Shown in pieces: positions 1 to 64,000 of a stretch of DNA of 64,000 bases (positions are counted from its first letter, which is position 1; the number at the start of each line of letters is the position of its first letter). The notes beneath the pieces are model-generated. The model had not been told where the DNA came from. It searched no databases and saw nothing but the letters and a program-made list of their open reading frames with translations. Position numbers and translations under genes: made by a program. This stretch comes from Candidatus Latescibacterota bacterium (GTDB lineage Bacteria; Latescibacterota; UBA2968; GCA-2709665). The stretch covers positions 2,752,001 to 2,816,000 of the forward strand of contig OZ241917.1 of assembly GCA_965203805.1 (NCBI GenBank), read 5' to 3'.

Positions 1-123
1 GAATCTCTGTCGATTCTTGTAAAATCCGACAGTTACGGGATCGTGCGTCCATCTGACATCTCCGTCGCACTTACACCCTGAAGGATGCACTTCGGCAAGC
101 CCCTTCAAGACCCACAACAACAC

Positions 124-149
124 AGGGCGACCACAAGGGTCGCCCCTGC
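124..149 (-). repeat. Single REP-like palindrome (RAYT-associated type)
   Basis: Minus strand reads GCAG-GGGCGACCC-TTGT-GGTCGCCC-T: a GTAG-like foot followed by a GC-rich imperfect hairpin, just downstream of the citrate synthase stop. Only one copy seen. Confidence 0.55.
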
Positions 150-213
150 ATCCGAACAGGCAACAGCGCGACGGTTTCATCTTGCAAGGCAGTTCACCCG
201 CCCCGCTGCAACG

Positions 214-1350
214 TCATCTCTCGCCAACGGGCTTCCAGCGTCGGTCCGTCGCGCCGACGTATTCCGCCCGCGGCCGGATGATCCGGTCCTGCGCCCGCTG
301 CTCGAGTCCGTGCGCCGTCCACCCGCCCACGCGACCCACCGCAAACGTGGGCGTGAACAGCGCGGACGGCAGGCCCAGACCGTGCAGGAGCAGCGCCGTG
401 TAAAACTCCACGTTCGTCTCCAGATTCCGCCCGGGTTTGTATTCGGCCAGCAAGCGCACCGCGGTACGCTCCACCTCGAGGGCGAGATCGTACATCTTCC
501 GGTCGCCTTCTTCGCTGAAGAACCGCGCCGCCTCCGCTGCGAGCACGTCCGCACGCGGGTCCCGCACCCGGTAGACCGCGTGGCCGAACCCCATCAGCCG
601 CTCCCCGCGATCCAGTTTCGCCCGAAGGTACGGCTCGACGTTCTCGATGCTTCCGATCTCGAACACCATATCCAGCGCCGGGCCAGGAGCACCGCCGTGC
701 AACGGCCCCTTCAACGCGCCAAGGGCGCCCGTCACCGCGGAGATCATATCCGATTGCGTGGAGATGATTACCCGCGCCGTAAAGGTGGACGCATTCATCC
801 CGTGGTCCATCACGGTATTCAGGTACGTTTCCATTGCGCGGTTTCGCGCCGGGCTGGATTCCTCCCCGGTCAGCATATAGAGATAGTTCGCCGAATGCCC
901 CAGGTCTCGTCGCGGCGCTAACGGCTCCTCGCCGTTCAACGACCTCCAATACGAGGCAACCAGCGTGGGAAACCGGGCGACCGCCGTCAATGCGCCGGCG
1001 CATTCGTCAGCAGTGTCGATGGACCCGAGGCTCAACGTGGCCGCGCCCATTCTGAGCGCGTCGATTACCGGCGCGCGCTCCGCTGCAGCCGCCCGGAGTG
1101 CCGCGTGGGTCGCCTCGGGAATCCCTCGCCGCATTGCCAGCGCCTCCGTGACGTCGTTCAACTCTCCGGCATCCGGAAGCCGATCGTACCAAAGCAGGTA
1201 GAGCATCTCTTCGAACGACGCGTTGCAAGCCAGCGACTCCAGCGGATAACCTGCAACGGTCAATTTCCCCTTGTCGCCGTCGATGCTGCTCAGCCGCGTC
1301 CGCGCCGCGATCACGCCCTTAAGGCCGGGAACGAAATCATTCAGTGTCAT
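214..1350 (-). CDS. Citrate synthase / 2-methylcitrate synthase family enzyme
   Basis: Motifs PGLKGV, DHGMNASTF, GPLHGGA, LMGFGHAVYRVRDPR, NVEFY, RIIRPRAEYVG; RBS AGGAGG upstream. Confidence 0.92.
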   Translation of the reverse strand: MTLNDFVPGLKGVIAARTRLSSIDGDKGKLTVAGYPLESLACNASFEEMLYLLWYDRLPDAGELNDVTEALAMRRGIPEATHAALRAAAAERAPVIDALRMGAATLSLGSIDTADECAGALTAVARFPTLVASYWRSLNGEEPLAPRRDLGHSANYLYMLTGEESSPARNRAMETYLNTVMDHGMNASTFTARVIISTQSDMISAVTGALGALKGPLHGGAPGPALDMVFEIGSIENVEPYLRAKLDRGERLMGFGHAVYRVRDPRADVLAAEAARFFSEEGDRKMYDLALEVERTAVRLLAEYKPGRNLETNVEFYTALLLHGLGLPSALFTPTFAVGRVGGWTAHGLEQRAQDRIIRPRAEYVGATDRRWKPVGER

Positions 1351-1449
1351 ATGAACCTCCTGTACTGGGCGCGCATCCGCACGCGTTGTACAAACACCGG
1401 AACGAACTGTCCGAACATTTCGCTTTTGTCCTGAAATCTATGCAATTGC

Positions 1450-1486
1450 TATATATTGTCAATCTTGATTATACAATCAATATATA
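1450..1486. promoter_or_regulatory. AT-rich nested inverted repeats, putative operator between divergent genes
   Basis: TATATATTG (1450-1458) pairs with CAATATATA (1478-1486); TTGATT-atac-AATCAA at 1465-1480; ATTG-t-CAAT at 1455-1463. Confidence 0.6.
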
Positions 1487-1522
1487 CTATATTGTAGCGT
1501 GACCACAGAAAGGGGTCCGGCC

Positions 1523-2764
1523 ATGAAGAACGCCCGATATCTCACCGCCAGGGAGGCGGCAGGTGAATTGAACATCTCCGTGGACAGCCTCTACGCCTAT
1601 GTGAGCCGCGGACTGATCCGCTCCGAAGCGACCGGACACAATCGTCGATCCCGCCGGTACTACGCCGAGGACGTGCGCAAACTCAGAACGAGAAAAAGAG
1701 GCCGCCGGGACCCGGAGACCGTCGCGGAAGACGCCTTGCACGCCGGTGCGCCTGTCCTCGAATCGGCCATAACCCTCATCACCGACGACTGTGTCTACTA
1801 CCGGGGCCGCAACGCGCTGGTGCTCGCCCGGCAGCGCAGCATCGAACAGGTAGCGGCGCTCATCTGGACGGGCAATCCTGAGACGAAAATCCCCGCGATA
1901 GTCTCTCCCGATGCCAGTCCAATCTCGGCGAGCATTCATGCCACTGTGCGGCAACTTCCGGATATAAGACCCTTGGAAGCCTTTCAGATTCTGCTCCCGC
2001 TGGCCGCGCGGGAGGACCTCTCGGCCTACGACCTGCGGACGGAGTCCGCCGTCCGGACAGGCAGCCGAATCCTCTGCCTGCTCTCCACTCTCGCGGCCGG
2101 CAAAGAGGCCACGGGCACCGGCATCGCGAGTATGCTCGGGGACGCCTGGGCCCCGGACAACGACCACGCCGAGTTTCTCATCAATGCCGCGCTCATTCTC
2201 TGCGCAGACCACGAACTCAACGCTTCGGCCTTCACGGCGCGCTGCGCGGCCTCCACATGCGCGACCCTCTACGCCGTCGTCACGGCCGCGCTTAGCGCCT
2301 TCCAGGGCCACAGACACGGCGGCGCCAGCGAACAGGTCGAGGCCCTCTTCCTGGAAATGGAGAGCCGACGGGACTTGCGGCAGGCCATGCGCGACCGCCT
2401 CAAACGAGGCGAAACCCTGCCGGGATTCGGTCACGTCATCTACCGGGAAGTCGACCCGCGGGGAAAGCTCCTGCTCCGCATGCTCCAGGAAACCCACGGG
2501 GAGCATCCTGACGTGCGCCTCGCAGCCGCGATCATCCAGGCGGCCGCGGACGTCACCAGCCTCCCGTACAACGTCGACCTTGCGCTGGCAACGCTCGCCC
2601 GCGTTCTCAGCCTGCCGCCAGGGGGCGCGATGACGCTGTTCGCGATGGGCAGAACCGTGGGCTGGATCGGCCACGCCATAGAACAGTACCGGATCGGACG
2701 GGTCATCCGCCCCCGCGCGCGGTACGTGGGCGAACTCCCGGAGGAAACGACGTCAATCGGATAG
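1523..2764 (+). CDS. HTH (MerR/excisionase-like)-citrate synthase family fusion protein, probable regulator
   Basis: N-terminal YLTAREAAGELNISVDSLYAYVSRGLIRS HTH followed by a citrate synthase fold (ADHELNASAF, HGGA, PGFGH, NVDLAL, IRPRARYVG); ATG at 1523 follows AAGGGG. Confidence 0.88.
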   Translation: MKNARYLTAREAAGELNISVDSLYAYVSRGLIRSEATGHNRRSRRYYAEDVRKLRTRKRGRRDPETVAEDALHAGAPVLESAITLITDDCVYYRGRNALVLARQRSIEQVAALIWTGNPETKIPAIVSPDASPISASIHATVRQLPDIRPLEAFQILLPLAAREDLSAYDLRTESAVRTGSRILCLLSTLAAGKEATGTGIASMLGDAWAPDNDHAEFLINAALILCADHELNASAFTARCAASTCATLYAVVTAALSAFQGHRHGGASEQVEALFLEMESRRDLRQAMRDRLKRGETLPGFGHVIYREVDPRGKLLLRMLQETHGEHPDVRLAAAIIQAAADVTSLPYNVDLALATLARVLSLPPGGAMTLFAMGRTVGWIGHAIEQYRIGRVIRPRARYVGELPEETTSIG

Positions 2765-2842
2765 GGCATGAAAAACGGGGATTCCGTTCCCGATCCATTG
2801 GAAGGAATCCCCATGCTATTCGTGCCTTCAATCGGCTCTTTG

Positions 2843-4000
2843 CTATAGCCGAGGGCGGCTGCCCGTCCCGTACCCCACGAGTTCCACGTATCCCCGCCCC
2901 ATTGGGATGCCATTCAGGCCGATGATCTCCACCGCGCCTTCCCAGTAGAACATGGACTTCATCAGGTCACTGCGATTCTCCTGGTCCGCCATCACGGGCC
3001 GGAGGAACATTCGCAATCCCTCGCCCGGGATCGCGACCTCCCATCGCGCGGGGTAGACCGCGTCGGTCTCCGGGCTCTCCCACGTCTCCGTCGCGCGAAT
3101 GGAAAACGCCTCCGGCACCAGGTAGCGGGCGTACCCGCCCGCCAATACCATCGTCCCCCGCGAAAAATCCACGGCGCCAGTCGTATCGCGAAGCATGTAC
3201 AGCATTGCCTCACGTCCATCGTCAAGCTGCAGGCTGAACCAGTCCCACCCCGCCTGGTGGGGTTCGAGTTGTTGCGACCCGAATTCCTTGTCCATCCAGC
3301 TCCGGCCGGTTACCGCCAATCGCTCATCGGCCAGCCTGATCTCGCCGGTCGTCGCCAGGCGCGTAAAGCTGTAATACTGGCTGGCGGACGACGGTCCCTG
3401 CCCCTTCCTGCTGTACCCGGCCGGTCCCTGAAACACCAGCGGCTTCGCGGGTCGGGTCGACAGCGAAAACGCGATTCCCTGCCGGCTGTCCGTCATCGAA
3501 AGATCGAAACCGAACCCGTTCCAACGCAGGGTCCACGTCCCGTCCGTACCCGCTGGCGCCCGGCTCCAGGCGATGAGCGTATCGGGATACGCGCCGAACC
3601 CGCCCAGCAGCGGCGTGACCCGGTAGATGACCTCGCTGAACCAATGCCGTCCCGTAGCCGGATCGCCGATGGCCGCGTGGCCCATGATCAGATCGCCGGT
3701 CGCCCATTCCGACGCCAGCGAAGGCGTACGGGGCAACATCCCGACCCTGAAGAAGGTGAACTGGTACCCGAAACGCCGGCCGTCCGCGGACGCCAGATGC
3801 CCCGTAAAGTACCACCATTCGGTCTTGTATCCAGCCCTGGCCCAGTGATCGCGCGGGAAGGACCACGCGTAATCGGGGCGCGCCGCCTTCCAGTCCCCGG
3901 CATGGACCGAAGTTGCGGCGGCCAGCAGGCAAAAAGCAAGCGCGACCCTAATTCTGTTAACCGACGAGGAGGCGCGCTTCAGTATCATGATCGATTTCAC
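2843..4000 (-). CDS. AttH/CrtC-like lipocalin-fold secreted protein
   Basis: Signal-peptide-like N-terminus; motifs FPRDH, TEWWYFTGHL, FGYQFTFFR, YYSFTRL, WMDKEF, GWDWFSLQL, YWEG, GYVELVGY. Start codon uncertain. Confidence 0.85.
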   Translation of the reverse strand: MKSIMILKRASSSVNRIRVALAFCLLAAATSVHAGDWKAARPDYAWSFPRDHWARAGYKTEWWYFTGHLASADGRRFGYQFTFFRVGMLPRTPSLASEWATGDLIMGHAAIGDPATGRHWFSEVIYRVTPLLGGFGAYPDTLIAWSRAPAGTDGTWTLRWNGFGFDLSMTDSRQGIAFSLSTRPAKPLVFQGPAGYSRKGQGPSSASQYYSFTRLATTGEIRLADERLAVTGRSWMDKEFGSQQLEPHQAGWDWFSLQLDDGREAMLYMLRDTTGAVDFSRGTMVLAGGYARYLVPEAFSIRATETWESPETDAVYPARWEVAIPGEGLRMFLRPVMADQENRSDLMKSMFYWEGAVEIIGLNGIPMGRGYVELVGYGTGSRPRL

Positions 4001-4015
4001 GGTTCTTCGACTCGC

Positions 4016-4735
4016 CTAACGAAATACGGAGCTGAAGCGTCTCTTGACGCGGGGCTTTGCTTTCGTTTCCGGTTCAGTTGGAGGTTCCCCTTCTGGTTCC
4101 GGCGGAAGATCCTCCTCCGAGGGTTCTTTGAGATTTGTCCGGACGACGACGGTACCGGCAACGAAGTCGTGAATAGCCCGGCGTCTTCTGTTCGTGAGCA
4201 TGGTAATTAACTCGGCCACATACCATGCAATGACGACCCCAAAAGCCCACGCGCCGGCCGTAGAGAACTCGCCGGACGGCCACGTTTCGTTCCTCATCCT
4301 CAGAGTTACAAGCTCGTACGTGTCATTGGCCACAAACGGGATCGTGAAGAGAATCGGGATGCAATCCCGAAGGAAGGCATGCCTGAACGATATGGCGCTG
4401 TAGGTTTTGGCGTCGACGATCCGAACTCGCGTGACCATCTTGCCGAGTGTCTGCCCAAACCTGCCATGCATGAATATCGAGTAAGCCCAGTGAGTTGAAT
4501 TGTACGTCAGAATAGCCGTGACGCACACCCAGATCGGGGCATCGAATCGAAGGACGTAGTAATGGATCGTGCTCAACGGCCAAAACACCATGCCGTCAAC
4601 AAAAACCGCCAGGAACCTTGGCCAGAACGTCAGATACCGTTTTTCGGGCGAAACGGTTCTGTTTTCGTATCGCCACAACGCGATTAACGATGGCACGAGG
4701 AAGACAACCAATAACGTCGAATCCGTTTCTGTCAT
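4016..4735 (-). CDS. RDD family membrane protein
   Basis: FWPRFLAVFVD, GQTLGKM..RVRIV, RRRAIHDFVAGTVVV; several TM segments. Confidence 0.85.
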   Translation of the reverse strand: MTETDSTLLVVFLVPSLIALWRYENRTVSPEKRYLTFWPRFLAVFVDGMVFWPLSTIHYYVLRFDAPIWVCVTAILTYNSTHWAYSIFMHGRFGQTLGKMVTRVRIVDAKTYSAISFRHAFLRDCIPILFTIPFVANDTYELVTLRMRNETWPSGEFSTAGAWAFGVVIAWYVAELITMLTNRRRRAIHDFVAGTVVVRTNLKEPSEEDLPPEPEGEPPTEPETKAKPRVKRRFSSVFR

Positions 4736-6189
4736 ACGGACTCACTTTTTCCAACCCCCAGGAAGCCTGCCCGCCCGCGGCGGAAGAGTTCCCGCACGTC
4801 TTCGCGCTGACGGTCGGTGTTGTAACGTCCCCAGGTGTCGATCCATTTCAGCGAGTCGTCGATGCCGTTAATAAAATACCGGGCGGAATCCACGCGTTCG
4901 GCGGAGGGACGGCCGCACGAAAAATAGACCGGACTGCTGTGGGCGTAGATGGACTGGTCGAAACTGTCGCGCCCGTCCCCCCAGAGCCGCGCGGCGATCC
5001 AGCCGTCGCGATCGACCTCCACGCGGTGGCGGACGGCGCCTTTGCGTCTGCCTTCCGCCTCGCTATCGCTGTGAATCACGCGGCCGTTCATCACAATCTC
5101 CACGCGATGAACGGGATAGAAGGACGTATAATTCGCCTCGACGTCGAGCGAACCGCCGTTGGGCAACTGAACGGTTGATCCCATCGGCTGATCGTTGACG
5201 CGCAGATCGATGGCGGGGCCATTGGTGATGAACGTATTGCCCGCCTTCATGCCGGCGATCCAGTTCTCGTAAGAGAACGTATCGCTGGTGTTGACGTACA
5301 CGCGGTTGTTGGAGCAGACGAACCAGTCCGTGCCGGTGGAAGCGGGCAGGGCGATTCCGCAGTTTAGCAGCTTGTACCAGAGATCGTATTCGGGGTCCAT
5401 CCAGAAGGGATCGAAGAGGTTAAAGGCGTCCAGCTTCCCCAGCACCGCGGCAACCGGGGCTTCCATCCCGCGGCCGTTGTGGCACCAGATGACAATGCCG
5501 CCCTGGTCGCGGGCCTCGTCGCAACAGAAGCACAGGGGAGGGTAGTCCGGGTCGAACTGCGCGGTGAGGATATGGCCGCGGCTGACGGGCTGGACGAGGT
5601 TCCGGATGTTGAGAAACATCACGTGTCCGTATCCGAAACCCCATGGCGAGTTTTCGCCGTAGTGGCGGTTCTCTTCGCCGATGTCCAGGACGTGATGGGC
5701 GGTGGTGAAGTCGTTCATCACGCCGATGGGATATTTGTTGCTGGCGTACGGAAGTTGCCTTCTGTCCAGAACGCTGACGGCGGTCACATTATAGCCTTCG
5801 ACGCCGCAGTCGATGGCCAGCCTGTCGTCGGGGCGCGTTTCCTTTTCGTCGTAGTGGATGTGGGTGTTACCGGGATACCAGTTGTGTTCCTGCGGGAAAT
5901 ACCACCGGTTCAGGACGATCTCGACGTCCTTCGCCCCGTGTTCGGGCATGTCGACAATCGTGCGCAGGGGCTCGTATTCGGTTCCGCGCTCCACCAGTAC
6001 GTCGGTACGGCCCCGACCCGTCCGGACCTCGAAGGAACCCTCGCTAAAGAAAAACGGCGTGCCGGGGCCCCGCTTGAGCACGGCTTCGCGTGGATGCGTA
6101 AAACGGCCGTCGGAAGTCAGCACGTGGACCTTGGCGTCGATTGGCTCGCCGGTCGCGCCGTCGACAATGTGCCCTCGCAGGATGCCCAT
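4732..6189 (-). CDS. CehA/McbA-like PHP-fold metallohydrolase
   Basis: N-terminal carboxypeptidase-regulatory-like domain; WYPGNTHIH, GEE, GHV, WCH, STGTD, FITNGP, AHSSPVY; ATG at 6189 with GGAG RBS. Confidence 0.78.
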   Translation of the reverse strand: MGILRGHIVDGATGEPIDAKVHVLTSDGRFTHPREAVLKRGPGTPFFFSEGSFEVRTGRGRTDVLVERGTEYEPLRTIVDMPEHGAKDVEIVLNRWYFPQEHNWYPGNTHIHYDEKETRPDDRLAIDCGVEGYNVTAVSVLDRRQLPYASNKYPIGVMNDFTTAHHVLDIGEENRHYGENSPWGFGYGHVMFLNIRNLVQPVSRGHILTAQFDPDYPPLCFCCDEARDQGGIVIWCHNGRGMEAPVAAVLGKLDAFNLFDPFWMDPEYDLWYKLLNCGIALPASTGTDWFVCSNNRVYVNTSDTFSYENWIAGMKAGNTFITNGPAIDLRVNDQPMGSTVQLPNGGSLDVEANYTSFYPVHRVEIVMNGRVIHSDSEAEGRRKGAVRHRVEVDRDGWIAARLWGDGRDSFDQSIYAHSSPVYFSCGRPSAERVDSARYFINGIDDSLKWIDTWGRYNTDRQREDVRELFRRGRAGFLGVGKSESV

Positions 6190-6219
6190 CGTAGACTCCA
6201 AGGTTGAACTTACGCCCGC

Positions 6220-7380
6220 CTACCCGCCGAAAGCTTTCGCAAAGATCAGAAAATCGCCGAATCCTATGTCGCCGTCCCCGTCAAGATCATATCCCGCGTC
6301 ATAGCCCGCATCGCCTCGATTCAGCCCGTAGTTCGCGGCAAACTGCACGAAGTCGGCAAAGTCGACGGCGCCGTTGCCATCGAAGTCCGCAATGGCGGTT
6401 GGAGGGGCGATGCGCGGCGCCAGATTCCACAGCACAATCGTGCTGTCCTCGCTTCCACTGGCGAGAATCCTCCCGTCGGGAGAAATCGCCACGCTGATGA
6501 CAGGACCTGTATGCCCTCGCAGCGTGGCTTTCTCCTGACCACTGGCCACGTCCCACAATCGAACCGTACGGTCTTCACTCCCACTCGCGAGTGTATTCCC
6601 GTCCGGTGAAAATGACACAGAAACGACGTCCCCCGTATGCCCGATTAACTGGGTTCTTCGTTGACCACTGGCCACGTCCCACAGGCGAATCGTAGCGTCC
6701 TCGGTTCCACCGGCGAGAATCGTTCCGTCCGGAGAGAACGCCACGGACGAAATCCCGCGTTGATGACGCCAGAACGTGGCTTTCTGCTGACCCTTCTCCA
6801 CGTCCCATAGTCGAATCACACCGTCACGTCCTCCACTGGCGAGCGTCTTCCCGTCAGGCGAGAACGTCACGTAATAGAGATTCATACCCTGCCCGCGGAG
6901 CATGGCTTTCTCCTGACCGCCGGCCACGTCCCACAATAGAATATCCACAAGACAGACTGCGAGCGTACTTCCATCCGGAGAGTACGACAAGGAGACCGGA
7001 ACACTTATATACCCCTGTACCGACGTCTTTTCCTTACGGCTGGCCACATCCCACAACCGCACGACTCCGCTGGCGCTGGCCAGGGTTCTCCCATCCGGCG
7101 AGAACGAAACGGCATAGACATACCATGTATTCCCCGTAAGCCTGGCCTGCTCCCGCCCAACGGCCACGTCCCACAATCGAATCGTGCGGTCCCAACTGCC
7201 ACTGGCGAGCGTACTTCCGTCCGGTGAGAACGACAAGGACCAAACCCGGCCGGTATGCCCTCGAAGTGTGGCGCCGCGTTCGGGAAGACTGATGGGGTTA
7301 TTGTCTTGAGCGAGGCTGGTCTGCGCCAGCAGGACACACACAAACAGGACGGCAAATTCGAATCCATAGCTCTTTTTCAT
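6220..7380 (-). CDS. Secreted WD40-repeat protein with C-terminal dockerin/EF-hand-like domain
   Basis: Signal peptide; about 7 GH...FSPDG..LASGS.D.T.RLWD repeats; tail DFDGNGAVDFADF...YDLDGDGDIGFGDFLIFAKAFG. Confidence 0.92.
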   Translation of the reverse strand: MKKSYGFEFAVLFVCVLLAQTSLAQDNNPISLPERGATLRGHTGRVWSLSFSPDGSTLASGSWDRTIRLWDVAVGREQARLTGNTWYVYAVSFSPDGRTLASASGVVRLWDVASRKEKTSVQGYISVPVSLSYSPDGSTLAVCLVDILLWDVAGGQEKAMLRGQGMNLYYVTFSPDGKTLASGGRDGVIRLWDVEKGQQKATFWRHQRGISSVAFSPDGTILAGGTEDATIRLWDVASGQRRTQLIGHTGDVVSVSFSPDGNTLASGSEDRTVRLWDVASGQEKATLRGHTGPVISVAISPDGRILASGSEDSTIVLWNLAPRIAPPTAIADFDGNGAVDFADFVQFAANYGLNRGDAGYDAGYDLDGDGDIGFGDFLIFAKAFGG

Positions 7381-7449
7381 AGGCCGACCCTATTTTTTCA
7401 AATGTGGACCTCTCCCCCAGCCCCGCCTTCATATCGCCTGTGCGAACGC

Positions 7450-8616
7450 CTACTTGCCGAACGCTCTGGCAAAGAGGAGAAAGTCGGCGAATTCAATAGC
7501 GCCGTTGCCGTCTATATCATAACCCGTATAGTATCCGACGTCGCCGAAACTCAACCCGAAATGCGCAGCAAGCTGTAAGAAGTCGGCAAAGTCAACGGCG
7601 CCATTGCCGTCGAAATCCGGATCGGCGGGCTGCGGGGTGATATGCGGGGACATATTCCACAGGACAATCGTGCCGTCCTTACTCGCACTCGCGAGAATCC
7701 TCCCGTCCGGTGAGAACGACACGGTCCCAACCCAATCCGTGTGTCCCCGGAGGGTGACCATCTCTTCTCCGCTGGCCGGATCCCACAAGCGGACCGTATG
7801 GTCTTCGCCTCCGCTGGCGAGAGTACTCCCGTCCGGTGAGAACGACAGGGCCGAAACCCAGCCCGTATGCCCCCGTAAATGCACCTTCTTCCGTCCGGTG
7901 GCCACGTCCCGCAATCGAACCGTATCGTAGTTGCCGGTACTGGCGAGAATCCTCCCGTCCGGCGAGAACAACACGGTCCCAACCGAGCTCGCATAATCCC
8001 AATATGTGGCTCTCTGCCGACCCGTTTCTGCGTCCCACAATCGAACCGTAGCGTCATTGCCTCCGCTTGCCAGAGTACTCCCGTCCGGAGACCACGCCAC
8101 GGAATAAGCACTGGGCGGCCCTCGCAGCCTGGCCGTCTCCCGACGGCTGGCCACGTCCCACAAATGAACATCTGCAAGACAGGCGGCGAGCGTACTTCCG
8201 TCCGGCGAAAACGTCAATTCAGAAAAGGCCCTCGCATGCCCCTCCAGCGGCTCCTTCTGCCGACCGCTGGCCACGTCCCACAATCGAACGTCTTCGTTGC
8301 TGCTGGCCAGGGTTTTCCCGTCGGGCGAGAACGCCACGGAATTGACAAGCCCCGCGTGCCCCGTCAGTCTGCCCTTCTCCCGAAGTGCGACCACGTCCCA
8401 CAATCGGATCGTCGTGTCATTGCCCCCACTGGCAAGCGTTCGCCCGTCCGGCGAAAACGACACGGACGAAACCCCTGAGGTGTGCCCCCGCAGCACAGCT
8501 TTCTCCCGCCCGTTGGCCGGCGATCCCCCCTCCTGCGAAAACGATAAGGAACCCGCATGCGCCGACAGGGCGCAGACTAACAAAAAGCAGAAAACAAACC
8601 TGTAACGCTTACTCAT
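7450..8616 (-). CDS. Secreted WD40-repeat protein with C-terminal dockerin/EF-hand-like domain (tandem paralog)
   Basis: Same architecture as 6220-7380; tail DFDGNGAVDFADFL...YDIDGNGAIEFADFLLFARAFG. Confidence 0.92.
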   Translation of the reverse strand: MSKRYRFVFCFLLVCALSAHAGSLSFSQEGGSPANGREKAVLRGHTSGVSSVSFSPDGRTLASGGNDTTIRLWDVVALREKGRLTGHAGLVNSVAFSPDGKTLASSNEDVRLWDVASGRQKEPLEGHARAFSELTFSPDGSTLAACLADVHLWDVASRRETARLRGPPSAYSVAWSPDGSTLASGGNDATVRLWDAETGRQRATYWDYASSVGTVLFSPDGRILASTGNYDTVRLRDVATGRKKVHLRGHTGWVSALSFSPDGSTLASGGEDHTVRLWDPASGEEMVTLRGHTDWVGTVSFSPDGRILASASKDGTIVLWNMSPHITPQPADPDFDGNGAVDFADFLQLAAHFGLSFGDVGYYTGYDIDGNGAIEFADFLLFARAFGK

Positions 8617-8739
8617 CGGTTAACTCCTTTACGATTTCAGATGACGGGATATTCACGAGCACTTCACGCCTTCCTGGCGTCAACCCGCCTATGAATACGA
8701 CAATCCGGACAGCCAGCAGATCGTGACGCACCGACCAAA

Positions 8740-8922
8740 ACCTGCAATGCGCGCACGTCCAAACCGAATCGCCGTGCGACTTTTAGCGGGTCAACTTCAT
8801 GCCGTGGCGAAGGGCGCGAATCCGTTCGGCGGTTGGGTCATCTACGATTCGGCACGCACATGGGCGAGCACTTCACCAAGTGCGGTCTCGATCGTATTTC
8901 CCAATGGAGTCTGTTCAGTCGT
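8740..8922 (-). pseudogene. Degraded XRE/YiaG-like (HigA-type) HTH antitoxin or regulator
   Basis: After RBS AAGGAA the start reads ACG. Pieces in different frames: TEQTPLGNTIETALGEVLAHVR / RIVDDPTAERIRALRHGMKLTR*K / ARRFGLDVRALQ, an XRE HTH with frameshifts and a stop. Confidence 0.7.
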
Positions 8923-9002
8923 TTCCTTGAATCCCAAACTGACCCTCCCAGTGTTGTGTCTCAACACCGAAGCGGCGGAGTCCAGATGAGGGCTGCGTGT
9001 TG

Positions 9003-11663
9003 TCAAGATTGGACCGGCTCCCAATTGAACCCTCGGATTTTCTCAATCAACTGTTCTCGAGCGTCGCGCCCGTCGACAGTTTTCTCCGCGACGATGAAGA
9101 GACCCTTCCCCTCGCTCGCTTTCTCCCATAGTTCGCCAATGGTGCGCTTTTCAGCGGTATCCATCCCATCAGCAATATGCGCGCCTTTGTATTCGACCAT
9201 CAAGAGGCGACTATCCGACAATTGCGCAACGAAGTCCGGATAGAACTTACCCGTCGCTGTCGGCAACCAGAACGAATCCGGATGACGTGCCACGTTTCGA
9301 ATCCAGTACGTGACTTCCGGGAGGCTGTCTATTATCTGAGCGCACTGGACCTCCTCACCCTCTTCAGCGCCGTCAAAGGCCGGAACGTTATCTGAACCCA
9401 AATAGTGCTTTCTCGGTATCCAGCGCCCGCGATAATGTTTTTGATCCCGGTACATTCCGGCTTGGAACGAGAATGCGGTATCGAACGAAACAGAAACTCT
9501 GGATTCGGGTGCAAATAGGTAGCTCTGGTAGACACTGTGCCGTTCCTGGAGCCGAATCGTGTTAATTTTGTCTTGGATCTTCCTGGCAAGCAGGTATTTG
9601 CACCGCATCAGCGCAGAGATGCGCAAGCTCCGTGCGTTAAGCAAATGGGCAACCAATTCGCGCAGCCATCTCAAGAGTTCGCGCTGGTGAATATCCATCT
9701 GGCGCACCTGTCGGTCGAGCCAAAGGACGAGTGCTTCTGGTGTCCACCCTTCCACGTCGACGTTCAGCGTCATTTGTTCCTCGGCGCTGGCGAAGCGGTA
9801 GGAAATGCGCCTGCCATCAAGGTCGATCTCAAAGCTGCGTGCCGTCTCATGGATCGTAAACTCGTGCTCATCAAACTTTGGAGAATGGTCGAGCAACGAC
9901 CATTCGTGATATTCCATGTACACGTCGGTATCGGCGAATTCAAGCTTCCCTTGGACATTCGACATCAAACGCGGAACCTTGAATTCCCGGCCCTGTTCGG
10001 CCGGTGAAACTTGATCCTTGACGTTGACGCGATAGTTCGCAACGGCATTGGCGAAAGCCTTTCTCTCTGGCCCAGGCAACTTCTCGCAAATAGCCTTCTC
10101 GCTGCTTTCGCTGATCCAGCCCGTAATCGCGATTTCGACCTTCCCGTCAGCCGTTTCGCGCACCAGCATTTTCTCGTGGTTCACCTCCTTGAGTGCATAC
10201 AAGACTTCGGTTTTCGCCGTGACCTCGTGAGCAAACACCGGCTCCGGCTCGTCCTGTGTGCGATAGAGGTCACCCTGGTCGTCGAATGTGTGCTGAACCT
10301 GTTCGATATTTTCCAGGGCCTCGTCTTCCTCAAAACCCATGGCCACCAGTTTGTCAGCAAGCCCACGCGCGGCCTGTCCAAAGGACGGTTCGGAAAGGAA
10401 GGCATAAGCCTTATTGAGATCTGCATCCTCTCGCCTCGTCGCGTACGGCATCCGAAGCACGCGACCGAGCAGCTGCTCCACGTCTTTCGCGCTCTGAATA
10501 CGCGACACGGAGCAGAAAACGTACGCGAACGAACAGTCCCACCCTTCCTTGAGCGCCTCAACCGTAATGAGGTACTCGATAGGACAGACCGGGTTGAAAA
10601 GGTCAATGCCGTCGAGCTGCCGCTGTTCGCCGGTTGCGACGGCAATCTTCTCTTCGGTTACATGCTCGACGTCAATCAGATGCGTTTTCAACGCCTGGAC
10701 CGGAACGTCCTGATTTCTCGCCTGCGCCTGGAAGAGGACGATTGGACGAATGTAGTCTGAGTCATCCCGGGCTTTTTCCGACAACGCGGCACGGGCCGCC
10801 ACCGCGCCGTTTACTGCGCTCTGCCAAGTGTCGTACTCGGAAAGTGCAATCGGCAGTTTGATCATCTCCTCACGCTTGATTTCGAGCGCGGAAACGCTGT
10901 GCAGAATGTTTGATCTTTTCTGTGGCGTAGCCGTAAACTCGATAATCCCGCACGGGTTTACTCGCGCCTGCATCTCCCTGGTTAGCCCGGTCACGGCGTT
11001 GTGTGCCTCGTCGACCACCATCAATGGGCGATGCAGATGCAGCAAGTTGGCAAAGGAGAATTTGACAGTCCCGTTATTCAGCACCTCCAGACCAGCCGCT
11101 GTGTGTTGCGCCATGGCGAAGTGCGGTTCCATCTCTTCGCTGTGCGCGTAGACCTTGCGTCCTTCTGTGCTTTTTACCCTCAACGTCTGGATCGTACCGA
11201 CCACAATACAACATCGGTCCCGCAGGTCGTGAGGGCGGATGTGTGTGAAATCTGAAATGTCAAATATCCGCACTCGACCATCGAAGGCCTCGTCGAGTAC
11301 CTGCCGATACGCATGGCGTGTGTTCTTCAGTGCGTCGACCGTCTGCCGACGTATGGTATTCGTCGGCACCAGCCACAGGACCAACGGATAGTCCCTCTCA
11401 ATCCAGGTGCCTTGGGCAATGGAAACGGAATGCGCAGCCAGGATGGTCTTGCCACCACCCGTGGGCAGACGCAGGCAGATATAGGGGACGTCCGGCAATT
11501 CCAATAAGGGTACATATGCTCCGCAATATCCGCCAAGCCGCGCGGCCTGCTCCGGTTCCCTCGTTATCGCTTCGTAGGCGTTCTTCGGCCCGGCGACACG
11601 CGCCTCCTCAAAAAACCGGCGCAGGACTGAGAGTGTCTCGATCTGAAATCGTTTGAGTTGCAT
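9003..11663 (-). CDS. res: Type III restriction endonuclease Res subunit (SF2 helicase + PD-(D/E)xK nuclease)
   Basis: LPTGGGKT (Walker A), VVDEAH, EFTATP, ALKEGWDC, EQLLGRVLR, C-terminal FYPDF...VEYKG; uninterrupted 886 aa. Confidence 0.92.
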   Translation of the reverse strand: MQLKRFQIETLSVLRRFFEEARVAGPKNAYEAITREPEQAARLGGYCGAYVPLLELPDVPYICLRLPTGGGKTILAAHSVSIAQGTWIERDYPLVLWLVPTNTIRRQTVDALKNTRHAYRQVLDEAFDGRVRIFDISDFTHIRPHDLRDRCCIVVGTIQTLRVKSTEGRKVYAHSEEMEPHFAMAQHTAAGLEVLNNGTVKFSFANLLHLHRPLMVVDEAHNAVTGLTREMQARVNPCGIIEFTATPQKRSNILHSVSALEIKREEMIKLPIALSEYDTWQSAVNGAVAARAALSEKARDDSDYIRPIVLFQAQARNQDVPVQALKTHLIDVEHVTEEKIAVATGEQRQLDGIDLFNPVCPIEYLITVEALKEGWDCSFAYVFCSVSRIQSAKDVEQLLGRVLRMPYATRREDADLNKAYAFLSEPSFGQAARGLADKLVAMGFEEDEALENIEQVQHTFDDQGDLYRTQDEPEPVFAHEVTAKTEVLYALKEVNHEKMLVRETADGKVEIAITGWISESSEKAICEKLPGPERKAFANAVANYRVNVKDQVSPAEQGREFKVPRLMSNVQGKLEFADTDVYMEYHEWSLLDHSPKFDEHEFTIHETARSFEIDLDGRRISYRFASAEEQMTLNVDVEGWTPEALVLWLDRQVRQMDIHQRELLRWLRELVAHLLNARSLRISALMRCKYLLARKIQDKINTIRLQERHSVYQSYLFAPESRVSVSFDTAFSFQAGMYRDQKHYRGRWIPRKHYLGSDNVPAFDGAEEGEEVQCAQIIDSLPEVTYWIRNVARHPDSFWLPTATGKFYPDFVAQLSDSRLLMVEYKGAHIADGMDTAEKRTIGELWEKASEGKGLFIVAEKTVDGRDAREQLIEKIRGFNWEPVQS

Positions 11664-11685
11664 GGATCAGTACCGAAAATCCTCT

Positions 11686-12219
11686 CTAAATCGCAGGCGA
11701 CTCTGAGAGTACCGCGGCTTCTTTGAGGCCGAGGTCGTACAGCAGATCCCTGGCTCTCTCGATCCGTCCACCCGCCGCTTTGAGAGGCTTGCGCATTTTC
11801 AACTCTTCAATTGGCCGGTCGCCATAGCCATTTTCCTTCAGAAATACGATAGTAGCGGCGAGTTCCAATACGACATCCGATGCATCCGCCATTTTCTGTA
11901 GTCGTTCCCGAGCATCGGCAGCTGAAAGTTCACCCAAGTTATCCGGATAGGCATCAGTGGCTTTCTTCTTGAAACTCAGGTAAGAGACATCGTACCGGCC
12001 GAGCTTTTGCTTGATTTCAATCCGATCTTCGGCCTGTGCGTCGGCCCATCCATCCGCAAGCTCAAAGGAATACGGACCGTGATGGTAATAGAAGAACGAG
12101 ATCCCGAATTCCGCCCCGCAGCGATCCAGCAGGTAGGCTTCCCTCTGCAGCCGGGTCTGACCGTTCAATTCGTGACCGCTCAGTTTAACCAAATCGACTA
12201 CGACGTCTTTTGCGTTCAT
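11686..12219 (-). CDS. YwgA / SocA(Panacea)-like winged-helix protein
   Basis: GQTRLQREAYLL and FFYYHHGPYSFEL motifs, LELAATIVFL; start overlaps the HD gene stop (ATGA). Confidence 0.7.
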   Translation of the reverse strand: MNAKDVVVDLVKLSGHELNGQTRLQREAYLLDRCGAEFGISFFYYHHGPYSFELADGWADAQAEDRIEIKQKLGRYDVSYLSFKKKATDAYPDNLGELSAADARERLQKMADASDVVLELAATIVFLKENGYGDRPIEELKMRKPLKAAGGRIERARDLLYDLGLKEAAVLSESPAI

Positions 12220-13574
12220 TTGTTGATCTCCTCCATCATTCGAGTGATTTCTTCTATTTGGCGTTGTTCCGGGGCGTAAACCCGCTGAATACGCTCTACG
12301 TCACGAAGCGCAGGTACAATGCTCGACATGTTGGCAATATCCTTTGGTTCGTGATCTTCGGCGCGCGTCTTTACGAGTATTTTATTGAGTGCCGAAGAAT
12401 CCTCAAAACTGTACCATTCGTAAAGCGTGACCGAAGCGTCGTCGAACAAAAGGCTGTCGAAACCCGAGTATCGATCACTCAATTCTCGCCGGAAGCGGAG
12501 ATATAGATTACCTTGTGCGTCGCCCCGTGCCTGCATTCCGACATCCAGGCACTTGTAAAGACGGCGTTCGCGCAGACGGCTTGCTAACTCAGCGATGTGG
12601 GTGTGGGATGAAGAAGCAAGAGCGGACAGGGTTGTCCAAACTGAGGCATCGTCAAGTTCGAGATACGAACCCAACGACGGCGATTCGTCCGTAAAATACC
12701 GCAAGAATGGCTCTTGCTGTGCCAGTTGGCTCTCTCGACAATCCTGCGTGAAGGTTCTTAGCATAGCGCCAAGCATCTTCTCGGCCGCCCGTGTAGTTTT
12801 GTGCATATAGACCGCTTTGTAGAGGCGGAAACGGGCCTCCAGATATTCCTCCGCCACCTGCAGACCCTTGAAATTGAGATATAGACAAGGTACTCTTACC
12901 GGAGCATCCTCATCTACAGTGACCGAGCCGACCTCCAGACAGTCGAACAGCCAGTCACGATCGAGATGCGCGAACTCGACTCCAGTCATCAGGCGGTCCC
13001 GCTGCAGGTAGTCGAGTCGGTCGGCGTCGAACTGACTGGAAACCACAGTGGCGTAGATGTCCTTTGGCTCTTCCTCCTTAATAACCGCGCTAATGTCTCC
13101 CGGCAGCTCCGTGTCCACCTCTTGCAATATGCTCTTGACCTCCGTATCTCCCTGGAGGATCTCCGCACTCCAGTCTTCATGGCGTTTCCTTCCGCCCGTG
13201 GCCTGAACAACCTGTTCGAAGACGTGACTCAAAGGCCCATGTCCGATATCGTGCAGTAGCGCTGCTAACAGCGCTACCCTCGCTCGTTCCTTGTCAAACT
13301 CCTTGTTTTTCAGGCGGCGTCTGATCACTTCAATGAGTAGCCGTGCAGTGTGATAGACACCGACAGCGTGTGCGAATCGGCTATGTGTCGCGCCGGGATA
13401 CACCAGGTCGGAGAATCCCAAATGACGGATTTGGCGCAACCGCTGAAACTCGGGCGTGTTGAGCAAACGCCAAGCGATTTCATCTGTCTCGTTCTGGGCT
13501 TTGTCATTTCCGTCCCCGAACACAATTAGGCCATGAACCGGGTCGCGGATGCGCCATGTTTCACTATCGATCAT
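12216..13574 (-). CDS. HD-domain phosphohydrolase, SAMHD1/YwfO/EF1143-like dNTP triphosphohydrolase family
   Basis: IRDPVHG, EFQRLR.I..LG, YPGATHSRFAH, ALLHDIGHGPLSH.FE, DADRLDYLQRD, ARFRLYKAVYMHKT; ATG at 13574 follows GAGGAG. Confidence 0.9.
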   Translation of the reverse strand: MIDSETWRIRDPVHGLIVFGDGNDKAQNETDEIAWRLLNTPEFQRLRQIRHLGFSDLVYPGATHSRFAHAVGVYHTARLLIEVIRRRLKNKEFDKERARVALLAALLHDIGHGPLSHVFEQVVQATGGRKRHEDWSAEILQGDTEVKSILQEVDTELPGDISAVIKEEEPKDIYATVVSSQFDADRLDYLQRDRLMTGVEFAHLDRDWLFDCLEVGSVTVDEDAPVRVPCLYLNFKGLQVAEEYLEARFRLYKAVYMHKTTRAAEKMLGAMLRTFTQDCRESQLAQQEPFLRYFTDESPSLGSYLELDDASVWTTLSALASSSHTHIAELASRLRERRLYKCLDVGMQARGDAQGNLYLRFRRELSDRYSGFDSLLFDDASVTLYEWYSFEDSSALNKILVKTRAEDHEPKDIANMSSIVPALRDVERIQRVYAPEQRQIEEITRMMEEINK

Positions 13575-14298
13575 CCACTCTCCTCTTGAATGCTCCTCGG
13601 TTTTTATCAGCGTCACGTAGAATTACAACCACGCCCAGACGCATTCTGCCGTTTCATTTGCTTACCTTCACATCATAAGGTGTTTGCTTGAAAACGATGC
13701 CCTCACGGTCGAGAGTCGCAGGCGTTAAGCGCGACTGCTCGCCATATACTGTCAGTGGACCGTCGAAACTCGCATCGCGCCGCGCGATCTCCGTACGAAT
13801 AGTCGCCAGAGTCCTTCGGGTCAAGACATTGCCGCGGCCCGGTTGCCCGTCACCGAGGATGCCGTCGTACAGCAGAGCGTAGGCGCGACCATCGTGCAGA
13901 CCGAGGAGTGGCGAAGCGTCGTTGCCGAGCCACGGACTCCCCGTCTCGCTGAAATAGATATGGGCGGCTAACACAGAAAAGTTTATATCCGATCGAATAT
14001 GCCCGTCCTCGTCGAAGACCGGCGGCCCTAGCCGATAGAAGCGAAACCCACCTCCGCCGTGCCAATTAACGATCTTGGAGATGCCACCCTGTTCGCCGTC
14101 AATAACTTTCCTCAAACGCGGGACACAATGTGTCACAGCGTGCTCACCCATTTCTATGCCGATGTACCGCCGACCCATCTTGTGCGCCACCGCTGCCGTG
14201 GTACCGGAGCCGAGGAAGGAATCGATGACCAGATCACCAGGACTAGTAAAGAGTTCCAAGACACGCTTAATGAGTGCCTCCGGCTTTTTACCCTTCGG

Positions 14299-14587
14299 CA
14301 CTGCTGTCCAAGAACCGTCGGATTCTCAGAGATAAGGTTCGAAATATAGCTTCAATTGGCGATTTTGGACGGGTTTGACCCGGATAATGAAAACCAGGTT
14401 GCCATCGTCTGCGCAATGCTGTCCAAGAACAAAGTGACTCATCCAGTGGCCATAATCGTGCTGTTCCCGTCTCATTAAGCCCGTGAAATAGGCACTTTTT
14501 GAAACTCACGCTACCTTGGTCGAAGCGCTGCTTCGCGGAAGTGAACCAGATGCTGTCCAAGACAGAAACCGATTTTGGACAGGTGTG
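14299..14587. mobile_element. 289-bp non-autonomous miniature element (MITE-like) with 9-bp target duplication
   Basis: ACCCTTCGG duplicated at 14290-14298 and 14588-14596; ends CACTGCTGTCCAAGAA and (reverse complement) CACACCTGTCCAAAAT; extra internal copies of the ends. Confidence 0.88.
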
Positions 14588-14974
14588 ACCCTTCGGGAAT
14601 TTTACGCCACCTTCATTGTGAAGGTTATTCGAACGGAGGTCGTCCCAAAGATTGGTTAGCGGTTCGCCTGATACCAACTCACCATCAATATCTTTGAGTT
14701 TGTCTCGATAAAAAAGCCAGCGCTTACCGTTACACAGGTAAATGTCAGAATAACCCTGCCGAACTTGACAATATACGCGGTTCGGATTATTCCGGGAGAT
14801 GTCGATCATTTTTCGGGTCTCTTGACCTACACCATCATACGCTGGCGGGACCGGCTGAACCACCCTGTCTGCATTCCCTAGCACGAATTCGTCAAGCGCA
14901 TTCTCATACTGATCTCCAAGACGCCTCTTCTGTTCGCTAGAGGTCTCGTTTGATGACTTAGAGAAAGCCCTTAA

Positions 14975-16655
14975 CCCGACCTATTCATGAAATTGACCGG
15001 AACAGTATTTTTGGAAGTAGGAAGTGTTCTGTAGAAGAGAAAACAATAGAATGAGGTGTTGTTGGCGGGTTGATGAGTGATTTTGGTTGGGCCGTCAGCA
15101 TCAAGGGGTGTCGAGTTCGTGAATTTGTGGTTTGAGAGGACGGACGGATGCCTTGGTCTTACCTGGCGGCTATGATCAAGGGATGGCGGGACCTGCGTGA
15201 AGCGGCGTTATGGAACTGCCATTGCCAAATTACAGAGGATGGTGTCATAGAGGTGTTTCAAGGGAAATGAGGTTGGCAAATGGAGTTTGATTTTGGTTTT
15301 GAGTTCGGACACGCTCCCTGCGACTTTGAGGATGCGATTCTGAATGGTATTAAACTGGGCGTGCGTCCATTGGGTGGTCCGGAGTCCTTTTTCGGTAAGG
15401 GTGTGCATCAAGACATAAGCGGCACTATGCAGCAGGAGACGGAAGTGATTGGCTTCGAAGGTGTGGCAGGAGGTGCGATCGGAATGGAGAAAGGTTTTGT
15501 GATTCTTGATGAAGTTTTCCATCCTGCCGCGCGCACAATAGACGGTTTTGTAGATGAATGAGGGCTGGCTACTTTTCAGGTTGGTGACGACAAAGCGTGT
15601 ATTGGCTTGCCCCGAGGCGGTGATTTCAGCTTTGTAGATGATGCGTCTTGGCACGGCCCAAGTCGTTGCCTGGTAATCGAAACTGGCAAATAACTGCACG
15701 GGCTGTCCGGTTTCCCGATACCGGGCCTTTGCCTGCTCGATCAACGCGTGTCCCCGTTGTGCAAGCCTGGCATTGCCCGTCTGTCCCAGCGTAAAATACA
15801 CCGCTTGCTCGTCGCAAAAGTCGTGGACCTCAGGACAGGAAAAATGGCCATCGCCACGTAAATAGATACCCACGTCCGGCCACGCCTCACGAAGCATTTT
15901 CACCAGTCGCTTGAGAATGCTGACAATCTGTTTGCCGGTAGGACGGGCGCCCGGACGCAAAAGCGTCGTGATCAGTCTTCCTGTCCGGCCTTCATAAATG
16001 TGCAAGGGACAATAACAGCGTTCATTGTAATAGCCATTGAAAAACGACAACTGTTGCTTGCCGTGAACCTCGTCATCGGTGTCATCGATATCCAGAACGA
16101 CCCCTTCGGGAGGCCTATCGTAGGACGCGATGAATCCGTCCACAAGGGCCTCGGCAATGCGATATAAGTCCCGGCGACGAATGCCGTTTTCCAATCGACT
16201 CATCGTGGGTTGGCTGGCCAACGGCGCCCCTGATATCGGCAACCGATCACAGGCCGCCTTGAACGCAGGGTCAAAGCGCAGCAAATTGCAATCGTTCGCA
16301 TCCTCATACGCGCACGCGATCTGAAAGACACGCTGGCTGATCAGATCCGCCATCGGGTGATCCACGTAACTGGGATGCCGACGGTCCGGCAACGCCTCGA
16401 CGATCCGAGACAGGATGCCGTTTTTGGACTCCACCTCTCGAAGCAGCATCAAACCCATATCGCTGGTGAGCACACCGCCATCGAAGACCGCTTCTACCTG
16501 CTTGCCAGAAATACTTGCGAAAGGAAGTGCGGCTTGTTTATCTTGAACTTCCACGGTAGTTTCCTCCTGTTTCATTGTGTTATGGTTATTTGCGTAACCA
16601 CAATATAATACAATGACTTGGGTATGGAAACTACCTTTTTTGTGAATAATTGGGG
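14975..16655 (-). mobile_element. IS1380-family insertion sequence (1681 bp)
   Basis: TTAA duplicated at 14971-14974 and 16656-16659; imperfect IRs CCCGACCTATTCATGAAA / CCCCAATTATTCACAAAA. Confidence 0.93.
15208..16554 (-). CDS. IS1380-family DDE transposase
   Basis: FDGG.LTSD.G, YEDANDC..LR.DP, LASQPTMSRLEN, LDIDDTDD..HG.QQ, RGDGHF, YCARGRMENFIK; GTG at 16554 follows AGGAGG (alternative ATG at 16575). Confidence 0.93.
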   Translation of the reverse strand: MEVQDKQAALPFASISGKQVEAVFDGGVLTSDMGLMLLREVESKNGILSRIVEALPDRRHPSYVDHPMADLISQRVFQIACAYEDANDCNLLRFDPAFKAACDRLPISGAPLASQPTMSRLENGIRRRDLYRIAEALVDGFIASYDRPPEGVVLDIDDTDDEVHGKQQLSFFNGYYNERCYCPLHIYEGRTGRLITTLLRPGARPTGKQIVSILKRLVKMLREAWPDVGIYLRGDGHFSCPEVHDFCDEQAVYFTLGQTGNARLAQRGHALIEQAKARYRETGQPVQLFASFDYQATTWAVPRRIIYKAEITASGQANTRFVVTNLKSSQPSFIYKTVYCARGRMENFIKNHKTFLHSDRTSCHTFEANHFRLLLHSAAYVLMHTLTEKGLRTTQWTHAQFNTIQNRILKVAGSVSELKTKIKLHLPTSFPLKHLYDTILCNLAMAVP

Positions 16656-17279
16656 TTAAGAGCGGAATTAGCCTCCACTTTGAATATTCATCTTCGAAGT
16701 TTTCTATGAAGGAAGAATATCTGACGTCTCGATTTCGTTTCGTAAAGACCCGATTTGGCCTCCAATGCCTAGACTTATCCCGAGCATACATAACTATGTA
16801 ATTCGTAACTGTAACCACACCGGGATTGATCGCTTTGTGCCCGACTGCTGCAGCCTGACGAAATGTGCATAAATTGATGCGGTTTTTCCTTCCAAAGATC
16901 TCATCCAGTATAACGATGCAGTAGGCAAGTTCTTCATCGTCAAGGTGAACGACAATTGTACCGGTCGGAGCAAGCAAATCGCGTAGCAACTCAAGGCGGG
17001 GGCACATCATGCCGAGCCAGATTGAGTGTTCCATATTGTCGTCATAGTGCTGAAACGCCTGACCCGTGTTGAATGGTGGATCAATGTATATACAATTCAC
17101 CTGCCCGGCAAAGAAAGGCAGAAGCGCCTTCAGTGCTTGCAGATTATCACCCTGGATGAGCAGATTACCTTCGTCCAATTTCCCGGTGGAAAGGTCGGAG
17201 GCTTCTTCCAGCAGTCGAAAGGGCACCTGTGATGTAACTTGAATGTCGGCTTCTCGTGTCAACCAGCTAAGGGTTGGCA

Positions 17280-18500
17280 TCAGCTATCCTCCTCAGTTAT
17301 TCCCGACATGGCTTCTTCGTACACGGCAATCCATTTATCGGCTTCTTTTTCCGTGTAGGCCCCCGTAACGGCTTCACTGTATCCTGCCGGTAGTTCATCT
17401 CTCTTCGGCTGACCAATGTGCGGTTGCAACTTCCCTCGAAGCTTTTCTGCTCCTTCGTCAGGCAAGTCTTTGGCGAAGGAGTCCACTTGCTCCCGACTCA
17501 GGTCACCCGCGAAGATTACGTCGTGTAGTTCGGTTTTTTTGCCAATTTGATTCCGCATACGATCTGCAAACTTGTGAGGTGCACGGCCACCACATACACC
17601 CTGTAGTTGCGCTTGGAAGAGATCGGCCCCTTGCAGGTGCACCCCGGTAAATCTGGCGCCTTGCAAACATGCTAGGTATAGCCTGGCGCCTTGCATCTGC
17701 GCGCCAAAGAGCTCGGCGCCTATCAGGCACGCCGTGAAAAGTTGAGCCCCCTGCATGTGCGCCTCAATAAAATCAGCCGCCTGCAGGTGTGCCATTTCAA
17801 GATTAGCCCCTTGCAGATGCGCCTCCCGAAAATTGGCTCTTTGCAGGTGTGCCTTATAGAAAATGGTCCCTTGCAGGTGCGCATTTGCCAGGTCAGCCTT
17901 TTCCAAATGCGCTTCCCTGACGTCCGCACCGTTCAGGTAGCTTTCCTTTAAGTTTACGTGGAGACCTCTGAAGATCTCATGGTTCTTAACGAACAGCAGG
18001 GTCAGTAGACTCTGCACTTCCTCCGAGGGTTTCGACTTTTGCTTTTTCCGATATTCATCCTCGCCTGTCGTCTGACGAATATGAGCGCAGAGAATGTCCT
18101 GTACCGTCTGTCTCAATGCGGCAGTATCGTCCGCCAGATGGACGAGTTCGTAGGCCCCGCCCAGCCGAACTGATTCGGATACGTGTCCCAGATGTTCAAT
18201 GGCATTCTTCATGCGCTCTTGCAGCAGTCCTTGTTCAGCGGATACAGTTCTATCCTCCATCGCTTTTGCACGTCTGTTAGAAGCATGAGCTTGCAGGGCG
18301 ATCAGAATTCCGCCCATGGCTATTCCAACGAACTTTAGGATTTCAGATTTTTCGGAAACTCCAAGATGCTCAGAGACCTTTGTCTCGAAACTATCGAAGA
18401 AAAGAACACCCACGAAAACCGCGAGAGTCAGAACAAGCACGGCGATCAACGTGTTCTGAAGAGTGCAATGTCCGGTAATCACATAACTAAGGCGTTCCAT
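17280..18500 (-). CDS. Membrane-anchored pentapeptide-repeat protein
   Basis: Two N-terminal TM helices, AIEHLGH..ESVRLGGAYEL domain, A(H/Q)LQGA(N/D)L repeats; stop overlaps the mod ATG (TGATG). Confidence 0.88.
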   Translation of the reverse strand: MERLSYVITGHCTLQNTLIAVLVLTLAVFVGVLFFDSFETKVSEHLGVSEKSEILKFVGIAMGGILIALQAHASNRRAKAMEDRTVSAEQGLLQERMKNAIEHLGHVSESVRLGGAYELVHLADDTAALRQTVQDILCAHIRQTTGEDEYRKKQKSKPSEEVQSLLTLLFVKNHEIFRGLHVNLKESYLNGADVREAHLEKADLANAHLQGTIFYKAHLQRANFREAHLQGANLEMAHLQAADFIEAHMQGAQLFTACLIGAELFGAQMQGARLYLACLQGARFTGVHLQGADLFQAQLQGVCGGRAPHKFADRMRNQIGKKTELHDVIFAGDLSREQVDSFAKDLPDEGAEKLRGKLQPHIGQPKRDELPAGYSEAVTGAYTEKEADKWIAVYEEAMSGITEEDS

Positions 18501-18564
18501 AACTGACCTCGTAGGAATTCAAATTGCATATCGTGCAATACATCCGTCTGCCCTGATCTCGCCA

Positions 18565-19827
18565 TCAGCCTTCCTCCTCCGACTCGGCCGCGGTGGCATC
18601 CCCGTATTCCGCGATCCACTTTTCGGCTTCTTCGTCGGTGTAGGCGCCAACGACCGCGCCACAGTGTTCCGGAAGTTCGTAGGACGTCGTCTTGCCGACG
18701 TGGGGCGTCAACTTCTCCCTTAAAGCGTTCGCGGTTTCGTGGTACATCCCGTCCACAATGGACTCCACCTCCTCCAGTGTCATGCCGCCACCGAAAATCG
18801 CCCCGCTCAGGTCGGTCTCTTCGCCGATAGACTGTGCGATTCGCTGCTCGAAGGAGTCGGGGTAATCCACGTGACTCCTTACGCCCTGGAACTGCGCCTC
18901 CGTGAGATCCGCGCCCTGCAGGTTCGCCCCGACAATGAAGGCGCCTTGCAGATGCGTGCGGGACAGTACGGCGCCGCGCAACGTCGAACGGGCAAGATCG
19001 GCCCCGTGGAGATTCGCCCGGGAAAGGCTCGCGGCATCGAGTCGCGCACCAACCAGGTCGGCGCCCTGCAGCCTCGCCCATGAGAGACCGGCGCTCTGCA
19101 GGTGCGCCCACGACAGGTCCGCGCCCTGGAGTTGCGCCCCAACCAGGTCCGCGCCCTGCAGCCTCGCCTCCGCGAGATTTGCGCCGCAAAGGTACGCGGC
19201 GCACAGCGTGGCGCCATTCAACCAGCTTCCCTGCAGGTCGATTTGAAGACCTTCGCAGAACCCGCGACGGGAGGCGAACAGCAGACTGAGCAGGCTCTGG
19301 ACCTCCACCGAAGGATTCGACCTGTGCGTTCTCCGATATGTGTCCTGTCCCGTGGTACGGCGTATATGCGAGCAGAGAATGTCCAGCACCGGCTGTCGCA
19401 GCGTTTCAGTATCCTCCGCAAGGTGGAAGAGTTCATAAGCGCCGCCCAGGCGAACGGCTACCGACTCGTGCCCCAGGTGTTCGACGCCGTTGTGCAGGCG
19501 TTCATGTCTCCGCCCCTGCTCCGCGTCGCGCCTTGCCAGCGCCACCTCCGTTGCGGCCCTGGCCTGCTCAGAAGCAGCCTCGGCCTGTGCCTTCGCGACC
19601 GCTTCCATTTCCCTGGCGCGCTTATAGGCCATAAGTGCGTTCAGCGCTACCAGGAGACCCGCGACGCCGATGCCGAAGAACTTAAGCGTTTCGGTTTTCG
19701 GGTATAGACCCAGAACCGCGGATATTTGCGTCCCCGCGTAAGGAATGAACAGGAGACACACGAGGGCGCCCAGCGCAAGGACGAGCAGGGCAATCAGGAT
19801 GTTCTGCAGGATCGTGAAGAGATTCAT
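18565..19827 (-). CDS. Membrane-anchored pentapeptide-repeat protein (tandem paralog)
   Basis: True start MNLFTILQ at 19827 after GGGAGG; same domains as 17280-18500, including the shared C-terminus GAYT..EA.KWIA.Y. Confidence 0.88.
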   Translation of the reverse strand: MNLFTILQNILIALLVLALGALVCLLFIPYAGTQISAVLGLYPKTETLKFFGIGVAGLLVALNALMAYKRAREMEAVAKAQAEAASEQARAATEVALARRDAEQGRRHERLHNGVEHLGHESVAVRLGGAYELFHLAEDTETLRQPVLDILCSHIRRTTGQDTYRRTHRSNPSVEVQSLLSLLFASRRGFCEGLQIDLQGSWLNGATLCAAYLCGANLAEARLQGADLVGAQLQGADLSWAHLQSAGLSWARLQGADLVGARLDAASLSRANLHGADLARSTLRGAVLSRTHLQGAFIVGANLQGADLTEAQFQGVRSHVDYPDSFEQRIAQSIGEETDLSGAIFGGGMTLEEVESIVDGMYHETANALREKLTPHVGKTTSYELPEHCGAVVGAYTDEEAEKWIAEYGDATAAESEEEG

Positions 19828-19990
19828 AGGGTCCTCCCGTTTAAATGGCGGTATTCGAAGGTGAGATCCGACCGTCTGCCTGCGCCCCCGATATGCGAGA
19901 ATTCGGAGCAGCATGGCGACCGGGTCGCGATGCTGGAAATATCCCGCCACATTCTCTCGTTGGCAAACAGAATCCGAGGTGCGCCGCGCT

Positions 19991-22522
19991 TCACGCCACC
20001 AGGTCGTCCCGGCCCAACTCGGCGGCCGGTGTACGGCTCGCGCGCATTGCCGGATAGAGACTTGCCAGCAAGGCCGCGCCCAGGATGGCCGACACCTGCT
20101 GAAGGACAGGTCCCCACGGCCAGTAAACCTGTATGGTCCATCCGAAATACGCCCGGTTGATCTCGAATACCAGAACGCCGGCCAGAAGGACGCCCCCCAC
20201 AAGCCCCAGCCCCAAACCCAGCAATCCGAATCCCAGACCCTGGCCCAGGAATATCCCGAAAACCTGCCTGCGCTTCGCGCCCACCGCGCGATACAACGCC
20301 AATTCGGTCATCTGCTCGCGCACGAGCACAAGCAGCATCAACATAATCCCGCATACGGCAATCAGCAGACTCATGCCCTGAAGAACGCGTGTGACCAGAA
20401 ACGTCTGGTCGAATATCCGGAACACCTCGTCTCTGAGCCGGCGATTGCTGCGAATCTGAAGCGGCGCCTCTGAAAAGCGGGCCTCAAGACCCTGGATGAC
20501 GGCATCTCCGTCCCAGCCTGATTTCAGATATAGCGCCGCTCCGTTGACCGGTCCCGGGCCGATGAAGGCCTCCAGGGTTGCCAGATCCATAACGACCGCG
20601 CCGCCGCCGGTATGGTAGTCGTAATACACGCCCGCCACGGAAAACCGGACCTCCCCTTCCGGCCCGGCAACCGCGATTTTGTCGCCGGTCCATATGTTGA
20701 CCCCCCGGGCCAGCGTTTCGCCGACGAGAACCGCTCCCTCCTCACGTACCCGCCGAAACGCTTCATCCACATGCCCATCCAGCAGCGGAAAACGCACCTC
20801 GCCCCCGGGGAGCGCCATGTCCACGCCCGCCATTCCGATCTGACGGTCGCCGGACCACGCCGGGAAACCGCGGAGGCGGTCCACCGCCGCCACGCCCGGA
20901 TGACTTGCCAGGGCCTCGACCAGTTCATCCTCCAGAATGCCCGCGGTGCCGCGTCCCCGCCACGACGCGGGCGAAATGTATACATCCGCCCGGATCGACG
21001 CGTTGACCCACACCTCCACGGTCCGGCGGAAACTCCCGATCATCAGCGTAATACCCACCAGCATGCTTACAGCAATGGCCAACGACGCCACTGCGAACGA
21101 CGCCGTGCGGATCCGGATGCTCAGCCCTCTCAGGCTGTAACCCGGCCCGAATCCCGTTACACGCACCCGTCCGCAAACCTGGCGGATGGCGAACGGCGCA
21201 CACAACGGCAGCCCGATCAGGAGCGCGACGCAGAGTACGAACCCCGCGTGTTTCCATTCCTTTCCCCATCCCGCGTACCAGAAACCCGCCGCCGCCAGAA
21301 TGCCCGCGCCCGCTGCAAAAAGACGGATCACCTGCGATTCCGTCCGCTCCTGAAGCGGAACCGCCGAAAGCAAAGCGCGGGGTTCCCGCCGGCTCATATC
21401 GAGCGCGGGGGCCAGGGCGCCCGCCAGGGCGCCGCCCATTCCGATCGCCGCACCCAACCCGTACAGCCATTGAGGCAGCGCCAGAGATGAAATCTCCTCC
21501 AGCAGGTACAGATTCGTTAGCGTCGCGCTCACTACCTCGAGGTTCGCACCGGCGGCCCAGTACCCCAGCGGCAGCCCAAGCAACACCCCCAGCGCTCCCA
21601 GTAGCGCCACCTCCCAAAGGATCAGCGCCAGGACCTGAGTCCTTGAGGCGCCCAGAGATCGCAGCAGCCCGAATTCCGTCCGGCGCCGTATCAGCCCCGC
21701 CTGCGTGCTGCTGTAAACGAGGAACAGCCCTGCAAACAGGCTGATAAGGCTCATCGCCGACAGGTTCAGCCGAAACGCCGAAAGCAGTCCTTCCGCCTGC
21801 TCCGAACGCTGCCCGGGCGTAACAACCCGCATCCCCGGGCCGAGGCGGTCCTGCAGCCGTCTCCGGACCCCTTCGGCGTCCGCGCCGTGAGCCGTACGCA
21901 CATCGATCTGATGGAGTTCGCCTCGCCGCCCCAGCAGCGCCTGCGCCTGCGCGATATCCATCACCACCAGCTTCCGGCTGGCCAGCGGGCTCAACTTCTG
22001 GAAGTCCACCATGGCCCCAACGCGCAGCCGCACCCGTCGAACACCGCTGTGGACTACGAACGTATCGCCCACGGCCCAGCCGAAACGCGCCGCAAGGACC
22101 GGCGTTACCGCACTCCATCCATCCCCCGCCAGCGCAGCCGAGATGTCGTCCGGGTCGCCGCGCCACGGGATCCGCATGGGCGTAAAGAAGTCGACTCCCA
22201 ACACCTCAAGATAGAACCTCTCCCGGTCCGCCAGCGCCACGTCCGCCCTATAGAGCGGCCATGCCGCCGCCACTCCCTCCACGGACAGCACCTCCGCATA
22301 CCGTTGCTCCGAAAACGCCGGCGTTCTTCCGAAGACGCTTATTTCGGCCTCCCCGCTGACGGCCCGCACCGTCCCCTCGAATGCGGCCAGTGCGTTGTAA
22401 TTCACTATCTGAATGGAGAGCACCGACGCAACGCCCAGCGCCACGCCGAAAACCGTCAGCAGATAAAGGCTGCCTCCCGAGCGAAGTTGCGCGCACAGCG
22501 AATTTGCAAAATATCGGACCAA
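19991..22522 (-). CDS. FtsX/MacB-like ABC permease (AttF/AttG-type duplicated permease)
   Basis: LTVFGVALGVA, RRTEFGLLRSLGASR, ELALYRAVGAKRRQV, INRAYFGWTI. Start chosen as TTG at 22522 (uncertain). Confidence 0.88.
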   Translation of the reverse strand: MVRYFANSLCAQLRSGGSLYLLTVFGVALGVASVLSIQIVNYNALAAFEGTVRAVSGEAEISVFGRTPAFSEQRYAEVLSVEGVAAAWPLYRADVALADRERFYLEVLGVDFFTPMRIPWRGDPDDISAALAGDGWSAVTPVLAARFGWAVGDTFVVHSGVRRVRLRVGAMVDFQKLSPLASRKLVVMDIAQAQALLGRRGELHQIDVRTAHGADAEGVRRRLQDRLGPGMRVVTPGQRSEQAEGLLSAFRLNLSAMSLISLFAGLFLVYSSTQAGLIRRRTEFGLLRSLGASRTQVLALILWEVALLGALGVLLGLPLGYWAAGANLEVVSATLTNLYLLEEISSLALPQWLYGLGAAIGMGGALAGALAPALDMSRREPRALLSAVPLQERTESQVIRLFAAGAGILAAAGFWYAGWGKEWKHAGFVLCVALLIGLPLCAPFAIRQVCGRVRVTGFGPGYSLRGLSIRIRTASFAVASLAIAVSMLVGITLMIGSFRRTVEVWVNASIRADVYISPASWRGRGTAGILEDELVEALASHPGVAAVDRLRGFPAWSGDRQIGMAGVDMALPGGEVRFPLLDGHVDEAFRRVREEGAVLVGETLARGVNIWTGDKIAVAGPEGEVRFSVAGVYYDYHTGGGAVVMDLATLEAFIGPGPVNGAALYLKSGWDGDAVIQGLEARFSEAPLQIRSNRRLRDEVFRIFDQTFLVTRVLQGMSLLIAVCGIMLMLLVLVREQMTELALYRAVGAKRRQVFGIFLGQGLGFGLLGLGLGLVGGVLLAGVLVFEINRAYFGWTIQVYWPWGPVLQQVSAILGAALLASLYPAMRASRTPAAELGRDDLVA

Positions 22523-22580
22523 TGGATCTGCCCTGATCTTCAGAAGAAGCACTGCAGCCCGATACGCGGCCGCGGGCGGG

Positions 22581-23291
22581 TCACGCGGAGGGGTGGGGCG
22601 GGAGACCCATCTTGCCGCTGTGCAGTTCCCATACGTCATCGGCCAGCGAGGCGAACTCCCGGCTGTGGGTCACGTAGACCAGCGTCGCGCCCTCCTTCTC
22701 AACCAGGTCCATCATCAGGTTCATCACCCGCCGCCCGTTTTCGTCGTCCAGATTGCCGGTCGGTTCATCTGCCAGCAACAGACCGGGCCGGCGCAACAGC
22801 GCCCTGCAGATGGCCACCCGCTGCTGTTCGCCGCCGGAGAGCTTCTGCACCGGGTCCTGCGCCCGATCCGCCAGTTCCACGCGATTCAGAAGCTCCCGGA
22901 CCCGCGGGCGGTACGTTCGCGGCTTCTCCCCGGCGATCATCGCGGGCAACGCGACGTTCTCGGCAACCGGCAGGTGCGGCATCAGATAGAAGAATTGAAA
23001 GATAAGGCCTACCTCGTCCCGTCTCACCATCGTTCGCGCTTCTTCAGACAATGCGCTCAGGTTCCGTTGTCGCACCCGCACCACCCCTTCGGTGGGGACG
23101 TCAATACCCGCCGCAAGGTGCAGCAAGGTGGATTTCCCGCTGCCGCTGCGCCCCACCACGGCCACCCTTCGGCCGGGCTCGACGTCGAAGGACACGTCCC
23201 GCAGCGCGTAACGCAGCCCGCTTCCCGCGTCGTATGCCCTGGAAACGCGCTCGAACGAGAGCGCGGGCGCCGTGTCAGTTTTAACCTTCAT
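22581..23291 (-). CDS. ABC transporter ATP-binding protein (LolD/AttE-like)
   Basis: GRSGSGKST, FQFFYL, LSGGEQQRVA, LLADEPTGNLD, VTHS. Confidence 0.92.
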   Translation of the reverse strand: MKVKTDTAPALSFERVSRAYDAGSGLRYALRDVSFDVEPGRRVAVVGRSGSGKSTLLHLAAGIDVPTEGVVRVRQRNLSALSEEARTMVRRDEVGLIFQFFYLMPHLPVAENVALPAMIAGEKPRTYRPRVRELLNRVELADRAQDPVQKLSGGEQQRVAICRALLRRPGLLLADEPTGNLDDENGRRVMNLMMDLVEKEGATLVYVTHSREFASLADDVWELHSGKMGLPPHPSA

Positions 23292-23437
23292 CAGGAACCA
23301 TACCGGGGAGAACGGGCGGAACCGGGCCGGAGATCCGGCTGGTGTTCGCCGTTGGATTGGGGTTGCGATCGGGGGGGTTTTCCCGTATGCTGTCTCGATA
23401 TCGACCGCGATACATGTCAACTTCAGGAGGCGTCCGG

Positions 23438-24496
23438 GTGTCTTCTCTTTTCAGAAAAAAAAACACCCTTACAGGCCTTGCGCGAACCTGCGGCTGAGCG
23501 GCCAAAGTCAGTCCGGTCGGACTGAAGCAACTTCTGGACCGCCTGCCTCAAAACGTCGATCCGAACCTGTTGGTGGGATTTCATACCAGCGACGACGCCG
23601 GTATCTACCGGATAGACGATGAGACGGCGCTCGTGCTCACGGCGGACTTTATCACGCCGCCGGTGGACGATCCGTACCTGTTCGGCCAGATCGGCGCGGC
23701 CAACGCACTCAGCGACGTCTACGCGATGGGCGGCCGGCCCGTCGCGTGCCTGAACCTCATCGGATTTCCATCCCGACGCCTGGGTCCGGAGGTGCTGGAG
23801 GGCATCGTCGAGGGGGCGCTGAGCAAGATCACGGAAGCCGGAGCCGTGCTGGCGGGCGGGCACACCACCGACGACGAAGAACCCAAATTCGGCCTTTCCG
23901 TAACCGGGGTCGTGCACCCCGATGAATATTGGCACAACGCCGGCGCCCGTCCGGGAGACCTGCTCATCCTGACCAAACCCGTTGGCAGCGGCGTTCTCTT
24001 CAATGCAAATCTCAAAGGATGGGTCTCGGATGCGGCGATGCGGGAATGCCTGGACACCACTGCCGCGCTCAACAGAACCGCGGCTGAGGTCATGGCCGGG
24101 TTCGACATTCACGCGGCCACCGACGTCACCGGCTTCGGACTGGCCGGCCACGCCCTGGAAATCGCCAGGGGCTCGGGCATCACCCTGGAGATCTCAACCG
24201 GCGACGTCCCCATCATGCCGGAGGCGTTCGAGATGTACGGGAGAGGCGTGGGCACGGGCGCCAACGCCGCCAACCGGGAACTCATCCGTGAAGCGGTACG
24301 TTTTGACGCGGCCGAGGCTGAACGTCACAGTGAGATATTTGTCGATCCCCAGACCAGCGGAGGTCTGCTGGTCTCGGTTCCCGCCGATCAGGCCCATGGC
24401 CTCCTGTCCGCCCTGAACGACGCGGGGGAGGCCGGCGCACGCGTCATCGGATCCGCCAGACCCCTGGACGGCGCCGCGCAGATCGTCTTTGCCTGA
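23438..24496 (+). CDS. selD: Selenide, water dikinase (selenophosphate synthetase), selenocysteine-containing
   Basis: GTG at 23438 after AGGAGG; reads ...LARTCG-TGA(23495-23497)-AAKVSP...LLVGFHTSDDAG, DFITP.VDDPY, GGHT, TDVTGFGL.GH, DPQTSGGLL. Confidence 0.95.
23508..23525 (+). promoter_or_regulatory. Bacterial SECIS hairpin
   Basis: TCAGTCC-GGTC-GGACTGA perfect 7-bp stem with a G-led loop, starting after a 10-nt spacer following the UGA. Confidence 0.82.
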
Positions 24497-24543
24497 TCGC
24501 CGTATCAGAAAACCGGACGAAGCGACCCGCCCCTGTAAGGCGC

Positions 24544-25563
24544 CTATCGCCCCACCGCGCTTTCCGCCACCCTCAGCCCGGAGCATTTCGCAAGGACCAG
24601 TTCTCCCACCCTGCCCACCGCCTGCTTCACCCCCCAGGTGGGCCGCGGCTGCCCGATCGGGGACAATTTAACCAGCACCCGGTTTCCGGGGCGCGCCAGA
24701 ACCAGAACGCCAAAGTGCTGGGAGAACGCGCCCTCCTTCACCATCGTCTCCACCAGGCAGTCCCGGTTCCGGTCCATGTACACGGCCACCAGCTTGATCA
24801 CCACGTTCACGCCGTGGTGATCCGTCTGCCACGAACAGGGCTCAAAACCCGCCGGCAACCGGGCGCGGTCGTACTTCCCTTCCAGCAACATATTCGGCAT
24901 CGTTCCGACCTTTTCAACGGGCTTCGGGAGCGTCGCGCGGGCATCTCGCCGCCAGACAAAATAACTGACGGGCACGCCGGCATCCAGGGCCTTCCGTTCG
25001 TATTTCGTGGGCTTCCGTCCCCGCAGCCCCGACACCGACGCGGACGGGAAGACGGATCGCAGAAGCGGCTGAGCTTCCAGCACCTCTGAAATCCAGGACG
25101 CGTATTCCCCGTGGTCCGTTGCCACGGTCACCTCGCCGCCCGGAGACAGACGTTCCGCCAGTGCCTTGGCGAATGCCGGCTGAATGAGGCGCCTGCCGTG
25201 ATGCCGCTCCTTCGGCCAGGGATCCGGGAAGTTGATATAGGCCTCTGCGACGCTATTCACCGGGAAGAGGCGTTCGAACGCAAAATCCGCCGCGCCGTGA
25301 ACCACGCGCACATTCTTCGGACGCCCCCGGTCCAATCGCCTGAACAACCTCTGAACGGATACCCATGACCGCTCGATCCCAACGAAATCCATCTCCGGAC
25401 ACGCAAGGGCCCGATCCACCAGAAACTCGCCGGTGCCGAAGCCGATCTCCACGACCAGCGGCCCCGAACGGCCGAAGATCGCCGCCCAATCCGGCGGCCA
25501 GTTCAACCTGGTCCAGGAGACCATATAATTCAGAATGGCTTCGCTAAGCGGGCTGACGGCCAT
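24544..25563 (-). CDS. trmB: tRNA (guanine-N7)-methyltransferase with C-terminal extension
   Basis: VEIGFGTGEFL, FVGIE, NFPDPWPKERHHGRRLI, ATDH, TKYERK. Confidence 0.9.
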   Translation of the reverse strand: MAVSPLSEAILNYMVSWTRLNWPPDWAAIFGRSGPLVVEIGFGTGEFLVDRALACPEMDFVGIERSWVSVQRLFRRLDRGRPKNVRVVHGAADFAFERLFPVNSVAEAYINFPDPWPKERHHGRRLIQPAFAKALAERLSPGGEVTVATDHGEYASWISEVLEAQPLLRSVFPSASVSGLRGRKPTKYERKALDAGVPVSYFVWRRDARATLPKPVEKVGTMPNMLLEGKYDRARLPAGFEPCSWQTDHHGVNVVIKLVAVYMDRNRDCLVETMVKEGAFSQHFGVLVLARPGNRVLVKLSPIGQPRPTWGVKQAVGRVGELVLAKCSGLRVAESAVGR

Positions 25564-25837
25564 AACACCGCTCCATGCGGGAGAATGCCTTTCTCGCAAT
25601 CATGGTTGAATTTAGTGGATAAGAGACCCCGAATCAAGGGGCGCGTTCTCCCGATCCCGACGCCGCGGAAAACCATTGACATCGGAATTCTCCCAATGCA
25701 TTTTTTGTACGGCACGAAGTTTCTGGATAGAAATTGAATAAAATCAACCAGATAAGAAATTCATCAAGCTTTACCGACGCCTGTCCTGCACGCAAACGCG
25801 GATTCCAGGGGTCAGGTTTTCCACAGGAGGCATTGCG

Positions 25838-26476
25838 ATGAACGTGTTGGTCCTTTCGGGAGCGAATCACGGGTTCGATCAGAGCGCCGGGCTGATACGG
25901 GGCTTTCTGGATTCACAGGCCGATATCTCGGTGGACTTGAGCGTGGACAAGGACCTGCTCGCGGGCGGGATGGACCTGTACGACGTCTGCGTGTTCGGGA
26001 CGGGTTTCACCCGCACGGTAAAGCGGGAGGACGGTTCGATCGCGCGTGAGCCGGACCTGACCCCCGCCCAGGAGGAAGGTCTCTTCGGATTCGTTGCGGG
26101 CGGCAAGGGCCTGGTTGGGATTCACGGATCGGGATGGTGGATCGGCGGACGCGCGGCGGATCTGCTCGGCGGGCATGCCAATTGGCACCCGCCCGGGTTG
26201 ACGTTCACCGTCCGGGTGGAAGACGAGGCCCACCCCGCGATGGAAGGTATTCAGGATTTCGAGGTGGACGACGAAATCTACATATCGGCGTATGAACCCC
26301 GGCTGCAAATCCTCGCGTCCGCCCAATGGCACGGCGGCACGTTTCCGGTTGTATGGGTGAAAACGTACGGATCGGGGCGGATCTTCTACACGGCGCTTGG
26401 CCACGGCCCCGGGACGTTCGCGAGGCCCCCGGTCCAGACGATGCTCTGCCAGGGCGTGCGCTGGGCCGCGGGCTGA
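25838..26476 (+). CDS. ThuA-like (glutamine amidotransferase-like fold) protein
   Basis: NH.F, FVAGGKGLVGIH, HPP, DEIY, W..TYGSGRIFYTALGH. Confidence 0.85.
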   Translation: MNVLVLSGANHGFDQSAGLIRGFLDSQADISVDLSVDKDLLAGGMDLYDVCVFGTGFTRTVKREDGSIAREPDLTPAQEEGLFGFVAGGKGLVGIHGSGWWIGGRAADLLGGHANWHPPGLTFTVRVEDEAHPAMEGIQDFEVDDEIYISAYEPRLQILASAQWHGGTFPVVWVKTYGSGRIFYTALGHGPGTFARPPVQTMLCQGVRWAAG

Positions 26477-26581
26477 ACGTCACGGACCGAAGGTCGCGCC
26501 AGGGGCGGCGTCGAAAACCGCTCACCGGATCCGTTTGCGTGGGGAACCTCAACGTTGGTTGGCAGGCAAGGAGGAATCGAA

Positions 26582-27367
26582 ATGCTGGAGTTGAATCTGT
26601 CGGGCAGAGTAGCGCTTGTGACGGGAGGCAGCGAGGGCATTGGAAAAGGGATCGCCCGCAAGTTGGCCGAGGAGGGGTGCAGGGTTGCCGTGTGCGCGCG
26701 GCGCCGGGACGTTCTCGCGGACGCGGCCCGGGCCATCAGGTTGGAATCCGGCGCCGAGGTGCTTGCGGTGCAGGCGGACGTGACGCAAGCGGCGGACCTG
26801 GAGCGGTTGGTGAACGCGGCGGTGTCCGAGTTCGGCGGTATCGATATTCTCGTGAATAACGCGGGCCGTTCGGAAGGCCATCACTTCGAGGATGCGGCCG
26901 AGTCCGTCTGGCTGTCGGACTTCGATCTGAAGTTCTGGGCGGCTGTTCGCAGTTCGAAACTCGCCGTTCCGCATATGAAGGCCCGCGGCGGGGGCAGCAT
27001 CGTGAATATCACTCATCCGGGAGGCAAGGCACCCGGACCGGGCTCCGTGCCCACGTCGGTGAGCCGGGCCGCCGGTATCGCTTTGACCAAAGCCATGTCC
27101 AAGGATCTGGCGCAATATCTGATCCGCGTGAACACGGTATGTCTGACGAACATCAGGTCCGCTCAGGCACAGCGGGCGTGGACGGCGTCCGGCAGCGACC
27201 TGGGATTCGATGCCTGGTGCAAAGAACTCGGAAAGGACGTCCCACTGGGCCGGATGGGCGAGCCCGGCGAGGTGGCCGATCTGGTCGCGTTTCTGGTGTC
27301 CGACCGGGGCGCCTTCATTACCGGCGCGGCGATCAATATCGACGGCGGATCGGGAGAGACGGTCTAG
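26582..27367 (+). CDS. Short-chain dehydrogenase/reductase
   Basis: VTGGSEGIG, DILVNNAG, PLGRMGEP.EVA, FITGAAINIDGG; the catalytic YxxxK is replaced by TSVSR. Confidence 0.9.
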   Translation: MLELNLSGRVALVTGGSEGIGKGIARKLAEEGCRVAVCARRRDVLADAARAIRLESGAEVLAVQADVTQAADLERLVNAAVSEFGGIDILVNNAGRSEGHHFEDAAESVWLSDFDLKFWAAVRSSKLAVPHMKARGGGSIVNITHPGGKAPGPGSVPTSVSRAAGIALTKAMSKDLAQYLIRVNTVCLTNIRSAQAQRAWTASGSDLGFDAWCKELGKDVPLGRMGEPGEVADLVAFLVSDRGAFITGAAINIDGGSGETV

Positions 27368-27372
27368 ACGAA

Positions 27373-28146
27373 TTATATGGACAACTGGTGCGCCCGCGTA
27401 AAGCAGCGACGCCGGACGACGTGCACGACGATCAAGGAACCGATGGCGGTGGCGGCGACAATCATCAGCATCACGATAATCTGATACTTGATCGCGGTCA
27501 TCGGATCCGAGCCGGCCAGAATCTGGCCGGTCATCATCCCGGGAAGGGAGACGAGACCAACGGTCATCAGGGCGTTGATGGAGGGAATCATGCCGGCTTT
27601 CACCACGTCGCGCAGGATGGTGGTCGTGGCTTCCTGGTAGGTGGCGCCGAGGCAGAGGGCGAGTTCGATCCGGGCTCTTTGTTTCCGCAAATCGGAGAAG
27701 AGGCGTTCCAGCGCAATGGTAACCGCGTTCATGGAATTGCCGACGATCATGCCGCCCAGGGGAATGAAGTACTGCGGCGTGTACCAGGGTTTGACCTGCA
27801 CGATTGCGGCGGTGACCAGGATGGACACGGTGGTGTAGCTGGCGACCATGGAAATGAAGGTGGGCACGAAGTAGGCCACCTCCTTTTCTTTCACCCGGCC
27901 GCGAATGGCGTGCGCGGCCCAGAAGACCATCCATACGAAGAGGATGAGAATCAGGTACGGGTTGTTGATCTGAAATATGTACTTGAGGACGTAGCCGACC
28001 AGGAAGAGTTGCGCGAAGGTGCGCACCGTGCCCCACGCGAGGTCCTTTTCCAGGTTCAGCCGGAAGATGACAGAGCCCGTGCCCGCGATCAGGACGAATA
28101 CGAGGCACAGCAGCAGTTGCAGCGGGGAGATCTCGATCAGGTTCAT
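27373..28146 (-). CDS. fetB: FetB/YbbM-family ABC permease
   Basis: RTFAQLFLVGYVL, QYFIPLGGMIVGNSMN, GLVSLPGMMTGQILAG.DP..A.KYQI. Confidence 0.88.
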   Translation of the reverse strand: MNLIEISPLQLLLCLVFVLIAGTGSVIFRLNLEKDLAWGTVRTFAQLFLVGYVLKYIFQINNPYLILILFVWMVFWAAHAIRGRVKEKEVAYFVPTFISMVASYTTVSILVTAAIVQVKPWYTPQYFIPLGGMIVGNSMNAVTIALERLFSDLRKQRARIELALCLGATYQEATTTILRDVVKAGMIPSINALMTVGLVSLPGMMTGQILAGSDPMTAIKYQIIVMLMIVAATAIGSLIVVHVVRRRCFTRAHQLSI

Positions 28147-28805
28147 CCGCAGACCTCCTGCAGACCGCCGTCGAGCCGGTAACGCCGGGCCCTGATGCGC
28201 TCCGGCCTGAAGTCCAGATGCGTGACCTTCACGATGCCGATATTCTGCTCCAGCGCGAGGCGTTCCAGCCAGGTCTCGACCACCGATTTGGACTCGGGGT
28301 CGAGGGCTGACGTGGGTTCGTCGCAAAGGAGAAAACGGGGTTCGGACAACAGCGTCCGGATGAGGGCAATACGTTGCTTCTGGCCCATTGAGAGGGTTTC
28401 CGCGTCGTCGTCGAGGTCCACGTCCTGGAGCAGAAAATCGTCCAGAAGGGTTCGAAGCATGTTTTCGTCCGGCAATCGCTTTTCGCGTGCGGCCCTGAAC
28501 GTGAACGACAGGGTCAGGTTGGAACGCACGGCGCCGCCGGCCATTTCAGGTGTCTGCTGCACGTATCCGACCGTTCGCCGCAGTTCGGTGACGTCGCGCC
28601 GCCTCACGGACCGGCCGTCCAGCAGGATCTCGCCGGAGGCCGGTTCCTGTAGCCGGCTGGGCAGTCTGAGGAAGCTGGATTTCCCGCTTCCCGACGGACC
28701 GTGAATGAGAACGAAGTCCCCGCTGTCAACGGTAAGGTTTACCCCCTCGAACAGCGGCTTTTTCGTGCCGTACCGGAGCGAAAGGTTTTTGATCTCAAGG
28801 CGCAT
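28143..28805 (-). CDS. fetA: FetA/YbbL-like ABC ATP-binding protein
   Basis: Starts MRLEIKNL; GPSGSGKSS, LSMGQKQR, DEPTSALD; ATGA overlap with fetB. Confidence 0.82.
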   Translation of the reverse strand: MRLEIKNLSLRYGTKKPLFEGVNLTVDSGDFVLIHGPSGSGKSSFLRLPSRLQEPASGEILLDGRSVRRRDVTELRRTVGYVQQTPEMAGGAVRSNLTLSFTFRAAREKRLPDENMLRTLLDDFLLQDVDLDDDAETLSMGQKQRIALIRTLLSEPRFLLCDEPTSALDPESKSVVETWLERLALEQNIGIVKVTHLDFRPERIRARRYRLDGGLQEVCG

Positions 28806-28828
28806 GGCTGCCTGATATTCGCGAGCGG

Positions 28829-30214
28829 TTACGCGCTTTCGAGCACATCGAGCACGTCGATTATGCTCAGGCCCGTGTGATATCCCGGATCCGCATCGGC
28901 GGTGGCCGGAATGACCGGCGCCACCCGCCCGGACTCGTCGCGGGTCTGGTAGGCCATCAGATGAAGGTCCGGGCGCACGTAGTGCCTCGTGAAGGCGTTG
29001 TGGCATGCGCTGAATACGCCGAGGGCGTTCTTCCGATGCGCCCCGGTTCGGGCGATCGAAAAGCAGTACGCGGCGGCGCGCAGCGTCTCGGGCAGGTTCC
29101 ACCAGGGCATATCGGTATTGGCTGGCGTGCGGGAGACCAGGTCGAACATCTTGCAGATGCCGCCGGGAACGGGCTGGAACCCCCCCGCAAAGGTATGTGA
29201 CAACAGATCGGGCATAATGGATTCGACGCCGTCGATTTCCTCGCTCCGGGCAGCATCCGCCAGGCCGTTCTTTCGGACGGCCGAGGTGAATTTCAGCGTC
29301 AGGCCGATGAATTCGAGAACGTGCCCCGGATCGGAAAGGACCCTCCCGTTTTCCTCGAAGGGCCGCCCGTCGTCGTCCACGGCCTCCCAGAAGTCGTACT
29401 CCCGGAGACGCGGAACCCGTCCATCCAGGTTGACGTAGGTCTGCAATTCGTGACGGATGAGGCGGAGACCCATCTCCACGCCGTCGCAAACGCCGTGTTC
29501 CGCCAGCAGCGCCGCGGCGCCGATCTGAATCATATACGCGCCGTGAGGGTGGCGCCCCGGCCGGGGTCCTGCGGGATTTTTGGGGTCCAGCGAAATCTGA
29601 TCGGTGGAAAAACGACCCTCGTGAATGGCGTCGTCCACGCGGCGGCAGTATTCCATGGCTTCCGTTTCGGCATCCCGCAACCCAAGGTATCTCGCCGCGG
29701 CAACCATGCCCTTGGCGCTGAAGAGGTCGCTGAACCCGTAGCTCGACGCCTCCGAGAACTTCAACGTCCGGATCCGGCCTTCCCCGTCCGGCGCAAACGG
29801 ATTCCCTCGCGGCGACATGAAGAACGAAAGGTGGCCGGCGTTTCGGGCGCGAATGTCGAGCAGCGCCGCGAGCACGTCGGCCGCGATGCGTTCCAGGCGG
29901 CGCCGGAGTTCCGCGTTCAGGTTGTGGCGGCGCATCCAGCGGCAGTGCCCGGCAAGAGATTCCAGCCCGCGCCCCTGAATCCATCCGGAGACCGCGTCCG
30001 GACCCTTCAGAGGATCGTCCGCATCGAAGTCCTCACCGGTAATGAGATCCAGTTTGGTATCGATAAAGGGGTACCCGGGGGTGCGTTCGTAGCGGTCCGC
30101 GATGGCGGCCATCACGGCAAGCAGCATGGCCCGGTAGTCCGGCAGGACCGACTTGACGTCGGCGGCGGCAGGGCATTCCGGCAGGAGAATTCCCCGGTAC
30201 ACGACTTCCGGCAT
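28829..30214 (-). CDS. AGE (N-acylglucosamine 2-epimerase)-like alpha/alpha-barrel protein
   Basis: WIQGR, DPGHVLEF, PWWNLPE, DPGYH motifs typical of AGE/cellobiose epimerase relatives. Confidence 0.6.
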   Translation of the reverse strand: MPEVVYRGILLPECPAAADVKSVLPDYRAMLLAVMAAIADRYERTPGYPFIDTKLDLITGEDFDADDPLKGPDAVSGWIQGRGLESLAGHCRWMRRHNLNAELRRRLERIAADVLAALLDIRARNAGHLSFFMSPRGNPFAPDGEGRIRTLKFSEASSYGFSDLFSAKGMVAAARYLGLRDAETEAMEYCRRVDDAIHEGRFSTDQISLDPKNPAGPRPGRHPHGAYMIQIGAAALLAEHGVCDGVEMGLRLIRHELQTYVNLDGRVPRLREYDFWEAVDDDGRPFEENGRVLSDPGHVLEFIGLTLKFTSAVRKNGLADAARSEEIDGVESIMPDLLSHTFAGGFQPVPGGICKMFDLVSRTPANTDMPWWNLPETLRAAAYCFSIARTGAHRKNALGVFSACHNAFTRHYVRPDLHLMAYQTRDESGRVAPVIPATADADPGYHTGLSIIDVLDVLESA

Positions 30215-30302
30215 GGCGGCGGCTCCAGGGATCCGCTTGTATTGCTTTCTGGCAAGGAACGCGTTGCGAGACCGGCTACGGAGCACGGGCTGCGGATGTG
30301 CG

Positions 30303-31136
30303 CTACGCCCAGACGTAAATCTCGCCATCGTCATCGGAATAGCCGATGAATACGGCCAGGACAATTCTGGGATCGGTTCCCTCAACCGCGGGGACTTCGT
30401 GGATGCAGCGGGTGTTGAAGAAGTACAGGTCGCCCTGTTCAAGGTCGACCCGGCAGCGCTCGACGTTGTTCAGCCCGGCGTATTCGTGAAAGGCGTTCGC
30501 GGCAATATGGACCTCGACGTCCTCCGTCCACAGGCAGCGGTGCAGGATGGCCTGGGTGGCCGGCCCGGCCTGGTCCGCGTTTTGAAAGCACAGCACGCCC
30601 GCAAACTGGTGCTCGAACCGGGAGACCTCGTAATTGAAACGTCTTTCACGAAGCGAGACGTGGTCGATGTGCGGCCGGTAGGTGTGGTGGGTGTAGTGGA
30701 CGCGGAAGATGGCGGGACCGTAGCGGCGGCCGTCCGGTTCGCGCGCCGTCATCACCCGTTTGCCGCCGGCAAGCGCGGCGAGGCTGTTGTAGACGACGTC
30801 GATCGGATTGTCGAAACCGTCGAAGAGATGTTCGAACAGGTCGTGGGTCTGCGCGGCGTGTTTGAAAAAATCCGCCTGGTCGCCGCCCCTGTTTCCAAGA
30901 CTGGTGCCAATGTCGATACGGGTGCGTGTATCGCCGGACGCGGTGTCCGCCGGATCCCGCATCAGGCCGCTGTCGATAAACCGGCGGATCAGGCCGTCGC
31001 AGTGGGCCGGACTGAACCCCCGCTTCACAAGGATGGCCGGGATCTCGGCCGTTGAAAGGGCCCGGAGCGGGTTCGCGTATCGGGATGCGACGGACTCGAG
31101 GTCCGAACCGACCGGCAGCCAGTCGGCGGCGGGCAT
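30303..31136 (-). CDS. 2OG-Fe(II) oxygenase superfamily protein
   Basis: PHID (HxD), GDLYFFN...IHEVP..G...R. Confidence 0.7.
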   Translation of the reverse strand: MPAADWLPVGSDLESVASRYANPLRALSTAEIPAILVKRGFSPAHCDGLIRRFIDSGLMRDPADTASGDTRTRIDIGTSLGNRGGDQADFFKHAAQTHDLFEHLFDGFDNPIDVVYNSLAALAGGKRVMTAREPDGRRYGPAIFRVHYTHHTYRPHIDHVSLRERRFNYEVSRFEHQFAGVLCFQNADQAGPATQAILHRCLWTEDVEVHIAANAFHEYAGLNNVERCRVDLEQGDLYFFNTRCIHEVPAVEGTDPRIVLAVFIGYSDDDGEIYVWA

Positions 31137-31148
31137 AGTAGATTCCCC

Positions 31149-31643
31149 TCAGGCGAGATCCTTGAACTCGATGTGCACGTGCTCCCGGTGCCCGGTAAGT
31201 TGCCGGTACTCGACGCCGGCGCTGTCGAACATACGTCTGGATGCCCTGACCGGATCGGTCTCGGCGTATTTGTCCGCCAGGTAGATGACTTCCCGAATGC
31301 CGGACTGAATGATGACTTTGGCGCATTCGTTGCAGGGAAAGTGGGTGACATAGATCGTGCAATTGTACAGGTTGGTGTCGATCTTGTTCAGGATCGCGTT
31401 GAGTTCGGCGTGGCAGATGTACGGATACTTGGTGTTGAGAAAGTCGCCCTCTCTCGCCCACGGATACTCGTCGTCCGAACAGCCGAGGGGCAGCCCATTG
31501 TAACCGATTCCGACGATTTTCTTCTTCTCGTTGATGATACAGGCGCCCACGCGGGTGTTGGGGTCCTTGCTCCGGAGCGCGGAAAGCAACGCAACGCCCA
31601 TGAAATATTCGTCCCAGGACAGATAATCTTCGCGTTTGTTCAT
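31149..31643 (-). CDS. dCMP deaminase family protein
   Basis: SWDEYFM, RSKDP..RVGACI, GYNG, CHAELNAI, PCNECAK. Confidence 0.93.
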   Translation of the reverse strand: MNKREDYLSWDEYFMGVALLSALRSKDPNTRVGACIINEKKKIVGIGYNGLPLGCSDDEYPWAREGDFLNTKYPYICHAELNAILNKIDTNLYNCTIYVTHFPCNECAKVIIQSGIREVIYLADKYAETDPVRASRRMFDSAGVEYRQLTGHREHVHIEFKDLA

Positions 31644-31881
31644 TTATATTCCGGGCGGCGCGTCAACGCACCTGGTGTGGATGCTCTCCGTTGGAACCCG
31701 AGAACCGTGAATGACCGGATCCGGGGCTGCCATCGTGCCGTCATGCGAGCCGGTGTAATATGCTTCGCGTATATACGGATTGCAACCGTTTCTTTGTCCG
31801 CGAAGCACAGATAGCGCCTTCGAGCCGGCGCCTGGCTCCGTTCGGTTCGGACCGACGGATGAGGAGCACGCGGAAGGACAC

Positions 31882-31913
31882 AAAAAAGCGAGGCGCGAAG
31901 AATCGCGCCTCGC
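31882..31913 (-). terminator. Rho-independent terminator downstream of the TonB receptor gene
   Basis: GCGAGGCGCGA / TCGCGCCTCGC 11-bp stem followed by T6 on the minus strand. Confidence 0.85.
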
Positions 31914-32073
31914 AACGGACCTGCGGCCACCACCGGGCAGAAACCGACCGGTACGCAGATTCCGAAATTTAATCGTCCGTGGCCCGGGAGACATTTCGAC
32001 AACGGATCTCTCGTGTAATGCGCGGCCTCCATACGACTCGCCGACGGGAAAGACGCCAGCGGCGGGGAATCCG

Positions 32074-35000
32074 TCAACCCCCGAGGCGATAGGAAACGGC
32101 CAGCTTCACCCGCCGGCCCTTCGGATCGTGGGTAAAACCGTCGTAGGCCTGCTCGATGTTTACGAGCGGGGGCCTCTTGTCAAGCAGATTCATGCCGGAA
32201 AGCGCGATATTTATCCCGTTGGGCATGTTCCACAGGAACGTCGCGTCCCATGTCAGATAAGACCCGATGGTACCGAATATGCTCTTGATCTTCGAATTAT
32301 CCGAACCCATCGAACCGCGGTCCTCGTAGGATGAAATATAGTTCAGATAGCTCGCGATACTGTAGTCCTGCCAGTAATAGCTCGCCGATATCCGTCCCTT
32401 GAACTTGGGAAGGGACGTCGCGATGGGATTGCCGAAGTTCAGGTAGCCGGCGGCATCCGCGCCTTCCTGGAGCGTCAGGCCGCCCAGCATCAGGGCCTTT
32501 GTCTCGTACTCCAGCGTATAGGTGCCCTCCAGGCCTGCCGCAAACAGACCCGCTCCCTGCTGCACCCGCGTACCCAGATGCAGATCGATTCCCGACGTCT
32601 TGAGGCCCGGCCAGTTCACGATATCGACCTGCACCCGCTCGAGTTCCGATGCCGCGCATGTGCCGGTGCCGATCCCGTCCGGACACACGATGAACTGCTT
32701 AAGCGCGTCCTTGTTCGCCTCGTCCGCGTACAGGGCGGTTATGGCGCCGTGGGGCATCGAACCGATCACGTCGCTGAAATCATAGCTCCAGTAGTCGAGT
32801 GTCGCCTCAAATCCCGTTTCCGTGACGAGGGCCAGGCCCGCGTTAAACGTAAACGCCCGTTCCGGTTTGAGGTCCTTGTTTCCAATACGATCCACCGTCT
32901 GATACGCGCCCGTCTCGTTGATCCACTCGAGCGTGGAAAGCGGGCTCTCGTTGACATCGTCCAGCGATGGCGTGCGGAACGTCGTCTGCACCGAGCCGCG
33001 CAGGAACACGGACCGGTCCGGAGATTCGGTGAGTTGATAACGCCACCCGAACTTGGGATCGAAACTGCTCGCCACGTCGTGGAACTCGTAGTTGGCGGCA
33101 AGTTGCACGTCGAACCGCTCGCCAAGGCTCAGTGGCGTCTCGGCAAAGAAACGATGCACCGTCTGAGACTCATCGTAGGGCCGGTGCACGTTGGTAAACG
33201 CGTAGGGACCGAACCTGTCCTCCGCGGAGCAGTTCCTGTCGCCCACAACCGGACACGGATTGATCGTGACGTCGCCCTCGTCGTTGGGGTCCCCGCTGGC
33301 GTTGAACAGGCGGAACTGGTAACCGGCTGCGTAACTGGCCACATCCTTGATCCAGGTTCCGGTCAACGTTGCGTCGGCCACCAGCATGTCGGCGCTGCTT
33401 TGCATATCGACTTCCTGGTTCAGCCACTGCCGAAGTTCGGCGCTGTTGGCCAGCGCGGCCCGGTAATCGGGATTGGCGCGGGATGCAAATGCCGAACCGT
33501 GTTGATCCGCGTACTCGATGGCGTTGCCGAAGGGATTGTAATACTGGCAGTCGCCCTGACCCGCCGCCTTTCCATTGAGCGGGCCGAGCCGCATCCCGGC
33601 AAGGGACGTCCGGTCCGCCACCACGCCAACGCCGCAGCGCGGCCCGCCGAAGCCCCGGAAGCCGAGGAACAGCCGCTCAATGTACACACCCGGCAGATTG
33701 TAGTTGCCCTCGGTGCGGGAATAGGACACAGCCAGGTCAAATTGATTCTCCCGGTCGCCGAACGCCGTGAAGTCGCCGTTCAGAGAAGCCGCCATGCGCC
33801 ACGTGCGGGCGTCCCGGTCCAGTATGCGCCCGGGGCCCGAGTTTCCGAAGGGACGGCCGTTGAAATACCAGTTCTCGTCTCCCTGGCAAGCCTCGTAGTA
33901 GGGATGGTTCGGGTCGGCGCCGTAGTCGTCGCAGAACGCACCTCTGCCAGGGTGTTCGGGCGCAACCTCCATGATGCTCGTGTCCGTGAGGGGAAACGGC
34001 GGATACGAAGGCGTTGTGTACCATTCGGGAATTTTAGCCTGCGCCCAAAGCGCCTCCACGTGATATTCCGCCCCGTTGTCCAGCTCCCCGTTGATCTCGG
34101 CGAAAGCCCGGGTATGATTCATGTCCTCAATGAGATTCTCATATTGCTGATAACGGAAGCGGCAGGTCCAGGACTCCCGGAAGCCGCCGAATTCCTCGCA
34201 GCGCGGGGCGTGGATGGCCGCGGTCCATGGGGCAGGGGCGCCGATGGCGAACGTGCCGGGATTCCCCAGGCTCGACCACCCCAGTCGCTGCCCGCCGCCG
34301 TGCCACGGCTGCAACAGAAAGTCCCTTTCCCAGGACGGCAATGCCTGGCGTCCCCTCCACTCGGCGGAAACAACCGCGTGGGCCTCTCCGAGTTTCCCGC
34401 CCCAGATCGCGCCGGCATTGGTATCGCCGGCGCCCGGGAAGTACTCGTGCGCCGCCGAGACTTCGAAGCCTTCGAAATTTCCGCGAGTGAGGAAATTGGC
34501 CACGCCGCCCACCGCGTCCGACCCGTAAATGGCGGAAGCCCCTTCCTTCAGCACTTCGACCCGCTCAATGGCAATAGAGGGAATCACGTTGACGTCGACG
34601 AAGCGACCTCCGATCAGACGCGCGGGTACGTAGGTCTGGCGCCGGCTGTTGATGAGCACCAGCGTACGCGACGCCCCCAGGCCCCGCAGGTTGACGTTCG
34701 CGATGCTTTCGGTGAGCGTGGCGGCCTGGCCTGAATTGTACCAGCTGCTGCGTTCCCCGATCACGCCGTGGCTCGCGCCCAGATTTTTGAAGAAATCAAC
34801 GGCCTGGGGCGATCCCTGCTCCGCCATCTCCTCGCGCCCGACCGCCACAACCGCGTACGTCTGGTTGATGGGAGATTTCTTGAAGGCCGTGCCTGTCACC
34901 ACGAGTTCGTCCATAAAAAGCAGGGACAACTCCATACGCAACGCGACAGTAACGGTCGCGCCCTCGGTGACAGTGATCGCGCGGGGTTCGCCCTTGTAGC

Positions 35001-35250
35001 CGATGAGTTGCACGCTCAGTTCGTGGGCGCCGGCAGGTACGTCCCGGATGGTAAAGCGCCCTGCCGCGTCCGACACCTCGACCATGTTCAAGGCCGCTAT
35101 GGACACGTTCGCCCCCTCCAGCGGGTCCCCGCTTTCACCGTCGACCACGGTACCCGTAACCGTACCTGTCGACTGCGCCGCCACCCCCTGCGCGGAAAGG
35201 AGAATGGCTGCGCAAACCAGAATCGACAGAAACATCACTTTAACCTTCAT
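32074..35250 (-). CDS. TonB-dependent outer-membrane receptor
   Basis: Signal peptide, carboxypeptidase-regulatory-like N-domain, DELVVTG TonB box, NLRGLGASRTLVLIN, IERVEVLKEGASAIYGSDAVGGV plug, barrel C-terminus. Confidence 0.95.
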   Translation of the reverse strand: MKVKVMFLSILVCAAILLSAQGVAAQSTGTVTGTVVDGESGDPLEGANVSIAALNMVEVSDAAGRFTIRDVPAGAHELSVQLIGYKGEPRAITVTEGATVTVALRMELSLLFMDELVVTGTAFKKSPINQTYAVVAVGREEMAEQGSPQAVDFFKNLGASHGVIGERSSWYNSGQAATLTESIANVNLRGLGASRTLVLINSRRQTYVPARLIGGRFVDVNVIPSIAIERVEVLKEGASAIYGSDAVGGVANFLTRGNFEGFEVSAAHEYFPGAGDTNAGAIWGGKLGEAHAVVSAEWRGRQALPSWERDFLLQPWHGGGQRLGWSSLGNPGTFAIGAPAPWTAAIHAPRCEEFGGFRESWTCRFRYQQYENLIEDMNHTRAFAEINGELDNGAEYHVEALWAQAKIPEWYTTPSYPPFPLTDTSIMEVAPEHPGRGAFCDDYGADPNHPYYEACQGDENWYFNGRPFGNSGPGRILDRDARTWRMAASLNGDFTAFGDRENQFDLAVSYSRTEGNYNLPGVYIERLFLGFRGFGGPRCGVGVVADRTSLAGMRLGPLNGKAAGQGDCQYYNPFGNAIEYADQHGSAFASRANPDYRAALANSAELRQWLNQEVDMQSSADMLVADATLTGTWIKDVASYAAGYQFRLFNASGDPNDEGDVTINPCPVVGDRNCSAEDRFGPYAFTNVHRPYDESQTVHRFFAETPLSLGERFDVQLAANYEFHDVASSFDPKFGWRYQLTESPDRSVFLRGSVQTTFRTPSLDDVNESPLSTLEWINETGAYQTVDRIGNKDLKPERAFTFNAGLALVTETGFEATLDYWSYDFSDVIGSMPHGAITALYADEANKDALKQFIVCPDGIGTGTCAASELERVQVDIVNWPGLKTSGIDLHLGTRVQQGAGLFAAGLEGTYTLEYETKALMLGGLTLQEGADAAGYLNFGNPIATSLPKFKGRISASYYWQDYSIASYLNYISSYEDRGSMGSDNSKIKSIFGTIGSYLTWDATFLWNMPNGINIALSGMNLLDKRPPLVNIEQAYDGFTHDPKGRRVKLAVSYRLGG

Positions 35251-35348
35251 AGCGCCTCCTCGCCTTATTCTATCAGGCTAACCGAAGAGCCGGTGCGCAT
35301 GCCCGGCCGCGGGTGCGGGTTCGATACCCGCACCGTGTGTGATTTGTT

Positions 35349-36923
35349 TCAGATCGTTTCCCGCGTTTCCCCGCGCAGCCCTCGCCAGACGCAGAACGCC
35401 ATTCCCAACAGGACGATGGTGAACGGGAGGCCGGTCGCCAGCGATGCGGCCTGCAGGGCCTCCAACCCTCCGCCAAGCAGGAGCGCGATCGCCACCAGAC
35501 CCTCGATCGTGCACCAGAATACACGCTGCGCCACCGGAGCGTCAACCCTGCCTCCGGCGGCAATCGTGTCGATGATCAGGGATCCGGAATCCGATGACGT
35601 TACGAAAAAGACAATCGTCAGTAGCATCGCGACACACGAAAGCAGTGCCGACGCGGGGAGTTTGTCGAGCATCTTGAACAGTGCGATCTCAAGCTTCCAT
35701 GCGTCAATATTGCCGGTAACCCCGGTGTAGCCCTCCACGATGTGCTGGTGGAACGCGGTGCCGCCGAAAGCGCCGAACCACAGCAGGCACAACAGTGTGG
35801 GCATCAGCAGCACGAAGACGACGAACTGGCGAACCGTGCGCCCCTTCGAAATACGGGCGATAAACGTCCCCACGAAAGGCGCCCAGGCGAACCACCATGC
35901 CCAGTAGAACGTGGTCCAGTCTCGAACGAATCCGGTATCCTCGCGCCCGATCCAGTTGCTGAGAGGACCGATCTTTGCCAGGTATCCGCCAAACCCCTGT
36001 GCGACGCTGCGGAGCGCGTATGCCGTGGGACCGAGCACGATCACGGCGAGCAACAGGACCAGCGCGAGGATTACGTTGAACTGGCTGAGGCGTTTGATGC
36101 CGACGTCGATACCCGTCAGCACCGAGGCCAGGGCAATGGCGGTGATCGCCGCGATGATCATAACCATCGTGGCGCTGCTCACGGGAATTCCGAATAGATA
36201 GTTGAAGCCGGACGCGACCTGCTGAACCCCGAGGCCGAGGGAGGTGGCAAGACCGAACAGTCCCGCGAAAATGGCAAACGTGTCGATGACGTGGCCTGGC
36301 CACCCCCAGACCCGGTCGCCAATAAGGGGATGGAACGCGGATCGGATCGTAAGCGGCAATCCGCGGTTGTACGCGAAGTACCCAAGCGCAAGTCCTACAA
36401 CGCCGTAGATCGCCCAGCCGTGCAGACCCCAGTGAAACGTGGTTGCCGCAATGCCGGAAACGGCGGCCGCTTCCGTTCCGGGGGCGATGTCCAGCGGCGG
36501 GTTCTTGAAGTAGTAGACCGGCTCCGCCACTCCGAAAAAGAGAAGACCGATGCCCACGCCGGCCGCAAAGAGCATGGCAAGCCAGGTCGCGTTGGAATAT
36601 TCCGGTTTCGCGTCCGCGCCGCCAAGGCGGACGCGTCCCAGCGGCGAAACGGCGATGTAGAGGCAGAAGAGCACCACGATATTGGCGGCGCTCATAAAGA
36701 ACCAGTCGAGATTCGTAGTCAGCCACAGCCGCGCATCTTTGAAGACCGCGGTCGCGGCTTCCTGAAAAACAAGCGTCCCCAGGACAAATACGACGATCGT
36801 AACACTGGAAATCACGAATACCGGCGTCAGATAGATTTCAAGTCCGAACAGCCTGTGGTGCTGCGCGTTGTCCTGTAGGTGTTCACCCTTTGCGAGCACG
36901 AAAGAACCCCCAACTCTGGACAC
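35349..36923 (-). CDS. BCCT-family (betaine/carnitine/choline) transporter
   Basis: WLAMLFAAGVGIGLLF, FHWGLHGWAIY, WTTFYWAWWFAWAPFVG.FIARISKGRT, FFVTSSDSG. Confidence 0.95.
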   Translation of the reverse strand: MSRVGGSFVLAKGEHLQDNAQHHRLFGLEIYLTPVFVISSVTIVVFVLGTLVFQEAATAVFKDARLWLTTNLDWFFMSAANIVVLFCLYIAVSPLGRVRLGGADAKPEYSNATWLAMLFAAGVGIGLLFFGVAEPVYYFKNPPLDIAPGTEAAAVSGIAATTFHWGLHGWAIYGVVGLALGYFAYNRGLPLTIRSAFHPLIGDRVWGWPGHVIDTFAIFAGLFGLATSLGLGVQQVASGFNYLFGIPVSSATMVMIIAAITAIALASVLTGIDVGIKRLSQFNVILALVLLLAVIVLGPTAYALRSVAQGFGGYLAKIGPLSNWIGREDTGFVRDWTTFYWAWWFAWAPFVGTFIARISKGRTVRQFVVFVLLMPTLLCLLWFGAFGGTAFHQHIVEGYTGVTGNIDAWKLEIALFKMLDKLPASALLSCVAMLLTIVFFVTSSDSGSLIIDTIAAGGRVDAPVAQRVFWCTIEGLVAIALLLGGGLEALQAASLATGLPFTIVLLGMAFCVWRGLRGETRETI

Positions 36924-37378
36924 CCGGGCCGTTTGGCAGCCGCGAAACTTCGGACTCTGCAGGCGGGAGGGGTTTCCCGATATTTCACTGGGTCCGTACT
37001 ACAATATCAGTATAAAACCGCAATCAGGCAACCCCGCAGTCAGTCGTTGCGTCCGCTCTCATTGGGGAATCCGTGACGCGTTACGACCTGATCAAGAAAA
37101 TCCTGAAGACTCCCGGGGTCAGGAACCCAGCCTGCCAGACGAATGGACGATGAGTGAAACGGATCCGATTAAATCTTGTCAATACAGCCACGTTTCTCTA
37201 TCTTTTGAATTGTCGACGAATCGGTGAGCCGATCCGACGGCACGACGGGACCGGGTTCGTGTTCAGATAGTCGGCGGCGGGCTGACGACACGTATATTTG
37301 GAATTTTACGGGCCTGCCGAAACGACGCCGTACGAGACCCACCAAAGATGCAAATGCTGTCTCACACGACTCGCATCC

Positions 37379-37756
37379 ATGCTCGAGAAACGACCGGCGC
37401 CCGACAACCCTCCATTCAGTTATCGGATCGATCGACGTGAGGCCGTATTTTTCAGACGCGTCAGCCAGGCCGAGTTCGAGAACATACGAAAGTCCAATCA
37501 GCTTGAACCAGAACCGGGCGGCACGGAATCCGGAAAGCACCTGACAACAACATCGGATCTCGCGGAGAAATGGGGAATCCAATGGGTGGAATCCGGGTGG
37601 GAGGACGCGATTGGTATTGTCCTAGAAGTGCGACTGCCCGCAGCCACCGCGAAAGAAATAGACTTCGTAGGCTCCAGAATCGATGGAATTGGCGCGTGCT
37701 ATTTTGCCCGATTCGACCAGTTGGTATGCGCGAAATTACGGGAGGCCAAAGTATGA
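37379..37756 (+). CDS. Hypothetical protein resembling a stand-alone polymorphic-toxin tip (ART-like)
   Basis: FFRRVSQAEF..I, GKHLTTTS..A.KWG, VLEVRLP, IDGIG pattern; start uncertain (37298 or 37379). Confidence 0.5.
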   Translation: MLEKRPAPDNPPFSYRIDRREAVFFRRVSQAEFENIRKSNQLEPEPGGTESGKHLTTTSDLAEKWGIQWVESGWEDAIGIVLEVRLPAATAKEIDFVGSRIDGIGACYFARFDQLVCAKLREAKV

Positions 37757-38112
37757 TCCGCAAGCTCGTGGCGGAAGTGCGTTTCTCTCAGGAGGCACGT
37801 GAGTTCTGGCCGGAGAAGGTCTTGACTGCCGTGGCCCATCTGGCCGACGACAACGAACAGGCGGGGCCATGGTCGATGCGCGCCGAACTATGGAGCCCAC
37901 CTGATCGAAGTGGAATTGCGCTTGCCTGGATATCTTTTCTTTCACCCGACGCTCCCTTTACTGCACTTCCCCTTAACACGCCGTTTGAGCTTACATTGGG
38001 ACATACAACAATTGCCAGATGTATTATTTCTGTTCACCCTAGTTGCGGTTTGCCTTATCGTGAGAATGACTTCGTAAACCATCCCAAAAGCCCGATACGA
38101 AACGCGGCTTAG
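37753..38112 (+). CDS. Small hypothetical protein, candidate immunity protein
   Basis: ATG at 37753 overlaps the upstream stop (ATGA), RBS GGAGG; WS...ISFLSPDAP...FELTLG..IARC.I. Confidence 0.6.
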   Translation: MIRKLVAEVRFSQEAREFWPEKVLTAVAHLADDNEQAGPWSMRAELWSPPDRSGIALAWISFLSPDAPFTALPLNTPFELTLGHTTIARCIISVHPSCGLPYRENDFVNHPKSPIRNAA

Positions 38113-38113
38113 C

Positions 38114-38836
38114 ATGTATCTGACAGTCCACAGAGTCGTTTCGCCAAATTCGGAACGCGGAATAAATGGCGCGGTTTACAGACACGATACGGATCGACAA
38201 GATCCGATCTGGATCTCTCCGGACCTTGAAGACATTTCTTCAAATAACCTCGGAACTCAAATAAAGTGTCGTACCGATATCAAACCTGGCGAGAACGCCG
38301 TCGAATGCTTCCTGGATATTGCATTTCCCGATGATTTTTCCGAATGCGAAGTAACAGACGCTCTCAGCCGATTCCGCCAGACAATTCATTCGATCAGTAC
38401 AAAACGAACTTTCGATATGGTCGCGATAGAATTCGTTGTGAATCCCGTCAGTCGGGGAAAATTACGTGACAATTTCGACCAACTCTCAACGGCGGCCGTC
38501 GATCTGTTCAGGAACCGCAATCGTCAACATCCCCCAACAATTCCGCCGCTTGAGATTATTGAAACGGCAGATGATGAATACAGATGTTTTGAACTCAACC
38601 AGGAGAGCAAGCGACGACTTCGAGGTAAATTCGGTTCCAATGTAAGGACTGACCGGGTCAGAGTGCCTTTCCACGTCGACACTGAATTCAGAAAGCTATA
38701 CGGCGATGTCTACCCGTTTGTGCTTGAGTGGACTACCGCCAAGTCGAGATCGGATTTGGCCAAACTCGGTGGTATTAGAATTTCGCGAAATGGTAAACGC
38801 GTATGGGAGTGGATCCCACACGAAATTTCTACGTAG
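38114..38836 (+). CDS. Hypothetical protein
   Basis: 240-aa ORF starting 1 nt after the previous stop, in AT-richer DNA where long ORFs are unlikely by chance. Confidence 0.7.
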   Translation: MYLTVHRVVSPNSERGINGAVYRHDTDRQDPIWISPDLEDISSNNLGTQIKCRTDIKPGENAVECFLDIAFPDDFSECEVTDALSRFRQTIHSISTKRTFDMVAIEFVVNPVSRGKLRDNFDQLSTAAVDLFRNRNRQHPPTIPPLEIIETADDEYRCFELNQESKRRLRGKFGSNVRTDRVRVPFHVDTEFRKLYGDVYPFVLEWTTAKSRSDLAKLGGIRISRNGKRVWEWIPHEIST

Positions 38837-39239
38837 CGCATTGGATCATCCGACTTGCCACTTTCCAGATCTGGCGATTCGCAATTGAAAATCCGCGACA
38901 GAATCGCTTTCGGCCAGGCATTTCAAACCTTCCGACTTCAAGCCGTTCGACATCCAGGTTGATATCAATGCCCCACGCCGGGTCAGATTCTTGCCCTCCG
39001 CACCTCGGGCACGATCTGCGCTGAAACCCTTTCGATTCTGCCCTCCTCCCCTGCGTTAGTACGTTAGCGCACCTGCCCATTCTCTCCTACCGGTAGTCAT
39101 AGAGATCCACAGACCGAAATCGCGCCAGATCGACGGTATTGTTGCAAGACGGGCTGAATGCCCGGCGACTGCCAGCATGGCTGACAGCCATAACGTCGAG
39201 CCTCGAATCTCAACGTTTGCGAGCCGCGATCCTTCAATA

Positions 39240-40556
39240 TCAGGCTTCGCGGGTTTCGCCGGCGCGTATCAACGCCTGTTTCATCGCGATCGGGCCGATC
39301 ATCTGATTGACCGCGATGACGGCGACGATCACGGTCACGAAGGCGTCGCCCCAGCCGGGAAAGCGCCGGCTGACCTCCAGGGCCAGGCCCAGGCTGACGC
39401 CGGCCTGTGTGAGGTAAGTCAGGCCCGCGAGACGGTTGAAGCGCGGCGGGTCGCCTCCGAGGCGGCCACCGGTGTACGCGCTCATGTAGATGGCGCCGGC
39501 TCTCACGCCCACGAGCAGAATCGCGATGGTCCACGTCTGCAACAGGGCCTCCAGGTTCAGGCCCGCTCCGGCCAGCGTGAAGAACAGCACGTACACGGGA
39601 AGGCTGACGGACTCGATCGCTTCTATGAAGCGGGAACCCTGCCGGGAGACGTTCTGTACGGTGAAGCCCGCGGTAACGCAGATCAGCAGAGGTTCCAGAT
39701 GAATGCTGAGGCCGTAAGCCGCTTTGAGGTACGCGGCGAAGCCGTGCGAGATGCTGGTCACCAGAAGGGCCGTGCCCAGCAGCAGGAGCGGAAGGTTCGC
39801 CCGGACCCGGTCGATATAGTATCCCAGCGCCAGCCCCACGACCAGACCCGCGCCGATACCCAGGAGGACTTCCACGCTCAGGGCGGCGATGAATCCCGGG
39901 TCCAGGGCGGCGGCGGGAGACATCACGACCTCGCAGAAGGAAACCGCGGCGCCGAACAGCACGATCACCAGGACGTCCAGCGCCACGGTGACGCCCAGCG
40001 CGGTTTCCGTGAACGGACCCATCGCCCGCGTCTCGTTGATAATCGCGATGGCGCTGGACGGCGACCGCGCCACGGCCAGAACGCCAAAAAGCATGCCGAC
40101 GGTGAGTACCTGAAAACTGGTGAAGGAGGCTGTGAAAGGAAGCAGCGGTGCGGCAAGGAACACGAAGACGCTGACGATGATGAAGACTACGGTGGTCTGG
40201 GAGAGAATCGAAAGAAAAATGACGCTCATCCGCTCCCTGAGTTCGGCAACCCGCAATTCACCTCCTGCCGCCAGTGCAATAAATGTCACCGCCAGTTCAT
40301 TCAGGAAGCCGAGTTGGCCGAGGGCTTCTCTCGTGAGGAAGCCCAACAGGTACGGCCCCGTGAGCATTCCCACGCAGAGGTATCCCGTGATCCGCGGCAG
40401 CCGCAGTATGGAGAGGAAATGGCCCGCCAGGTAGCCTGAGAGCAGGAGCAGACCCACTACCAGGGTGGTGTATGCGCCCGGCGCGACTCCCGGGGGAGTC
40501 GCGCCGGCCCACGCCATGAGCAGACTCAAGGCGATAAAGACGAGAATCAGCCTCAT
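39240..40556 (-). CDS. Cation:proton antiporter (CPA2-like) subunit
   Basis: LPRITGYL.VGML.GP, IALAAGGEL, ARSPSSAIAII.E, FFTLAGAGL, QAGVSLGLA. Confidence 0.88.
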   Translation of the reverse strand: MRLILVFIALSLLMAWAGATPPGVAPGAYTTLVVGLLLLSGYLAGHFLSILRLPRITGYLCVGMLTGPYLLGFLTREALGQLGFLNELAVTFIALAAGGELRVAELRERMSVIFLSILSQTTVVFIIVSVFVFLAAPLLPFTASFTSFQVLTVGMLFGVLAVARSPSSAIAIINETRAMGPFTETALGVTVALDVLVIVLFGAAVSFCEVVMSPAAALDPGFIAALSVEVLLGIGAGLVVGLALGYYIDRVRANLPLLLLGTALLVTSISHGFAAYLKAAYGLSIHLEPLLICVTAGFTVQNVSRQGSRFIEAIESVSLPVYVLFFTLAGAGLNLEALLQTWTIAILLVGVRAGAIYMSAYTGGRLGGDPPRFNRLAGLTYLTQAGVSLGLALEVSRRFPGWGDAFVTVIVAVIAVNQMIGPIAMKQALIRAGETREA

Positions 40557-41740
40557 GGGACTTTTCCCAGCAGGCGTCGCGTGGAGGCAGGAGCGATGAG
40601 TTCGCTCAGGATGATGCCCGGCAGCACGACGGAAATCACGGCGTCTGTCAACTCGGAGCGGTGGATCTGGTGCAGGTTGACCACGATGGCCACGGCCATT
40701 CCCCCGTGAGAAAGCAGGCCGAGGCCCAATTGGCTCAGCGCGCGTGACCCCGGCAGAAACAGGCGAACGGAGACGAACCCGCCAACGGTCTTGCCGAGTG
40801 TCCGGACGAGGACATAGACGGGCACGAGCGCCAGAATCCAGACCGACTCAATTCGCCATCCGGCGCCCACCAGGATCAGAAAAATGATGTAGATGGAGTG
40901 TTCTCCCCTCAGCAGTACGCTGCGAATACCCGCTCTGGCGCGACCTCTCGCCAGGTTTGCGACAATCGCGCCCGCAATAAGATTGACGAGCAGTGGAGAA
41001 AGGCTGAGATACAGCGCAAGGCCACCGGAAAACGTAATGGCGCCGATCACGACCAGCAGCATCTCGTCATCCCTGAGGCGATAGGTGGTGAGGGCGACGA
41101 CCAGCAGACCGACGGTAACGCCGAGTCCCGCGGAGACGCCGATCCAGAGAAGCGTGGACGCGTCCGCGTGCAGAACGGCCAGGCAGGAAATAAGGCCGAA
41201 GGCGGTGAGACCGACGACGTCGTCGATATTGGACACGTTCGTGAGAAGCCGCATCAGGGGCCGCGCGCGAGACGGGGTGTCTCGTGCGAAAAGCGTCAGA
41301 CCGCTGGAAGCCGTGCCGGATGCCGCGGCGGCCAGTGTGACGGCGGCGATGACCAGGAGGTCCGTTTCGTAAGAAAAAAAACGGCTGAACAGCAGGAAGA
41401 AGGGTACGGCGACAACAAAGATGGTGATCATGCTCTGGACAAGCGCGACGCCGAAGACCCTCGGGGGAATGTGACTCAGTCGTCGAAACTCCCACTGAAC
41501 GCCGAAGAGCATGCCGATCCACGAGAGACCCATGCCCAGGAACGGATAGAGACCGTCGAGGGTCTTCGTGTCGAGCAGATCGAGTACGGCCCCGCCGAGA
41601 AGAAAACCGACCAGGACGAATTCGATTCCGGTGAGAAAGAGATTCCGGACGCCGAGGGGCAGGCGGATATGGACGAAACTGAGGCGGGAGCCAACGAATG
41701 CGATGGCGACGATCAGAATGGCGGCGAAAACCAATTTCAT
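40553..41740 (-). CDS. Cation:proton antiporter (CPA2-like) subunit, divergent paralog
   Basis: About 12 TM segments, TGIEFVLVGFLLG, IDDVVG, LSPLLVNLIAG, HGGMAVAI; overlaps both neighbours. Confidence 0.8.
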   Translation of the reverse strand: MKLVFAAILIVAIAFVGSRLSFVHIRLPLGVRNLFLTGIEFVLVGFLLGGAVLDLLDTKTLDGLYPFLGMGLSWIGMLFGVQWEFRRLSHIPPRVFGVALVQSMITIFVVAVPFFLLFSRFFSYETDLLVIAAVTLAAAASGTASSGLTLFARDTPSRARPLMRLLTNVSNIDDVVGLTAFGLISCLAVLHADASTLLWIGVSAGLGVTVGLLVVALTTYRLRDDEMLLVVIGAITFSGGLALYLSLSPLLVNLIAGAIVANLARGRARAGIRSVLLRGEHSIYIIFLILVGAGWRIESVWILALVPVYVLVRTLGKTVGGFVSVRLFLPGSRALSQLGLGLLSHGGMAVAIVVNLHQIHRSELTDAVISVVLPGIILSELIAPASTRRLLGKVP

Positions 41741-42072
41741 GGAGGCTCTTGACCTTCCGGACCAATGCAGAAATCGACGGGCAACAGAAAGAGTCTCCCG
41801 ACGCCGGGCTGCTTGAAGTCGACGCCTGTTTCTCTGAAAAGCCGAACGAGCGGCTCGAGCAAGGCGCGATCATCGAGGGGCGCCGCGATGGCGCTGGACC
41901 GACCGGGTCCGGCCGGCAGCAGACCCGCGAAAATGGGCACTTCCTCGGCGAGGATTCGCTCCATGGCGGTTCCGTCAAGAACCGTCGCGCCCGTGATTTC
42001 CATTTCCACGAGACCGGAGAGGACCTCGTCGAGGAGGTCCTCGCGATAGAGTGTGATAAAGAGCAGTTGCAT
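41737..42072 (-). CDS. PII-like (GlnB superfamily) protein
   Basis: 111 aa; LDEVLSGL.E..ITGATVLD, PIFAGL, PGVGRLFLLPV...IG. Confidence 0.7.
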   Translation of the reverse strand: MQLLFITLYREDLLDEVLSGLVEMEITGATVLDGTAMERILAEEVPIFAGLLPAGPGRSSAIAAPLDDRALLEPLVRLFRETGVDFKQPGVGRLFLLPVDFCIGPEGQEPP

Positions 42073-42134
42073 GGCAATAGTCGACCCGCCAGGGGGTACA
42101 GCCGGACCTCAAGCGGGATCGGGAGTCCCGGACC

Positions 42135-42593
42135 TTAAAATGGCTCCTGTGCGCGGATGATTTCCATAATCTCTTCGGGCGACGCGGCCACGAGAACCTG
42201 CCTCCGGATCGCCTCGCGGTCGAAAATGCGGGCGGTACGGCTCAGAACGCTCATGTAGGCCGGCATCGACGCTTCGGAAGAAAGAATCAGGAAGATCAGG
42301 TGTACGGGTCGCCCGTCGAGGCTCCGGAAGTCGATGCCGTCCCTGGATATACCCAGACCCACGATGACGCCCTTTATGTCGTCCGACCGGGCGTGCGGTA
42401 TCGCTACGTCCTGGTCCACGCCGCTGGTTTTGATGGCCTCCTGTTCAAGGATCAGGCCAAGCAGGGCGTCGGGATCGGGCAGGTCCACCGATCGGCCGAT
42501 CATTTCGATCAACTCGCGGATGGCGCCGTTCCGATCGGGATTGGTCAGATTGAGTTCGATACGGTCGCTGGCCAATGCGTCGCAGAGTCTCAT
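42135..42593 (-). CDS. PTS EIIA (Ntr/Fru-type) protein
   Basis: EQE..KTSG...VAIPHAR, GIDFRSLDGRPVHLIFLI. Confidence 0.9.
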   Translation of the reverse strand: MRLCDALASDRIELNLTNPDRNGAIRELIEMIGRSVDLPDPDALLGLILEQEAIKTSGVDQDVAIPHARSDDIKGVIVGLGISRDGIDFRSLDGRPVHLIFLILSSEASMPAYMSVLSRTARIFDREAIRRQVLVAASPEEIMEIIRAQEPF

Positions 42594-42609
42594 GGCGCTG
42601 ATTTCCGGT

Positions 42610-43845
42610 TTACTGGAGCTCCAGGGTGGTTGTGCGACGATGCGGATCGAAGGCGACGAAGGTGGCGCCGTTTTCCTCGTAGAAGGTCTGACTTGCGAAG
42701 GCGGTCCTGGTCTGTGCACGGGCGAGCGGCGCACCGTCCACCGCTACGGACCTGATCCCCGTCTCCCTGACGCACAACGTCAATTCCGGCACGCGGACGG
42801 GCAGGTCGAGCGTGACGGTGTTGCCTTCGAACGTGAGTTCGGCCATCTCCCGCATGATGGCGTAGGTTGTAATTTCGCTGCATTTGCGCCACCGGGTGCG
42901 TTCGCCGGCAGGGTCCCGCTCCTTCAGCCGGCGGACAACGGTCTTGAAGGCATTGAAGCCGCGGCGGTCGGCGTCGTGGAGTCCGTAAAAGCCCTGCCAG
43001 TGGCTGATGAGAACGGCCGGGTCGCCCGCATCGATAAGGGCCGGCAATCGTCCGCCCTGAAGGTCGGCGGTAATGTATCGGTCGGGGTTGACTTCTCCGT
43101 ATCCCGTCCAGGACCCGGTCCAGTCTCCCGTGCCGGCGATGATCTCGCCCATGGCCGTGCCCGCGTCGCGGTCGGGATACCACACGGGCGTCGCCACGGC
43201 GCCTTCCGACACGCGTTTGAACAGATAGGGCGTGGGATTGCCGGTGACGCGGCGGCACGCGGCTTCGGCGCATCTGGCGTAGAACTCGAGCGGATTGCCG
43301 AATCCGCCGGGCGACGTGACGCCGTCAGGCGTCAAGCCGACGTTGTGGAGAATCTCGCACGCAAGCGCGATGTAGTCCGTTACCAGTTCTTCCTTGTCGG
43401 TTGGCAGCCGGTCCCATCCCCACTGCTCCCAGAGGTTGGGGTCCACCGGCTTCAACGTCTCCAGGTCCACAACGAACGTGTGTGTCATCATCTCCGGGGT
43501 GATATCGTAATTGGGTACGATGAGCTCCCTGCACATATCCAGCCAGCTCTCCTGCTGTGCTCTGCTGAAAAGAGGCAGCCCATGGTCGATCCGCCCCAGC
43601 GCCGCCGGACAGGGTACGACGCTGAACTTCCCTTTGACGCCTTCTTCGAGGCAGTACTCCGCGAATTCCCGGGTGAAGGACTCCGGGTGAACGACCGGTA
43701 CGTCTTCCCAGCGGCGGCGCTGGCCGTCGATTGGGTTTCTGTCGCGCATGAAGAAGTAGTTGAGGTTCACCAGCAGGGTGGAGTCGTCGAAGATGATGGA
43801 GAGGGGCGCGCGGTCCAGCGCATGGCGGGTGATTTCGACGCGCAT
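42610..43845 (-). CDS. Hypothetical protein, possible polysaccharide-deacetylase-like barrel
   Basis: SIIFDDS, KGKFSVVP, PEMMTH, GVTSPGGFG, SHWQG; 411-aa intact ORF. Confidence 0.6.
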   Translation of the reverse strand: MRVEITRHALDRAPLSIIFDDSTLLVNLNYFFMRDRNPIDGQRRRWEDVPVVHPESFTREFAEYCLEEGVKGKFSVVPCPAALGRIDHGLPLFSRAQQESWLDMCRELIVPNYDITPEMMTHTFVVDLETLKPVDPNLWEQWGWDRLPTDKEELVTDYIALACEILHNVGLTPDGVTSPGGFGNPLEFYARCAEAACRRVTGNPTPYLFKRVSEGAVATPVWYPDRDAGTAMGEIIAGTGDWTGSWTGYGEVNPDRYITADLQGGRLPALIDAGDPAVLISHWQGFYGLHDADRRGFNAFKTVVRRLKERDPAGERTRWRKCSEITTYAIMREMAELTFEGNTVTLDLPVRVPELTLCVRETGIRSVAVDGAPLARAQTRTAFASQTFYEENGATFVAFDPHRRTTTLELQ

Positions 43846-43915
43846 CAGGGCCTCCGTCGGGGTTCCGGGTCGGCGAGATACGCCGTTCTCGGGCTATCGT
43901 GACCCGATTGAAATT

Positions 43916-45031
43916 TCAGTTCCGCAGCGCGGCTTCGAGGACCTGTTTGAGGCGGCGGGCGACGAGGACGTCCTCGCCGGATTCCATCATGTAAGGCATG
44001 ACTTCCACGCCGCTCCCGGTGTGGAAGAGTTCGATGCGCGGGTCGCCGTCCGAGAGTTGCCGCCTGGCCTCTTCCGGCAGGATTCGGACGGCTTCCGGAT
44101 TCCAGTTGACGGCAAGCACCGGGGCGACGTTGGACCGGCCGGGCTGATGGACTTCCGTCGTCAGGGTCGGGATATGCGCGACCTCATTCGCGATGGTTTC
44201 AAGGCGGCGCTCCCATTCCCGCCACTCCGCGACATGGTCTCGCCTGACCCATTGTTCCACCGCGGCGAGGAGTCCCATCACTTCCTCCTTGCCCGCTTTC
44301 ATCGGACGGGCGAGCGAATGGTGCGGGGCGCCGTTCATAAAGGCGGCGTGGAGGATGTCTTTTCGTCCCAGAACCAGACCGGACGCCTGGGGACCGCGAA
44401 GGCACTTCCCGCCGCTGTACGCGACCACGTCAACACCTTCCGACAGATAGGGGTTGGGCACGTCCGGACGTTCCGCGGCCGCGTCGACGAACGTCGGCAC
44501 GTCGTGCCTCCGCGCAATGGAGACCATCTCGGGCACGGAAATGGAGCCCCGGTCTGCCGCGTCGCCGAAAATGGCGATCATGGCGGTGGATTCGTCGATG
44601 GCCGCGTCCATCTGGCGAGGGGTTTCGACCTCTACGATGTGTACGCCGACCATCCGAATCGCGTGGTCATAGATATGACGGTGGGAGGGCTGCGTGATGA
44701 CCCGGTTTTTCATGCCGGAGGTATCGGGCAGGCGTTTCATGCGGTCAGGATCCATGCCCGCCACGCAGGCGGCGGTGACCTGGCACAGCGCGGCGGCGCA
44801 GCCGCTGGTAACCATGCCCCATTCGCATGACATCAATTCAGCGATCCGGGCGCCCACCTTTTCCATCAGTTCGTCCAGATGCACGTACGCTTTAGAGGCG
44901 TCCTGTACGGCCTGGCGGACTTCCGGCAGCATCAGGGAACCCGAGATGATGGTGTAGGTTCCCATACAATTGATCAGGGGACGAACCCCGAGCGACTCGT
45001 ACGAGACGCAGGGTTGAGGCGGCGTGGACAT
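43916..45031 (-). CDS. SelA-like / DgaE-like PLP-dependent enzyme
   Basis: LGVRPLINC.GT.T..SGS, VTSGCAAAL, VDAAAE, YSGGKCLRGPQASG, RPMKAGKEE. Confidence 0.85.
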   Translation of the reverse strand: MSTPPQPCVSYESLGVRPLINCMGTYTIISGSLMLPEVRQAVQDASKAYVHLDELMEKVGARIAELMSCEWGMVTSGCAAALCQVTAACVAGMDPDRMKRLPDTSGMKNRVITQPSHRHIYDHAIRMVGVHIVEVETPRQMDAAIDESTAMIAIFGDAADRGSISVPEMVSIARRHDVPTFVDAAAERPDVPNPYLSEGVDVVAYSGGKCLRGPQASGLVLGRKDILHAAFMNGAPHHSLARPMKAGKEEVMGLLAAVEQWVRRDHVAEWREWERRLETIANEVAHIPTLTTEVHQPGRSNVAPVLAVNWNPEAVRILPEEARRQLSDGDPRIELFHTGSGVEVMPYMMESGEDVLVARRLKQVLEAALRN

Positions 45032-45344
45032 GGACGGAATCCCGCTGGAGAAAGATGAGGAAATCGAGGCTTGTTCGTTCCGGCTGGCGCGACCCCGGTC
45101 CCGTGGCGCCGCTACCATCACGTATCGGTTTACGCTGGCGAGAGTAGACAGGTCCGATGCCAACGGACGCCGGCAAGGATCGAAACGGTCGTTTTGGGCG
45201 CCGGTATCAAGAGTCTACAACATACCCGTTGGGATTGCAAGCCTGATATTTCCCTCGGTTTTCGGGGCCGCCGGGATGCCCTGACGATGGAACACCGCGA
45301 ATGGGTAGACGATGCCGGCGCCGAACGTTCGCGACCCGGTCGAA

Positions 45345-48300
45345 CTATTCCAGACGCAAAGTGGATCCGCCCGGCAGGAGGGTCCGGGGGTTGATGGTAA
45401 AGGACAGCATACCGGCTGTTTTCTTCGTCTCCAGAGGGGTCCGTGTGTCGTCTTCGTGTTCGATGAAGGCGCGGCGGTGCGGTGTCCGGAGGGAGAACCG
45501 GGCCGGGGTTGTGGTTTGTACGAGGAAGGCGTCAGACGAAATCTGTTCGATCCGGAAGCGCGAGGGGATTTGCCAGGCCGCGCCCGCATTGAAGGGAAAC
45601 TCGTCCACATCGATCCGGCTGGTGGCCGCGGAACGGATCCGATAACCCGTCCAGCAGCCCTGACCGGGATCCCGAACCCGGATGAAATGGTCCGTGAGGG
45701 CATCGGGATACGGTAGCGTTTCGCCGATCCTGAACCCGGCTTCGTCGCAATCCGAGATTTTCCCCTCGATCGAAGCTGCATCCAGGACAACGGCCAGGTC
45801 GGGGGAAGCAAAACGGGTAGCTTCCGCCAGAAAGAGCGACAGACCGGTCTCGTCGCACCGGGTGTAAACGGCGGCGCGGCCGGCAAAGGCGACGTTTCCA
45901 TAGGTGCGTTCGGTCTGATCCGTTGTCTGGATGACCGTGTCGACTCCTTTCCGGCGGCAGACGCGAATCGCCACCGGTCCGCCGGCGTCGTCGGTAAGAC
46001 TGAGAGGTTGAACCTCGCGGATATCGGGGTCGCTCCGGAAGTGGTCGATGACGGAGACAAACGTATTTCCGTTCCCGGATTCGGCTTTGCGAGCGAAGAG
46101 ATAGTCGTTCCGGGCGCCGATTTCCGAATGGTCCCGCTGGCCGGGGCCTTCGCCCACGATGACTTCGTCCACGGGCGACACCATCCGCGCGCGCATGGTC
46201 ATGCCGCTGTCGGTCCAGGACGCGGTCCACGGGCCTGCGGGTCTGCCGACGCGGAGTTTCTCGATGTCTCTTCCGATGATTCCGGGACGGTCCGCCAGCG
46301 GAATCGGACGATGATCCGCCGGCGGCGCGCTGATGCGGCCCTCTCCGTGGATGGCGTAGTCGTGGACCGCGCCGCCCTTGACTCGAAACACGTCGACGAG
46401 ATAGGCAGGTCCGGTCCCCCTGTGGACCATGGCGCAGAAGCGGCGGTACGTTTCGGCCTGTTCGTAGGCGCCGCAGTCGGCTTCGATCACCTTCGTCGCC
46501 GGCGATGCGGCCAGGAGCTGGAGATTGCCGGGAGGCCGCCGGCCCCGTAAAAGCTGCTCCTGCTCGTCGACGACCACCAGGTTGTGTTTGAGCGTGCTTC
46601 GGATACTTGCGTTCAGAGGATGGTCTCCAATGTATCCGAGATCGGAAAGGACTTCCACCCCCTCCACGTTCATGGCAATGTTGAGGGCGTCCGGGTGGTC
46701 GTGGCCTTCCGGCTGGTAGAAGCTCATCAGCAGGGTGGCCGTTCCGGTGAGGTCGGGCTGGAACATGCCGTCGTAGCCGGTGTTGAAAATCGCCAGAAGC
46801 CAGCCCGGGAAGAACCGGTCGCGTACCGGCGGCGGAGGGGCGGGCCGGAGTTCCGCGGGCCGGTTGAAGAGGGCGTACGCGTCCCCCGTGTCCATGCGCA
46901 CGAATGGCGCGAAATCGTCGCCCAGACGCACGAGACCCACGTTGTGAATCCACGCCGGATACGGCCAGTCTGTCGGCCCTTCCCGGGCGTCGGCCGTGTG
47001 CGGCAGGCGTCCGTCGGGCAAGGTCATCAATGTCCGTGCCCGGAGTACGGTGTGGTAGGGGCCGCCGGCAGCATAGAGATTGAGGTCGTCATAACGGTCC
47101 TTTCCTTTGTAGGACGGCGGATCCGAATACCCGTGGGCCGCCTCGGGCAGGTTTCGCACGTTGGCCACGGCGTAGAGATAATAGCTGGAGCCCTCGGCCG
47201 TGCTGCCGTCGAATTTGAAGAACCCGTTCAGATATGGCCCAAAGCCCTCAACGCCCCGATGCACGTAGTCCGGAACGCCCAGGAAACGCCCGAGAACGAC
47301 TTCGCCTTCGCGGCAACCCGCGACCTTGTTGTTGATGCCCTCCCAGTGCGTAAAGGTGAAGAGGCCCTCCACGAGCAGATCTTTGACGATGCGCTCGCGC
47401 TCCTGTTCCGTGAGGAAGAGGGCTCCCCGGCCATCCCTTTCGTCCCAGAGCAGGTCCAGGGCTTCGGCCAGCATCGAGATGTAATGGGCTTCGGACTGCA
47501 CGCCGCCGCCGGACAGGCGCCCGCAACCCCAGAACGTCTGAATGAGGCTGCCGCTCTTCATTGGCGAACGCGCGTTCTGGTCGGGACACGGGTTGACTTC
47601 GTACCGGGCGATATCCCTGTCCTGCGCCATGAGCTCGCATGCGTACAGGGGATCGCAGTCCATGTAGGTGTTCCAGTAGTCGCGGAACAGGTAGGTGGGG
47701 TACACGGCGGCAAAGCGTTTCAGGATGGCTGCCGACGCGCGGGCAAAGCGGTCCTCGCCTTCCATCCGATAAAGGATGGCCAGGTTGCGCGCCACCGCCG
47801 GCATGCGGTGGACCTTCTGCTGCCGGACGGCGCCGCTGTACGATGAGTGGATCCGGCGCCCCGCCCAGGTGAAGGCGTTCCGGCCGGACGTGAACTCCGG
47901 GTCGTCTTTCTCTTCAGGCCGGACGTAATACGTGAGGGTCTGGCCGGAGCGCGGCAGGTCGAGGCGCCCCTCTTCCGGAAACGCCTCGTCGGTCATGGTG
48001 GCGCCGCAATGGAAACAGACCAGTCTGTCCGGTTCGCGATCGTTCCATCGCATGTTGTAGGTGTTGTCCGCGCCGCAGACGGGGCAGAAGGTCCCGTAGA
48101 TTTGCGCGGGGCTTCGTTCCGGGACCATACCGGCAATCCACGCATCGGATCGGTCTGCATAGTGATCCCCCAGTTCGAGCATGCCTTCGTAGTGCGTCTT
48201 CGCCCAGTCGTGGCGGCGGATATTGGCGCGGGCAATACTGACGTTGTCGTCCCTTACGCTGAGGCAGGGGTGGTCGACGTCTCCGGCGCTTCGACTGTAC

Positions 48301-48410
48301 ATTGCCTTCCGTTCTTCAAGTCGACGTCTGCATTCTCTCTCTTCAGGACTGTTCCAGGCGGGCATGCGGTCTCCTTCCTCAAGAGAACGACCGTACTCGA
48401 ACCACGACAC
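45345..48410 (-). CDS. Heparinase II/III-like protein
   Basis: EGSSYY, GHDHPDALN, DLGY, TLKHNLVVVD, YLVDVFRVKGG..HDY..HG; N-terminal CPVC...CFHC. Confidence 0.8.
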   Translation of the reverse strand: MSWFEYGRSLEEGDRMPAWNSPEERECRRRLEERKAMYSRSAGDVDHPCLSVRDDNVSIARANIRRHDWAKTHYEGMLELGDHYADRSDAWIAGMVPERSPAQIYGTFCPVCGADNTYNMRWNDREPDRLVCFHCGATMTDEAFPEEGRLDLPRSGQTLTYYVRPEEKDDPEFTSGRNAFTWAGRRIHSSYSGAVRQQKVHRMPAVARNLAILYRMEGEDRFARASAAILKRFAAVYPTYLFRDYWNTYMDCDPLYACELMAQDRDIARYEVNPCPDQNARSPMKSGSLIQTFWGCGRLSGGGVQSEAHYISMLAEALDLLWDERDGRGALFLTEQERERIVKDLLVEGLFTFTHWEGINNKVAGCREGEVVLGRFLGVPDYVHRGVEGFGPYLNGFFKFDGSTAEGSSYYLYAVANVRNLPEAAHGYSDPPSYKGKDRYDDLNLYAAGGPYHTVLRARTLMTLPDGRLPHTADAREGPTDWPYPAWIHNVGLVRLGDDFAPFVRMDTGDAYALFNRPAELRPAPPPPVRDRFFPGWLLAIFNTGYDGMFQPDLTGTATLLMSFYQPEGHDHPDALNIAMNVEGVEVLSDLGYIGDHPLNASIRSTLKHNLVVVDEQEQLLRGRRPPGNLQLLAASPATKVIEADCGAYEQAETYRRFCAMVHRGTGPAYLVDVFRVKGGAVHDYAIHGEGRISAPPADHRPIPLADRPGIIGRDIEKLRVGRPAGPWTASWTDSGMTMRARMVSPVDEVIVGEGPGQRDHSEIGARNDYLFARKAESGNGNTFVSVIDHFRSDPDIREVQPLSLTDDAGGPVAIRVCRRKGVDTVIQTTDQTERTYGNVAFAGRAAVYTRCDETGLSLFLAEATRFASPDLAVVLDAASIEGKISDCDEAGFRIGETLPYPDALTDHFIRVRDPGQGCWTGYRIRSAATSRIDVDEFPFNAGAAWQIPSRFRIEQISSDAFLVQTTTPARFSLRTPHRRAFIEHEDDTRTPLETKKTAGMLSFTINPRTLLPGGSTLRLE

Positions 48411-48712
48411 GATCGAAACGGTTCGCCGGTCCGTCCGGAAACGCCTGACGAAACACCGTCGAAGCGCCGGCGGAGGTCGAAAAAACCAAGATGGAAAAGG
48501 ACTTCGCGCCTGTCAAGAGGAAAGGAGGATTCGTACGATTTCGGTATTTTTAACGGCGTCCGGCCGGCGACTCCATGCCAGCATCCAAAAATGACTTGTC
48601 ATATCATATTAAATATCAATAACTTGAGTAAATCGTTTCGCGCGTGACCCTCGACGGAACGAGTGTCCCCGCACGCCGGAAAAACTTGTACGGAAAAACC
48701 ATTTAAAAAGGG

Positions 48713-48741
48713 TTGACAATTGAACAAAAAAGAATTATTAT
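48713..48741 (+). promoter_or_regulatory. Sigma70-type promoter of the cold-shock gene
   Basis: TTGACA (48713-48718), 17-nt spacer, TATTAT (48736-48741), AT-rich UP-like tract upstream. Confidence 0.8.
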
Positions 48742-48883
48742 GCATCAATTGGCAACATGAAGTAGAAGGATGAAGTTTCTGTCTCCTTTGCAGTCCTGAA
48801 GTGTGTCTGGCAAGGATCAGAAGTTCCGGTCCTTGCCGTTTTTGGTTTCATCGGTTTCTAACGCTGAAAGGTGGTGAAGCACA

Positions 48884-49093
48884 GTGCCAGAAGGTCGCGT
48901 AAAGTGGTTCAATGACGCCAAGGGTTACGGCTTTATCGAAAGGGATGAAGGCGAAGACGTCTTCGTGCATTTTTCGGCTATCCAGGGCGAGGGATTCAAG
49001 TCGTTGACGGAAGGCGAAGTCGTTTCCTTTGAAGTCGTGCAGGGGCCCAAGGGGTACCAGGCCGCGGACGTTGTGAAACTGGGGCAGGTATAA
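48884..49093 (+). CDS. cspA: Cold-shock protein (CspA family)
   Basis: [15 protein letters not shown] (RNP1), DVFVHFSAI (RNP2). Confidence 0.95.
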
Positions 49094-49144
49094 CCGGTAG
49101 GCGCGGTCCGTTTTTTTCATCTGAGTCCTCAATCGATCCATTCG

Positions 49145-49179
49145 AAGGGCGCCGATTCCTGAATCGGCGCCCTTTTTTT
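49145..49179 (+). terminator. Rho-independent terminator after csp
   Basis: AAGGGCGCCGATTC / GAATCGGCGCCCTT hairpin ending in a T7 run. Confidence 0.9.
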
Positions 49180-49383
49180 GCGTACATAGGGCAGCCGGAA
49201 GGCTTTTTGGATTCCGGGACAGGACACGAGAGAGAGCTTGATATTATGCGCAACAATCCTTTAATTTTACAGCGGGTTCCGGGTGTCAGCGGCCACCACG
49301 GTCGACGCCGGAACGGGTTCGGAGTCGGCGGCGCCGGCACTCGATGGCAATTTCCAGCTCGTATGTGAAGAGATTCCTGCGTT

Positions 49384-50751
49384 ATGGATAACCACTATGA
49401 CGTCATCGTCATCGGGAGCGGGCCCGGCGGTGAAGGCGCGGCGATGAAGGCGACCAAGGAGGGAAAGCGGGTCGCCATGGTGGACGATCGGCCCTCGGTG
49501 GGAGGAACGTGCACGCACCAGACCACGATCCCCAGCAAGGCGCTTCGCCACGCGATCCAGCAACTGGTGGACACGGGCCGTTACCGCGATTCCCGGCTTC
49601 AGGACCTGCTGCGCACGGCGGAGGGCGTCATCCGGCAGCAGGTGGACTTGCGCAAGGGATTCTACGCCAGGAATTTCGTCGACGTGCTCCACGGACGCGC
49701 CGCGTTCGAAGACAGTCATCGAATTCAGGTTCGCCTTCAGAACGGGGGCGCAGGACATTACCGCGCGGACGGATTCGTCATTGCCACCGGCGCAAGGCCG
49801 TACCACCCGCCGGACGTGGACTTTTCACATCCGCGCATCCTGGACAGCGACTCGATCCTGGAGCTTAAGGACCATCCCAGGTCGGTGACGATATATGGCG
49901 CGGGCGTGATCGGCTGCGAGTATGCATCCATTTTCAGGGGCCTGCAGATCAAGGTGAATCTGATCAACAGCCTGGATCGGCTGCTGACGTTTCTGGACGA
50001 CGAAATCGTGGACGCGCTCAGCTATCACCTGCGCGAACAGGGTGTGCTGATCAGGCACAACGAGGAGTACGAGCAGGTGGCGGCGGACGACGACGGCGTG
50101 CGCCTGCACCTCAAATCCAATAAGGAAATCCTCAGCGACTGCCTGTTCTGGGCGCAGGGCCGAACGGGGAATTCGGACGGCATGGGTCTGGAGGAGATCG
50201 GTGTTCAGCGGGACATTCGGGGTTCGGTTGTCGTGAACGACTCGTACCAGACCGCCAGGAAACACATCTATGCGGTTGGCGACGTGGTGGGATACCCCAG
50301 TCTCGCCAGCGCGGCATACGACCAGGGGCGGTTCGCGGCCACCCACCTGATTTTCGGGAAATGCGAGGCCCATCTTGTCAAGGATATTCCGACCGGGATC
50401 TATACGCTTCCCGAAATCAGTTCCGTGGGACTTACTGAAAGGGAATTGACGGCGAACAAGATCCCTTACGAGGTCGGACATGCGTCGTTCAGGCATCTTG
50501 CGCGGGCCCAGATCACCGGACGGACCACCGGGATGTTGAAAATCCTGTTTCATCGGGAGACGCTGGCAATTCTGGGCATTCACTGTTTCGGGTCCGAGGC
50601 GTCGGAGATCGTCCACATCGGCCAGGCGATTATGGCGCAGCAAGGCGCGGGCAATACATTGATGTACTTCATCAACACCACGTTCAACTATCCGACAATG
50701 GCCGAAGCATACCGGGTGGCGGCGCTTAACGGGCTGAACAGGGTGCGATGA
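49384..50751 (+). CDS. sthA: Soluble pyridine nucleotide transhydrogenase
   Basis: [62 protein letters not shown]. Confidence 0.93.
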
Positions 50752-51398
50752 ATGCTCTTGACGTCATCTACATGGACAACCACCTGCTGGTGGTCCGGAA
50801 ACCCGCGGGCATGCTCGTGCAGGGAGACCGTACCGGCGACGTGTCGCTTCTGGAATACGGCAAGGCGTACGTGAAGACGGCGTTCAACAAGCCGGGCGAC
50901 GCCTTTCTGGGGCTGGTGCATCGGCTGGACCGGCCGACGTCCGGCGTAATGGTCTTTGCCCGGACCTCCAAGGCGGCTGCCAGGCTGTCCGAACAGTTTC
51001 GTACCCAAAAAATAGGAAAGGTGTACTGGGCGCTGGTGGAGGGGAAGACGCCGGGCGCGGGCCGGATGGCCGACAGGCTGTTGCGCGCCGGACCGTCAAG
51101 CGCCGTGTCCGACAGGGGCCGGGAGGCGGCGCTCGGGTTCCGGCGATTGCGGTTCGAACGCGGGATTTCCTGGGTGGAGGTGCGGCCGGAAACGGGAAGG
51201 CACCACCAGATCCGGGTTCAGTTCGCGCACCGCGGGCATCCTGTTCTCGGCGATTTCCGGTACGGATCGAGGATCCGATTTCCGGCGAAAAGCCTGGCGC
51301 TCCACGCACGGTCGCTCACGCTGTCGCATCCGACCCGGCATGAGGAGATGACGTTCAACGCGGCGCCCGAGGCGTACTGGCCGTCGAGATTCCGGTAG
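50748..51398 (+). CDS. RluA-family pseudouridine synthase
   Basis: [33 protein letters not shown]...HP. Confidence 0.92.
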
Positions 51399-51582
51399 CG
51401 CAAACCCGCTGGACAATAGAAACAAAAGGCGCAGAGGGCACAAATCGTGTAAGGCAGTGTGGAAGCGCCCGCAATCCGGTCGCAGGCGCGGCGGCCAACA
51501 AGCAAGCGACAAGGTCACCCACGTTCAGGACGGAGACCGGGTTTGCACAGGCGTACAACAAACCGTTGAAAGGAGAGAGTTG

Positions 51583-51978
51583 GTGAACCAGAACGAACAG
51601 CAGCCATTGACCGAGATACAGGTTGATCGGACCAACCTGTACCGTGAGGAAAACTACACGGACCTGAAGGTGGCGTCGATTCGGAGACTGGTGCCGGTAA
51701 ATCAGGATGGATCGCCGGACGGGACCCGTCGTCAGAAGTTTATCGGACAGACCCATCTGATGTCTCAGGTCGGTCCGCTCCCGGTGCAATGCGACATCGA
51801 AGCCGCGGACCTGGAAGAAGCGCTCCGGAAGTTCCCGCAGGCCCTTGCGAGGGCCGTCGAGGAGATGATGGAGGATGCCAAGGAAAGGCGGCGACAGGAA
51901 TCCTCCCGGATCGTGGTGCCTGGCGCCGGCGGATTGCCGGGCGGGCAGCCGCCGGGCGGCTCCATAAATCTGACGTAA
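51583..51978 (+). CDS. Conserved hypothetical cytoplasmic protein
   Basis: NLYREENYTDLKVASIRRLVPV..DG..D..R, ending SRIVVPG; RBS AGGAG upstream. Confidence 0.75.
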   Translation: MNQNEQQPLTEIQVDRTNLYREENYTDLKVASIRRLVPVNQDGSPDGTRRQKFIGQTHLMSQVGPLPVQCDIEAADLEEALRKFPQALARAVEEMMEDAKERRRQESSRIVVPGAGGLPGGQPPGGSINLT

Positions 51979-52085
51979 CGCGCCGGCTCGAGCGAATATT
52001 CTGTCCCGGAAGCCGCCGGGCAATGGCGGCGGATATCTCCTGTTTCCGGCTCTGAACGGGGCGCATTGGAGTGCGCCCTGTTTTT

Positions 52086-52958
52086 TTACGCCAGCAGGGG
52101 TTTCATGGCCTCTTTGAGTTCGTCCAATTCAATTTCCGTGAGGGGCTTTACGGGTTTGCGGCACGGGCCCACGGGTCTGCCGGACAGATTGGTTGCGGCC
52201 TTTACGGAAGCGTTGTATACGTGGGTCCAGAAAAAACGGTTGGCGGGAAACATGCGACGCCAGAGGTCACGGGCTTCGGCGAGATTCCCCCCGGCGACCA
52301 GATTGTACAGATCTACGGCTTCTTTCGGCATGGCGTTGACCGCCCCCCAAACGCAGCCGGGGCACCCGGCAACCAGGCTGAAGAAGGCGATGGGGTCCCC
52401 GCCGTTGAAGACCCGTGCGCCAACGGCCAGCAGTTCCTGGATGCGCAGAATGTCGGCCATGCTGTCCTTGATGTATTGAATGTTCTGGATTTCCATAAGG
52501 CGTCTGAAGAAGGCAGCCGTGATGTCGATGCCGGTGTGGACGGGGATGTTGTAGACCATGATGGGCGTACTGACGGCTTCGGAGATTTCCGCGTAGTGGT
52601 CGTACACGCCTTCCATGTCGGGGCCTTCAAAGTAGGGAGGGAGTACCAGGAGGCAATCCGCGCCGGCGCCTTCCGCGTGTCTGGCGTATTCGATCGTCTC
52701 CGACGTACTGACGGCGGAGGCCATGGCAACGAAGTCGGCCCTGCCGTCGATGTGGTCGGAAGCCAGTTCGACAAGCCGCCTGCGTTCCTCCGGCCGCAAA
52801 CAGGCGAACTCCCCCGTGCCCCCGTTGACGAGGATGCTGTGGACGCCGGCTTCCAGCATGGCGTCGATATGATTTCTCAGCGCGGTTTCGTCGATCCGTT
52901 CGCCGTCGTCCGTAAAGGGCGTGCAGAGTGCCGCGCAGATGCCTTTGAGCTGTTTCAT
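52086..52958 (-). CDS. DapA/NanA (class I aldolase) family protein
   Basis: TPF, GGTGEF, VYNIP, IKDS Schiff-base Lys. Confidence 0.9.
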   Translation of the reverse strand: MKQLKGICAALCTPFTDDGERIDETALRNHIDAMLEAGVHSILVNGGTGEFACLRPEERRRLVELASDHIDGRADFVAMASAVSTSETIEYARHAEGAGADCLLVLPPYFEGPDMEGVYDHYAEISEAVSTPIMVYNIPVHTGIDITAAFFRRLMEIQNIQYIKDSMADILRIQELLAVGARVFNGGDPIAFFSLVAGCPGCVWGAVNAMPKEAVDLYNLVAGGNLAEARDLWRRMFPANRFFWTHVYNASVKAATNLSGRPVGPCRKPVKPLTEIELDELKEAMKPLLA

Positions 52959-53136
52959 TCCGGTCTCCTCACATCGATGAATCGGACGCCCGGGGCGTGG
53001 AAATCGCAGCCGCCGGCGAGGCGACTCCGGTGGCCGGCCCGAAGGGCATTTTGCGAAGTTAAGGTGAATTTCCGTTTTCTCCAAGAACGCTTTCGGGAGG
53101 GTGAATCTCCCAGAGCATCACGGGGTGAGAAGGGCC

Positions 53137-53165
53137 TTGACACTTCCCGGGGAAAGATCAATATT
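53137..53165 (+). promoter_or_regulatory. Possible sigma70 promoter
   Basis: TTGACA (53137-53142), 17 nt, AATATT (53160-53165) upstream of 53247. Confidence 0.4.
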
Positions 53166-53246
53166 GGCGGAAATCGGAAACGGTCCTAACGCCGGGCACA
53201 ACGCCACCTATGGGCTCGCATCTTCGGTTTATCGGAGGAGGTTGAC

Positions 53247-55046
53247 ATGTCGCAGGTCAGGGAAGTTGGCATTCCGGTTCGCGCGGTAAACCGGGCGCAG
53301 TTATTCGCAGGGCGAAACAGCGCAGGCGACCCGTGTCTGTATGCGACGATGTCGCAACAGGCGGCGAATCTTTTCGTCCTGCAGATCGATCCGGAAACCG
53401 GTCGGTTGCGTCAATTCTGGCCCGACGTTCCGGATTCGAACTATACCACAGCGGTATACCAGGCCCGAAACGGGCGGCTGTACATCGGGGCCGCGCACTC
53501 GGGGCAACTGTACTGCTTCGACCCCGAGCAGGACGATCTGGTGAATTTCGGCACGATCAATGGAACGGCGGCCATTTTTCCGTGCAGCATCGTCGAGGAT
53601 TCAAAGGGGCTGATCTGGATTTCCAGCTACGGCACGGCGGACCTGACGAGCTTCAATCCCGAAACCGGGGAGTTTACCCGGTACGGACGGCTGGACGAAG
53701 TGGATATGTACGCCTACTGCCACGTGAACACCGACGACACGGTCGCTTCGCTGATCATGCAGACCCGGCCGCACGTGGTGGTCCTGGACCCGAAGACCGG
53801 CGAAAAACGCACGGTCGGGCCGGTGGTTACGCGCGGCGAGGGGTCGCTGAACCTTCACCGCGGGGCTGATGCCAACCTCTATATTGAATCGAGCGAAGGG
53901 AACTATCGCCTCGAGGGCATGAACGCCGTACCGGTGGAAGCAACCGTACCGGCGGAATCCGTCACGCCGAAACTGCCCGACGGCAGCACCTTCCGCTTCG
54001 TGGACGCGGTTGAGCAGACGTGCCGGATTCTTGAAATTACGGATCCCGGGGGCGCGGCGAAGACCTTCAATATCGAATTCGAGGCGGCCGGAACCGATAT
54101 CTTCTGCCTGCACGGCGGGCCCGACGGATGCGTTTACGGATCCAGCGTCCTGCCGGAGCGGCTGTTCCGCTACGACCCGGGCGGGGACGACCTAGCGGAC
54201 CTGGGCATCTGTTCGACCGCTACCGGCGAGGCATATTCGATGGCGAATCTCGACGGGAAGGTATACATCTCCTCGTATCCCGGCGCGAGAATCTCCATTT
54301 ACGATCCGTCGCAGCCGTACCGTTTCGGCGAAACCCGGGGCAGCAATCCGTGGGACATCGGGCGGGTGGACGACATATCGTACCGGCCGCGTACGACGTT
54401 GGCGGGTCCCGGCGGAAAGGTCTGGCTGGCATCGATTCCGGACTACGGAATGTGGGGCGGACCGATCTCATACTACGACCCGCGGACGGAAGAAAAGAAG
54501 GCGTTCTATCGCATCGTGGGAGACGGAAGCTGCTATACGCTGGCGCATCTGGAGGCGGAGTCTCTGATCGCCGTCGGCACAACCATCAGTGCGGGAAGCG
54601 GGACCGAGCCCAGGGTGGACGAGGCCGTGCTTTTCCTCTTCGATTACAATAACGAAGAGAAAGTGTGGGAAGGCACGCCAGACCCGCCGGTACACGTCTT
54701 CAATGCGCTGGCAGCCGTACCGGACGGAAGGCTTTTCGGGACGTTCAGCGGCGATGAGCGGGGACCTGAGTTCTTTGTGTTCGACCCCGCGACGCGGGCG
54801 TTTACGGATCGCTTCGCCGCGCCGGAGGGCGGCCCGGTGGACAACGGGCTGCAGCTGGGGCCGGACGGGATGATCTACGGCCTCACCCACACCCTGATCT
54901 ACCGGCTTGATCCCGGTTCGCTGAAATTTGACGTGATCGTGGAATTGGATGAGAGATTGACCGGCCACGCGGCGGCCGGGCCCATCGTTGGCAGGGATCT
55001 CTATTTCTCTTCCGGGCACCGGCTGATGGCCGCGGAGATATTGTAA
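53247..55046 (+). CDS. Beta-propeller (Vgb/PQQ-like repeats) hypothetical protein
   Basis: Repeated GPDG.(V/I)YG and LF.(Y/F)DP motifs; RBS GGAGGAGG. Confidence 0.7.
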   Translation: MSQVREVGIPVRAVNRAQLFAGRNSAGDPCLYATMSQQAANLFVLQIDPETGRLRQFWPDVPDSNYTTAVYQARNGRLYIGAAHSGQLYCFDPEQDDLVNFGTINGTAAIFPCSIVEDSKGLIWISSYGTADLTSFNPETGEFTRYGRLDEVDMYAYCHVNTDDTVASLIMQTRPHVVVLDPKTGEKRTVGPVVTRGEGSLNLHRGADANLYIESSEGNYRLEGMNAVPVEATVPAESVTPKLPDGSTFRFVDAVEQTCRILEITDPGGAAKTFNIEFEAAGTDIFCLHGGPDGCVYGSSVLPERLFRYDPGGDDLADLGICSTATGEAYSMANLDGKVYISSYPGARISIYDPSQPYRFGETRGSNPWDIGRVDDISYRPRTTLAGPGGKVWLASIPDYGMWGGPISYYDPRTEEKKAFYRIVGDGSCYTLAHLEAESLIAVGTTISAGSGTEPRVDEAVLFLFDYNNEEKVWEGTPDPPVHVFNALAAVPDGRLFGTFSGDERGPEFFVFDPATRAFTDRFAAPEGGPVDNGLQLGPDGMIYGLTHTLIYRLDPGSLKFDVIVELDERLTGHAAAGPIVGRDLYFSSGHRLMAAEIL

Positions 55047-55047
55047 A

Positions 55048-56715
55048 ATGGGCAACGTGTGGAAACCCGAGCCTGAAACGAGGGATGTGTTGCTGGATGC
55101 CGTCCCCGGGATTCTCGCGGACCAGCGCGAAGACGGACGGTTCGGCACTGCGCCCTGGATCTGCCGCGACCAGGAAGCGATCTTTCCCCTGGCCGCCGCC
55201 TGGAGCCTCGAGGATAGTCCCTATTATCGCGACGAAAGCGTGCTGGCGGCAATTGTGCGCGGCGGCGACGCGCTGATTGAAGCCCAGGACGACGCGGGGA
55301 TGTGGACCTTTCTGAAAAAAGACGACTCGGAATGGGGACAGATCTACATGCCCTGGACGTACAGCCGGTGGATTCGCGCGTATCAGCTGGTGCGCGAGGG
55401 AATGGAGGGCGGGGCGCGAGCACGGTGGGACGCCGCCCTGACTCTGGGATTCGAGGGGATCTCAAGAACGTGTCTCTCGCACGTTCACAACATTCCGACC
55501 CACCACGCGATGTCCCTCTATTGCGCCGGGATGGTGTTTGAGCGCCAGGATTGGAAGAGGCAGGCGCAGGAATTCATCCACGGGGTCGTGGCGGCGCAGT
55601 CCCCGTTCGGATGGTGGACCGAGAACGTGGGGCCGGTCGTATCCTACAACTACGTGTATTCGGACGCGATGGGCGTTTACTACAGGATGTCCGGGGACAC
55701 GGTGGTGCTCGAAGCGCTCGAACGGGCGGCCCGGTTCCACGCGAACTACACGTATCCGGACGGCAGCGCGGTGGAAACGGTGGATGAGCGAAACGTCTAC
55801 AGCAGCGGGGTACGGCTGGGCAATCCGGGATTCAGCCTCACGGCGGCAGGGAGAGGGTACCTTGCCCGCCAGCATCGACTCTTCCTGGCCGGCGGCGGAT
55901 CGTTCGACGTCGATTACGCCACGAACATGCTGCTCTACGCGGGTGAAGGGGAGATCGAGGAGACGGCGGCCGACCGGGAAACGCATACCTGGTCAATGGA
56001 CGGCGATGCGTTGATCGTCTCGAGCAGGCCCTGGTTCCTGAGTCTGTCGGCCTATTGCTGTCCGTTGAACGAGAACCGGTTCCGGCAGGACCGGCAGAAC
56101 TTCGCAAGCGTCTTTCACGAGGCAACCGGGTTGATCGTGGGCGGCGGGAATACGAAGTTACAGCCGCTGTGGAGTACTTTCACCGTGGGGGATACGTCGT
56201 TGATGCGGCACGCGCCGGGGGATTCAGATCCGGACTTCGGGCCGTTCGAGGGGCTGGCGCATATTCCGGACAAAGCGGAAATCCGCGCGGATGAAGCAGC
56301 GCCGGGCATCGATTTGCACTATGGAGGGGACGTTGGTAAAGTGACGTTCATTCCGCGGGGAGACACGCAATTGCTCCTGATTCTCAAGTCGTCCGATCAT
56401 TCCGGAAGCGGAATGGAAGCGCACGTGACGTTGATCCCGCGTCTGAAGGAGGCGCTGCGGTCGTCGACCGGCGAGCGCGCTGAATTGGAGACGGATGTTG
56501 TGGAATGGACGGGGGCGGACGGCGCCTGGTTCGAGCACGCGGGATGGCGGCTTTCGAACCCCGAGGGCGCACGGCTCGTATGGCCGGCGTTGCCGCACAA
56601 CGCGTACACAAAGGGAGGAGAGGCCGGCGTCGGGCAGGCGCGGTTGGTGCTCGCGCTGCCCTTCAGCGAAGACAGGAGCCGGTACGAACTGAGCATGGAC
56701 ATTCTTCAGGAGTGA
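55048..56715 (+). CDS. Hypothetical protein, possible alpha/alpha-toroid carbohydrate-active enzyme
   Basis: HNIPTHHA, QSPFGWWTE..GP..SYN.VY, YPDGSAVETVDERN; begins 1 nt after the upstream stop. Confidence 0.6.
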   Translation: MGNVWKPEPETRDVLLDAVPGILADQREDGRFGTAPWICRDQEAIFPLAAAWSLEDSPYYRDESVLAAIVRGGDALIEAQDDAGMWTFLKKDDSEWGQIYMPWTYSRWIRAYQLVREGMEGGARARWDAALTLGFEGISRTCLSHVHNIPTHHAMSLYCAGMVFERQDWKRQAQEFIHGVVAAQSPFGWWTENVGPVVSYNYVYSDAMGVYYRMSGDTVVLEALERAARFHANYTYPDGSAVETVDERNVYSSGVRLGNPGFSLTAAGRGYLARQHRLFLAGGGSFDVDYATNMLLYAGEGEIEETAADRETHTWSMDGDALIVSSRPWFLSLSAYCCPLNENRFRQDRQNFASVFHEATGLIVGGGNTKLQPLWSTFTVGDTSLMRHAPGDSDPDFGPFEGLAHIPDKAEIRADEAAPGIDLHYGGDVGKVTFIPRGDTQLLLILKSSDHSGSGMEAHVTLIPRLKEALRSSTGERAELETDVVEWTGADGAWFEHAGWRLSNPEGARLVWPALPHNAYTKGGEAGVGQARLVLALPFSEDRSRYELSMDILQE

Positions 56716-56811
56716 GGATCGAGCATACGCATGGCGCCAACACCAGCCGACCCGGCATGAGGGATGCAGGCCGCAGTTTCGGCTGTATGCCGGATCCGAT
56801 TGGAGGGTACC

Positions 56812-57225
56812 GTGGGAGATAAAATCCGGAAGACCGACGAGGAATGGCGGCAGATGCTCACGCCGGAACAGTACCACGTAACGAGAAGAAGCGGAACGGA
56901 ACGGGCGTTTACGGGCCGGTATCACGACTTCAAGGGGACGGGGATCTACCTTTGTGTGTGCTGCGGAAACGAACTCTTCCGTTCGGACACCAAGTATGAT
57001 TCCTGTACGGGCTGGCCCAGCTTCTGGGCGCCGACGGATAACGCAAACGTGGAAACCGAAACAGATTCGTCCTACGGCATGGTGCGGACGGAGGTGAAGT
57101 GCAGCCGGTGCGACGCCCATCTCGGACATGTGTTCGACGACGGGCCCCAACCCACGGGACTGCGGTACTGCATGAATTCCGCGGCGCTGGACTTTTCGGA
57201 GAAAGATTCGGACGAAGGAGTTTGA
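56812..57225 (+). CDS. msrB: Peptide-methionine (R)-S-oxide reductase
   Basis: [40 protein letters not shown]. Confidence 0.95.
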
Positions 57226-57310
57226 AGAATTTTCCGCAAAGCCCGGCCATGCATGGCCGTCACACCTTGAATGACAGTCCGAAGACGCCCCGATCACTGA
57301 GGAGACATCG

Positions 57311-57772
57311 ATGAGTTTGAATTTCGCCACAACTGAAATCGAGTCGCAGCCCATTGTTGGCATCCGCGCCACAACCTCGATGGAGGAGATCGCCCAGGTC
57401 ATCGGCGCCCTTTTCGGCGAGATCATGGAATACCTCACCCGGAACGGTCTTGCGCCGGCGGGGATGCCCTTTACCATTTACCACGAGATGGACCACGAAA
57501 CGTTGGAAATGGAATGCGGGATGCCGGTGGCTTCGACCGTAGAGGGCACCGGGCGCGTTCGGCCGGGCGAACTGCCCGCGGGAAAGGTCGCGACCGTTAC
57601 CCATATGGGGCCATACGAACAATTGGGGCAGACGTGGTCGGCTCTGAAGGAGTGGATGGACGAAGCGGGTCTGGAGGCGGCGGGCGCGCCGTGGGAGGTC
57701 TATATGACGGACCCGGGCGAGGAGCCCGACCCGTCGAAATGGCGCACCGACATCTTTTTCCCCGTGCATTGA
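57311..57772 (+). CDS. GyrI-like small-molecule-binding protein
   Basis: LPAGKVATVTHMGPYEQL, PWEVYMTDP, RTDIFFPV. Confidence 0.88.
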   Translation: MSLNFATTEIESQPIVGIRATTSMEEIAQVIGALFGEIMEYLTRNGLAPAGMPFTIYHEMDHETLEMECGMPVASTVEGTGRVRPGELPAGKVATVTHMGPYEQLGQTWSALKEWMDEAGLEAAGAPWEVYMTDPGEEPDPSKWRTDIFFPVH

Positions 57773-57881
57773 GCGGAAGCGGGTAACACAAGTCCAGTGG
57801 AATCCGGATGGGCCGTTTGCGGACAGGCATCGGCCTTCGTTTACGTAATCGGGATATCAATGGCGGCTGAAGGAGCAGAGG

Positions 57882-58694
57882 ATGAAATATCGATTTGCCG
57901 AGATGATCTGGTATGAAATCAAGGAGGCCGCGGAGCAGGACCGGGTCGCGGTTCTGCCGGTGGCGACATACGAGGATCACGGCCCTCATCTTCCGGTGGA
58001 TACCGACGTTGTTCTCTGTACCGGAATCTGCGAACGGGCCGTGTCGCGGATCCCGTCCGAGGCCGTTCTGGCGCCGGCGGTCCCGCACGGGTACAGCCCG
58101 CACCATATGGATTTTCACGGGACGCTCACGATCACGTGGGATACCTTCATCCGATACGTCAAGGACGTCTGCTGCAGCCTCGCCCACCACGGCTTCAAGC
58201 GGATCCTGGTCGTGAACGGCCACGGAAGCAATACGTCCCCGCTGGATCTGGCGGCCCGGCTGTCGGTCATCGAATACGAGGGCAGAATCCTGTGCGGCTC
58301 GGTGAATCATTGGGGACTCCGGAAAGTGAAGGAAGTCGGTCGCGAGTTGAGGGAATCGGACTACGGCGGGACCTCTCACGGAGGAGAGTTCGAGACGTCC
58401 CTGTACCTCGCATTGAAGCCGGACCTGGTGGATATGAGCAAAGCGGTTGACGAGCGGTCGCCCCTCTCGAACAGTTTCCAGTCCGACCTGCTGGCAGGCG
58501 GCCATCCGGATGGGTCCAGCGCGAATTTTACGCCGTACTGGAGCACGAAAACGGCCAGCGGCGTGATGGGCGACGCGACAAAGGCCAGTCGCGAGAAGGG
58601 GGAGAAGTTCCTGGAGGCGGCCACTGAGGGCCTGATCGAACTGGTTCGGGAACTCCGGGCGACGGAGATCATGGACCGGCGCGACCAGCATTGA
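57882..58694 (+). CDS. Creatininase/amidohydrolase family protein
   Basis: EDHGPHLPVDTD, SPHHMDF.GT, NGHGSN, HGGEFETS, GVMGD. Confidence 0.9.
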   Translation: MKYRFAEMIWYEIKEAAEQDRVAVLPVATYEDHGPHLPVDTDVVLCTGICERAVSRIPSEAVLAPAVPHGYSPHHMDFHGTLTITWDTFIRYVKDVCCSLAHHGFKRILVVNGHGSNTSPLDLAARLSVIEYEGRILCGSVNHWGLRKVKEVGRELRESDYGGTSHGGEFETSLYLALKPDLVDMSKAVDERSPLSNSFQSDLLAGGHPDGSSANFTPYWSTKTASGVMGDATKASREKGEKFLEAATEGLIELVRELRATEIMDRRDQH

Positions 58695-58703
58695 GGGAAA
58701 CGC

Positions 58704-59705
58704 GTGAAGACGAATGTATTCACCAGCGGACGGAATGGGTACCACACGTACCGGATTCCGGCGCTGCTTGCTGCGCCCGGGGGATCGCTGCTGGCCTTTT
58801 GCGAAGGGCGGCGCAACGATCGGTCTGACCACGGAGATATCGACCTCCTGGTGAAGCGTTCGGAAGACAGGGGGCGTTCCTGGTCGGCACAGGCAGTCGT
58901 CTATTGTGAAGCGGGAGAAGTGACCATTGGCAATCCCTGTCCCGTGGCTGACGCGGAGACGGGCGCGATTTCGATGTTGTTCTGCAGAGACAATGTCGAT
59001 GTGCTGGTCACGCGTAGCACTGACGACGGGAGGACGTGGTCCGATCCCATCGACATCACGAAGGATGTGAAAGAGGAAGCGTGGGCCTGGTACGCGACCG
59101 GGCCGGGGGTGGGCATCCAGCTCAGGAGGGGCGCGCGGAAAGGGCGACTGCTGATTCCCTGCGACCACAGGAACCCGGAAGCGTACGACTGCGGTTCCCA
59201 TTCGGTTTACAGCGACGACGGCGGGGCGTCCTGGCGGCTCGGTGGTACGGTCCGGCCGGGGGCCAACGAGTGCCAGTTCGGCGAACTCGCGGACGGGACG
59301 GTCGTCCTGAACACCCGGATGCAGACGCACAGCGAAGGGTACCGCGGAACCGCGTTCAGCCGGGACGGCGGCGAGTCCTGGACCGGGTTCCAACATGACC
59401 GCAACCTGCCCTGTCCCAAATGCCAGGCCAGCATGGTCGAAGGCGAAGCCAAAAACAGCCTGCTGTTTTCGAATCCCGCTGCGCCGGGGCCCGCAAGACC
59501 GGATGGGGGAGCGCGAGTGAACATGACCATCCGATCGAGTAACGACGGCGGCAAAACCTGGTCCTCGGGTAAACTGTTGCACGAAGGCCCGGCGGCGTAT
59601 TCCTGCCTTGCGTTGCTTTCGGACGGCTCGGCCGGCTGCCTGTACGAAGCAGGATCGGTATCGCCGTACGAGCACATTGTTTTCGAGCGTTTCAGGTTGG
59701 AATGA
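58704..59705 (+). CDS. Sialidase-like (GH33/BNR) protein
   Basis: YRIP motif; Asp-boxes SEDRGRSW, STDDGRTW, SDDGGASW, SRDGGESW, SNDGGKTW; AAYS. No signal peptide. Confidence 0.9.
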   Translation: MKTNVFTSGRNGYHTYRIPALLAAPGGSLLAFCEGRRNDRSDHGDIDLLVKRSEDRGRSWSAQAVVYCEAGEVTIGNPCPVADAETGAISMLFCRDNVDVLVTRSTDDGRTWSDPIDITKDVKEEAWAWYATGPGVGIQLRRGARKGRLLIPCDHRNPEAYDCGSHSVYSDDGGASWRLGGTVRPGANECQFGELADGTVVLNTRMQTHSEGYRGTAFSRDGGESWTGFQHDRNLPCPKCQASMVEGEAKNSLLFSNPAAPGPARPDGGARVNMTIRSSNDGGKTWSSGKLLHEGPAAYSCLALLSDGSAGCLYEAGSVSPYEHIVFERFRLE

Positions 59706-59714
59706 GAAACCCCC

Positions 59715-61040
59715 ATGGATGAGCCAACGGCTGAAAGCAGGCCGACATCGGAGGAACGTTACCGTGCGGGGAGCCCGCGCTCCGGGGCGGCCTTCGAGCA
59801 GGCCAGGTCGGTGATGCCCGGCGGGGTGAAAGGCGCGTACTATTACGCGCCGTATCCGCTGACCGTCGAGCGCGGCGAGGGGTGTTTCGTTTACGACCTG
59901 GACGGCCGCAAGCTGGTGGACTTCAACAACCACCATACAGCGCAGATTCTGGGCCACGGTCATCCGGCGGTGGTGACCGCCGTGCAGGAACAGGTTTCCA
60001 GAGGCATCGCATTGAGCGCGCCCGCGGGAGTGGAGACGGCGCTGGCCGAAGCCATTTGCGGGCGCGTGAAGTCCGTGGACAAGATCCGGTTCTGCAATTC
60101 CGGCACCGAAGCGACCCTGCACGCCATTCGCCTGGCGCGGGGCGTCAGCGGCCGCACGAAGATTGCCAAGTTCGAGGGCGGGTACCACGGCAGCCACGAC
60201 GTGGTGGAGGTGAGCGTGGCGCCGCCGCTGGACCGGGCGGGTCCCGCGTCGGCGCCGCATTCGGTTTCCACGGCCGGAGGGGCGTCACCCCACGCGGCCG
60301 GTGAAGTGCTCGTCCTGCCGTATAACGACGAAAACGCCGTCGAGAGATTGCTCGCCCGCTATCGACGCGAACTGGCCTGCGTGATCTTCGACCCCCGGGC
60401 CGGGATTTTGTCTCAACGCGCGGAGTTTGCGCGGTTCGTCTGCGAGATGGCGCGCCGGAACAACGTGCTGGTGATATTCGACGAGATCGTGGGATTTCGG
60501 GTCGGTACCGGTGGTCTGCAGGACCTCTATGGCATCGCGCCGGACCTGACGACGTTCGGAAAGGTCATCGGCGGCGGATTTCCGGTAGGCGCCTTCGGAG
60601 GCCGAGCCGACCTGATGGACCGCTTCGATTCGTCCCAGGGGCCGACCGGTTTCTTTCAAAGCGGCACGTTCAGCGGGCATCCCGTTGCCATGGCCGCGGG
60701 ACTGGCGACCCTGAAGCAGCTGACGCCGGATGTGTTCTCGCATCTGAACCGGTTGGGAGAACGGCTCAGGCAGGGGTTGAGTCGCCTGTTTTCCGTGAGA
60801 AACGTGGATGCGGCTGCGGTCGGCGTCGGCTCGCTGTTCAGCATACACTTTTCGTGCGACGAAATGCTGAACTACCGCCACCTGGCCGGAACGGACAAGG
60901 CGGCGGCGCACAACCTGCTGCTCGGTCTGATCGAAGAGGGGTATTACCTGGGGAACGGCCTGGTGATGTGCGCCGTCTCCGCCCCGATGGACGAAGGCCA
61001 CGTGGACGGGTTGATCGAGGCCGTGGGCAGGGTCGTGTAA
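59715..61040 (+). CDS. Class III aminotransferase (glutamate-1-semialdehyde aminomutase-like)
   Basis: NSGTEAT, KFEGGYHG, FDEIVGFR, FGKVIGGGFPVGA, SGTFSG. Confidence 0.9.
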   Translation: MDEPTAESRPTSEERYRAGSPRSGAAFEQARSVMPGGVKGAYYYAPYPLTVERGEGCFVYDLDGRKLVDFNNHHTAQILGHGHPAVVTAVQEQVSRGIALSAPAGVETALAEAICGRVKSVDKIRFCNSGTEATLHAIRLARGVSGRTKIAKFEGGYHGSHDVVEVSVAPPLDRAGPASAPHSVSTAGGASPHAAGEVLVLPYNDENAVERLLARYRRELACVIFDPRAGILSQRAEFARFVCEMARRNNVLVIFDEIVGFRVGTGGLQDLYGIAPDLTTFGKVIGGGFPVGAFGGRADLMDRFDSSQGPTGFFQSGTFSGHPVAMAAGLATLKQLTPDVFSHLNRLGERLRQGLSRLFSVRNVDAAAVGVGSLFSIHFSCDEMLNYRHLAGTDKAAAHNLLLGLIEEGYYLGNGLVMCAVSAPMDEGHVDGLIEAVGRVV

Positions 61041-61085
61041 TTCCAGGGACGAATGCGCGAGAAATTGAAACCGGAGGAACGTCTC

Positions 61086-61853
61086 ATGCGATACATCGAC
61101 ACGCACGCCCATCTCGGGCCATGGTTCGACGACATTACGACGTTTACGGCCGAGGGATTCGTGGCGCTGCAGGAGCGCGCGGGCATCGAACGGACCGTGG
61201 TCACGTCCGGTTCCGCGCTGTTTACAGAGCTGACATACGGGAACGAATGGACCATAGAGCAGGCCGAGAAGCTGGAACATCTGCTCGTCTGGCTGGTTCT
61301 GAACCCGTTGAAGATGGTCGAGTCGCTGGAGTTGCTGGAGCGGTTCAAGGACCATGCCAAGGTCGCGGGCATCAAGATCCATCCGGTGCAGCACAAGTAT
61401 CCTGCCGACATCAAGCCTACCTTCCGGCTATTCGAAGAGTTGGAGCCGCTCGGCCTTCCCGTGCTTTCCCATGGTGAGAACGAGTCCTATGCGGCCCCTG
61501 CGCGGTTGCGGCGGCTGGCCGAAGCATTCCCGTCCCTGACATTGATAACGGCGCATTTCGGCGCCGGGCAGCCGGGCCAGACCTACGAAGCGATCGACGC
61601 GCTGCAGGATTGCAGAACGGGCAACCTCTACACGGACATGGGTACTGCCCGGGCGATTCGGACCGGCATCATCGGGCTGGTTGTGCGCGAGGTGGGCGCC
61701 GACAGGGTACTGTTCGGAACGGATTCGCCTCTGTACGAGCCGATGGCGTTTCCCACCCTGCTGGCCGCGGCGGATATTACGGAACAGGAAAGAGAGCAGA
61801 TCGCCTACAAGAATGCGGAACGGCTCGTGCTGGCGCCTAAGAAGTTGTTTTAA
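61086..61853 (+). CDS. Amidohydrolase_2 family metal-dependent hydrolase
   Basis: IDTHAH, GIKIHP, AHFG, RVLFGTD; ATG at 61086 follows GGAGGA (alternative 61053). The last codons derive from a MITE. Confidence 0.88.
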   Translation: MRYIDTHAHLGPWFDDITTFTAEGFVALQERAGIERTVVTSGSALFTELTYGNEWTIEQAEKLEHLLVWLVLNPLKMVESLELLERFKDHAKVAGIKIHPVQHKYPADIKPTFRLFEELEPLGLPVLSHGENESYAAPARLRRLAEAFPSLTLITAHFGAGQPGQTYEAIDALQDCRTGNLYTDMGTARAIRTGIIGLVVREVGADRVLFGTDSPLYEPMAFPTLLAAADITEQEREQIAYKNAERLVLAPKKLF

Positions 61854-62026
61854 AATTACCGGTGAGTTCCCGAGCACGAGCGAAAAAGTGGCGGTCAAGG
61901 CGGGAAAATCCGCCTAAGAGAGGCGAGCAAGCGCAGCCTCGACCTTTCGATACGGGTGGGTTTGACCAACGCCGACCGGCGCTTTTGCAGCCGTGCGAAG
62001 ACCGCTGGGAATTTTAAGACAGCTTC
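61841..62026. mobile_element. 186-bp MITE (IS5-like ends) with TAA target duplication
   Basis: IRs GAAGTTGTTTTAAAATT (61841-61857) and AATTTTAAGACAGCTTC (62010-62026), 15/17 match; TAA at 61838-61840 and 62027-62029. Confidence 0.82.
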
Positions 62027-62087
62027 TAAGGGACTGTCGTAGACGTTGTCGATGATATTGAGGCCATGGGTCCGGAGGAATGATTAG

Positions 62088-63440
62088 ATGAAACTGGACG
62101 GTCGCCGGCGGAGGCTGCTCGAGCGGACATTTCTGGATTATCAGCAGACGTCGGCCTTCATGGAGCATCCGTTCATCGTAAAAAAGGCGCACGGACTTCA
62201 CTATTGGGATATGGAGGGCAAACGTTATTTCGACGGGATCGGCGGCATCTTTGTAGCTTCGCTCGGACACGGCCATCCGCGGGTGCTGGAGGCGATGCGA
62301 AGGCAGGCGGAGACGCTCGGATTCTCGCCGCCCATGCACGGGCTTTCGGACGTCGCGCTGGATTTCGTCGAGAAGCTGAGCGAGGTAACGCCGGAGAATC
62401 TGAATTTCATCAAGTCCTACAGCGGCGGGTCAGAAGCGGTCGAATCCGCGCTGAAATTCACGCGGCAGTACTTCAAGCAGAGCGGGAACCCCGGCAAGTA
62501 CAAGTTCGTCAGCCGATACTTCGGGTATCACGGCGCGACGTTCGGCGCAATGGCGGCCAGCGGGACGGGAAAACGCAAGACGCCGTTCGAGCCCCAGCCG
62601 GGCGGCTTTCTGAAGGTGTTTCCGCCCACGTATTACCGCGACCGGTTTGCTTCGTGGGAGGAATGCAACCGGTTCTGCGCGAATATGTTCGAAGATGTGA
62701 TCGTCAATGAGGATCCGGACACGGTCGCGGGTGTCATCCTGGAACCGATCGGCAATACCGGGGGGATCATTACCCCGACCGAAGAGTACTTTCAGATCGT
62801 CCGTGACGTCTGCGATCGACACAACGTGGTGTTGATCTACGATGAAATCATCACGGGCTTCGGCAAAACCGGGTCGATGTTCGCAGCACAGACATTCGGG
62901 GTTACTCCCGATATCATCTGCGCGGGCAAGGGGGTCTCGAGCGGGGCGTACCCCGTTGGCGCGATGATGGCGCGGGAAGATATGGGAGACGTCTTTCTCG
63001 GGCCGGTGGAGGCGGACGTCAACTTCGCGCACGGGCATACGTTCGCGGCCAATCCCGTCGCCTGCGCCGTGGGTATGGCCGTGATCGACGAAATCGTGGA
63101 GCAGCAACTGGATCGAAAAGCCGGGGTTCTCGGCCGATATCTCGCATCGAAGCTGGAAGGGTTGAAGGACCTGGGCGTGGTTCGGGAGGTGCGCGGCCGG
63201 GGGCTGTTGCAGGGCGTGGAACTGGTGAGGGATACGAAGTCGATGGCGCCGTTCCCTGAACTGGGCGGGGCGTTGAAGCGGACCTCGCTGGAGAACGGGT
63301 TGCTGATTCGAATCGACCCCACCTGGTTTGCCGTGAGCCCGGCGCTGATCGTACAGCGGGAGGACATCGACGAACTGTACGACCTCGTACGCAAGAGCCT
63401 GGTCGACGCGCTGGAGCGGGTGGCGCAGGATAGTCGCTGA
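62088..63440 (+). CDS. Class III (omega-amino acid) aminotransferase
   Basis: GGSEAVESALK, YHGAT, EPI, DEIITGFGKTG, AGKG..SG, HGHTF. Confidence 0.92.
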   Translation: MKLDGRRRRLLERTFLDYQQTSAFMEHPFIVKKAHGLHYWDMEGKRYFDGIGGIFVASLGHGHPRVLEAMRRQAETLGFSPPMHGLSDVALDFVEKLSEVTPENLNFIKSYSGGSEAVESALKFTRQYFKQSGNPGKYKFVSRYFGYHGATFGAMAASGTGKRKTPFEPQPGGFLKVFPPTYYRDRFASWEECNRFCANMFEDVIVNEDPDTVAGVILEPIGNTGGIITPTEEYFQIVRDVCDRHNVVLIYDEIITGFGKTGSMFAAQTFGVTPDIICAGKGVSSGAYPVGAMMAREDMGDVFLGPVEADVNFAHGHTFAANPVACAVGMAVIDEIVEQQLDRKAGVLGRYLASKLEGLKDLGVVREVRGRGLLQGVELVRDTKSMAPFPELGGALKRTSLENGLLIRIDPTWFAVSPALIVQREDIDELYDLVRKSLVDALERVAQDSR

Positions 63441-63532
63441 TCGATGGGCATCCGATCATTGCCCGTTTTGAGGACCGTCAGCGCGAAGTTTACGCAAAAA
63501 CCGGAAGTAAGGACCTTCGAAGGGAGGCGTAG

Positions 63533-64000
63533 ATGACGACGATGAGAACGACGGCACTGTTGTGTTTCCTGCTGCTGGCAACGCCGGCGATGATTTCCGC
63601 GGGCGAAATGGAAAGGCGATCCCGCATTGAACTCAGGATGGGCCTGCGAAATCACGGAGGAACGACCGGAGCGGCGACAACGGTCGGTCCACTGGGTGTT
63701 GAAGCGACTGCCGGATCGGGTGACGTATTCTTCTCGCTGGGCTATTCGCGCTGGATGCGGGAAGACGTGGCCGGTTATGCCGCGCTCGGGCTCATGTCCG
63801 TCGATGCGAGTTCACGGGTTGGGCTTTCGGGGGTCTCGCAGCGGTCGGCCGCCATTCTTCCGGTGATCGTGGGCATGAGATATTACCCGACCAGGCCAAC
63901 AACCCGGACCCAGTTCAGGCCCTTTCTGACCGCGGGTGCAGGACCCGTCACCGGTTTTGAATCCGGGAGCGAAATCGGTTTGCAGGTGGTCCAGAAGACC
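63533..64000 (+). CDS. Outer-membrane beta-barrel protein, partial (runs off the window)
   Basis: RBS GGGAGG; my translation gives a signal peptide MTTMRTTALLCFLLLATPAMISA, then alternating strands ILPVIVGMRYYP...FRPFLTAGAG; no stop before 64000. Confidence 0.7.
   Translation, partial: MTTMRTTALLCFLLLATPAMISAGEMERRSRIELRMGLRNHGGTTGAATTVGPLGVEATAGSGDVFFSLGYSRWMREDVAGYAALGLMSVDASSRVGLSGVSQRSAAILPVIVGMRYYPTRPTTRTQFRPFLTAGAGPVTGFESGSEIGLQVVQKT

Follow-up and report, generated by a model that had tools for sequence, protein, structure and literature searches.

What does a pair of genes, coding for a SAMHD1-like HD protein and a small partner protein, do between the mod and res genes of a type III restriction-modification (RM) system? 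We addressed this question for one locus of the window (the whole stretch of 64,000 nucleotides of Candidatus Latescibacterota DNA that was analysed), starting from an original prediction that the pair is an anti-phage module. The reading we tentatively favour, and to which we give somewhat less than an even chance, is that the pair forms a partner-regulated nucleotide-depletion module that accompanies RM systems and is a candidate anti-phage module.

Organization of the locus

The locus comprises the following features (window coordinates).

9003..11663, minus strand: res, type III restriction subunit, intact; 886 aa (Pfam ResIII E 8.6e-14; PADLOC REase_III E 1.5e-172, residues 2-875)
11686..12219, minus strand: partner gene, intact; 177 aa, winged helix and helical domain, DarG-C-terminal-domain-like / YwgA-like
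12216..13574, minus strand: HD gene, intact; 452 aa, SAMHD1/EF1143-type predicted dNTP triphosphohydrolase (Pfam HD and HD_assoc_2)
13663..14298, minus strand: mod, C-terminal fragment; residues 243-454 of a relative's Mod (Pfam N6_N4_Mtase E 1.4e-19; PADLOC MTase_III E 4.2e-69)
14299..14587, no strand assigned: small repeated element, an insert of ~290 bp that splits mod and fills the gap between Mod pieces
14588..14971, minus strand: mod, middle fragment; residues 118-245 of the relative's Mod, 86% identity
14972..16659, minus strand: insertion sequence inside mod; DDE transposase at ~15223-16515 (Pfam DDE_Tnp_1_4 E 5.4e-152, residues 256-686 of ORF 15208-17280)
16660..17280, minus strand: mod, N-terminal fragment (PADLOC MTase_III E 9.6e-57, residues 1-209 of ORF 15208-17280)

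The adjacent mod and res are type III RM genes (PADLOC MTase_III and REase_III). Two intact, translationally coupled genes in the same orientation had been predicted between them, and both their coordinates and their overlap were confirmed: the TGA of the HD gene is overlapped by the ATG of the partner gene (plus-strand positions 12216-12219 read TCAT, i.e. ATGA on the minus strand), an AGGAG-like Shine-Dalgarno sequence lies 5-14 nt upstream of both ATGs, and res starts 22 nt past the partner stop codon. Together the two genes form a cassette of ~1.9 kb. A promoter and terminator scan of positions 8800-17500 returned sites at a level not above that of shuffled sequence. Judging from homologues in many genomes and from their low dN/dS, HD and partner are real genes and not chance ORFs.

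The mod gene is interrupted twice, by an insert of ~1.69 kb with a transposase and by the second insert of ~290 bp. The Mod protein of a relative aligns with three separate stretches (17007-16660, 14971-14588 and 14298-13663), from which the boundaries of the insertion sequence were derived; the ORF crossing the ~290 bp insert resembles two other places in the relative locus L006. Because of the double interruption, we judge the type III RM system of the window to be inactive.

The HD protein as a predicted dNTPase

The metal ligands and motifs named in the original prediction were all found in the HD protein (RDPVHG, QRLR, YPGATH, and HD at H108 D109), as was DADRLDY. It matched Pfam HD with 41.5 bits (cut-off 22) and HD_assoc_2 with 42.2 bits (cut-off 23.1), and aligned with PDB 2o6i (EF1143) at E 6.6e-42 over residues 32-437 against 53-447, including the C-terminal HD-associated region, and with SAMHD1 at E about 1e-17. 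Furthermore, H64, H108, D109, H112, H117, H132, D185, R186 and Y189 were unchanged in all 36 HD sequences aligned. These results bear out the SAMHD1-like assignment and, on sequence grounds, place the protein in the EF1143/YwfO-like branch. EF1143 is described in the cited part of its report as a biochemically characterised dNTPase (PMC3190883), and the HD product most likely hydrolyses dNTPs to deoxynucleosides and triphosphate.

We rejected an assignment as a Dgt-type anti-phage dGTPase, with a score of 26.8 bits for NCBIfam TIGR01353 that is far below the cut-off of 152.35. The other NCBIfam dGTPase models gave 17-21 bits against cut-offs of 383-439, and the PADLOC dGTPase profile matched at E 3.3e-4 over residues 36-124 only.

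The partner protein resembles the C-terminal domain of DarG

No Pfam family matched the partner at E<=10, including Macro, Panacea and the nucleotidyltransferase families. Two DarG profiles did match, both confined to the C-terminal domain: PADLOC DarG at E 5.3e-6 (profile positions 167-292 of 329), and an NCBIfam profile over positions 188-300 of 338, where the score of 18.3 bits is well short of the cut-off (250). The AF2 model of the partner (pLDDT 91.2) had 7yk3, DarG from the DarT-DarG complex, as its best Foldseek match (E 2.1e-3, TM 0.59 over the whole chain); the VIA search aligned 157 of 187 residues with 7yk3 at Z 11.7 and rmsd 4.6, the next match having Z 6.3. A profile of the partner family, searched against PDB sequences, had 7yk3 as its sole match, at a non-significant E of 0.54. 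Going by the model, the fold of the partner is that of the C-terminal, toxin-binding domain of DarG, its sole strong structural match. This domain of DarG binds and neutralises the DarT toxin, and reportedly, by the title of a 2023 study by Deep et al., the DarG domain is an ssDNA mimic. The partner was rejected as a full DarG: it has 177 aa, no macrodomain and no neighbouring DarT, and its coupled upstream gene codes for the HD enzyme.

The partner had initially been likened to SocA/Panacea, a claim that is weakened here, the demonstrable relative being the DarG domain. Panacea/SocA kinship is weakly suggested by an hhalign comparison with nine Panacea proteins of related genomes (probability 31.7%, 43 N-terminal columns) and by an ESM Atlas cluster (rank 19, score 0.91) in which 13% of the members carry PF13274. 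One partner homologue (45% identity) bears the JGI name 'uncharacterized protein YwgA', and the label YwgA-like is tentative; we found nothing useful on YwgA in the literature. The window genome held no second match to the partner, and a partner-profile search among longer proteins (327-2000 aa) returned no fused forms, which is weak evidence.

Repeated embedding in RM operons

We collected 80 loci through partner homology and scored their contexts with profiles; these loci share common descent, and a small number of assembly projects supplied most of them. HD was the coupled gene upstream of the partner, intact or broken, in 74 of the 80, as it is in the window. The pair lay inside RM operons or their remnants, of type III and type I, in 27/80 loci, and the embedding seen in the window is thus a repeated one that involves two RM types. 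The order mod-HD-partner-res occurred in seven loci of the 80, and type I operons or remnants carried the pair in 20/80: hsdR-hsdM-HD-partner-hsdS in 14, the pair after hsdS in three, and hsdM or hsdS remnants beside the pair in three. L020/L191 retains a 20-residue Res remnant directly after the partner. The cassette lodges just downstream of the methyltransferase gene, which is mod in type III and hsdM in type I operons; there may have been only two or three independent embedding events.

Three kinds of candidate feature were discarded in this survey. The apparent methyltransferase-HD fusion ORFs of L099, L107 and L109 have their Mod-like matches in another reading frame, with HD domains alone in Pfam; both the long 'HD' ORFs (e.g. 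L048, 1102 aa) and the joint cluster of hsdM and HD were artefacts, produced by extending ORFs and by single-linkage grouping.

Close Res homologues were found at 25 loci; the pair was present in three of these and absent from 22. The alignments of mod and res end 12-17 nt apart in eight of these 25 loci, leaving empty junctions, and other related mod-res junctions hold inserts of 0.15-1.3 kb with short ORFs only and no similarity to HD or partner. The pair is optional cargo of RM operons.

The constant place of the pair, directly behind mod in one RM type and hsdM in the other, could also suggest an accessory of the RM system itself: dNTP depletion would slow replication when methylation lags and spare unmethylated sites from self-restriction, with no action on phages. 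Four distant HD homologues likewise follow a Mod-like methyltransferase gene. We consider such a role very unlikely, since the absence of the pair from 22/25 Res-homologue loci makes it dispensable for RM function; the pair is, moreover, kept under purifying selection where RM genes are dead, and it also exists far from RM genes.

Distribution and loci without RM genes

The partner was found in 5/41 relatives and a close HD in 10/168 genomes of the phylum. All 21 RM-embedded rows fell into one clade (100% SH-aLRT) that spans five phyla, and the island has a GC content of 0.47-0.57, compared with 0.58-0.66 in its flanks. HD and partner constitute a self-contained, horizontally mobile cassette. 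A plasmid search returned no match to the cassette, and viral contigs gave only one match. A YwgA-like neighbour, upstream in five cases, accompanies 23 of 80 distant HD homologues (metagenomes, 28-44% identity), and on this basis the HD/YwgA-like pairing appears old and broad; together with the 74 coupled loci, this upholds the prediction of a conserved pairing.

No RM genes were detectable with the profiles used in 49/80 partner-ascertained loci, a result that we counted against the defence reading. These loci often have housekeeping neighbours (uvrA, an MgsA/RarA-type ATPase, AnmK and metabolic enzymes), with uvrA directly upstream of the pair in L074, L081 and L082. From the close clade we took 110 neighbours at 21 loci without RM genes; no PADLOC family had more than a single match among them, so that these loci do not qualify as defence islands. 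An enrichment of defence genes around homologous pairs, a point raised with the original prediction, was thus not found at the non-RM loci. As to the concern that homologous pairs might sit in housekeeping contexts, several indeed stand beside uvrA, rarA/mgsA-like or anmK genes, and 27/80 are in RM operons. Because the distant Hyphomicrobiales branches, cultured strains included, are essentially all non-RM, the pair may originally have served in housekeeping control of dNTP pools.

These observations bear on an alternative in which the pair still manages dNTP pools or sanitises nucleotides for replication and repair, and its capture by RM operons is hitch-hiking, with no role in defence. The non-RM contexts of the distant clades, the three loci with uvrA, the absence of defence genes from the neighbours of the non-RM loci and the old, broad pairing with YwgA-like proteins are all consistent with it, and B. 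subtilis YwfO has been proposed, in the part of the report cited, as a sanitiser of modified nucleotides (PMC4993169). We nevertheless hold it to be unlikely for the pair of the window: its clade is patchy and spans five phyla, the window genome already has two further HD/HD_assoc_2 paralogues of HD, and chance capture is hard to invoke for 27 loci in RM operons of two unrelated types, after the methyltransferase gene.

Selection and decay

Purifying selection acts on both genes, with a pairwise dN/dS of 0.09-0.21 (HD) and 0.22-0.41 (partner). L011-L013 keep HD and partner intact while res or mod is frameshifted, truncated or missing. The claim that the pair stays intact while mod is dead therefore stands for the window and for these three loci, and agrees with the purifying selection, but L014 shows the opposite pattern, with mod and res intact and HD dead.

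HD was in pieces next to an intact partner in 18/80 loci (2 of the 18 cut by a contig end), and four loci had no HD at all. Loss or breakage of HD with an intact partner thus affects 22/80 loci, in a sample biased by having been found through the partner. Among the ten HD-ascertained genomes of the phylum, two had a broken or lost HD with an intact partner, and none an intact HD with a broken partner.

Such an asymmetry would suit a toxin-antitoxin addiction cassette, with HD as a growth-arresting toxin and the partner as antitoxin, which would secure its own retention, and as a side effect that of the RM locus, through post-segregational arrest and without sensing phages. The predicted DarT-binding fold of the partner and the small, translationally coupled genes fit this explanation as well. 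The asymmetry among the 80 loci is, however, biased by partner-based ascertainment, and the HD-ascertained sample consists of ten genomes only. No plasmid copy was found, although plasmids typically carry many addiction modules. We rate an addiction cassette without phage sensing as improbable, and note that it overlaps the reading we favour, many toxin-antitoxin systems defending against phage too.

Proposed function and implications

For the favoured reading, a nucleotide-depletion module regulated by the partner and allied with RM systems, we rely on observations of how the genes are arranged, of the families and fold to which their products were assigned, of their recurrent embedding in RM operons, of their status as optional cargo and of purifying selection. 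Its working parts would be dNTPase activity, protein-protein binding, inhibition by the partner, a trigger and phage protection. The partner would bind the HD enzyme and keep it off or set the condition under which it fires, and the cassette, co-expressed with the RM system, would act as a second layer of defence. Infection or loss of restriction would release the enzyme, deplete dNTPs and stall phage DNA replication. In the window genome the RM host appears dead, mod being broken twice, and the cassette is still kept.

A more specific version would make the partner a nucleic-acid mimic or decoy that silences the dNTPase. Under the influence of phage anti-restriction factors, or once methyltransferase or restriction activity is lost, the partner would be titrated away or displaced, and the freed enzyme would use up the dNTPs, perhaps also the modified ones with which phages evade restriction. 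We regard this version as a speculative and rather doubtful one.

If the favoured reading is correct, a SAMHD1-branch dNTPase with a protein regulator joins the nucleotide-depletion defences, the antitoxin domain of DarG has been reused for a wholly different enzyme, and the 'RM guardian' idea, so far represented by PrrC and PARIS, gains type III systems and dNTP depletion. The widespread, uncharacterised YwfO/YwgA-type pair would thereby become open to functional study for the first time. Should the decoy version hold, evolution would have reused the DarG/YwgA-type domain as a general 'off-switch' on toxic enzymes of unrelated kinds, ADP-ribosyltransferases and dNTPases among them, and the YwfO-YwgA pairs of many bacteria would be regulated likewise.

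Comparison with known systems

The pair matches no named system of PADLOC v2.0.0, which recognises neither protein, and we found no published description of the HD and partner pair, the tables of 145 PDCs by Payne et al. lying outside the comparison. In the cited portions of their preprint, Payne et al. use 'guilt by embedding' to predict defence genes nested in RM, BREX and DISARM loci, and screen type I RM, BREX, DISARM and Hma, not type III (bioRxiv 10.1101/2024.01.29.577857). Their PDCs follow the same embedding logic as applied here; the PDC families of PADLOC-DB 2.0.0 gave no convincing match, the best being PDC-M19A with the partner (E 0.005).

The cited part of PMC12707154 describes PrrC as an 'RM guardian' whose gene sits within a type I locus. 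As far as EcoprrI is described there, the cassette resembles it as an extra effector gene nested in an RM operon, co-oriented and dispensable for restriction, and in type I operons it lies between hsd genes like prrC. PrrC is, however, an anticodon nuclease, whereas the effector of the cassette is a predicted dNTPase with its own small partner in a two-gene unit; unlike PrrC, the cassette occurs also in type III operons and apart from RM genes, and a latent effector set free when phages inhibit the RM enzyme, as in the guardian idea, would be a conjecture in its case.

Clover, in the excerpt cited, has a dNTPase effector, CloA, that is restrained by a partner (PMC12265719). On that description, both systems have two genes and an HD-superfamily dNTPase effector held back by a partner, a restraint that is proposed in the present case. 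CloB is a nucleotidyltransferase, whereas the partner here, of 177 aa, combines a winged helix with a helical domain, and, unlike in Clover, any restraint would be exerted between proteins, without a synthesised nucleotide.

DarTG shares with the cassette the predicted fold of the partner, that of the C-terminal, DarT-binding domain of DarG, and an enzyme-first coupled gene order, darT being followed by darG. It differs in that the cassette has neither a macrodomain nor DarT, and the HD enzyme is upstream instead.

Dgt-type dGTPases and human SAMHD1 are HD-superfamily enzymes that deplete dNTPs and block viral DNA synthesis. The HD protein has their catalytic motifs in common, but falls into the EF1143/YwfO-like branch by sequence, far under the cut-offs of the Dgt models, and comes with a dedicated partner. 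Its closest characterised enzyme is EF1143, and the most similar widespread pairing is that of YwfO with YwgA. By contrast with the YwfO-YwgA pairing, which is regarded as chromosomal and is uncharacterised, the clade that includes the pair of the window has a patchy distribution over several phyla and occurs embedded in RM operons.

Organization of the HD–partner locus

On its minus strand the window carries four co-oriented elements (res, the partner gene, the HD gene and the remains of mod), the last of which contains two inserts:

9003–11663, minus strand: res, full-length type III restriction subunit, 886 aa (PADLOC REase_III, E 1.5e-172)
11686–12219, minus strand: partner gene, 177 aa
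12216–13574, minus strand: HD gene, 452 aa
13663–17280, minus strand: remains of mod, a broken gene
14972–16659: IS insert in mod, ~1.69 kb, with a DDE_Tnp_1_4 transposase (Pfam)
14299–14587: second insert in mod, ~290 bp

The stop codon of HD overlaps the start codon of the partner in an ATGA, and AGGAG-type ribosome-binding sites lie 5' of both starts. Open reading frames (ORFs), overlap and translation bore out in every detail the gene arrangement of the original prediction, an intact coupled pair between mod and res, including the HD motifs that it listed. The Mod protein of a relative matched three separate pieces of the window, and the transposase is in frame with the mod N-terminus, giving a single 690-aa ORF; mod is dead. 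The ~290-bp insert is likely a small, repeated mobile element, its translated sequence having been found again at two other sites of a relative's locus (L006). GC content was 0.47–0.57 in the restriction-modification (RM) island (8500–18500) versus 0.58–0.66 on both sides, consistent with horizontal acquisition. Tandem WD40-repeat paralogues (6220–7380 and 7450–8616; region 214–8616) border the island on one side and tandem pentapeptide-repeat paralogues (17280–18500 and 18565–20202) on the other, and relatives of both flank it in related genomes too.

Assignment of the two proteins

The HD protein consists of Pfam HD and HD_assoc_2, and among solved structures it is closest to that of Enterococcus faecalis EF1143 (2o6i; E 6.6e-42, residues 32–437), a characterized dNTP triphosphohydrolase (PMC3190883), followed among PDB matches by two structural-genomics HD proteins and by SAMHD1 at ~1e-17. 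Metal ligands and catalytic residues (H64, H108, D109, H112, H117, H132, D185, R186 and Y189) did not vary across 36 aligned members of the family. The assignment as a SAMHD1/EF1143-type predicted dNTPase is well supported by these comparisons. A Dgt-type dGTPase identity was ruled out, with scores far under the cut-offs of those models in PADLOC and NCBIfam. The genome carries two further HD + HD_assoc_2 paralogues (L184 and L185; C1:667281–667964 and C1:5697450–5698160; ORFs of 537 and 466 aa), 35–39% identical to HD over the catalytic core.

No Pfam family matched the partner with the threshold relaxed to E ≤ 10, and the protein had no second match anywhere in its genome. Its family comprises stand-alone proteins of ~170 aa (77 clusters via a word-based search; in a profile search, 2182 representatives at E ≤ 1e-3, 125 of them at E ≤ 1e-30), nearly all unnamed, with one labelled "uncharacterized protein YwgA". 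The confident AlphaFold model (pLDDT 91.2) places a winged helix ahead of a helical domain, and its top Foldseek match was the DarG C-terminal domain from the DarT–DarG complex (7yk3; E 2.1e-3, TM 0.59). An independent all-against-representatives structure search gave the same entry at Z 11.7 over 157 of 187 residues, the next matches being generic winged helices at Z 6.3. Furthermore, 7yk3 was the sole, weak PDB sequence match of the family profile, sharing a QK..Y...F..YGPYS motif, and matches to PADLOC and NCBIfam DarG models were confined to the C-terminal region. The DarG C-terminal domain is thus the only outstanding structural match, and the model-based fold assignment is well supported. 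The predicted Panacea/SocA kinship was reduced to a lead (hhalign, 31.7% over 43 columns; one low-ranked ESM Atlas cluster). Panacea-family (PF13274) genes are frequent in this genome and its relatives (L170–L181), occurring in 24 of 31 genomes searched, with two in this genome.

The L030 operon (6451–10516) starts with an AAA_21/AAA_15 ABC-type ATPase and holds two more unknown ORFs; at its end, a partner homologue without HD shows start/stop coupling with an unknown ORF of 138 aa, so that effectors other than HD may also be served by the DarG/YwgA-like domain. A type I locus (L048) has a second partner-like copy (11559–12053; 48% identical to that of the window) among hsdS fragments, downstream of its first HD–partner pair.

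Contexts and distribution of the cassette

We scored 80 loci, collected via partner homologues, with purpose-built profiles, and checked representatives with Pfam.

Contexts of the pair (loci out of 80)
mod–HD–partner–res (type III): 7
hsdR–hsdM–HD–partner–hsdS (type I): 14
pair immediately downstream of hsdS: 3
hsdM or hsdS fragments adjoining the pair: 3
type I system nearby, pair outside: 4
no RM genes detected: 49

Where embedded in either RM type, the cassette comes after the methyltransferase gene, and an intact or broken HD gene lies directly upstream of the partner in 74 of the 80 partner-ascertained loci. In a maximum-likelihood tree built from 57 intact pairs, all 21 embedded rows fell in one 42-row clade (SH-aLRT 100) spanning Latescibacterota, Acidobacteriota, Spirochaetota, Rhodothermota and Pseudomonadota (phyla per record titles), with type III and type I rows in separate subclades and at least 10 changes of RM/non-RM label required. 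Since L020/L191, labelled non-RM, retains a 20-residue Res remnant 3' of the partner, some lone pairs are embedded ones that have decayed.

Close Res homologues (72–87% identity, same phylum) occur at 25 loci, of which only 3 have the pair; at 8 of the 25, alignments to mod and res end within 12–17 nt of each other, and others hold short, non-coding-looking inserts. The cassette is thus a ~1.95-kb insertion into the mod–res junction that the RM system does not need. The junction looks like an insertion hotspot; in the related type III loci L198–L204, L210 and L213–L215 it contains other inserts (~150–190 bp, 610–650 bp or 1.3 kb) whose ORFs are all short (one of 154 aa, L200). Distribution is patchy: 5 of 41 relatives carry the partner, and 10 of the 168 genomes examined in the phylum carry a close HD. 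PLSDB plasmids gave no cassette match and viral contigs one.

Deeper branches (Hyphomicrobiales, 35–45% identity) occupy ordinary chromosomal contexts, three directly after uvrA, as expected of a housekeeping pair that hitch-hikes with the RM systems in which it is embedded, a reading that we consider rather unlikely. Further neighbours include an MgsA/RarA-type ATPase, AnmK and metabolic enzymes, and when 110 neighbours of the 21 non-RM close-clade loci were scanned with PADLOC, each family matched at most one protein. A YwgA-like neighbour accompanies distant metagenomic HD homologues at 23 of 80 loci; the pairing is therefore ancient and probably began as housekeeping. The non-RM contexts, the lack of recurring PADLOC neighbours, the ancient pairing and the plasmid and viral scarcity temper a defence reading.

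In four metagenome contigs (L099, L107, L109 and L117), distant HD homologues (34–40% identity) directly follow a small Mod-like N6/N4 methyltransferase gene, with no detectable partner and with large proteins without Pfam families coming next, which adds a second, separate link of the HD family to DNA methyltransferases.

Selection and decay

dN/dS was 0.09–0.21 for HD and 0.22–0.41 for the partner, with a similar 0.12–0.18 for res. L011, L012 and L013 keep an intact pair beside a frameshifted or truncated res and a broken or nearly lost mod, which, with the dead mod of the window, supports maintenance of the pair independently of RM, in line with the earlier suggestion of independent selection. 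That the cassette is an RM accessory seems to us very improbable. The reverse decay occurs in L014, where mod and res are intact and HD is deleted. Both genes are intact in 56 of 80 loci, HD is in pieces beside an intact partner in 18 (2 of them contig-end cuts), the partner is an orphan in 4 and both genes are broken in 2, an asymmetry biased by ascertainment via the partner. The HD-ascertained set (n = 10 genomes) had 7 intact pairs, 2 with only HD broken, 1 with both broken and none with only the partner broken. The asymmetry would fit a costly enzyme with a harmless regulator.

Proposed function and relation to known systems

We tentatively favour a partner-regulated dNTP-depletion module accompanying RM systems, and give little credence to a pure addiction module. 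By analogy with DarG, with the RM-embedded guardian PrrC (PMC12707154) and with Clover, a dNTPase restrained by its partner (PMC12265719), the partner would bind and inhibit the HD dNTPase, and a trigger would free it for an anti-phage effect. In the window, PADLOC-DB 2.0.0 recognized the type III RM genes only, and our literature searches found no description of the pair. An embedding study by Payne et al. (bioRxiv 10.1101/2024.01.29.577857) screened type I RM, BREX, DISARM and Hma, not type III; its main text says nothing of HD, dNTP, SAMHD1 or DarG, and the pair may coincide with one of its 145 candidates. The main interest lies in a DarG antitoxin domain coupled with an unrelated enzyme, and in one cassette having entered two RM types. 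The pair is akin to two known kinds of system, nucleotide-depletion defences and RM-embedded guardians.
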